Notes: a model not told the origin generated them from the sequence alone. 64,000 nt of DNA from Macrostomum lignano (GCA_002269645.1 NIVC01002595.1:1-64000); one strand, 5' to 3'; shown: positions 1 to 64,000, numbered from the stretch's first letter. Translations and numbers: made by a program.

Positions 1-810
1 TTTCCTAGCTCGTAGAAACTGCGCTCTGACAGCTAAAGCTTTAGTTATACAAAGTATGACGTAATCTGTATTCAGGCATCAAGTTGTGTACTCGTAATTT
101 TTTTCACCAATACGGTTCACAGTAGTTACTGTTTTTTATTCCACTGTCAAATTCAAATGCGCGCAAAAGGAAAAAAAATAATTGTTTGATTTCATTAGAA
201 AGAAGTTCATGCAATTCGAAGTTTTAAATTTCTAATATACGAGTACTATTTTGCCTTAGTAGTATGCGTCTAAAAAATTAGGTTTATTAGATACTAAGGT
301 AAAGTTTACCCTTCAACTGGTAATTTTAAAGCTTGATGTTGTAAATTTGTTTGTTATTCTTTTATTAAAGTGCGAAAATAAGCACCTACGTGAGTATTAA
401 GGCTCTTAAATTGATGTTCAGGCGCCAAAACTGGGTATCTAAGCGCCAATCTAAGTTTTGAAATTGTCAAAAAGGTTTTGGAATGCCGTAATTTGTGATT
501 TTATTGGAAGCACTAAAAAATATGCGACATTATTGCCTTAAGGACCAAATGAGTTCAGCTAAGGACAGCGGAACGAGACCGGCTCCCCCATATCCTGACA
601 ATGGGCCCGCAATCTGCATAGCTAGGCGTGTGCGCGGGGGCTCAGCTGCCTTCTCTATTGTTGGACTCCGCGGGATTGGGCCGACCGTAGGCGACTGCGC
701 CTGTCTGCATCTTTAATGACAGCCGGCCCGGCATGCTTAGAGCGCTTCTGCCTGAAGCTCAGCTGCAGTACGGCGCTGTACTGGCTTATGGGGGAGTTTA
801 ATTGCTAGGC

Positions 811-1214
<404 letters not shown>

Positions 1215-1831
1215 TTAGTGTCTTGTCTCTATCGAGTTTTATCTCATGAAATCTAAAAAAGCGTTTTTGGCGTATAATTGTAATCATATAAGCAAATGTT
1301 TTTGTTCCTACTTGAAGTAGTTAGGTGAATATTACTTAACATTCCAGACGACAAGCAAAAACCCGAATTCCAAATTTTGTATTGGTTTGCATCCAAAAAA
1401 CCTATAGGATTAGGATGAATGTGCCACAATGTGACCAGATTTGGTAGCTCTGATCTGGATGTATTCCCCGGTTCTGAACATTTTCTATTCGCAATACTGC
1501 AGCGGGTCAGTTTAATTAAGAAAATTTGCATGCCGACATGAAGCAACAAAACTCGAAAGCGAATAACCAAGAGAATAAAGGAACAGCAGGTGCCTGACTC
1601 ACGTCTATATGAAGAGCCTAAATATGAATTCAGCTTTCTGCTGGGTCACGATCGGTTCTCAATATGCGGCTAATTGTGCATTTCGTATGGAGTAGAATTC
1701 ACTATTGAATGCGCTTCAGGCATAAGCCTTCATATAATGATAGAGTCGACCCGCAGATATCAGCGAGGCAAGAAGTTATGCCCGTTGTGTAGGTGCAGTC
1801 TCTGCTGCCTTGGTAGCTGTTCCTCATGGGC

Positions 1832-2270
1832 GTGAAGCTTAGAGCTGGTGAAGCTTAGAGCTGGTGAAGCTTAGAGCTGGTGAAGTTTTGAGCTTGTGAA
1901 GTTTTGAGCTGGTGAAGTTTTGAGCTGGTGAAGCTTAGAGCTGGTGAAGCTTAGAGCTGGTGAAGCTTAGAGCTGGTGAAGCTTTGAGCTGATGAAGCTT
2001 AGAGCTGGTGCTTAGTGGTGAAGCTTTGAGCTGGTTAAGATTTGAGCTTGTAAAATTTTAAGCTTTTGAACTTGTGAAGTCTCGTGCTTGTGAAGTCTCG
2101 TGCTTGTGAAGTCTCGTGCTTGTGAAGTCTCGTGCTTGTGAAGTCTCGTGCTTGTGAAGTCTCGTGCTTGTGAAGTCTCGTGCTTGTGAAGTCTCGTGCT
2201 TGTGAAGTCTCGTGCTTGCGAAGTCTCGTGCTTGTGAAGTCTCGTGCTTGTGAAGTCTCGTGCTTGTGAA
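1832..2270. repeat. 16-bp minisatellite, two related unit types (GAAGCTTAGAGCTGGT then GAAGTCTCGTGCTTGT)
   Basis: Visible tandem units; the first type grades into the second at ~2075. Confidence 0.95.
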
Positions 2271-2302
2271 AGTGACTGGGAAGAGCTGGACCGAGTCAGC
2301 TT

Positions 2303-2638
2303 ACCACACACGGCGTCCGTATTTCATATCTGTCAATCGCTAACTGGACTTTTCCTTCGCAACTCGAGCGGCAAACTAGCTGAACCCAATTGCCGCCTGC
2401 GGCTGTCGCGTCCTGATTGTGTTTGTCTTCACGGCGGCGCGGCCAATTTCGGAAACAATTTGCCTTCACGTGTGGCCACCGATTGACGGAATTGGTTTTG
2501 AAGCTGCTTGGGCACCCAATCAGCGAGCTCAGGCAGCGCCGAGTCCCCATCTGTGGACTCCGGCTGACAACAGTGCAAATCTGGTTGGCTCGCTGCCTGG
2601 TTTCCAACCCACCTCCCCTTCGGCCAGTGCTTCCCAGC
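2303..2638 (-). CDS. Possible internal coding exon of an unidentified Cys-containing protein
   Basis: Unique island between two arrays. One minus frame is open (..CLSSLIGCPSSF..ANCFRNW..LVCRSSCEG..RTPCV), ends at a strong donor GTG|gtaagc, and has a candidate acceptor ttttgaag|. No partner exons or homology recognised. Confidence 0.25.
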
Positions 2639-2822
2639 CTTCAAAATCGACACCGGACTGGGAGGATTAGAGAGGCTGCTACCAAACCCAGTCGACCTAA
2701 AATCAGTTTTTGCTTTATTGAAGCGCAAACTCGAGCAAGGAAACTCAAAGGTAAGATAGTTGCTTAACTTGTTTATCTCTCTGTGTTGTCTTTCGGTGAG
2801 AGAACTTCCACTAGAGTGAGTA

Positions 2823-3698
2823 GTGCATGAAATCGGGTGGGGTTGCATGAAATCGGATGGGGGTTGCATGAAATCGGGTGGGGGTTGCATGAAATCGGGT
2901 GGGGTTGCATGAAATCGGGTGGGGGTTGCATGAAATCGGGTTTGGCTGCATGAAATCCGGTTTGGCTGCATGAAATCGGGTGGGGGTTGCATGAAATCGG
3001 GTGGGGGTTGCACGAAATCGGGTGAGGGTTGCATGAAATCGGGTGGGAGGTTGCATGAAATCGGGTGGGAGGTTGCATGAAATCGGGTGGGGGTTGCATG
3101 AAATCGGGTGGGGGTTGCACGAAATCGGGTGGGGTTGCATGAAATCGGGTGGGAGGTTGCATGAAATCGGGTGGGAGGTTGCATGAAATCGGGTGTGGGT
3201 TGCATGAAATCGGGTGGGTTGCATGAAATCGGGTTTGGCTGCATAAAATCGGGTAGGCTGCATGAAATCGGGTAGGCTGCATGAAATCGAGTGGGGGCTG
3301 CATGAAATCGGGTAGGCTGCATGAAATCGGGTAGGCTGCATGAAATCGGGTGGGTTGCATGAAATCTGGTAGGCTGCATGAAATCGGGTGGGTTGCATGA
3401 AATCGGGTGGGGGTTGCATGAAATCGGGTAGGCTGCATGAAATCGGGTGGGTTGCATGAAATCGGGTGGGGGTTGCATGAAATCGGGTGGGGTTGCATGA
3501 AATCGGGTGGGGGTTGCATGAAATCGGGTGGGTTGCATGAAATCGAGTGGGGGCTGCATGAAATCGGGTGGGTTGCATGAAATCGGGTGGAAGGTTGCAT
3601 GAAATCGGGTGGGGCTGCATGAAAGCGGGTGGGGCTGCATGAAAGCGGGTGGGGCTGCATGAAAGCGGGTGGGGCTGCATGAAACCGGGTGGGGTTGG
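2823..3698. repeat. ~19-21-bp minisatellite (TGCATGAAATCGGGTGGGGT)
   Basis: Visible tandem array; three overlapping repetitive ORFs are its translations. Confidence 0.96.
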
Positions 3699-4561
3699 CA
3701 TATCAGAGCTTGAAAGCAGGTATAAAAATACCAGAAAGGCTCTTGTCGATGCCTATCTAAAAATATTGCTATTGAAATTCCAATATTTCATGTAGAAAAT
3801 AGCTTGTGCTCCAATCATTGTCAATACTTTATATCAGTTTTCTAACAATCCTCTCTTGCATCGGAGCTTGACAACGGCTTGACAACCAAAAAACTATTTT
3901 GGAATAACTGAACTCGACGATTCCTAGCCACTGAGTAAAAATGCTCACCCAGTTAAAAAAGTTGCCTCTAAGTTTTTTACAACCTGCAGAAGACCAAAAT
4001 CCAGCTTCCGTCCCGGTTCTGTTGTTGGCAGTGGCATTTTCAGAATTCCAGTTGGCATCTGCAGTCAGCCGGAGCACTGAATGAATGGGTTTTGGGCGAC
4101 TGCTGTTAAAACTGCTTCTAAAAAGTGTAGACAATGCTTGCTTTGCTTAGTGGGCTGAGACGCAAAGCATTGGTATCTAGATAGCTGCTCGGAACAAAGG
4201 GGAGAGGAGAGTGACTGAAGGAATTGCTGACACAAAAACTCGCTCTTAACTGAGCCTCGTATTCGATTTGAAATGCTTAAATTTTCGACTTTCAATTTAT
4301 CGGCAAAGAAGACGCCAGCTGCGTCAGCAGTTTAGAGGTGCTTCAGGGGAATGGAATACTTTGTGCCTGCGTTTACCTTCTTTGTTGCGCGCTTCTGCAA
4401 GTCCTCTCGTGAGTGACTGAGAGAGCGGATCGCTACGTGTGATATGTTACGTATGACACAGGGAACACACGTAAAAAGACACATGGAGAAGAGCCTCAAA
4501 ACATATTAATACTTGAAAAGACACTCGGAGAGGTTTCACGGTAACTACGAGAGAGACTACG

Positions 4562-5010
4562 GTACATGTAGAGACACATGCAGAGACACATGCAGAGACA
4601 CATGAGACACATCAGAGACATACTTGTAGAGACGTATATAGAGAGACATGTAAAGACACATGGAGAGAGACGTGTAGAGACACATTGCAGAGACACATGC
4701 AGAGAAACATGTAGAGACACATGTAGAGACACATTGCAGAGACACATGTAGAGACACATGCAGAGACACATGCAGAGACACATGTAGAGACACATCCAGA
4801 GACACATGCAGAGACACATGTAGAGACACATGTAGAGACACATGCAGAGAAACATGTAGAGACACATGTAGAGACACATGCAGAGACACATGTAGAGACA
4901 CATGTAGAGACACATGCAGAGACACATGCAGAGACACATGTAGAGACAGATGTAGAGACACATGTAAAGACACATGTAAAGACACATGTAAAGACACATG
5001 TACAGACACA
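4562..5010. repeat. 12-bp minisatellite (GAGACACATG[C/T]A)
   Basis: Visible tandem array. Confidence 0.95.
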
Positions 5011-6074
5011 TCAAACAAACAAGCCATCAGAATTCTAATAAACTGTCTCCAATGCAGACAAAAGTTCATGAGTTCTCCGTGTCTAAGCAGACGACTCGGA
5101 TCCCAATCAGCTCTCTAAAGCGGCTGAGACAAACTTAGACATATGGGAATCATCTGAAATTCAATTTAAAAGCGACATGCAAACAGCGCGTATAAGCGAT
5201 GAAAGCAAATTTACCCAAAGAGAATGAGCGCCATCAGTTGCGGAAATGTAAGCAGGCATCGATTAGGCGCGTATTAGTCTACTTAGTCTACTAGCTTTTA
5301 GAGTCTTGCTTAAGATTTTCTAGCTGTCGCTGTAGTTTTAAAACCACAGGTAAAACATTTTTTTCATGTCGATAGATTGAGCTGACAGGGCTGCTAAGAT
5401 CAAGGTCGCGCTTTCTTATCATTCTACTCTCGTGCTCTAAAACATCCGGAGTTTGCTCAGACTCAGAGATTCGGGACAGACACGTAAATTAAATTTTGTT
5501 CCAGCCAGTCTATCAGCCGGGTCACGTTTCTGGTGTCATATCCCAGATATCCCAATTCCAACAGGTGCTGCTTGCGGTAGATTGCGAAGTTGTGTGTGCG
5601 TGTGTGTGTGCGTGTATGTGTTTGCTGTGGATCCATGTGTCCGTCTGCTGGCCTCCCCATCCTGATTCTCTCCCCTTCAGGGCCTTGGGGGGAGCAGTTC
5701 GCCACAACAAGAAATTCTCATGCAGAAGGTGCAAGATCTATTTGAATTGGCTGTGCATCTGACAGATTTGAGTTATTAAGAGCCGGCGTCTCGCAACGAT
5801 GCGGGGATATTCCAAAATTTGTTATACTCTGCATCTGACAGGCCCCGGTTCTGGGTTAGAATTGCTCGTAACTCCAAGCCATGAGCACACTGAGCCTCTG
5901 AACCCTTCAACCCTCATCGGCTGAACCTGCTGTATCTTCTAACTCAAAAAGTCGCTTGAGCCTTGGGGAGCAAATCTCCGGTACCAAATACAATAAGACT
6001 TTATAAGTACCAAAAAGTATTTGATACCAAAATCCGCTGGGCCGACCGGCCCCGCTGAAACCCCGCAGCCAGCC

Positions 6075-6383
6075 ATGACGCGCGCCAGTCCTCGCCAGGC
6101 TCTCAGCTGCTGCCGCCAGTCTGCTGCTCTGCTGCTGCTGCTGCTGCTGGGCCTCCTCTGCCTGACGCCCCGCGCCAGCCTGGGTCAGCCGCTCCGCACC
6201 GGCGCCGCCGCCAACGCTGCCGAAGCCGCCCCGGCTGCCCCGGCCGCCGGCGAGACGTACGAAGCCGACGATGTCGCCAAAATCGGCGCCCTCATGGCCG
6301 CACTGGATGAAATCGGGGAGCAGCGGCAGCGCCAGCGGCTGGACAAGAAAGCCGGCCATCCGTTCCAGTCGCAGGCCTGGTGA
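6075..6383 (+). CDS. Secreted neuropeptide/prohormone-like precursor, 102 aa, single coding exon
   Basis: ATG in gccATG context. Signal peptide [37 protein letters not shown], then an Ala-rich/acidic spacer, then dibasic KK and C-terminal AGHPFQSQAW-stop. GC-rich codons. Two AATAAA at 6513 and 6521. Confidence 0.75.
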   Translation: MTRASPRQALSCCRQSAALLLLLLLGLLCLTPRASLGQPLRTGAAANAAEAAPAAPAAGETYEADDVAKIGALMAALDEIGEQRQRQRLDKKAGHPFQSQAW

Positions 6384-6512
6384 TCGAGCTTGAGAAACCT
6401 GCCAGAGGCCATCCGAACGGGAGCTGCTGTAACCTGTTGCCTCTCTCCCTGTCTCACTCCTGTTCCCCTCCTCAGCTTCTCGGTATGAAAAGGAGAAATC
6501 ATTCGAAAATAT

Positions 6513-6526
6513 AATAAACGAATAAA
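6513..6526 (+). other. Tandem AATAAA polyadenylation signals of the neuropeptide-like gene
   Basis: AATAAA at 6513-6518 and 6521-6526, ~130 nt after the TGA. Confidence 0.5.
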
Positions 6527-6715
6527 TACCAAGTGGAAGCAGACCAACTGCTAAGCTCTGTGGCTGGCGTAACAGCAAATCAAATAAATCTCTGCTTTTG
6601 AAACTCATTAATTGGCCATGCAATGCAGACACGGTGCGTGCAGTCGGCTTTTGACCTGTGTTGCTCTTTCTGCTTGCCTGTTATTACTATTTATTGCAAG
6701 TTGCTTTCTCTACCG

Positions 6716-7240
6716 ATCACCCTCAGGTCACACTCAGGTCACACTCAGGTCACACTCAGGTCACACTCAGGTCACACTCAGGTCACACTCAGGTCACACT
6801 CAGGTCACACTCAGGTCACACTCAGGTCACACTCAGGTCACACTCAGGTCACACTCAGGTCACACTCAGGTCACACTCAGGTCACACTCAGGTCACACTC
6901 AGGTCACACTCAGGTCACACTCAGGTCACACTCAGGTCACACTCAGGTCACACTCAGGTCACACTCAGGTCACACTCAGGTCACACTCAGGTCACACTCA
7001 GGTCACACTCGGGTCAACCTCAGGTCACACTCTGGTCACACTCAGGTCACACTCAGGTCACACTCAGGTCACACTCAGGTCACACTCAGGTCACACTCAG
7101 GTCACACTCAGGTCACACTCAGGTCACACTCAGGTCACACTCAGGTCACACTCAGGTCACACTCAGGTCACACTCAGGTCACACTCAGGTCACACTCAGG
7201 TCACACTCAGGTCACACTCAGGTCAACCTCAGGTCAACCT
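6716..7240. repeat. 11-bp minisatellite (TCAGGTCACAC)
   Basis: Visible, highly homogeneous array; ORFs 6612/6623/6658 are its translations. Confidence 0.97.
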
Positions 7241-7269
7241 TAGCTAGGTCATCCTCGGATCAACCTCCA

Positions 7270-7860
7270 GTTCTCGCTAGGCACATTCTAGTCACTCTCT
7301 AGGCACATTCTAGTGCCACTCTAGGCACATTCTAGTCACTTTCTAGGCACACTCTAGTCACTCTCTAGGCACAATCTAGTCACTCTCTAGGCACACTCTA
7401 GTCACTCTCTAGGCACACTCTAGTCACTCTCTAGGCACACTCTAGTCACTCTCTAGGCACATTCTAGTGCCACTCTAGGCACATTCTAGTCACTCTCTAG
7501 GCACATTCTAGTCACTCTCTAGGCTTATTTCAGTCACTCTCTAGTCACTCTCTAGGCACATTCTAGTCACTCTCTAGGCTTATTCCAGTCACTCTCTAGT
7601 CACTCTCTAGGCACACTCTAGTCACTCTCTAGGCACATTCTAGTCAATCGACAGGTGCCCTCTAGTCACTTGTTAGGTCACTCTCTAGTCACACCCCTTT
7701 CACTCGTTAGATGCCCTCTAGTCACTCTCTAGTAAGACTCTAGTCACTCGACGGGTGCCCTCTAGTCACTCTCTAATCCTCTCTAGTCACTCGTTAGGTC
7801 ACTCCCAAATCACTCTCTAGTCACAAATTACATGTAGGCACACTCGAGTCACTCTCTGAT
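7270..7860. repeat. Degenerate ~23-bp minisatellite (CTCTAGTCACTCTCTAGGCACAT-like)
   Basis: Visible degenerate array sharing GTCAC with the adjacent 11-bp array. Confidence 0.88.
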
Positions 7861-8142
7861 CAACAATTGCGTCATTTCTTCTTAGTATACGGGCTGGTAC
7901 TTTTCACTCGGATACAAACCACACAGGTCAAGCTCAGCGCCCATTGTTCCCATAAAACAATACCTTTATTGAATCGCTGTCCAGAAAAAATCTACATGTA
8001 TTGTTGCTTTGAATGCTAACGCAGGTTGAACTGAAAAAAATCAAAAAGGAACTTGCCCTGGTTTCTAAAATGACAATGCGGAACTCAAAGGCTTAAAAAA
8101 TTTTCTGGAAGGAGCTTTGAACTCGCTCTCTGTGTGTATTGT

Positions 8143-8660
8143 CCCTGAGGTTCTCGTCCCTGAGATCCCTGCTCACTGTGAGAATCGTCCCTGAGATCCC
8201 TGCTCACTGTGAGAATCATCACTGAGATCCCCGCTCACTGTGAGAAACGTCTGTGAGATCCTCGCTTACTGTGAGAATCGTCTGTGAGATCCTCGCTTAC
8301 TGTGAGAATCGTCTGTGAGATCCTCGCTTACTGTGAGAATCGTCTGTGAGATCCTCGCTTACTGTGAGAATCGTCTGTGAGATCCTCGCTTACTGTGAGA
8401 ATCGTCCGTGAGATCCTCGCTCACTGTGAGAATCGTCCGTGAGATCCCTGCTCACTGTGAGAATCATCACTGAGATCCCCGCTCACTGTGAGAATCATCA
8501 CTGAGATCCCTGCTCACTGTGAGAATCATCCGTGAGATCCCCGCTCACTGTGAGAAACGTCTGTGAGATCCCCGCTCACTGTGAGAAACGTCTGTGAGAT
8601 CCCCGCTCACTGTGAGAATCGTCTGTGAGATCCTCGCTTACTGTGAGAATCGTTTCTGAG
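8143..8660. repeat. 31-bp minisatellite (CTGTGAGAATCGTCTGTGAGATCCTCGCTTA)
   Basis: Visible tandem array. Confidence 0.94.
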
Positions 8661-9075
8661 ATTATCAGATAGCTGGATTGAGAAATCAGGGAACAATTTC
8701 AAGGAAGAAAGAGTCATGGTTGTGTTTTCTGAAACATAGCTGGTTATGCGAGGTCGACAAAGTCACTTTTGCCGTGACCCCAAACTGCAGACTGAGTCTG
8801 CCGTGAGAATTTCTGATGAAGATCCAAGCGAATTTTTCTATGGCCGAGCGCAGCTGCCTAAAGAGGCATCAATCAATGTAGTCTGCATCTTCGTGCGTTG
8901 GAGCTGCGAATAGAGCAGTGATGGATTGAAGCATGCTTGCATAACACATTCTCTGACAGGAGAAGTATTTGGTAGACCCACTATTGGGACAAATATTGAT
9001 GATGGGCGCGGAGGCTGCTCGACAGCTTTGTATGTTCGTACTGCAGATTGTTTAGCTGTTAACTCAGATTTTGAC

Positions 9076-9606
<531 letters not shown>

Positions 9607-10204
9607 TTGATAGCTGTTGCCTGACTATTACGAACGCATTCATAAAATTCAATTGCAAAAATTCATAAAACGACCCTTTCACCTTTATACTGTATTTTAA
9701 TCTTAAAGACGACTTTATGAAATACATAAACTGAACTCTTACTATTTATGCTACTCACGAATTCTTTCAGTAGTTTGCATCGCTAAGTGACTGAGAAATC
9801 AATGCGAGTTGGAAGTAAGCGTCTGGTTAAGCAAATTAATGGTGTCTTATAAATAATTACCAGCTTATCCAGCTTTTTCCTGCTTTCAAAAGTTCTCCGA
9901 AATCCCTTGCAGATAAAAAACTATTTAAAGGAATTCACAATGTCACTCTTCATTGTCTTGTAAGGAGTGTACGATATAAATTATTAATGAATGAGAGACC
10001 TCTGAGCACAAAAATCCCAATATAGCTTTGAGTTCATTGAGTTCAAGGATGCTGGGCAAGTGAGTGATTTTGCAAGGTGGAGAGCAGGTCCATGACGATG
10101 AGTCAAGGAAATAATTAGCTGTTTCTTTGATGTGCTGCAGATGAAAATTCATAACTCCATCACTTCATTTAACTCAAAATTGTTCAAAATAGCAGATTTC
10201 GGCA

Positions 10205-17451
<7,247 letters not shown>

Positions 17452-17941
17452 TGTTTCAATGGTTGTTTTGCGTCTTCTTTCCTTGTCTTTTTAGCTTTTT
17501 TTACTTCCGCCCTTCGTCAGTTGGAAATAATGATGAGGCCACTCCCAGGTATTTCTGGTAAACCGCAAGCTTATATGCATAGCTGACTGCCCTTAACTTC
17601 CGCGTATTAATTAAGTATTAAGGGCCAAGAGACCCGCCCCATCCCTCGCCCAGCAATAATTTGCGAGTGAGTCTGGGCAGCCACTCAGCGCTGTTTAGAG
17701 CAGAATTGCTGGGAGTGGCTGGAGAGGCGGCTGCTGCTGCTGGCAGTTAGTTGTTTTTGCACTCTCATCTGCTGCTGCGGGCACCGCCCAGTGGGCGAGT
17801 CAAAGTCAAGGCCTGTTTTTGGCCTATTATGAAGAAATCATTTTTTCATACACATTGTTAATTAGTGGATAGTTCACAAATTATCATGAAATTACTCTGT
17901 TTAATATCCATCATCTTTAAATTGTATTTTTGTGCAATATC

Positions 17942-18820
17942 AGGTATGCCATTTTTACAACTTCAGGATGTGCCATTTTTACAGATTCAGGATGTGCCAT
18001 TTTTACAGATTCAGGATGTGCCATTTTTTACAGATTCAGGATGTGCCATTTTTACAGCTTCAGGATGTGCCATTTTTACAGCTTCAGGATGTGCCATTTT
18101 TACAGCTTCTGGATGTGTCATTTTTACAGCTTCAGGATGTGCCATTTTTTACAGATTCAGGATGTGCCATTTTTACAGCTTCAGGATGTGCCATTTTTTA
18201 CAGCTTCAGGATGTGCCATTTTTACAGCTTCAGGATGTGCCATTTTTACAGCTTCAGGATGTGCCATTGTTTACAGCTTCAGGATGTGCCATTTTTACAG
18301 CTTCAGGATGTGCCATTTTTACAGCTTCAGGATGTGCCATTTTTACAGCTTCAGGATGTGCCATTTTTACAGCTTCAGGATGTGCCATTTTTACAGCTTC
18401 TGAATGTGCCATTTTTACAGATTCAGGATGTGCCATTTTTACAGCTTCAGGATGTGCCATTTTTACAGCTTCAGGATGTGCCATTTTTACAGCTTCAGGA
18501 TGTGCCATTTTTACAGCTTCTGAATGTGCCATTTTTACAGATTCAGGATGTGCCATTTTTACAGCTTCTGAATGTGCCAATTTACAGCTTCAGGATGTGC
18601 CATTTTTACAGCTTCTGAATGTGCCATTGTTTAAACTTCAAGATGTGAACTTTTACAACTTGAGGATGTGTACTTTAAAAATTTCAGAATGTGTACTTTT
18701 ACAACTTCAGGATGTGTACTTTTACAACTTCAGGATGTGTACTTTTACAACTTCAGGATATGTACTTTTATAACTTCAGGATATGTACTTTTACAACTTC
18801 AGGATGCGCCAATTTTACAA
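17942..18820. repeat. ~23-bp minisatellite (TTTTTACAGCTTCAGGATGTGCCA)
   Basis: Visible array upstream of the TRPA gene. Confidence 0.95.
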
Positions 18821-19325
18821 TGTGCCAATTATCTAGATTTAAGACGATATGTATCGAAATAATAGCTGTAAGATTAACACATTTCAGACTGCCGACAAAG
18901 CTTTATTAAACTTCTTTAATTTCGTAAAATTGATTGACAAGGCTGGCACAATGTCAGAATCGTTGCAAGCGGATGCCAGCTGGTCGGCAAAGCCGAATTG
19001 ACAAAGGCTGGGGAGACTGGGTTCCCGAGATCATTCATTGACTGCCTTTGTAGTGGACTTAATGCAGTGGACTCTGCGGAAATCGGTAAGCGGATTTGAA
19101 GACTGGCTGACTCTCTTAACAAATCTCTCTGAGCAGACTGGGGACAGGCCGCATTGTTCTGACAGCTGTCCTAATTTTAGCTGGATAAATAAGTTCCTGT
19201 AGCGGAATCCCTGCGTTGCTAAGCGGAGAGTTTTAGGCTGTCATTATAGCGTGACCGAGAGGTCCCATGAAGGATCCTTAACTGCTGCCGGACCAGACTC
19301 ACTGCTCTGCTTAATGCTTTTTAAG

Positions 19326-20841
19326 TGGCACAGTCCTGACACAAGTTTGATTTCTCAATGGCACAGTCCTGACACAAGTTTGATTTCTCAAATGGTACAG
19401 TCCTGACACAAGTTTGATTTCTCAAATGGCACAGTCCTGACACAAGTGTGATTTCTCAAATGGCACAGTCCTGACACAAGTGTGATTTCTCAAATGGCAC
19501 AGTCCTGACACAAGTGTGATTTCTCAAATGGCACAGTCCTGACACAAGTGTGATTTCTCAAATGGCACAGTCCTGACACAAGTTTGATTTCTCAAATGGC
19601 ACAGTCCTGACACAAGTTTGATTTCTCAAATGGTACAGTCCTGACACAAGTTTGATTTCTCAAATAGCAGAGGCTTAACACAAGTGTGATTTTTCAAATG
19701 GTACAGTCCTGACACAAGTGTGATTTCTCAAATGGCACAGTCCTGACACAAGTTTGATTTCTCAAATGGTACAGTCCTGACACAAGTGTGATTTCTCAAA
19801 TGGTACAGTCCTGACACAAGTGTGATTTTTCAAATGGCACAGTCCTGACACAAGTGTGATTTCTCAAATGGCACAGTCCTGACACAAGTTTGATTTCTCA
19901 AATGGCACAGTCCTGACACAAGTTTGATTTCTCAAATGGTACAGTCCTGACACAAGTTTGATTTCTCAAATAGCAGAGGCTTGACACAAGTGTGATTTCT
20001 TAAATAACACAGTCCTGACACAAGTGTGATTTCTCAAATAGCAGAGGCTTGACACAAGTGTGATTTCTTAAATAACACAGTCCTGACACAAGTGTGATTT
20101 CTCAAATGGCACAGTCCTGACACAAGTGTGATTTCTCAAATGGCACAGTCCTGACACAAGTTTGATTTCTCAAATGGTACAGTCCTGACACAAATTTGAT
20201 TTCTCAAATAGCAGAGGCTTGACACAAGTGTGATTTCTCAAATGGTACAGTCCTGACACAAGTGTGATTTCTCAAATGACACAGTCCTGACACAAGTGTG
20301 ATTTCTTAAATAACACAGTCCTGACACAAGTGTGATTTCTCAAATGGCACAGTCCTGACACAAGTGTGATTTCTTAAATAACACAGTCCTGACACAAGTG
20401 TGATTTCTCAAATGGCACAGTCCTGACACAAGTGTGATTTCTCAAATGGCACAGTCCTAACACAAGTTTGATTTCTCAAATGGCACAGTCCTGACACAAG
20501 TGTGATTTCTCAAATGGCACAGTCCTGACACAAGTTTGATTTCTCAAATGGCACAGTCCTGACACAAGCTTGATTTCCCCATGGCACAGTCCTGACACAA
20601 GTGTGATTTCTTAAATAACACAGTCCTGACACAAGTGTGATTTCTCAAATGGCACAGTCCTTACACAAGTGTGATTTCTCAAATGGCACAGTCCTAACAC
20701 AAATTTGATTTCTCAAATGGCACAGTCCTGACACAAGTGTGATTTCTAAAATGGCACAGTCCTGACACAAGTGTGATTTCTCAAATGGCACAGTCCTGAC
20801 ACAAGCTTGATTTCCCCATGGCACAGTCCTGACACAAGTCT
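19326..20841. repeat. ~34-bp minisatellite (AATGGCACAGTCCTGACACAAGTGTGATTTCTCA)
   Basis: Visible array, ~1.5 kb. Confidence 0.96.
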
Positions 20842-21659
20842 GAATTCGCTGATGTCGCAGATAAGTCATCAGTTAATGTTTTGTTCAAGCCAGTAAATAT
20901 TTTGTGAGGATTTCTACAAAAGATGGAATAGCACCGGAATTGATTAATTAAGGCATTAAGATGTTGCGTGAGTGGATGAAATACTTGAATAGAAAAGCTT
21001 GAAGAGAAGTCTTAGGCACATAGATTCCAAATAAGGAATATTGAATGACAGATATATCCAAAGCAATTTGGGGCAGATCCAATATTACTGTTAAATTCTG
21101 CTCCTTCCTCACTAATTCACTAATCAATTGATGGATACCAAAATAAGCATCAGAGAAGCTTGCACGCAGACCGCTGTCAATCAAATTCTGAATCATGGGG
21201 CTACAAAAATCAATTTCATTTATTATCTTTCCCACAGAACGGTACTTTTAGTGTTTGTGAGAAATTTGCACATCAGTGCTAATTTCTTCATGAGTCATTG
21301 TGCATATTTTATTATAATTCTCTTCCTAGGATTCTGGACCATGACGCTGATGGAATCCAGAATTGCTGGAATGATCCTCAGGTGCACCGCCCCGAGACCG
21401 TGATGCGGGCTTCTATTCTAACAGTAAAACATTAAATTTGTCAGCTTTATTGCGTCCTTTATTAACATATTTATAGTACTTAAATTTAACAAGCCAATAT
21501 TTACAAACAACAACATAAAATTACACAGGAAGTGCTACTAACAGTAGGTAAAACAAGACTGTAATTTATCTGATTAGTGACCATATTTAATGCGGATTTT
21601 CCTATTGATTCTCTTAAAATCAGCAAACCAATTGTGTCAAATGATATCACATGTATTTG

Positions 21660-22405
21660 TCAGCTTGAGTCACAGATGCTGTCGGCTTGAGTCACAGGAT
21701 GCTGTCAGCTTGAGTCACAGGATTCTGTCGGCTTGAGTCACAGGATGCTGTCAGATTGAGTCACAGGATGCTGTCAGACTGAGTCACAGGATGCTGTCAG
21801 ACTGAGTCACAGGATACTGTCCGATTGAGTCACAGGATGCTGCCATATTGCGTCACAGGATGCTGGCATATTGCGTGACAGGATGCTGTCAGGTTGAGTC
21901 ACATGCTGTTGTCATATTAAGTCACATGATGCTGTCAGGTTGAGTCACAGGATGCTGTCAGGTTGAGTCACATGCTGTTGTCATATTGAGTCACATGATG
22001 CTGTCAGGTTGAGTCACAGGATGCTGTCAGGTTGAGTCACATGCTGTTGTCATATTGAGTCACAGGATGCTGTCAGGTTGAGTCACATGCTGTTGTCATA
22101 TTGAGTCACAGGATGCTGTCAGGTTGAGTCACATGCTGTTGTCATATTGAGTCACATGATGCTGTCAGGTTGAGTCACAGGATGCTGTCAGGTCGAGTCA
22201 CAGGATGCTGTCAGATTGAGTCACAGGATGCTGTCAGACTGAGTCACAGGATACTGTCAGATTGAGTCACAAGATGCTGTCAAGTTGCATCACATGATGC
22301 TGTCAGGTTGAATCACAGGATGCTGTCAGATTTAGTCACATATTGATGTCAGCACGAGTCACATGATCTTGGCTGCATGAGTCACATCTTGTCAGGTTGG
22401 GTCAC
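21660..22405. repeat. 23-bp minisatellite (GATGCTGTCAGATTGAGTCACAG) upstream of Dmrt
   Basis: Visible array; the same unit recurs in Dmrt intron 1. Confidence 0.94.
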
Positions 22406-22716
22406 ATTGTCGAATTTAGTCTTCATATTATCGAATCTTGGCGATCTCAGCGAAGTCCGTAGGTACAATCCATAATTTTCAGCTTTCAATCCAGTTTACG
22501 AAATCACGAGCTGTCACGACAGTCTAAGTTATAAATTTGGCTTAACCTACAAGTTGAAAAAATTTATTTGTTAATACCCTACTTACATAAGTAGTCAATA
22601 TCGAACAAAACTGTTTCCCGAGCCGGCAGGAGCGGCAAAGCGGCAAGCAGTAGCAGCCCCACCCCAGAGCACCCCACCCCGCCTTAACCGAAAATTCGCG
22701 AACCCCAGCCGCCCAG

Positions 22717-22826
22717 CCAATGAGTGGCAACCCGCCGCTAAGCGTTGGGTCTCGCCTCCATTGCAAATTGACTGACATGAGGGGTGGCCGGCTGGCTTGG
22801 AAACTCCAGCGCGCCCAGACTATAAA
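22717..22826 (+). promoter_or_regulatory. Putative Dmrt core promoter (CCAAT box + TATA box)
   Basis: CCAAT at 22717-22721 and TATAAA at 22821-22826, ~110 nt upstream of the ATG. Confidence 0.45.
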
Positions 22827-22936
22827 TTCACCGTTCTGGCGGCCTCCCATTGACAACAAGAGCCACTTCTCTCGGCTTGTACCACCTTGAGAAGGCATCG
22901 TGTTTGCAGAACCCTTTGGCAAGACAGACAGATAAA

Positions 22937-25900
22937 ATGTCCACCGAAGAGAACCCCGACTCGCCCACTGAGATGGACTCGGCCGAGACAGCTTCGGGCT
23001 ACGGCGGCGGCGGCGGCGGCTACGGCTCGCACCCGCTGTTCCTGCGCGCCTCGGACCGGTATCCAAGGACGCCGAAGTGCGCCAGGTGCCGCAATCACGG
23101 CGTAGTCTCGGCGTTGAAAGGTGAGAACAAATAGAAGTCGCATGATGCTGTCAGATTGAGTCACAGGATGGTGTCAGCTTGAGTCACAGAATGCTGTCAG
23201 ATTGAGTCACAGGATTCTGTCAGCTTGAGTCACAGAATGCTGTCAGATTGAGTCACAGGATTCTGTCAGGTTGAGTCACAGAATGCTGTCAGATTGAGTC
23301 ACAGGATGCTGTCAGATTGAGTCACAGGATTCTGTCAGGTTGAGTCACAGGATTCTGTCCGTTTGAGTCACAGGATGCTGTCAGATTGAGTCACAGGATG
23401 CTGTCCGCTTGAGTCACAGGATGCTGTCAGCTTGCATCACAGGATGTTGTCAGATTGAGTCACAGGATGTTGTCAGGTCGAGTCACAGGATGCTGTCAGA
23501 TTGAGTCACAGCTAGGATGTTGTCAGATTGAGTCACAGGATGTTGTCAGGTCGAGTCACAGGATGCTGTCAGCTTGAGTCACAGGATGCTGTCAGCTTGA
23601 GTCACAGGATGTTGTCAGATTGAGTCACAGGATGTTGTCAGGTCGAGTCACAGGATGTTTTCAGATTGAGTCACAGGATGCTGTCAGCTTGAGTCACAGG
23701 ATGCTGTCAGCTTGAGTCACAGGATAGCTTCTAAGGATCTTATATTCCACTCTGACCATAGCAACAGTCCATTAGTTGAACAGTCCATGTTAATCTGAAT
23801 TCTGTTTCGCCAGGTCACAAGCGCTACTGCCGCTGGAAAGACTGCATGTGCACCAAGTGCACCCTGATCTCCGAACGGCAGCGGGTCATGGCGGCTCAGG
23901 TGGCGCTGCGCCGCCAACAGGCCCAGGAGGAGCAGGAGGCCAGGGAGCTCGGGCTGCTGTATGGCCCTGGCGGCCTGCTGCAGATCAACACGGAGCATCC
24001 GCACCCGGACACTCAGCCAGTGCTTGAAGCCGGCGACACCGTGGCTAATAAGTCAGCCGGAAGCGGAAGCGGAGACGCTGGAAGAGGTGAGTTGATAGAG
24101 AGATGAAATCGAGGAAGCAAGAGCAGTCACGCCCACTCTGCTGATCCCTGAGCACGCACACACTGATACGTACGCAGGCTCACAGGGTGTACAGCGGTCC
24201 TGACTTTCCTATCGTCAGGCATGTACAGCAAGACAGCCCCCCCCCGCCGGCCAATTTTCGTGCTCAACCTCGAAATCAAAGCAGGGGTTGCGGCGCGAGA
24301 GTCAGAGATGCGTTTACCACTAAGCTGCAGTACAGACCCATGCATGGCATTTCATTTCCTTTCAGTTCGGTCACGAAGTCCTCATCCGCACGTTGAATTT
24401 TTATGTTCTAGATTAAATTAGCTAGCCCCCCCCCCGGTTATTGCCATAGAACTAATTTTAAACTGTTGTGCAACTGATCAGAGCCCGCCGCCTCAGCCAT
24501 TTATCAGAGCAAACAAAACAAATTTTCAAAACTTCTCCACTCGCATGGGAAATCTTTGGCTGCCTGCATGCTTGTTTGTCTCTTGACATGGTGCGGCGGT
24601 TTTTGTTGCTAAGCTAGGAGGGGGGTCACTATAGTTGTTCCAGTTCGAACTGATCAAACCAACACACAGACTACTTGGATTCTCAGATTTCAGTTTTTTT
24701 ACTAATGCTCAAATTGTATTTAATAAGCCATTTAAACTTGAAGTTACCTGGTCGGGGGCCTTCTAACCGCATTGCTTACGTATAGAGAGTAGAAGTGAAG
24801 GTTTAGCAAACACAGAGTGGCCAAAAACCTTTCTCTTATCCTAAGTTTGGTTGCCTTTGCCACTCTGTACAAATAAGCCAATAGGGGGATAGAGAACTGT
24901 CTTGCATTCTGCCACTGGCACTGTCCGTACCCCTGTAGCACTGTGCCCATTTTCGCTGATCAGAGACTAAATACTCTCGAGAATCTCTCTCTAAGCTAGC
25001 AGTTGCTCGACTTGGACAGACGACTTAGCAGCAATATTTGTATTGTTGGCCGGCTTGTCGGGGGTCCCCACCCTACCTATACAGTGGCTAACGCTCGAGG
25101 GCCCCAGCTTTCCACGACTGCAGAGGGAGGGGGGCTAAATAGTAAACCTGATACTGAGCAAACAGGGGCCGCAACACACCAGCTTTAGTGGCCAAGGGGG
25201 CTGGTTGGTTGCCTGCTCATTGGAGATGTTCAGGCCGATCCGCTGCGCATTGTCAAAAAGTCGCTTTTGTCGAAAGCGTTTCAACCGAAAACGACTGACT
25301 GGGGGGGGGGGGCTGTCTTAATAAATAAAGCTGGCGCGGCCTCCAGGTGGGTTTTCGGGTGCTCGGGGCGCGTGCTCGGGGGCCTTTTAAATATCGGTTT
25401 ATCGCCCAACCCCAGGAGAATTTGTGTAAGACTACACCACTGCAAATGTTGGTAGATGCCAAATTTCTCATTACTAATTTCTCTCCTCTCCTCTGCCTGT
25501 CTATCTTTATCTGTCTCATCTGTTCTTCTTACACTGGAAGCAGAAGACAGTTAGATGTTAAACCGTCTGCCCAGCTCTCAGTGACAATAAAGTTTTGGTA
25601 AAAAAAACGCATTTCTCTTAGACTACTCTACTTCTGTTTGTTTGCGCTGCGTGTCAGGCGCGATGAGAGCAAGCCATTCTCCCAATAGCTTCTTGTATTT
25701 CTTGTCGAATTCAGCTCCTAGAAGAAGCATCTCTGATTTCCTCTTTACTCTCACTTTCTGTCCGACAAAGCGTCACCTGCACTCCACCCAGCGACAGCAG
25801 CAGCATCCAAGCTCTGTCATCTAAGCCTTCATCATCAGCATTCCGGCATTCCGGTTTCGGCAATGCAGCACCTTCTTTAAAATGCACGGCGGCGCGCGTC

Positions 25901-28678
25901 CCTGCTGTTGACTGAGTTCTCTCTGCAGATACGTGTTAAAATCAGCATTGGCGCGAGAATTCCTGGAAAAAAAGGCTAGTTGGCAAAGTCTTCCAAGTGG
26001 CAAACCAGATGACGCAACGCTCCGCATACGGAGGCTGGACTGAGATTTGAGCAAGCAGCCGATTATCCCGCCAGGATTAGCCATCGCTTGGGGAGGTGGG
26101 AGCTCGGGTGTGAACCTCTTCATACTGCCGGTCAAGTTGACAGATTTTGAGCAGGATTTGGAGGACTGAGGCGAGAAGACGGCCAACTTATTGGGCAATT
26201 TGGTCAACTGCTTGGAACTGCATTGCGCCCTCTCACCCATGCCTTTATGGTTTTGCGCGAAAATTGCCTGTCGACAAAATTTGACGCTCGGAACTGAAGT
26301 AAATCTTCTTCGAGTTTGAGGTTGACTGACTGGAGGGGTATAGATAGCTTCTGGGATTGGGATTACAGAAATATGGGGATATGACGCCGACAAAAAAGGG
26401 GAAAATTATCCCCTATGAAGTGGATATCCCATGGAGGCAGCGCTCTTGAGAGTCAAGCATCGACAGCGGTTGACAGGGAGGGGGGGTTGGTGGAGCCACA
26501 CGGTACAAGAGACAGAAATAAGATTTTTGCCCACTCGATGGGCCAAATTGATGGGGCAAAAAAATCTGTCCATTTCGGCAGCGCAATGGGCTAAGAGGAA
26601 GTGGGGTCAGCTCTATGCTCAAAAACCATCCTCTAAAAAGGCTAAAAAGGCCCTTATATTGAACAGACAGACAGGGTGGTCTTGAGTTGTTAAGGCTGTA
26701 AGCAAGCAGTCGATAAACACACACATACACACACAGACACTTAAACTGCAAGGCCACTTCCGTTAGACCTCTCTATATTTGCCGAATCTGCTGTCTATCA
26801 GTCCAGAATCCACCGAGATTTCATCAATCTGTATAGGTATCTGGGGGGGGGGGGCGGTCCGGTGTAACCCGAATATTTGTTTCCTTTCTTTCAACTTGAA
26901 GCAGAAAACCGCTGCATTTGGAACTGGATGGGATGGCTATGGGAGTTCCCCAGCATCCTAACTTAATCTTCATCATCAAGCCGCTTAGCGAATGCCAGTC
27001 AGTTGGAATTTGGTAAAGAAATTATCAAGAAAGTTTTTTGCATTTTTAACTTGGGGGGAGGGGCAAACTGCATGGAGCTTCTGCTTGCTTTGTTTTTGTA
27101 GCGCAAAAGGGAGAAGAGGCGAAGGGAGAGAGAGAAATGATGAAGCGAGCTGCAGGTGGGAGGGGAGTCTGGGAGCTACAGCCGAAGGGCGGTGTCTTTA
27201 AGTGTGTCTTGATTCAGCATGCTTCAAGAGCTGGCATTCAGTTCGGACACTTATGGCCGCTGCCTCCCCCTCCTCCGGGCTAAGAAGTGGCTATGAAGTG
27301 TCAAGTGCGAGCCGCTGCTGCAGCCTCCCCGCTGCTTCATCAAAGATTTTTAGCCCGCATATAACCCTTACCTCATTCCCATCCTCTCTCCATGGGGAAA
27401 ATCCGCCACTCCAATCTTCTGTTTTGGATTTTGGGACCCGGCCATGGGAGCCAGTGAATTATCGCATTGCTGCGGCTGAAGGCAAACAACCGCGCCTCTC
27501 TCTCCTCCGCTGCGGTTGTGAAACAATATACAGCAATGCCTCATCAACGATTGCCTCTCTTTTTTAATTTGCACACAAGTCGGAATCCCCACTGACATGC
27601 CTATGAAGTTGCACAGAGCGTTCAGGGGTCGGGTTGCAGCAATCAAATATTCTATTGTTCAATCGCTTTCAACTGTTCAGGCAGCGAGGCTGCGTGCCAG
27701 CACCGGCACCCGGCCAAGCGAGCCCGGTCTTCCGCCTCTGCAGCCGACTCCGACGAAGTTCCAGCAGTTGTCGACGATGCTGACGACGACAATGCCGCCG
27801 ACAAAGACGATGAGGACGGCGAGAACAATGAAGCAGGTCACGTGACAGCTGCTGCTGCGGCTGCAGCGGCGGCGGCGGCTGCTGCTCAGGGCCTCGGCAT
27901 GCTCAGCCGCGTGTTCCCGACGGTGAAGCTCGACACTCTGCAGTCGGTGCTCGCCGCCACCGATGGCGATGTTGTCAAAGCGATCGAACGAGTCCTTAGC
28001 AACCCGAGCATACCGATCAAAGAGGCCGCCCAGCAGGCCAGGGAGATGGCCGGCGGCGGAGGCGAAGGTCGACGGTCAGCATCGAAGAAGGGCGGCAGCG
28101 GCGGCGGGGGCGGCGGCCGCATGAAGGACCGCCCTGGCCAAGTCGGCGTCAGCAGCGGCAGCGGCGGCGGCGGCTTCGGGCCGATGCTGGGCAGCCCGGG
28201 CGCGCTGTTCCGGCCCTACCTGACCGAGTCGGGCGGCCTCCCGCCAGTCAGCCTGGCAGCGGCCGGGCAGCCCGGCGGCTTCCCGCCGGCCCTGTTCGGC
28301 GCCGATCCACTGTTCTCCGCAACTGGGCCGGCGTCCGGCCCTGCGCGCAGCCTGCCGCTGCCGTTCCCCTACCATCCCGTGTTCTCGCAGTTCCTCGGCC
28401 AGCAGCCAATCTGCTCTGGCGCCGCCGCTGGTTTGGCGCCGCCGCCGCCGCCTTACTCGGCCGCCGGCCTGTTCGCGCCTGCTGCCGCCGCCGCCGCCGC
28501 CGCTGCTGCTGCTGCAGCCGCCGCCGCCGCCTCCTCCTCTTCGAATGGCGGCCTGCCGAGGCCGCACCCGCTGCAGCCGCCGCCGCCGCCGCTGCCGGCG
28601 CACCTTCATCAGCCGCCGATGCCGCCTCTGTCGCAGATGTCGCTACCGCCGGCCAGCTCGATTTCGTCGACAGATTAA
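22937..28678 (+). CDS. dmrta2: Doublesex/mab-3 related transcription factor, DMRTA/Dmrt99B type (DM + DMA domains), 484 aa
   Basis: Exons 22937-23120, 23814-24086, 27681-28678 (both introns phase 1, GT-AG). DM domain [58 protein letters not shown] followed by [12 protein letters not shown] domain [32 protein letters not shown]. The exact orthologue (DMRTA1/A2/99B) is inferred. Confidence 0.93.
23142..23725. repeat. 23-bp minisatellite in Dmrt intron 1 (same family as 21660-22405)
   Basis: Visible array starting ~22 nt after the exon 1 donor. Confidence 0.95.
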
Positions 28679-29644
28679 ACAGCAGAGATGATTCCCAGGC
28701 CCCGAACGAGTTGCGTCTCGTGAATCAGAAGGAACAAAGTTTTCAAACACAGTGATTTGACCCAACTTCCCAAACTACGCAATCTTATTTGTCCTATAAC
28801 ATGATGCAGTCATCGATTAACCGTTGTCGCATGCTTCGCACTCTTTGTTTGACTTCAATTATTCTCTAAGCGTCTGTCAGCCTGTCTGTTGGTCCGTCAG
28901 CGACCGTGTTCAACTCACTCAGCTGCATAGAACAGTGCGCACTGATATTCAATGTGTAGTTTTTTAGTTAGTCAAAATCAATGCGCTGTTCTTGTTAACC
29001 TAATCTGGCTAAATATTTATAACTATAGCTTATACTTGCGTGAATGTAAATTAGTCTATCTGTTTATCTACAAATATTAAACGATGTATAACTATTGAAT
29101 ATATTTATTTAATGTGTAAGCTTTACGGAAACCTAAACAAAAGTACTTATTGCTTGGGTATTTTTTTCAACCGAAAACGAATCAATCAGGTGTGGCAAAC
29201 AGGTCATTCGCAGTTGCTGAGCAATTAAAACTGGGGAACGAATCTGCGACCTCAAATAAAAACCAAAGATGCGTGGGTCCGATGCTCAACTGCACTTGAA
29301 TTTTGAGATATTGGACCGAGCCAGCAATTATTACAGTCCAATGATTGATTTATGAGCTTGCCCACATTGCAATTCTGTATTCACTGCAAGCCTGGCTGCT
29401 TTCCCGTATACTCGATTCGACTTTTATGAGTCTTGCTTGGCGCCAGAGAGGATTTCCAATCAAGCTGTCAGAAAGGCGCAAAATTATTTCTCGCAGACTG
29501 CTGGCTCGACGGTCGATCCATCGGCTACTCAAGCGGCGCTTTTTAATTGCATTTTTGCTCTACAATTGCTGCGGAGAGAACTGGTTACTCAACAAACCGA
29601 AGGGATTTTCTGTTGAGGTGCAGGCCTCGATGGTGTGAGGTCTC

Positions 29645-30508
29645 GATTAGGGGAATTATCTATGGAGTTAGTTCTCGATTAGGGGTATTATCTATAAAAT
29701 TAGTTCTCGGTTAGGGGCATTATCTATGGAGTTAAGTCCCGATTAGGGATATTATCTATAGAGTTATGTTTTGATTAGGGGTAAATTCTATCGAGTTAGT
29801 TCTCGATTAAGGGTATTATCTATAGAGATAGTTCTTGATTAAGGGTATTATCTATGGAGTTAGTTCTTGATTAAGGGTATTGTATATGGAGATATGTCTT
29901 GATTAAGGGTGTTATATATGGAGTTAGGACTTGATTAAGGGTATTATCTATGGATTTGGGGTCTTGATTAGGGGTATTATCTATGGATTTGGGTCTTGAT
30001 TGGGGTATTATCTATGGAGTTAGGTCTTGATTGGGGGTATTATCTATCGATTTGGGTCTTGATTGGGGGTATTATCTATGGAGTTAGGTCTTGATTGGGG
30101 GTATTATCTATGGAGTTAGGTATTGATTGGGGGTATTATCTATGGAGTTAGGTATTGATTGGGGGTATTATCTATGGAGTTATATCTTGATTGGGGGTAT
30201 TATCTATGGACGTGGAGTTAGGTCTTGATTGGCGGTATTATCTATGGAGTTAGGTCTTGATTGGGGGTATTATCTATGGAGTTAGGTATTGATTGGGGGT
30301 ATTATCTATGGAGTTAGGTATTGATTGGGGTATTATCTATGGAGTTATATCTTGATTGGGGGTATTATCTATGGACGTGGAGTTAGGTCTTGATTGGCGG
30401 TATTATCTATGGAGTTAGGTCTTGATTGGGGGTATTATCTATGGAGTTAGGTCTTGATTGGGGGTATTATCTATGGAGTTAGGTCTTGATTGGGGATATT
30501 ATCTATAG
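29645..30508. repeat. ~33-bp minisatellite (GGGTATTATCTATGGAGTTAGGTCTTGATTGG)
   Basis: Visible array, degenerate at the left end. Confidence 0.94.
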
Positions 30509-31281
30509 GCTGAAGCCGCGACTGTAACCGAGCTCTCTCCAACCGAAAAGCACAATTTATTCTGCACAGTTTCTGCTCTTGAACAATACAAAAGCATACA
30601 ATATTCTGGCAAAAAGGTGGCAAGAAACTGATACAGTTTTTTGTGCTTCTAAATTCAAGCCTGCCTCGGCCTGTGGAACAGAACAGCCAAACATCGGAAG
30701 CATTCAAAACTGAGACTCGTGACTGACAGCAACCTGCTGAATATAAACTTTGTTACTCGGATGTGAAGTCTCTGTTGCTGAACAAAGACTCTTTTAGAAA
30801 ATTTCTAAAATAAGAATAATTGGCCTGGCCCAGATTGAATTGGCAATTGTTCTGCAACTTTGTAGTTTTGTGCAAGCGATACCGCGGGCCGCTAGGGGGG
30901 TCACCCGCCCAACTCATCCATCAGTTGTCTGGGCTCTGGCTGCTCCCCGTTGTCAGTCAAAAGCTCTGCATGGATGCGGGGAGGGTGAAAGCAGAGTCAG
31001 AGACCAAGGCAGCGAGTAAGCCTACCGCACAGTCTGTTTGTTGTGAGAGAGCGGCGCTGGCAACAAGGTCAGAATGCTAACTGCTTTATAAGTTAAAGAG
31101 TCCAGTTAGCTGTGTGGCAGCTCTGCTAGCATGTTTTCTCGTACGTAGGCCAGAGCATTGGAAACTAGGCAAATGCAGTTGCTCAATTGGCCCTTGGCCC
31201 AGCCATGGAGCACTATGGCTCCTCGAGTGTGTCGGGACTGTAAGGGGAAACTTATTCGACGCTTAGTTTATTTGAATCTAT

Positions 31282-33427
<2,146 letters not shown>

Positions 33428-34167
33428 CACCCAAATGAATGCGGCTGCACACGGAATCGAACCAGGGGTCGTGTTGGGCTTCCACGACTCAGCGGCGACA
33501 AAACAGGATATTCACACACGGTCATCTTTTGCATGCTCATCTTGCAGCATCCCCTAATTTAGCTTCTTGCTTGCCAACAGGACCTACAGACGGCTCCTTC
33601 GGCCTCAAATACTGCAAACATGTATACATACACAGCTGCTCAATATTGGCCAGCAGCCCCCGCATGTGTGTCATCTTGTTGCCTCACCATCTCTCTATAT
33701 ACATATTTAACAATTGAACTGACATGCTGGCGTTACTTCAATAATCTTTACACTCGTCTCTCTAACTGGCCCACATGTGGGTGGATGGATAGGTGGGTGG
33801 CAGAGAAAAGGCTTAAACCCGCGCCAGTTTGACAATCGGCGCCAAGGAGTCTGGCCGTCCGACACCCGCGGCCGCACCAGACAGTGTAAAATGTTTTTCT
33901 TTAAAGGACTTGAAAAACATATCTATATGTATTATTTGGATATTTTTTCGAGTAGGCAAACACCGACTTTCATGTGGAACACACACGGTGCTGCCGGGGC
34001 GCTGGTACAAGTTGCACATGTGTAAGCGGGGGGGGGGGCACCGCGCCTCCAAGTGCAGGACACACAGGGAGTCACTACCGGATTAAAGTGACATGCGCGC
34101 CAATGCATCTCAATTGAAACTTCTCGGATCAACTGATGTCATTTTTGCATAGATTACTGTAAGGCGG

Positions 34168-34390
34168 GAAGCTGGAAGCTTCATCTGCAGAATGATAAAT
34201 CTGGGAAGCTGGAAGAGTAGCTTCATCTGCAGGATATTCAATCTGGGAAGCTGCAAGAGTAGCTTCATCTGCAGGATATTCAATATGGGAAGCTGGAAGA
34301 GTAGCTTCATCTGCAGGATATTCAATATGGGAAGCTGGAAGAGTAGCTTCATCTGCAGGATATTCAATCTGGGAAGCTGGAAGAGTAGCT
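34168..34390. repeat. 42-bp minisatellite, ~5 copies
   Basis: Unit CTGGGAAGCTGGAAGAGTAGCTTCATCTGCAGGATATTCAAT. Confidence 0.92.
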
Positions 34391-35204
34391 GCAGCACCAA
34401 AATCCCAAACTGGGAGGCTGAGGGAATTACTAATTCATTTAAAATTGTGCCTGATTCGAAAAAACATTTGTCATTAATATACACAATAGCACAGCCACTT
34501 AGGGGACTTATTCATTAAGCTGTTTTTAATCTCTAATAATAAAAAACTCCAAGTCCTAATTTATTCAATACTGTTTGCTCAGCTCAGCCAATAATACCCG
34601 GACTTTGTCCCAGTTAGAACTATAACGACCGGGACATTAATTTTTGGAAATTGTCTCCCTCTGATAACATGAGAGGGCACCTACGGAAAAACTAAGGCAA
34701 CTTCTGCCACAATTGAAATGTTTACCCAACAACCAGTTGACTAAATCTCATTTACTTAAATATGCTAAACTATATACTCGTAAATTGGGATTTGAAGTTG
34801 AAAATCGATTGGTTGGAGAATGCTGAACAAACTGAAGGCCAAGATCCAGGGAAATTTTTTTCTGACAAACCCAGCGACTCCGTTCGACTCTTTGATGTCA
34901 GGCAAGCGATTAAAGCAATAAAATTGCTTGCATTTGATTAAACAAACGCACTGCGGGAGCTTTTAAGGCAATCATATCAGCTAATGAGTTACTCGAGGGG
35001 GGGGGGGGAGCTGCGATCGGCAGTCAGCTCAAACTATGCGATATGTGTCCGATAGCAGTGCAGCTGTATACTACTTTTACCGAGTGCTCGCAAATGAGTA
35101 GCACCAATGCAAAATTTTGTCTATATTGTCTTTTAAACGAAAATTTGCACTAAATATACATGTACATGTAGGAGCCGTCGTAGAGGTTCTAATGATTCAT
35201 CGTA

Positions 35205-35250
35205 CCTATCTATCAGTCAATCTATCCAGCTATCTATCTATCTATCTATG

Positions 35251-35304
<54 letters not shown>

Positions 35305-35401
35305 CATCCATTTATTAATCTATCTATCTATCTACCTATCTACTTATCAATCAATCTCTGTCTGTCTATCTATCTATCTATCTATCCATCTATTTATCTA
35401 C

Positions 35402-35434
<33 letters not shown>

Positions 35435-36024
35435 CATCTATTTATCTACCTATCTATCTACCTATCTACTTATCAATCAATCTATCTGTCTATCTATCTA
35501 TCTATCTATCCATCTATCTATTAATCTATCTATCTATCTATCTATCCATCTATCCATCTATCTATTAATAATATCTATCTACCTATCTATCTGTCTATCT
35601 ATCTATCCATCTATCTATTAATCTATCTATCTATCTATCTACTATCTATCCATCTATCTATTAATAATATCTATCTACCTATCTATCTGTCTATCTATCT
35701 ATCCATCTATCTATTAATAATATCTATCTATCTATCTACCATCTATCCATCTATCTATTAATCTATCTATCTATCTATTAATCTATCTATCTATCTATCT
35801 ATCTATCCATCTATCTATTAATCTATCTATCTATCTATCTACCTATCTATCCATCTATCTATTAATCTATCTATCTATCTACCTATCTATCCATCTATCT
35901 ATTAATCTATCTATCTATCTATCTACCTATCTATCCATCTATCTATTAATCTATCTATCTATCTACCTATCTATCCATTTATCTATTAATCTATCTATCT
36001 ATCTATATATCTACCTATCTATCC

Positions 36025-36057
<33 letters not shown>

Positions 36058-36085
36058 CCTATCTATCCATCTATCTATTAATCTA
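35205..36085. repeat. (CTAT)n microsatellite
   Basis: Directly visible. Confidence 0.96.
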
Positions 36086-37149
36086 TACAACGTAGCCATC
36101 TATCTAATATATTAAACATAATAAAAATGATCCTCAATTAAAATACCTACATGTAGTTACTAAATGGTTAAATAAATTTATCAGCGATAGTAATGCTCTG
36201 CTGACAAATTAACTCCCAGCTGTCCTACAAGCCGAAATGTTTGGCACCTCTTGACTGCCTACAGCTACTCGTAGTCAGGTTTGCCCAGCGGCCATCCCAA
36301 TATTAATTCGAGAAGCCAACAAACGCGAAAAAGCTGCAGATTTCTCCGCCTCGAACACTCGGGTTAAAATCTGCTTAAATAAACAGACAAATTTAGCAAA
36401 GCCGAATTCCCACAGCAGCAGTTAGAAGTTTGCAAAAGTCAACGCGCCAAGTTCTATTAAAATTTGATATCGTATGCCTCTCCGGTGTTGACAGAACAAA
36501 CTCACTTACCGATCACGTGTTTAGCCTAGTGACCCAAAGCAAAGCAAAACTTGTATTGCTGTTCAAATTTGTTAATTGCATTGTTATTGCTGCTTGGAAA
36601 CTGACCATCTACAAGCTGCCAAAAAACCAAAATTAATTACATCGTATATTTCAAATTTGCGAATTGGCTACTAACAGTAGAAATAACGTAATTATAACGA
36701 TACATATAAGTAAAATTATTGAATAAAAAGCAATCAATTAGGAATGTATTTAAAGCACCGCGTTTCGCAGCTCATAAACCTTCGATAAGAGCGGAGAATA
36801 AACACTAATTATTAGCAAGATTTTAAATGCGCTTAGCCTATACCAGTGTCATTAAATCATTAGGAAGCCTGACAAACACAACTCACGCACATGGCTCAAT
36901 AACAAAGAGAAAATATAATACAAGTTCATATATTGACAGTAAAAGCTTGCAAAGTCTCCCCGAAATTTTTATCATTATTGTAATGCGCGTGTTTTTTTTG
37001 AAAACAGACTTTTTTGCGACTCTTTACGATTCCGCAACTCACGTGATGCGCTCGCGACTCAAAAGTCGCCTCTACGTCGCATTTCAGTCGTTTAGGTCGA
37101 TAATAATGGCCAGATGTGCAACCGACAGCTCAGCCGCAGCTATTGCGCG

Positions 37150-37382
37150 GCGCATCTGAAGGCTGCGTACGGCTGTTCAGTCCAAGGACTGGGGGGTCGC
37201 CGCACACCCTCAATTACCCCAGCTAATGCTGGCACCCATTTTACAGCTGGGTGAACTGAAGCAATGCAGAGTTAAGTGTGTTGCTCAAGGACAAAAATTG
37301 TTCCAATTGGGATTGGGAATCGAACCCCCGACCTTCAACTAGGCTACAACCCAAAACGACAAGCATTAACGACATTGAGCCG
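37150..37382 (-). mobile_element. tRNA-headed CORE-type (MIR-like) SINE
   Basis: The + strand shows CCCATTTTACAGCTGGGTGAACTGAAGC..GAGTTAAGTGTGTTGCTCAAGGACA..GGGAATCGAACC, matching the reverse complement of the MIR/CORE layout. The - strand has an A-box-like GGCTCAATGTCGTTAA and B-box GGTTCGATTCCC. The 3' boundary is approximate. Confidence 0.62.
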
Positions 37383-37526
37383 TTAAAAAGTCACAAGAGT
37401 CGCTAGAGTCACTAGTGAGTCGTTAGCAATGACTCTTTAGCGATTCTGGTCACGGTAACGTTCGCGGTCACGGAACAGCTCGGCAACAACTCTACGGGGG
37501 ATTTGGATCCCTAAACCTTCTCTCTT

Positions 37527-40930
<3,404 letters not shown>

Positions 40931-41061
40931 TGGGGGGCCGCGAAGAGCAGGGGCTTCTCTCTAGCTAATCTACTCTCAGGCAAGTACGCCTGCGGGTTGT
41001 TGCGACAGTAAATGATCATGAAAGTGAAGGTGTTAGCGATTGGGATCTGCGTTAGCTAGAG

Positions 41062-43461
41062 GAACCCTGCTGAAGACAGTTGCTATGCACACTGGGGATT
41101 GGGGAAATATCCCTGCTGAAGACAGTTGCTATGCACACTGGGGATTGGGGAAACATCCCTGCTGAAGACAGTTGCTATGCACACTGGGGATTGGGGAAAT
41201 ATCCCTGCTGAAGACAGTTGCTATGCACACCGAAGATTGGGGAAACATCCCCGCTGAAGACAGTTGCTATGCACACCGAAGATTGGGGAAACATCCCCGC
41301 TGAAGACAGTTGCTATGCACACTGGGGATTGGGGAAATATCCCTGCTGAAGACAGTTGTTATGCACACCGAAGATTGGGGAAACATCCCTGCTGAAGACA
41401 GTTGCTATGCACACTGGGGATTGGGGAAATATCCCTGCTGAAGACAGTTGCTATGCACACTGGGGATTGGGGAAACATCCCTGCTGAAGACAGTTGCTAT
41501 GCACACTGGGGATTGGGGAAATATCCCTGCTGAAGACAGTTGCTATGCACACTGGGGATTGGGGAAATATCCCTGCTGAAGACAGTTGCTATGCACACCG
41601 AAGATTGGGGAAACATCCCTGCTGAAGACAGTTGCTATGCACACTGGGGATTGGGGAAATATCCCTGCTGAAGACAGTTGCTATGCACACTGGGGATTGG
41701 GGAAATATCCCTGCTGAAGACAGTTGCTATGCACACTGGGGATTGGGGAAACATCCCTGCTGAAGACAGTTGCTATGCACACTGGGGATTGGGGAAACAT
41801 CCCTGCTGAAGACAGTTGCTTTGCACACTGGGGATTGGGGAAACATCCCTGCTGAAGACAGTTGCTTTGCACACTGGGGATTGGGGAAACATCCCTGCTG
41901 AAGACAGTTGCTATGCACACCGAAGATCGGGGAAACATCCCTGCTGAAGACAGTTGCTATGCACACTGGGGATTGGGGAAATATCCCTGCTGAAGACAGT
42001 TGCTATGCACACTGGGGATTGGGGAAATATCCCTGCTGAAGACAGTTGCTATGCACACCGAAGATTGGGGAAACATCCCTGCTGAAGACAGTTGCTATGC
42101 ACACTGGGGATTGGGGAAACATCCCTGCTGAAGACAGTTGCTATGCACACTGGGGATTGGGGAAATATCCCTGCTGAAGACAGTTGCTATGCACACCGAA
42201 GATTGGGGAAACATCCCCGCTGAAGACAGTTGCTATGCACACCGAAGATTGGGGAAACATCCCCGCTGAAGACAGTTGCTATGCACACTGGGGATTGGGG
42301 AAATATCCCTGCTGAAGACAGTTGTTATGCACACCGAAGATTGGGGAAACATCCCTGCTGAAGACAGTTGCTATGCACACTGGGGATTGGGGAAATATCC
42401 CTGCTGAAGACAGTTGCTATGCACACTGGGGATTGGGGAAACATCCCTGCTGAAGACAGTTGCTATGCACACTGGGGATTGGGGAAATATCCCTGCTGAA
42501 GACAGTCGCTATGCACACTGGGGATTGGGGAAATATCCCTGCTGAAGACAGTTGCTATGCACACCGAAGATTGGGGAAACATCCCTGCTGAAGACAGTTG
42601 CTATGCACACTGGGGATTGGGGAAATATCCCTGCTGAAGACAGTTGCTATGCACACTGGGGATTGGGGAAATATCCCTGCTGAAGACAGTTGCTATGCAC
42701 ACTGGGGATTGGGGAAATATCCCTGCTGAAGACAGTTGCTATGCACACCGAAGATTGGGGAAACATCCCTGCTGAAGACAGTTGCTATGCACACCGAAGA
42801 TTGGGGAAATATCCCTGCTGAAGACAGTTGCTATGCACACTGGGGATTGGGGAAATATCCCTGCTGAAGACAGTTGCTATGCACACTGGGGATTGGGGAA
42901 ATATCCCTGCTGAAGACAGTTGCTATGCACACTGGGGATTGGGGAAATATCCCTGCTGAAGACAGTTGCTATGCACACTGGGGATTGGGGAAATATCTCT
43001 GCTGAAGACAGTTGCTATGCACACTGGGGATTGGGGAAATATCCCTGCTGAAGACAGTTGCTATGCACACTGGGGATTGGGGAAATATCCCTGCTGAAGA
43101 CAGTTGCTATGCACACTGGGGATTGGGGAAACATCCCTGCTGAAGACAGTTGCTATGCACACTGGGGATTGGGGAAATATCCCTGCTGAAGACAGTTGCT
43201 ATGCACACTGGGGATTGGGGAAATATCCCTGCTGAAGACAGTTGCTATGCACACTGGGGATTGGGGAAACATCCCTGCTGAAGACAGTTGCTATGCACAC
43301 TGGGGATTGGGGAAACATCCCTGCTGAAGACAGTTGCTATGCACACTGGGGATTGGGGAAACATCCCTGCTGAAGACAGTTGCTATGCACACTGGGGATT
43401 GGGGAAACATCCCTGCTGAAGACAGTTGCTATGCACACTGGGGATTGGGGAAATATCCCTG
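41062..43461. repeat. 46-bp minisatellite, ~52 copies
   Basis: Unit CCCTGCTGAAGACAGTTGCTATGCACACTGGGGATTGGGGAAATAT. Confidence 0.98.
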
Positions 43462-46216
43462 ACTGAAATGAAATTCGTTTTAGAAGACAGGGCATCAAAA
43501 AGCGTCAAATGAATTTCAACAGGCAGTATGTGATATGGAGCGGTGCGAACTGGACGCTGATGTCATTTTCACATTATATATTTGTTGTGTTAAATTATAA
43601 TATCGCATCTATCAATAGTCATTTCAATATCGCGAACCGAGAAAAGCATTTAGAGAGGATAATATTAGATAGGCAAAAACCTATAAAATTGAATTGGCTT
43701 TTCGTTTGTCCTGTCATATCTGATATAAGATATTTGACAATATACTAAAATATTTGACTAAATTTCTAGAAATTAAATCGAAAAAAACAGTATGAGATAT
43801 TTAATTTAGAAGAATCGGGAAAGCGCCTATACGCTACTACTGAATAAGTAGTATAAGTGCAATGGGGTTATTAAATTAAATAATGCGACGAAATCGAATG
43901 CCATTAATTAATTTAGCTATTTAGACTGCTTGAATAAAGAAGGTGCTTAGGTAGTGCAAGGACTGTATGAGTATGACCATACCATACCATGGTTTTTTGA
44001 ACTTAACAAAAAAGCAAATTAAATGACTATATAATAAGAATATAACGTTATATAAAAGCAAACGATACAGACAGGAGCAGAGCCTCAAGTCAAAAATTGA
44101 CAAAAAAGCTTTGTCAAAAGACAGCCAAATAATTAGTAATGCATACAATATATACCAAAGCATATAAAGCAATTTATCTTCTGCTATTTAGACGCTCCAA
44201 TATACGGTGACTCCTTGAATTGAATGCAGCAAGCGCGCCTACTACAGGGAGATGACTGGTGGCGCAAGCGCGCACACAATTATATACCTAATAATAGTAA
44301 AGATATTTTTGAGAAAACTTAAAGCGGCGCGCAAAAAAACACGTCAAAATATAGACAGAAGAAACCACAAAAGCGGTAACTAAAAAATTTGCCTATTAGA
44401 ATTATGCATAGAATATAAAAATCAGCTGTATTGAGAATTGCGCTGGATAGTTATTAGTCATGGTTGATAAAACAAAGATCTCCCATAAATAAATTGTTTT
44501 TATGTGACTAGCGTGTGTTTGCCATTTGTATCTGCTATTCAATCGCATATAGTGGTGACGTCAGTTATTGTCTTAATAACCCAAACTAAGACTGACTTTG
44601 CTACCCTCTTACTCGAATGCTTATATCAATGCCTGTATGCGTAAAGGGGTAAGCAAAGCTTAATTATCGATTCTTGGATGAGCCTTTAATTTAAGCCCAC
44701 GAAACCCCTCGATTCCTTACCCCCTACCAGCCCACCTCACTTATTTTCCTTCTAATTGTCTCTTTCACCAATGCCTGTGCGTATAGGGGGTGGCTGAAGT
44801 CTACACTCTACAGTCCTACAACATCACTTCCTTACCCTATCCCGGCTTGTTTTATCTAGGCCTATGCGCCTAGAGGGGTTAAATGGTTATATTATCGATT
44901 TTTTAGAACAACCCCGCCAAACCCTTTACTTTTCTATCCCCTACCAGACAACCCCACCTTATGACCTCTATAGTGGCTTGTGTGCATTAAAGCCTGTACG
45001 TCTAGAGGGGTTGGGGATGTTTTATTATCGATTTTATGAACGACTATTCAAGCCCCACCAAACCTTTACTTTTATACCAGCCAAGCCCACATTATCGCCT
45101 CGCCACTCTAGTGGCTTGTTTCATCGACGCTTGTGCGTGTGGATTGTCGGAATGAATTTAAAATCGACTTCCAACTATCATCTCCTTGTACCCCTTGTCG
45201 TGACTCGTTATTGGCTTTTTATCGACTTATAAGTCTTAGCTTATTGATTTTTTATTCAACTGACAAGTCTAGCCTTATTTTTTAGCTTTTAATATTCATT
45301 GGATACATCTGCAAACATATTTAAAACACAAAAAACTATATAACAAAAACTATACAATACTCTCATACACCCGAAAAATATATTGCACATTGCAATGTAA
45401 AATCTAAAATAGATTTATAACAAAAAGCTCACTAATTTTCCAACATAGTTAAGCCGATGGTTACGCTAGGCAAGTGAAAGGTAAAAAACAACTATCAAAA
45501 AAACTCGCCACATATTTTGCGAGCAGTCAAAAGCATATAAAAACAATAAAAAGAAAATATAAGGACTATGATATCAGTCAGAGTTCATTGTAGTGACTAG
45601 AAAAATTGCAGATTGCGGTGAGCACACACGCAACAGTTAAAATTTTTAAGCGGGCATCTGTTCTGGCATATAATAAATTACTAATACAACTAAGTCATGA
45701 ATAACATGTGCTATCCAAAGCGATTTAAACAATAAAAACTGCAGTAAGTGTAGCTATCTACGAAATAAACTAATTCTAGAGCTGAACGTAGCGCTACGCA
45801 AAGATGATCAATAGATTATTTATAAGAATCAATACAATGATGTGGAGTGCGGTAAACCAATGCAATTTCAATGAGACAGGAGCTTCGAATAATTGAATAA
45901 ATTGCTAAGATACATGACGACATATTTATACGCAAGTATATTGGTTCCAGACTGCGCGCGTGAAGACTAAACAGAATAGGCGGACAGAGGCAAAAACCCA
46001 GCGGAGCAGATGAGAGCTTTGTCGATGTCGAAAACACAAATCTTAATCGCTAAGCGCGTTTGTTTAAGACGACAGAAAGGAAGGAAGAGGAGAGGCATCG
46101 CAAATTCAAACTTTTTGAGCATATGCAGCGCTGCTACCTTCCGATTATCGACCTTCTAATTAAGCTATCAGAGTTATGCACTCTCTGGTGTCTCAATACG
46201 TCAATCAGCCAGTCAA

Positions 46217-49200
46217 TCAGAGCAGCTCGTATTGGCGCAGGTGCATCCGCTGGATGATGTCGCGGCAGTCTTTGAACACCCGGCGAATATTCTCTGTGTC
46301 AACAGCGCAAGTGAAGTGCGGATAACAATAGTGCTGCTGGCTGGCATTGCGCTGATTGGCTGGCGTGACTGTGCTGATTTTCTGCGGATATCCGAATTCG
46401 GAGCTAGCGGTAGATTTGATATCTATAATATTGTAGCTAGCGGTAATTTCATATCTATAATATTGCAGCTAGCGGTAGATTTGATATCTATAATATTGTA
46501 GCTAGCGGTTGATTTGATATCTATAATATTGTAGCTAGCGGTAGATTTCATATCTATAATATTGTAGCTAGCGGTAGATTTCATATCTATAATATTGTAG
46601 CTAGCGGTAATTTCATATCTATAATATTGCAGCTAGCGGTAATTTCATATCTATAATATTGCAGCTAGCGGTTGATTTGATATCTATAATATTGTAGCTA
46701 GCGGTAGATTTCATATCTATAATATTGTAGCTAGCGGTAGATTTGATATCTACCAGTATAATATTGTAGCTAGCGGTAGATTTCATATCTATAATATTGT
46801 AGCTAGCGGTAGATTTCATATCTATAATATTGTAGCTAGCGGTAGATTTCATATCTGTAATATTGTAGCTAGCGGTAGATTTGATATGTATAATATTGTA
46901 GCTATCGGTAGATTTGATATCTATAATATTGTAGCTAGCGGTAGATTTGATATCTAAATGATTGTAGCTAGCGGTAGATTTGATATCTATAATATTGTAG
47001 CTAGCGGTAGATTTGATATATATCTACTGTTGTAGTTATGGGTATATTTGATATCTACTGTTGTAGCTATGGGTATATTTGAAATCTACTGTTGTAGATA
47101 TGGGTATATTTGATATCTACTGTTGTAGCTATGGGTAGATTTGATAGCTACTGTTGTAGCTATGGGTAGATTTGATAGCTACTATTGTAGCTATGGGTAG
47201 ATTTGATAGCTACTATTGTAGCTATGGGTAGATTTGATATCTCTATTTTGTAGCTATCCGCGAATTTTCATAACTATATTAATTTAGCTCGCGGCAGTTT
47301 TACACCGCTGATTGTGTAGATAGCGGCAGTTTTGGATTTCTATTTCAAGACTTAGCAGCTCTATTTGATTAAGTTTCTTCAAGTTATTACTTTTAGTAGT
47401 AAGAAGCAGAGAAAGGCCATTATTAATTATGCTAAATTCAAATATGGTCGAAGTCATCCTGAGCTAAAAATTGCTGTGACTCACCAAGAACTGATCTCTG
47501 ATAAAGTACTTCGCCCGAAGCACTTCCATGTCTTCAGAATCCGGATTGCTTACTGCACAGGCGAGTAGGGCGAAGCAGGAATGAAATAATGTAAGACGTC
47601 ATAATAATCGTAATTATAATGTCTGTTCAGAATCAGACATTCTCTTACAGAATGAAGTAAGGAGAGCCCGCTTAAAAAGTTTGGGACGAAAGCTTGGGAC
47701 ATAAAATGAGGTGCCATTAAATTATTCAAAGCTCTAGAGCGGCCCCGACACTGCAGAGTAGTGGAACTGCTCAAACACACTCGCGCATAGAGGCTGGGAA
47801 TGCTTTGAAGCGAGACGCCAAGTAGCTAGCAAAGATAAGCCAGCCTTACTAAATATAAGAACTGAGATCAATGGAGACCCTAGCAAAGTGCAAACTCTGA
47901 GTCAATTAATTTTCAAGCTTGTCAGCAAGTTAAATATAAGCTGACCTTCTAAATATCAAACTGAACCTAGCCTAAAAACCGGGGGATTATAATTAATATA
48001 ACAATTTGCTTACCACCTTCCGAAGGCAGATTGTAGTCCTTGTATTCGTGAAAGTAATGCTCTAATTTAGACTTGCCGGCCAGGATTTTCTCCGCTAGCA
48101 GATCCTGCTTATTCAGGAATAGGATCACGGAGATGGATCGCAGGTATCTGGAATTCATCATTGGCGAGTTTGGGACGGCTGAAATGTGCTGCAATTGAAG
48201 CTGAAAGGCTTGGCTATTGCGGTATGAAAAGCCTAATAAGTAAAAAATCAATCAGGTTAGCAGAGGCTACGGAAGTAAGCTCGAGGATCTGGAATGTTGG
48301 AACTCCTCAGCCTGAGGATCTGGAATGTTGGAACTCCTCAGCCTGAGGATCTGGAATGTTGGAACTCCTCAGCCTGAGGATCTGGAATGTTGGAACTCCT
48401 CACAGCCTGAGGATCTGGAATGTTGGAACTCCTCACAGCCTGAGGATCTGAGGTGTTGGAACTCCTCACAGCCTGAGGATCTGAGGTGTTGGAATTCCTC
48501 ACAGCCTGAGGATCTGAGGTGTTAGAACTCCTCACAGCCTGAGGATCTGAGGTGTTGGAATTCCTCACAGCCTGAGGATCTGAGGTGTTGGAATCACAGC
48601 CTGAGGATCTGAGATGTTGGAACTCCTCACAGCATGAGGATCTGAGGTGTTGGAATCACAGCCTGAGGATCTGAGGTGTTGGAATCACAGCCTGAGGATC
48701 TGAGGTGTTGGAACTCTTAACAGCCTGAAGATCTGAGGTGTTGGAATCACAGCCTGAGGATCTGAGATGTTGGAATCACAGCCTGAGGATCTGAGGTGTT
48801 GGAATCACAGCCTGAGGAGCTGAGATGTTGGAATCACAGCCTGAAGATCTGAGGTGTTGGAATCACAGCCTGAGGATCTGAGGTGTTGGAATCACAGCCT
48901 GAGGATCTGAGGTGTTGGAATCACAGCCTGGGGATCTGAGGTGTTGGAATCACAGCCTGAGGATCTGAGATGTTGGAATTACAGCCTGGGGATCTGATGT
49001 TGGAATCACAGCCTGAGGATCTGGAATGTTGGAATCACAGCCTGAGGATCTGAGATGTTGGAATCACAGCCTGGGGATCTGAGGTGTTGGAATCACAGCC
49101 TGAGGATCTGAGATGTTGGAATTACAGCCTGGGGATCTGATGTTGGAATCACAGCCTGAGGATCTGGAATGTTGGAATCACAGCCTGAGGATCTGGAATG

Positions 49201-50294
49201 TTGGAATTACAGCCTGAGGATCTGGAATGTTGGAATTACAGCCTGAGGATCTGAGATGTTGGAATTACAGCCTGGGGATCTGATGTTGGAATCACAGCCT
49301 GAGGATCTGGAATGTTGGAATCACAGCCTGAGGATCTGAGATGTTGGAATTACAGCCTGAGGATCTGAGGTGTTGGAATCACAGCCTGAGGATCTGAGAT
49401 GTTGGAATCACAGCCTGGGGATCTGAGGTGTTGGAATCACAGCCTGAGGATCTGAGATGTTGGAATTACAGCCTGGGGATCTGATGTTGGAATCACAGCC
49501 TGAGGATCTGGAATGTTGGAATCACAGCCTGAGGATCTGAGATGTTGGAATTACAGCCTGAGGATCTGAGATGTTGGAATCACAGCCTGAGGATCTGAGA
49601 TGTTGGAATTACAGCCTGGGGATCTGATGTTGGAATCACAGCCTGAGGATCTGGAATGTTGGAATCACAGCCTGAGGATCTGGAATGTTGGAATCACAGC
49701 CTGAGGATCTGAGATGTTGGAATCACAGCCTGAGGATCTGAGATGTTGGAATTACAGCCTGAGGATCTGAGATGTTGGAATTACAGCCTGAGGATCTGGA
49801 ATGTTGGAATCACAGCCTGAGGATCTGAGATGTTGGAATCACAGCCTGAGGAGCTGAGATGTTAGTCTGAGAAGAGTCGTACACACAATCGGTTACAGAG
49901 ATCGGAGCTTACTGGTGGACAGCAATAGAGGCATATTTATAATCGGTTAAGTACAACCAGACCTGAAATATAATCGCAGCATAAGAGCCGCATCGGAGAG
50001 AGAGATGTATATATACCATTGTATAGACTATATAATGCTATGCATGCAGACCCAGGCAATCAGAAGGCGCATATGTGCACACCTAGACAGCACAGCGAAG
50101 ACAGCAGCGAGAAAAGGGAGAAAGAGAGAGAGAGAAAGAGAGAGATGGGGAAAAGGAGAGGGGCTGGGATAAATGAATTTCCTTCGCTGCCTTCTTCACC
50201 CGAAGTCAGTAGCTACTCTCTCCCTCTCTCTCTCTCTCGCTTCAACCCTGAGACTGCTGCTCTCTTTTTTTTTTCCTACGTTCCAAAAGCGACC

Positions 50295-50325
<31 letters not shown>

Positions 50326-51354
50326 AGGGGAAGGATCGGCTCAATCCCTACTCAAGCTCCCGTCTTACCAAGGTCGGTCGGTGTCTCCCAGCAGTCTTAA
50401 GCCTACCCTGGCAAGCAAGGCGCAAAAGTTTGCAATAAGAGGGGGGGGGTGGGGCTGCAGGAATAGCGGATCGCATGGATGCTCTGGGATGTCGAGACAG
50501 ACAGACAGAGAGAGAGAGAGAAAAAAATGAGGCAAAATCTTTGAGTGAGGCTCGGACAGGACTGAAAATAAGGCTAGCTGATCTGACAGGGACGGGCCAA
50601 GAAGAGAGCACTGCGAGCCCGTTGGAGCTAAGAATATGCGGATGAGAAATATAGAAGGCTGGAAAGAAACGGACAGACAGACAGACAAGACAGAAATAGA
50701 GATGAGAAATGACACATACGATTGCATCTATAGCCAATAAATACACAGATTGTACAAATATAGTACTGAGTCGATACGCCAGCTACTAGTATATAAAAAA
50801 ATTGTAATAAAAAAACAGGAAGAAGGCCAATTATTCAGCAAGTGATGAAACTGCCTGAGATAGACGGCACATAGATCAGATCTGAGCAGCTTGAGAGCCC
50901 ATAGTAGAGGGATAAATAGAGAATGTCGCAGGCTAAAAAAAGATAGTGCGCCCTTTCATCATCAGCCGCGATGAGGCGAGAAAGATGCAAGTCGACCAGT
51001 CCAGCAACCCCTGCCCTTGAGTCCTCCGTTCTGCCACGCGTAATTAAAGACGCGACCGCCAGACCCAGGAAGGGTGCGCAGAGCAGAGCAGAGACCGATC
51101 CAACCCGTCTCAGCTGCCTCACCTTATTCAGCCGTATTCGCCCGCACACACCCGGCAATCAAGTCTTTATTTGTAATTTTGGCGCTAAGCTTCTGCGAAT
51201 GTCTGACATCACTGCTTTTCTTCGTCAAGTCTGCGGCTTAAAGCAGAATAAACCATTTTTCACAGCTCCATCAAAGTGTGGCTTTGTAAATCAATAATTG
51301 AAATACGCTCGTATATCTTAGTGCCTGTCTGTCTGTCCGTCCGTCCGTCTGTCC

Positions 51355-51442
<88 letters not shown>

Positions 51443-54400
51443 GCGAGCCGTGCCGGCAGCCCAGCGCTCCCCTCTCACCGGTTGGTCCAGATAGACTGGA
51501 ACAGGTCCAGGCTCTCCTTCAGCCGATTTTGAGACGGATCCTCGCGCAGCACCATGTTGTAGGATGAGGAGGCGGTCACAAAGATGATTGCGGTGACATC
51601 GTTAAAGCACTGAATCCATTTTCTGCGCTCCTCGCGCTGACCGCCAACGTCGAACATGTGAAACTGGACTTTGTCAACGCAGAACTTCGTCTCAAAGATG
51701 CCGGACGTGAGGACACGGCAGCGAAGGATGTCCTGCTCCGAAGGCTCGTAGTCGGCGCGACCGACCTCTTCGGCTTTGTCCAGAAAGCTGTTAGGGAGTC
51801 GGGATTTGGAAAATGCCTTTATTATGGCTGGAATACACTTGTAACAATATTGCCACTAGACTTGTAGGCAGCAATAGTTTCTATATAAAAAAATAATAAA
51901 TGCACTTTTTCATAATCATAATTCGTGAAAGAACGCCGCCGCGCGATTCTCAAATTACAAAGAAGGAAATGAGCGGAGCCGAAAAAATGAAGAGATGAAC
52001 GAGTCCAAAGACCGCCGGTATGCAAATCAATGCCAGAGAGGAGAGGCAAAACTGAGGCTAGGAAAGAAAAGAAAGTGCTCGTTCACTAGTGGCCAGGGAA
52101 AAAAACTTAATTAAATTTCTAGAGGCTTTCTCAGCTGTCGAAATTACACGCAGACTATACTATGGAATCTGGCATCTGTGCCTATTGCAGTTACTCGTAT
52201 AACTGGGAATGCAGCTTCGTATCTAGCGCAAAAGGCTCAAACCGCTTACCCTCAGCTATGCAGGCATAGCTATATTTGACATGACCCCCTCCCCTCAGCT
52301 ATACAGGCATAGCTATATTTGAAATTACCCCCTCCCCTCAGCCTTAGAGGCATAGCTATATTTGACATGACCCCCTCCCCTCAGCTATACAGGCATAGCT
52401 ATATTTGAAATTACCCCCTCCCCTCAGCTTTACAGGCATAGCTATATTTGACATGACCCCCTCCCCTCAGCTATACAGGCATAGCTATATTTGACATGAC
52501 CCCCTCCCCTCAGCTATACAGGCATAGCTATATTTGACATGACCCCCTCCCCTCAGCTATACAGGCATAGCTATATTTGAAATTACCCCCTCCCCTCAGC
52601 CATACAGGCATAGCTATATTTGACATGACTCCCTACCCTCAGCTATACAGGCATAGCTATATTTGACATGACCCCCTACCCTCAGCTATACAGGCATAGC
52701 TATATTTGACATGACCCCCTCCCCTCAGCTATACAGGCATAGCTATATTTGACATGACTCCCTCCCCTCAGCTATACAGGCATAGCTATATTTGACATGA
52801 CTCCCTCCCCTCAGCTATACAGGCATAGCTATATTTGACATGACCCCCTCCCCTCAGCTATACAGGCATAGCTATATTTGACATGACCCCCTCCCCTCAG
52901 CTATACAGACATAGCTATATTTGACATGACCCCCTCCCCTCAGCCATACAGGCATAGCTATATTTGACATGACCCCCTTCACTCAGCTATACAGGCATAG
53001 CTATATTTGACATGACTCCCTCCCCTCAGCTATACAGGCATAGCTATATTTGACATGACCCCCTTCACTCAGCTATACAGGCATAGCTATATTTGACATG
53101 ACCCCCTCCCCTCAGCCATACAGGCATAGCTATATTTGACATGACCCCTCCCTTCCTTGCTTCAATCTCCTTCGACTTTGTTCACCTTCATTCTTCCCTC
53201 TCTACTCCACCGCCGTCTCGCTGCACTCCACCTACAGCTTGCAGCCATATCACCTTCAGTAGGGCGTGAAAAATATAGGCAGTGGCGAGGCTAAAAAAAA
53301 GAAGAAGTCCCCTGTCTCCGGTTCTCTTCTATAGGCGCAGAGAAATTTCTGTAGCAGACACACCAAGAAGCGTACAACGAGAGAAATTAGACCGAGAGAG
53401 GGAAGGCAGAAAGAATAATGCAATCATGCATATAGTACTGAAAAAGTACATATTCTGGGATTTTGGTCAGCCTTTTTTTAGCTGCCAAATTAGACTCTTT
53501 CCCCATATGCATAGCATAGCATAGTTTTTAAAGCCCGGCCAAGCAGATATTCTCTAACAAAATTTCCTATTAAAATAATACCCAAAAATGTCTTCAAAAG
53601 TTCCCTTTTAGGAGAAGCAATAAGTAATGAGCCGAAGGCAGCTCCCTGGGATAGTTCTGTAGCCAAAAAAAGCTGAGGTGTGCAAAGAAGGGCAAATCAA
53701 GCCAAGGGACCATCCCTGCGCAGAGTGCGGTAGCCAGTTAGAGTCTTAGAAAAGACCCAAGGCAGAAAGGAGGAGGGAGGATCTTCGCACACGGCAGTGC
53801 AATAAAGTACCAATAGGACAGAGGTTGGCGCAGTTCCTACACCCCAGGCAAGGGGAAACGAACTGGACTTTTAAGGCGGGGGGGGAGATATGAGGAGACA
53901 GAGTAAGGCTGGGGGGAGGCTGAAAGAAAGGGGAACGCAAGAGTTGCGGGCACGAGGAGAGTGGGATAGCCCAGGGGGGTGGAAGGATTCAGGCGTACAA
54001 GAACTTTGCCAGATTTGCAAATCGCCGGGAAAGTGCAGCTAAGCTAGGGGGGGGGGGAGGGAAGAGAAATAACTGGGGATAGCCGGCCGGGGGAGGGAGA
54101 ATATTCCCCTTCTCGATACCTCCCGAACAGTTCGCGTCCCCTCCGCTGCTCTCCGCATGCCGCCGCGGCCTGGCCCTTTCTAAAAAAATGTTGGATCTAA
54201 GCCTGCGGCAGCCCCGAGCGCCTCGGGAAGAAATATGATGAAGAGAGAAAGGGATGCATGGCGGCCCAAAAGAGAAAAAAGTCCCCCCCCCATATTAGCG
54301 CTCCGCCTACGTCTCCCATATAGAGGCCAGCCTGTTACTAGAATGGAAGAAGAGATGCAGCGGCTGAGGCACAAGTAGATACGGGAGCATAGTTTGCCCA

Positions 54401-57400
54401 TATTTAGCGTACTGGGGCGCACACAGGCCGCATCTGCTAACAGATGTGCTATTTACGACGCAATTTAAAATTTTTTTTTATATTCCATTAACAATTCGTA
54501 GCGAACTCACAATTAAGTCTGATTGATAAGCTCAATCACCCGTGTGAGCGTGTTGTGAGTGCGTGCCTGTGTACAGTATTGACGAGCTTGTGTATGAGCT
54601 CAGTAGGGTGGTCCACAAATTATTGTAAGAACATTGTTTTTGAATACATTGCGATTAATCCATTGCGACTGTAATTAAGACCATAGGAAGTTAGGATGCA
54701 AAATATAACTTACTGTATGCATTAGTAATCAGTGGACAATAGTGACAGAAATGGTTTCACTTTAATAGGCAAATATGACAATTGTAAAGTAAAATTTTAA
54801 GACTGTCACTAAATGGGCCGTTTTTACCACCATTTTTCATGCGAAACTTGTTGCATTGAGCAACCTCTTCGAAATTTTAGAAAGGACAATTTTTTATGTG
54901 AGCCATTCTTTTATCAAACATTAGACATTTTGAGGGGCTCAAGTTTCACTTCTTAAAAACAATGTTTTTACATCGTGTGGGTGTGAAAAAGTTTTGAAAT
55001 CAAGAATTTAATTCTCTATTGATGCCAACTGGAACATGGGCAGTTCTTCACTACTCACTATTTAGCGCAGTCGATCAGCTGGTACTCGTTAATTCTCTAT
55101 TGATGCTAACTGGAACATGGGCAGTTCTTCACTACTCACTATTTAGCGCAGTCGATCAGCTGGTACTCGTTAATTCTCTATTGATGCTAACTGGAACATG
55201 GGCAGTTCTTCACTACTCACTATTTAGCGCAGTCGATCAGCTGGTACTCGTTAATTCTCTATTGATGCTAACTGGAACATGGGCAGTTCTTCACTACTCA
55301 CTATTTAGCGCAGTCGATCAGCTGGTACTCGTTAATTCTCTATTGATGCCAACTGGAACATGGGCAGTTCTTCACTACTCACTATTTAGCGCAGTCGATC
55401 AGCTGGTACTCGTTAATTCTCTATTGATGCTAACTGGAACATGGGCAGTTCTTCACTACTCACTATTTAGCGCAGTCGATCAGCTGGTACTCGTTAATTC
55501 TCTATTGATGCTAACTGGAACATGGGCAGTTCTTCACTACTCACTATTTAGCGCAGTCGATCAGCTGGTACTCGTTAATTCTCTATTGATGCTAACTGGA
55601 ACATGGGCAGTTCTTCACTACTCACTATTTAGCGCAGTCGATCAGCTGGTACTCGTTAATTCTCTATTGATGCTAACTGGAACATGGGCAGTTCTTCACT
55701 ACTCACTATTTAGCGCAGTCGATCAGCTGGTACTCGTTAATTCTCTATTGATGCCAACTGGAACATGGGCAGTTCTTCACTACTCACTATTTAGCGCAGT
55801 CGATCAGCTGGTACTCGTTAATTCTCTATTGATGCTAACTGGAACATGGGCAGTTCTTCACTACTCACTATTTAGCGCAGTCGATCAGCTGGTACTCGTT
55901 AATTCTCTATTGATGCCAACTGGAACATGGGCAGTACTTCACTACTCACTATTTAGCGCAGTCGATCAGCTGGTACTCGTTAGACCGGTCAAACGAGGCC
56001 CGCACCCCGGCATCGTTCCACAGCTTGATAGTGTATTGGAAAAACTCCGGCGGATAATCGAAATCCGGTTTAGTAGCCTCGTTCTGCACATAGTTAATGT
56101 ACTCTTCGTAGTCTGCGTGCTCCAGCGTCACTGGTGGGCTCAGGTTGCTCATAGCGCCAGTTATTGACAGGATTGCATCGCGGATGTTCTTCTTGATGTC
56201 CATAATTTTCTGGCGCTTTTCTCTGGCAAACATAGCCGCAGGGGTGGAGATATTTTATTGGGGAGCACGAGAATTTCCCCAAAAAAGTTTTTCACCGAGG
56301 TTTGCCCGCCGAGATATCTCCGTCAAGATTTTCCCGCAGCGAGGTTTTCCCGCGAGAGTTTTTCCAGTTGGAATTTCGAGTAAAATCTAGTCTATAGACA
56401 ATGTTGGACTAGATTAGAACTAGACTAGATTAGAACTAGACTAGAGTAGATTTCAAATCGGATTGGATTTGACTTGAAATACCGACTGGAAAACCCTGCG
56501 GGAAAACCTCGGCGGGCAAACCACAACGGGAAAACTTCCTGTGGGAAATTCTAATAGACATTTTATTGGCTATGCACAAAGGCCTACTGTGTGGGGGGAT
56601 TCACCTGCAACCCGTAGCCACCCCTGAAGGACACTGAGGATTAGCGGCACCCACAACTGAAGGACACTGAGGATTAGCGGTACCCACAACTGAAGGACAC
56701 TGAGGATTAGCGGCACCCACAACTGAAGGACACTGAGGATTAGCGGTACCCACAACTGAAGGACACTGAGGATTAGCGGTACCCACAACTGAAGGACACT
56801 GAGGATTAGCGGTACCCACAACTGAAGGACACTGAGGATTAGCGGCACCCACAACTGAAGGACACTGAGGATTAGCGGCACCCACAACTGAAGGACACTG
56901 AGGATCATAATAAGTTGAAGTTTTTACTTACTCTGGACTGAAGCCATTGATATGCAGAATTCGCATCTGTTTAACAATAGTACTTTTGCCAGATTCTCCA
57001 GCTCCTAAAATAATTGCATTATTGAAATTAATAACAGAGTAACTTACTAAATTTCACTTGTAATTCTGCTTAATAAACTAATTAAAGTATCTTACAAAAC
57101 AGTATTAAAATAAATTTAATTTCATATATACCATAGCAAAGATCATGCTAAGCTTATATTAGAAAAGTTTTAGCCTTACTAAGGTTTATGCCATGTATAT
57201 CAAAGGAAAAAACTTTATAAGCTTGCAATTGACAAATACAATGATTTTTGCTAATTGCATTATGTAAAATTTTTAGATTATTTGTTTTATTATTGATTAT
57301 AAATTTATTTGAGTAAATTTTAAAGATAGTTTATGGACTTACAATATAAGTAACCTAATATACTAAATAAATATACAAATAATATTAATTCCAATCAAAT

Positions 57401-60400
57401 AAAGTACTAGGAAGGTTTCCTAGTACTTTATTTGTTATTTTTCAAGTGCATATAGCTCGTAGTACTAATTGATTCATTTATCCACATAGGATATATAATA
57501 TAATCATAGAATTGTTACATAAAAATTGCTATGTGCTAAAATAGTCTAATTTTTGTTCAGAATTCTAGTAACAAGGATTCTAAACTAGTCTGCATAGATC
57601 CCCATTTGCTCTAATCTACAATGATTAAAGGCTCATTCCATATAAGCATGGTCGTAACATGACAGGCTATTTTTACTTATAAAATGAAATATAATAATAG
57701 AATATACTAAACCAATATTTTAAATGAAAGATAATTTTGTCAAAAATATTTTTATAGAGTTTCATGTAGATATCATCATTAGTATAGATGCTATTAAACC
57801 TTGAATGGCACTTATGGTCGTAACAACAGGATTTTTGACATATAGAAACTAAAAGGTAAAAGTCTTATAACATTTTTATTTTTGATATTTTGCAATACAT
57901 TTTTTAAAATTTGACTCAGAACATCTTTAGTAATCATACTCTTTTTGTAGAATATATAAACTCAAAAAGGCAACAAAGATACAAAAGAAAAGGCAGCCTT
58001 ATGGTCATAACATTATGGTCGTAACATATTTTTTTCTGTCAATTTAGTAACTTTGAGGTACCAATATATTAAAAATATAATAGATTATTTGGTCACCAAT
58101 ACTTTTATCTGATGATGCAAGTACTATACTTTTATCTATAGTTTGTTTCAACCTTCCAAAGCTTTCTATTTGTTTTTAAAAGGTACACAAACTTAATGAT
58201 GTCTTTTGCTTAGAAAAATGTCTAAATTTTTACGAAAATGACTTTTTGCCACTTGATAGCATACTAATCTAACATTTTATCATTCATTTATTCTTAGATT
58301 GTAGATATTACACATAAAAAACATTTGGTAAAAAAATTGGCTGATAAGGCAATGGCAAGCAAAAATATTGACTTTTTTCTATTTTCCAAAAATGTCCATC
58401 TTATATGGAATGAGCCTAAAGATGTTCTTAATAACAAATATTTGCATATCATAGGGTATAAGGCACCCTTATAATGGGTGAAATGGTATGTAAAATTGTT
58501 TTTTCAATATGCCATATTTATGATTTCTTTCTATATGCAATAGTTTTCAAACATTATTTTTTCAAATTTGGACCTTGGTAATATTGGAAATAGTTAAGGA
58601 TTTGACAAGATTTCAATCTCAAAGCAATCTCTAGCACCAAATCCTTTAGGTTAATTGGTACTTTATCCCCTGAGCCTTGGTCTAATAGCCACATTTATTA
58701 ATAGCCATTATACCCCCCTAGTCTATTGGCTAAATTCATTGATGACTACTGGAAGCACAAACTTTACCAGCTAAAAAATTGCCAGCCAAATGTTGCTGGC
58801 TGGAAAGTTGCAAGCTAGAAAGTAGCAAGTTGCCTAGAATAAGGAGTAGTGCAGTATATATAGCAATATATTGTTTAGGAAACTTTAAGTTTAGGAAGTT
58901 TAGGAAACTTCAACTTTATTAGCACTCTTTACTAGAGGTTTGGTTAAATTTTGGGAACTATTCTAGCTGCCTAACTTACTACACTATTATATAGGTTTAA
59001 CACTTTCAGTTTATTATTATATAATAAACAAGAGATATAAGAGAGTAGACAGAAAATAAAGAGAAAAAAAGTAAAAAAAGACAAGAAAAAAAGATATGAG
59101 AGGAGAGAAAAGAGAAGAGAGAATATAGGGAAAAGAAGAAAGAGAAGAGAGAAAAAAGAGTAAAGAAGAGATAAGACAATACCATTGTCATGAAGGTAGC
59201 ATTTGCCAGGGAAAAATTTAGTATATATAAGGGTCTAAGATGCACTTAGCATACAATCACAGTGCATACAGGGGATCTACAATGCTCTTGGTGAATAATC
59301 AGTGCACACAAAAGATCCCTGTTGCACTTGGCATATACTTGTAATCATGGCAGAGATTAAGATTTCTAGTGCATGTGATGCACAATTGTTTTTGGCAAAA
59401 TTGTTATAAAATACACAATTATTAGTTAAACTAACTTGCAGTTTATAAATGTATAATTTCTCATTTAATGAAACAGATCATCTTGAAATTCCCTGAAAAT
59501 TTGTTTTGGTGCACTCTATGGCACCTTTTTGACTATAAAAAAGTAGAGAAAAGAAAGAAGGATAAAAGAAAAAGGAGACAGATAAGAGTAAAAAAAAGAG
59601 AGAAGGTTCAAAAGCTTCAAATCTTAGTTTAACACGAATTTACTCGAATCTCCAGCTGTTAACAAGCTTTTGTTTTACTTTTAACATGAGTTTGGATTCA
59701 AGAATATATGCAAAAACAATTCCAGGATTGGAATTTAGCAGGTAAATTCATAACTTCAGATAATATATAATAAAAATGGCATAACTTCAGTTTCCTATTT
59801 TTTGGAGTTTTGGATTACTTTCTAGCATTTCTAGATTAGCAATTCAACAACCTGCTTCATTTCACTGTTTCAGATTACTATCTTGTGTGACTTAGATTTT
59901 GACAAGTAAATTTCAATTTTAGAAAACTTTCTTTCAAAAGTCATTTAAGTGTCCAGTTTTGAAATTTATCATCTAATTTTAATTTTCTTAGAACTTTGTA
60001 TGAATCAATGATATTGTTATAATTTTTTAAAGTTTATTTAGATTTAATAAGTTTTATATAATAGCATATTTATATAACTATGAATTTTTTTAGAAATTTT
60101 GCAAAACTTTAAAGGGCTACAAAAGCATGTGCTGATATGTTGTATATTTTGTGTATATTATAATACATGATACATGTACATATATGTATATAGTTTATGC
60201 AATTGCAATTATTGCTTAATGATGATATATATATTAACTTGATATACATTGAACAATATTACACAAAGAAAAAATGAGAACAAAAGAAATTGCCATGTAT
60301 AGAAGAGTATATATAATAAAGGAGTTACATGTCTATCTTCTCCATGTAGTCCGTGTTTCTATAATATTGTAATTGCATAATAGACAAAGATATTTTCCAT

Positions 60401-61554
60401 CTACCTAAGTCTTGGCAATATTGTTAGAATTATCCTTTTATACAATTGCTACTACTTTATAATATACTATTTTATAAACTATATACATATATAAAAATTA
60501 ATAAAAGGTAACTAGATTTTTTGTTTTTGTATCAAAGAAGTATTTGCATTCAAAATGGCAATAAGAAACTTTTACTTATCTAGTGATGCCTTAAGTGTAC
60601 AAGTATATACTATATATAAATTTATAATATAATTTAAAATTTATACTATATATGTTTTGTATAAGCAGTAAATAAAGGAAATAAGTAAGTGTTGGTCAAA
60701 TAAAATTTTGTTTTTATAAAAAATTTTCTTGAAGCTTTTGGTTTCAAAAGAAAATACATTATTGAAATATCATTAATTACTTTTAAATTTAAGACTAGAA
60801 GTTTAAAAAATCCAGAATATAATTTATAATAAGAAACAAAATACAAAGTTATGCCAAAAATATTAATAAAAACCTTAAGACAAAATTTATATGATACTAA
60901 ATAACAATATGCTATTTTTCTTTCATTAATATATCATTTATTATATATCTGTCTTTCTAAATGTAGTTTAAATTAAAACCAACTAGTCTTCTAGATCATA
61001 TAGTTTGAAAGGCAACATATGCCAGGATTTCCTGGCATATAATAAAGGTCATATTATTTTTCAGCATACATCAGGGTATATCCTAGCATACACGACACAG
61101 AAGATACATTGTGAAAAATGACAATTTTTTTGTATTGATATACAAACCCGGCATACAAACAAGGTCTTGTCATTTTTGTGGCATTAAACCTACTATACAC
61201 AAATACACGATGCAAACCATGGATATTTTTCATAATTCAATTTTAGATATTTAAATTGTTTTGAAAATTGATGCTACAAATTTTGCTATAAATAATTTAA
61301 CTAGACAATTAAAGTATGCTATTATCATATTATCAAAATCAATTCACAAAAAAAGCATTAATATAATAGACTATATAGGCTAACCTTAACTGAATGCTGA
61401 TTAAACCAATAAAAATAAATACATTTAAAAGCATACCTAATAATAGTAGTCGATGGGTTGACTTGTAATCTTTTCGCTCTTTTTCGAGCTTCTTTTCAAT
61501 ATTTTTTGATTGATCAGTTTTTTCATTATTCTTTTTGCCACTGAAACACCCCAT
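46217..61554 (-). CDS. gnas: Guanine nucleotide-binding protein G(s) subunit alpha, 379 aa, 7 coding exons
   Basis: Exons 61554-61437, 57004-56932, 56222-55950, 51787-51479, 48147-48014, 47552-47485, 46381-46217 total 1140 nt with consistent phases. Motifs [70 protein letters not shown] and C-terminal [10 protein letters not shown] are typical of G-alpha-s. Confidence 0.96.
46404..47245. repeat. 33-bp minisatellite (GATTTGATATCTATAATATTGTAGCTAGCGGTA) in G-alpha-s intron 6
   Basis: Visible array grading to a ~31-bp variant. Confidence 0.94.
48282..49863. repeat. ~27-31-bp minisatellite (CACAGCCTGAGGATCTGAGATGTTGGAAT) in G-alpha-s intron 4
   Basis: Visible array. Confidence 0.96.
51325..51443. 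repeat. (CTGT)n microsatellite near the G-alpha-s exon 4 donor
   Basis: Directly visible. Confidence 0.95.
52250..53150. repeat. 43-bp minisatellite in G-alpha-s intron 3
   Basis: Unit CAGCTATACAGGCATAGCTATATTTGACATGACCCCCTCCCCT. Confidence 0.96.
55010..55981 (-). repeat. 81-bp x12 tandem repeat made of the G-alpha-s exon 3 end plus its 5' splice site
   Basis: 972 bp = 12 x 81. The minus-strand unit begins AACGAGTACCAGCTGATCGACTGCGCTAAATA|GTGAGT ([11 protein letters not shown]). Confidence 0.96.
56270..56552. mobile_element. Degenerate foldback/MITE-like element in G-alpha-s intron 2
   Basis: Nested inverted matches: GAATTTCCC/GGGAAATTC, GGTTTGCCCGCCGAG/CTCGGCGGGCAAACC, AGGTTTTCCCGC/GCGGGAAAACCT. 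Confidence 0.55.
56622..56905. repeat. 33-bp minisatellite in G-alpha-s intron 2, abutting the AT-rich block
   Basis: Unit CCCACAACTGAAGGACACTGAGGATTAGCGG[C/T]A. Confidence 0.95.
57630..58416. mobile_element. Non-autonomous DNA transposon (MITE), 787 bp
   Basis: Perfect 17-bp terminal inverted repeats GGCTCATTCCATATAAG, flanked by TAAA on both sides (57626-57629 and 58417-58420). Internal repeats of TATGGTCGTAACA. Confidence 0.75.
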
Positions 61555-64000
61555 GGCAGAACCCACAGGGAGGCAGCAATCTGCCTAAGTATTACAACTT
61601 TAAAAACCAATCATAAAAAATATCGTTCTTTATTTATCAAAATCGAAAGAAATTCAGCTTTTAACTGCAGGAACTTTATCGTGATATAGAATCTGATAAA
61701 TATATTGTGCAATATTGTGTATTTATTGTAAATCTTCTAACAAAACGAATTAATGACTTAGTCCAGAAAATGGCTACTTGACTAAATTACCACTAAATTT
61801 TTACTCGCTGTTGAGAAAGAATAAAACCAGGGATTCTATTCACCTAAACATATTATAAAGTATAAACTACTTGGTTTGGTACTACAAGTTCTACGAAACT
61901 ACATAGGAACAAAACTTAAAAAAGCACCGCAGTGTATTGATTTTTATTTAAGCTAAATAATAGAATTTTTATTATTATTTACTTTTAGCTACTGTGCAAA
62001 AAAGAAAAAATACAGATATAATATTTTTACTGCTATTAATGTTGTATTTTAGTTATAAACAAGTATTTTGTGAACAAATTTGACTTTTGTTTTGCGCTCG
62101 GTAATGTCACCATCAAGATCAGAATATACAGCCCATTGTAAGTTGTCAAAATTTGGGTCTATTTTTTTCAGGCTATTATTATAATTGTATAAGTTTTAAT
62201 TTTTTGTTGCAACAATTAGCTCACAGCTGCTTAACGTCAATATATATTTTTTAGATTTGTTATATAGAATTATATATACAACACAATCTTTAGCTTATGT
62301 AGACTTCACCAAAAACCTCTTTGCCGAATTCATTTCAAATAGGCCCTACTAAGTACTAAATAGAGATTTTGGCTTCAATAATAGGGAGTGTTGTTGGGCA
62401 ATGTGCTGAAGATCCTTCTAAGTTCATTTTTCAGTTGTCAACTTTGGGACTTATTTTAACTGCATTTATAATTGCAAAACAATTCTTTCTTTTGCTGCTA
62501 GTGCTGATGTCTAGTGCTGATTTTTTCATGCATTCAGGAACAATTTTTAATATGCAACAATTGCCACTTATGCAACATTCTTTTGTTATGTAATTTCTTT
62601 GCACATAGGCTATATTAGGGACTCCAGTGAGATTTTGAAACTTAAAAATTTATATATTTTCAGATATGTATCTGATAGAGGACAATAACAGCATCACAAA
62701 ATGGCTTCACTTATTAAATTTAGTTGAGTAATAAAAAAGTTATAGCATTTTTTGTGCCCAAAAAATTACGTTTTTTAGATAGGAAAAATACATTATAGAT
62801 TGTTGCCATTAGATGTACGAAAACAAAATTTTTCACTTTTTGTTGTCATATCTTTTTTGCTATTCAACATACAATATTGAGTCTGGTATCATTTTAAAGA
62901 CCAAGCAGTTCTACATAAGATTAACAAATTGTTTTTATTCTTTCTAATGTATCTTTCTTGGGGTTTGCATTTGAATTTTTAAAAAGTGAAAAATGCACAT
63001 CAAAAATAGAGCAAAATTAAAATTTCAAATGACTATTATTTAAAAGTTAATTGCTTTTTCTGAAATCTTTTTTATTTGTTTACTCTACAATATATAAAAG
63101 TATATATTTTTATACCATTTTTTCCTATATATTGACAAAGGTTAAAAAATTCACCAATTTTGTGACTTTTTTGCTACTGGAACTTGATAGCATATCTTAA
63201 AATTGCACATTTTTCAACTTTGAATGATTATATTTTTTAGACTAATGAATATATATAAAGTTTGATTTGTTTTTTTAATGAAAAACATATGAAAATGTTT
63301 TTTTTGTGTACTTTGGTTTATTTAAAAGCTCTTGTTCTTTTTTTCCAATATTATTGCTTGTTGAGTAGCTGCAACTGAAGACTGAAGTTAGCATATATTT
63401 AATGCTTATTGTCTTTACACACATAATGTATATTGTCTGCTTTGCTTTTTAACTGTAAAACATATAGGTAAATAATTGTTGATACTATTGTCTTGTATAT
63501 TTTTTGATTGAGCCTATCCTTATTGTAAAATTGTATATTGTGAATAAAGTTACCGATGAACATTTCTGTAAACAAGTGTAAAGAAGTATTTAAAAATATA
63601 TTGTACTTAAAATTGTATATTGTGAAGTTGCTTATTAAACTTACAAATGGAATAAACACAATTTCTTATGAAATTCAGTTCATTTTTATGGGAGTTTGAA
63701 TTGCAGACCAAGGTTACGTGCATTCAAGGGGTCATTTATTGGGATTGCAATTGCTATAGCTCAATAAGCTAAAGCATACATTTATTTGTATTATTTTGCC
63801 TTCAAAACTAATTTGCAATGGTAAAACGTCTTCTTTTTGGTTAAGAAAAGCCATAATAAGCCACTTTTTATATAAGTAGTATGTAAGTAGTATCGCTACT
63901 AAAAAGCAAACATTGCTGCTGCTCCTCGGCGGATGTATGTGGAAAGATATAAAAGTGCTGTGAAGAATTCCTATAAGTTCCTCTATTAAATGCAGTAGAA

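What the first reader, a model, noticed from the sequence alone, without database searches (positions are those of the whole stretch)
56905..64000. Abrupt genome-compartment switch inside intron 2 of a single G-alpha-s gene
Seen: at ~56905 the sequence changes from repeat-saturated, moderate-GC DNA to 7 kb of very AT-rich DNA with no minisatellite or microsatellite array. Exons 1-2 of G-alpha-s lie in the AT block and have 19 of 64 codons ending in G/C (hand count). The first 45 codons of exon 4 have 34 of 45. The exons still splice in order and in phase into one 379-aa protein. Inference: either (a) a real sharp isochore-like or recombination-regime boundary, or a recombined/horizontally replaced 5' end, running through one gene, or (b) a chimeric assembly joining two organisms or haplotypes. 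The intron 2 position appears to be ancestral in animal G-alpha-s genes, so phase agreement alone does not exclude (b).
Basis: partly seen in the sequence, partly recalled or inferred. Interest (0 to 1): 0.7.

Follow-up and report, generated by a model that had tools for sequence, protein, structure and literature searches.

The report
AT-rich CpG-poor domain inside flatworm gene
The sharp base-composition switch inside this flatworm (Macrostomum lignano) G-alpha-s gene is real and evolutionarily old, not an assembly error: the gene's start sits in an AT-rich, CpG-depleted, repeat-free domain that looks like a footprint of germline DNA methylation or a different local substitution regime.

Summary
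The window is Macrostomum lignano contig NIVC01002595.1, positions 1-64000. GC drops from about 0.5 to about 0.25 at 56903-57005. Tandem repeats fall from 38% to 2.6% of the sequence. Codons ending in G/C are 19/64 in exons 1-2 and 217/315 in exons 3-7 (p = 1e-8).

It is not a chimera. A second copy on a 950-kb contig, 3-5% diverged, has the identical junction. Three copies of an ancient paralogue (dS about 1.8-2.0) show the same AT-rich start and GC3-rich rest. Both halves of the protein have that paralogue as nearest relative (85% and 86% identity), so the 5' end is not foreign.

The exact step at 56905/56906 is the edge of a 33-bp minisatellite. Together with a palindromic element it fills intron 2.

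New here: the AT block is strongly CpG-depleted (34 observed, 128 expected; intron 1 o/e 0.15). Other non-repeat DNA in these loci, including AT-rich stretches, has o/e about 0.9.

Best reading: an old boundary, anchored to the gene, between two substitution regimes. The 5' domain is probably germline-methylated and/or low in GC-biased gene conversion. This mechanism is inferred, not measured.

Moderately interesting; a new member of a known kind.

The parts
56906..64000 (.). AT-rich (GC about 0.26), CpG-depleted, tandem-repeat-poor unique domain. It continues beyond the window to at least record position 71554.
   Evidence: GC. CpG 34 observed vs 128.5 expected (shuffle sd 10, minimum 94). 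Tandem repeats 2.6%. No dispersed or internal repeats. No Rfam hits. No ORF longer than 86 aa. Upstream continuation has CpG o/e 0.28.
61437..61554 (-). G-alpha-s exon 1 (ATG at 61554; MGCFSGKK...HRLLLL), GC3 0.31
57005..61436 (-). Intron 1, 4432 nt, GC 0.262, CpG o/e 0.15 (11 observed, 75.7 expected)
56932..57004 (-). G-alpha-s exon 2 (P-loop, GAGESGKST...), GC3 0.29. Donor GTAAGT at 56931.
56906..56931 (-). The only native 5' intron-2 sequence: 26 nt, GC 0.23
56624..56905 (.). 33-bp minisatellite, 8.5 copies here and about 15.5 in the second gene copy. Its edge is the composition step.
56270..56552 (.). Imperfect nested palindrome (foldback/MITE-like) that fills the rest of intron 2
55950..56222 (-). 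Exon 3, GC3 0.67, 20 CpG in 273 nt (not depleted)
55008..55982 (.). 81-bp minisatellite, 12 copies. Its unit contains the last ~33-36 nt of exon 3 plus the splice donor.
51479..51787 (-). Exon 4, GC3 0.75, 27 CpG
48014..48147 (-). Exon 5, GC3 0.62
47485..47552 (-). Exon 6, GC3 0.57
46217..46381 (-). Exon 7 including the stop codon, GC3 0.69

Best explanation
The switch is a genuine, long-maintained boundary between two substitution regimes inside one Macrostomum lignano G-alpha-s gene. The promoter region, exon 1, the long intron 1 and exon 2 lie in a domain of unique, repeat-poor DNA at an AT-rich, CpG-poor equilibrium: GC about 0.26, CpG o/e 0.15-0.3, GC3 about 0.30. From exon 3 onward the exons stay GC3-rich and CpG-rich, and the introns have been filled by minisatellites and other insertions of moderate GC.

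SHOWN: the boundary is reproducible in independent gene copies. It predates an ancient duplication (dS about 2). It acts on intron, flank and synonymous sites alike. Its razor-sharp position is the edge of a minisatellite that, together with a palindromic element, makes up almost all of intron 2.

INFERRED: the 5' domain is, or long was, methylated at CpG in the germ line. M. lignano keeps DNMT1 and DNMT3 and has low-level 5mC. The domain also escapes whatever GC-favouring force acts on the rest of the gene and on neighbouring genes, most plausibly GC-biased gene conversion linked to recombination. CpG decay alone can lower GC by only about 3 points, so a second AT-ward component is needed. 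The scarcity of tandem arrays in the block would follow from the same chromatin or recombination state, or from selection on a regulatory first intron.

The confidence of 0.6 is for the whole statement. That the boundary is real and old is about 0.95; the methylation and/or gene-conversion mechanism is about 0.45.
For: Independent copies. L001 (NIVC01000087.1) is collinear with the window's contig at 95-99% identity with kb-scale indels. It has the identical exon 2 / 26 nt / minisatellite junction, with a different copy number.

Paralogue. Paralogue B (P0002; L003-L005) has the same profile. Intron 1 has GC 0.27. GC3 is 0.32 and 0.46-0.50 for exons 1-2, then 0.80, 0.74, 0.67, 0.48 and 0.73 for exons 3-7. 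Its non-coding DNA cannot be aligned to copy A, and dS is 1.99 for exons 1-2 and 1.77 for exons 3-7. The two compositions are therefore maintained independently at equilibrium.

CpG. The block has 34 CpG against 128.5 expected; intron 1 has o/e 0.15. In non-repeat 500-bp windows the AT block has o/e 0.30, its upstream continuation 0.28 and paralogue intron 1 0.25. The other 144 windows have 0.89, and the 39 of those with GC below 0.40 have 0.90. CA/TG o/e is 1.17 in the block and 1.08 outside it. Exons 3-4 are as old as exons 1-2 but have CpG o/e above 1, so sequence age alone does not explain the depletion. A copy-specific 2.9-kb insertion inside the domain still has CpG o/e 0.75-0.93.

Literature. 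[quoted passage not shown]

Yardsticks. The snail Lymnaea G-alpha-s gene has intron CpG o/e 0.14-0.53, GC 0.28-0.40 and GC3 0.31-0.44 throughout. The fluke Opisthorchis, from a lineage that lost DNMT1/3, has intron CpG o/e 0.83-0.85.

The neighbouring GH65 gene has GC3 0.83 in its first 64 codons, so there is no general 5' AT ramp.
Against: No methylation, recombination or polymorphism data were available, so the mechanism is inferred from composition alone. Exons 1-2 themselves are not clearly CpG-depleted (4 observed, about 6 expected), though the numbers are small. Typical invertebrate gene-body methylation covers most of the transcribed region; here exons 3-7 escape, and in copy A the depleted domain extends at least 10 kb upstream of the ATG. 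In paralogue B the upstream DNA is CpG-normal, so the domain extents differ between the paralogues. A third paralogue (P0005, L006) lacks the pattern. Only about 170 kb of non-redundant M. lignano DNA was sampled, all of it chosen around G-alpha-s genes, so how common such domains are is unknown.
Confidence: 0.6

Rival explanations
1. Age-only model. The AT block is simply old unique DNA that has reached the genome's AT-biased, CpG-poor mutational equilibrium. Everything to its left is young repeat or transposon DNA plus exons held GC-rich by selection. There is no regional difference in mutation, methylation or conversion.
For: Most DNA left of the boundary is tandem arrays or insertions (38% tandem repeats). 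Both paralogues' intron 2 was invaded independently by different elements. Copy-specific insertions inside the block still have normal CpG. Native intron-2 flanks in paralogue B are AT-rich and lack CpG on both sides of the insertion.
Against: Exons 1-2 and exons 3-7 are equally old (dS about 2 in both), yet their synonymous sites sit at GC3 0.30 and 0.69. Exons 3-4 keep CpG o/e above 1. Tandem-repeat-free intron 5 (GC 0.41, CpG o/e 0.69) and the 2.7-kb 3' flank (GC 0.36, CpG o/e 1.01) do not resemble the block. All 39 AT-rich non-repeat windows elsewhere have CpG o/e about 0.9.
Confidence: 0.15
2. Selection model. The AT-rich composition is functional. Intron 1 and the upstream region form a regulatory block kept free of repeats, and the first 64 codons use AT-ending (rare) codons as a translational ramp or for weak mRNA structure.
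For: The pattern is tied to gene architecture (start to exon 2) in two ancient paralogues on different contigs. Tandem arrays are almost absent from intron 1 in both.
Against: No conserved non-coding sequence is detectable between the paralogues. L001 and L002 diverge as much inside the block (95-97% identity) as outside it, and the block tolerates 0.8-2.9-kb indels. The third paralogue and the neighbouring GH65 gene show no 5' AT-ending codon bias. Selection on codons would not explain the 4-6-fold CpG depletion of intron and upstream DNA.
Confidence: 0.12
3. Assembly chimera or contamination: the AT block comes from another organism or was mis-joined at the minisatellite.
For: The junction lies at a tandem repeat, a classic place for misassembly. 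The dinucleotide signature differs at CpG. Read-level data could not be inspected.
Against: The identical junction is present in a 950-kb contig carrying a copy 3-5% diverged. The same architecture occurs in three copies of the paralogue. The exons splice in phase to a protein identical to a transcript-based annotation. The N-terminal 64 aa are closest to the M. lignano paralogue. The unusual GpC excess (o/e 1.65 in the block, 1.37 outside) is shared by both sides.
Confidence: 0.02
4. The 5' end (exons 1-2) was replaced by recombination, gene conversion or horizontal transfer from a different, AT-rich source gene.
For: There is a sharp break in codon composition exactly at an intron.
Against: dN is 0.069 for exons 1-2 and 0.082 for exons 3-7, and dS is 1.99 and 1.77, against the paralogue. 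Identity to the paralogue is 84.8% and 86.3% for the two parts, and no better donor appears among 120 top homologues. The paralogue has the same break, so any replacement would have to predate the duplication.
Confidence: 0.02

Closest known systems
Mosaic germline CpG methylation footprints of invertebrate genomes (CpG o/e depletion of methylated domains, as in molluscs, annelids, Ciona and honeybee)
   Same: The block shows 4-6-fold CpG depletion with a mild TpG/CpA excess, directly next to CpG-normal DNA. The species retains DNMT1 and DNMT3. The composition of the block matches the whole G-alpha-s gene of a snail.
   Different: Only the promoter, intron 1 and exon 2 part is depleted, while exons 3-7 are CpG-rich. 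In copy A the domain runs at least 10 kb upstream of the ATG. The GC drop (to 0.26) is larger than CpG decay can produce. Methylation at the locus has not been measured.
Isochore-like GC-content domains in which GC3 tracks flanking non-coding GC (vertebrate isochores; GC domains of Hymenoptera), usually attributed to GC-biased gene conversion
   Same: Intron, flank and third-codon-position GC shift together. The contrast is stationary over a long time, since the paralogues have saturated dS. The boundary is sharp.
   Different: The domain is only about 9-15 kb in copy A and about 2.5 kb in paralogue B, not hundreds of kb. The boundary lies inside a gene and at the same intron in both paralogues, which suggests anchoring to gene architecture rather than to chromosome position.
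RIP-generated AT-rich isochores of fungi (e.g. Leptosphaeria maculans)
   Same: Sharp-edged AT-rich blocks lie next to GC-equilibrated DNA.
   Different: There is no RIP signature: TpA o/e is 0.90 and CA/TG is 1.17 rather than depleted. The block is unique sequence, not repeats. It contains functional exons. RIP is not known in animals (own knowledge).
Mammalian GNAS complex locus (orthologous gene; differentially methylated alternative first exons that splice onto exon 2). Recalled from memory; a lead only.
   Same: It is the orthologous gene, and the peculiar (possibly methylated) domain ends just after exon 2.
   Different: No alternative first exon, antisense transcript or imprinting is in evidence here: there are no ORFs or RNA-family hits in the block, and only one N-terminus occurs among M. 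lignano hits for this gene.

Membership tests
G-alpha-s (Gs/Golf class heterotrimeric G-protein alpha subunit) | Full-length G-alpha domain, with best matches annotated as G(s) alpha across animals | tested here: met
   379 aa; PF00503 is precomputed for the identical protein. The named proteins among the 120 best hits are nearly all annotated G(s)/G(olf) alpha, at 64-74% identity and 96-100% coverage.
G-alpha-s (Gs/Golf class heterotrimeric G-protein alpha subunit) | Conserved motifs and intron positions (N-terminal MGC, P-loop GAGESGKST, intron after ...NGF..E) | tested here: met
   The sequence shows MGCF... and GAGESGKST. The intron-2 position is shared by all three M. lignano paralogues. 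It aligns to the recalled human sequence at ...NGFNGE (the human exon boundary is from memory).
Assembly chimera / contamination | The junction exists in only one assembled sequence | tested here: not met
   The identical junction is in L001, a 950-kb contig that is 95-99% identical with indels.
Assembly chimera / contamination | The two sides have different phylogenetic affinity | tested here: not met
   Both halves are closest to the M. lignano paralogue P0002, at 84.8% and 86.3%, with equal dN and dS.
Assembly chimera / contamination | Read-depth discontinuity or no spanning reads | not testable with these tools
   No read data were available. Only indirect support exists: the deposited gene models derive from RNA-seq and transcript assemblies.
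Mosaic CpG-methylation footprint | CpG o/e strongly below that of neighbouring DNA of similar GC, with TpG/CpA excess | tested here: met
   o/e is 0.26-0.30 in the block, 0.90 in other AT-rich non-repeat windows and 0.15 in intron 1. CA/TG is 1.17 against 1.08.
Mosaic CpG-methylation footprint | DNMT1/DNMT3 present and 5mC detectable in the species | not tested
   Literature only: PMC11292947 and PMC9246332, both citing Wasik et al. 2015. The primary paper is not held.
Mosaic CpG-methylation footprint | 5mC actually present on this domain in the germ line | not testable with these tools
   No methylome data were available.
Mosaic CpG-methylation footprint | Depletion extends over the gene body, including exons | tested here: not met
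   Exons 3-4 have CpG o/e above 1. Exons 1-2 have 4 observed against about 6 expected, which is inconclusive.
Isochore-like GC domain | GC3 covaries with the GC of flanking introns and intergenic DNA | tested here: met
   Exons 1-2 have GC3 0.30 with flanks at GC 0.21-0.32. Exons 3-7 have GC3 0.57-0.75 with flanks at 0.32-0.59.
Isochore-like GC domain | Domain length of hundreds of kb | tested here: not met
   The AT-rich stretch is about 9 kb (about 15 kb by CpG) in copy A, about 13 kb in L001 and about 2.5 kb in paralogue B.
RIP-type AT isochore | TpA excess with CpA/TpG depletion, on repeated DNA | tested here: not met
   TpA o/e 0.90 and CA/TG 1.17. The block is unique sequence.

The most novel reading that the evidence does not exclude
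The block is a sharply bounded, germline-methylated and recombination-cold chromatin domain. It is anchored to the promoter, first intron and exon 2 of G-alpha-s, and has been maintained at two paralogues since before an ancient duplication. This would give the first sequence-level view of how DNA methylation is patterned in a free-living flatworm: 5'-restricted, ending within one short intron. It would also hint at an old link between the region upstream of exon 2 of G-alpha-s genes and methylation.
Probability: 0.35. Interest if true: 0.55.

Novelty: new member of a known kind. Interest (0 to 1): 0.4.

Why it matters
It removes a suspected misassembly from a model-organism contig. It also shows that M. 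lignano carries kb-scale domains with a vertebrate- or mollusc-like CpG-depleted signature next to CpG-normal DNA, with a boundary that can cut through a gene and persist through an ancient duplication. [quoted passage not shown] CpG o/e segmentation of this genome, starting from this locus, therefore gives a cheap, testable prediction of where 5mC sits. The locus is also a clean natural experiment: the same protein, two regimes, two paralogues. That makes it useful for separating mutation bias, biased gene conversion and codon selection in a repeat-rich genome.

Tried and rejected
1. Chimera or contamination: rejected.
2. Foreign or replaced 5' end: rejected.
3. RIP-like process: rejected on dinucleotide indices.
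4. [quoted passage not shown]: only partly true. Non-repeat DNA left of the boundary has GC 0.36-0.64 and normal CpG.
5. General 5' codon ramp: rejected, because the GH65 neighbour and paralogue P0005 lack it.
6. Conserved non-coding elements between the paralogues' AT blocks: none found by sensitive blastn.
7. Transposon or dispersed-repeat content of the block: none found in about 200 kb of other M. lignano DNA, and no internal repeats apart from one 39-nt palindrome.
8. Structured RNAs in 55000-64000: no Rfam hit. No ORF of 80 aa or more with any sign of coding.
9. Strand skews indicating transcription-coupled mutation: no consistent GC or AT skew in the block.
10. The primary methylation paper (Wasik et al. 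2015, PMC4603488) is not held. Further literature searches added nothing.
11. Yardstick look-ups for Lingula and Lineus orthologues were not on record. Lymnaea and Opisthorchis were used instead, with only part of their exons recovered by tblastn.
Full report
IDENTITY OF THE WINDOW. The 379-aa product of the gene is 100% identical to BOX15_Mlig032566g1 of the free-living flatworm Macrostomum lignano. Locus L002, fetched for that protein (NIVC01002595.1, 36217-71554, reversed), is base-for-base identical to window 36217-64000. The window is therefore positions 1-64000 of that 72-kb contig of assembly Mlig_3_7. This genome is known to be more than half repetitive, with 15% simple or tandem repeats. 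The sequenced DV1 line carries duplicated chromosomes, which leaves about 180 Mb of the assembly in copies at least 95% identical (PMC5730564).

- GC per kb is 0.44-0.50 over 48-57 kb and 0.205-0.300 over 57-64 kb. In 100-nt windows the fall from 0.53 to 0.22 takes about 150 nt.
- A two-segment likelihood change point falls at 56903-56906, tied with 57005. These are the two ends of exon 2 plus its 26-nt intron stub.
- Tandem Repeats Finder covers 38.3% of 1-56905 and 2.6% of 56906-64000.
- The gene is on the minus strand with seven GT-AG exons that join in phase.
Exons 1-2 (19/64) against exons 3-7 (217/315) gives Fisher p = 1.1e-8, and p = 1.3e-8 after stratifying by amino acid.

WHAT THE SHARP EDGE IS. 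The exon-2 donor (GTAAGT, G at 56931) is followed by only 26 nt of AT-rich intron. Next comes a 33-bp minisatellite (56624-56905, 8.5 copies), then an imperfect nested palindrome of about 290 nt (56270-56552), and a few tens of nt later the exon-3 acceptor. Almost all of intron 2 is inserted repeat, and the step at 56905/56906 is its edge. The underlying change is nonetheless real. Exon 2 (GC3 0.29) and exon 3 (GC3 0.67, GC-ending from its first codons) differ across that one intron.

NOT A CHIMERA.
- The identical protein is encoded on three contigs. L001, in a 950-kb contig, is collinear with L002 at 95-99% identity and has 0.8-2.9-kb indels, so it was assembled from different molecules. It carries the same exon 2 / 26 nt / minisatellite junction, with about 15.5 repeat units including variant units.
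- The same GC profile is seen in three copies of a paralogue, P0002 (87% aa identity; L003-L005). GC is 0.23-0.31 from the ATG through intron 1, then about 0.5 after exon 2.
- Exact gene models give GC3 per exon of 0.31, 0.29 | 0.67, 0.75, 0.62, 0.57, 0.69 for copy A and 0.32, 0.46-0.50 | 0.80, 0.74, 0.67, 0.48, 0.73 for paralogue B.
- In B, intron 2 keeps about 170 nt and about 150 nt of AT-rich native sequence on either side of a different GC-rich insertion of about 820 bp. The two paralogues were therefore invaded independently.
- The deposited gene models come from RNA-seq and transcript assemblies. This indirectly supports the exon 2 to exon 3 splice.

NOT A FOREIGN 5' END. Among the 120 best homologues, both the N-terminal 64 aa and the C-terminal 315 aa have P0002 as nearest relative after self, at 84.8% and 86.3%. 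Nei-Gojobori distances between A and B are dS 1.99 and dN 0.069 for exons 1-2, against dS 1.77 and dN 0.082 for exons 3-7. The two halves share one history. Because synonymous sites are saturated and the non-coding DNA of A and B cannot be aligned, the shared contrast is not inherited sequence. It is two compositions maintained independently at each locus. A third, more distant paralogue (P0005, L006) lacks it: exon 1-2 GC3 is 0.55-0.59 and regional GC is 0.38-0.50.

A SECOND SIGNATURE: CpG DEPLETION.
- The block has 34 CpG against 128.5 expected (2000 shuffles: mean 128, sd 10, minimum 94), while GpC is over-represented (212).
- Intron 1 has 11 CpG against 75.7 expected, o/e 0.15. The 2.4 kb upstream of the ATG has o/e 0.41, and 18 of the 34 CpGs cluster around exon 1.
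- Non-tandem-repeat DNA to the left has CpG o/e 0.92.
- Across about 170 kb of non-redundant M. lignano sequence, non-repeat 500-bp windows give the following. The AT block has GC 0.262 and o/e 0.30 (n=11). Its continuation beyond the window has o/e 0.28 (n=9). Paralogue-B intron 1 has o/e 0.25 (n=5). All other windows have GC 0.468 and o/e 0.89 (n=144), and the 39 of these with GC below 0.40 still have o/e 0.90.
- By CpG, the domain runs from 56906 to at least record position 71554 in this contig, and spans about 13 kb in L001, where the upstream part of the locus (positions 1-4000), which holds a ribosomal-protein-S3 gene, is CpG-normal. In B it is limited to ATG through intron 2.
- A 2.9-kb L001-specific insertion inside the domain still has o/e 0.75-0.93.
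- CA/TG is mildly raised (1.17 against 1.08). TpA is not raised (0.90), so there is no RIP-like signature. Apart from CpG, the two sides share an unusual GpC excess (1.65 and 1.37), as expected for one genome.

MECHANISM. What is shown: the boundary is real, old, tied to the same intron in two paralogues, and affects intron, flank and synonymous sites together. What is inferred is the following.
[quoted passage not shown] A 4-6-fold CpG deficit with TpG/CpA excess is the classical footprint of germline CpG methylation.
- As yardsticks, the G-alpha-s gene of the snail Lymnaea stagnalis has intron CpG o/e 0.14-0.53, GC 0.28-0.40 and GC3 0.31-0.44 along its whole length. Molluscs have mosaic gene-body methylation.
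- The orthologue of the fluke Opisthorchis felineus has intron CpG o/e 0.83-0.85. Parasitic flatworms lost DNMT1/3.
- The M. lignano gene thus looks "snail-like" up to exon 2 and "fluke-like" in CpG after it.
- CpG decay alone cannot take GC from about 0.40 to 0.26. It accounts for roughly 0.03 (own arithmetic). A second AT-ward component is needed. The most plausible is that the 5' domain escapes a GC-favouring force, such as GC-biased gene conversion, that keeps GC3 at 0.6-0.8 in exons 3-7 and in neighbouring genes.
- An age-only explanation fails because exons 3-7 are as old as exons 1-2 yet are rich in both CpG and GC3.
- A purely selective explanation (translational ramp, regulatory intron) does not account for the CpG-poor intron and upstream DNA. 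It has no support from conservation or from other genes.

COMPARISON WITH KNOWN THINGS. The feature behaves like a small compositional domain, or mosaic-methylation footprint. It meets the CpG-depletion and GC3-flank covariation criteria. It fails the isochore size criterion and the whole-gene-body criterion, and the direct methylation test could not be done. It is not RIP, not a chimera and not horizontal transfer. The gene itself is an ordinary, already annotated G-alpha-s.

VERDICT. Reading (a), a real boundary, is supported. Reading (b) and the replaced-5'-end idea are rejected. The added CpG signature makes the locus a modestly interesting, testable pointer to how methylation and substitution regimes are patterned in this flatworm. 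It remains a single-locus instance of a known class of phenomenon, with the mechanism unmeasured. Interest 0.4.

Noticed in passing
window 55008-55982 (overlaps exon 3 at 55950-55982): An 81-bp minisatellite (12 copies, 99% matches) has a unit containing the last ~33-36 nt of exon 3 ([12 protein letters not shown] against the exon's [12 protein letters not shown]) plus the splice donor. Intron 3 therefore starts with about 11 extra copies of the donor site. The second gene copy (L001) has only about 5 units.
   Followed up: partly
window introns 2-6 (46382-56931); L003-L005 introns 2-6: Tandem arrays fill most of almost every intron downstream of exon 2. They start 27-100 nt after the donor (or overlap the exon end) and stop 20-75 nt before the acceptor. 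The two paralogues carry completely different arrays. Only intron 1 (and intron 5 of copy A) is spared.
   Followed up: partly
window 56270-56552: An imperfect nested palindrome of about 290 nt (foldback/MITE-like), with arms up to 43 nt, lies between the minisatellite and exon 3. No other copy was found in about 250 kb of M. lignano sequence.
   Followed up: partly
window 57630-58417, 62615-64000 and about 60125-60133: There are kb-scale indels between the two gene copies inside the AT block. Two segments are present here but absent from L001. A 2.9-kb segment is present only in L001 (L001 11562-14430; GC 0.35-0.39, near-normal CpG, no significant ORF).
   Followed up: partly
window 57396-57434: A 39-nt near-perfect palindrome in intron 1. 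It is the only internal repeat detected in the AT block.
   Followed up: no
window 37527-40930 (minus strand): The neighbouring gene, a glycoside-hydrolase-65 family gene (Pfam PF03632, 944 aa), is very GC-rich (GC up to 0.73; GC3 0.83 in the first 64 codons). A microsatellite lies in or next to its coding sequence: TRF gives unit CTGT on the + strand at 39966-40116, and the run reads as DRQT repeats in frame with the gene. Whether it is coding or intronic was not resolved.
   Followed up: no
window 31282-33427, 35206-36086, 9076-9606: Very long microsatellites: (TTAG) about 533 copies, (CTAT) about 220 copies and (GTA) 177 copies. They cause the extreme GC-skew values in the composition profile.
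   Followed up: no
L003 and L005 (NIVC01001502.1, 5931-36680 and 192427-220994): Two copies of the paralogue gene lie in opposite orientation about 170 kb apart on the same contig, with a third on another contig. Together with three contigs for copy A, this fits the known chromosome duplications of the DV1 line.
   Followed up: no
L001 1570-2925: In the second gene copy a ribosomal protein S3 gene lies about 7 kb upstream, divergent from G-alpha-s. L001 positions 1-4000, which include it, are CpG-normal and the CpG-poor domain begins downstream of them. The corresponding upstream sequence of the window's contig (L002 1-2330) does not match L001.
   Followed up: no
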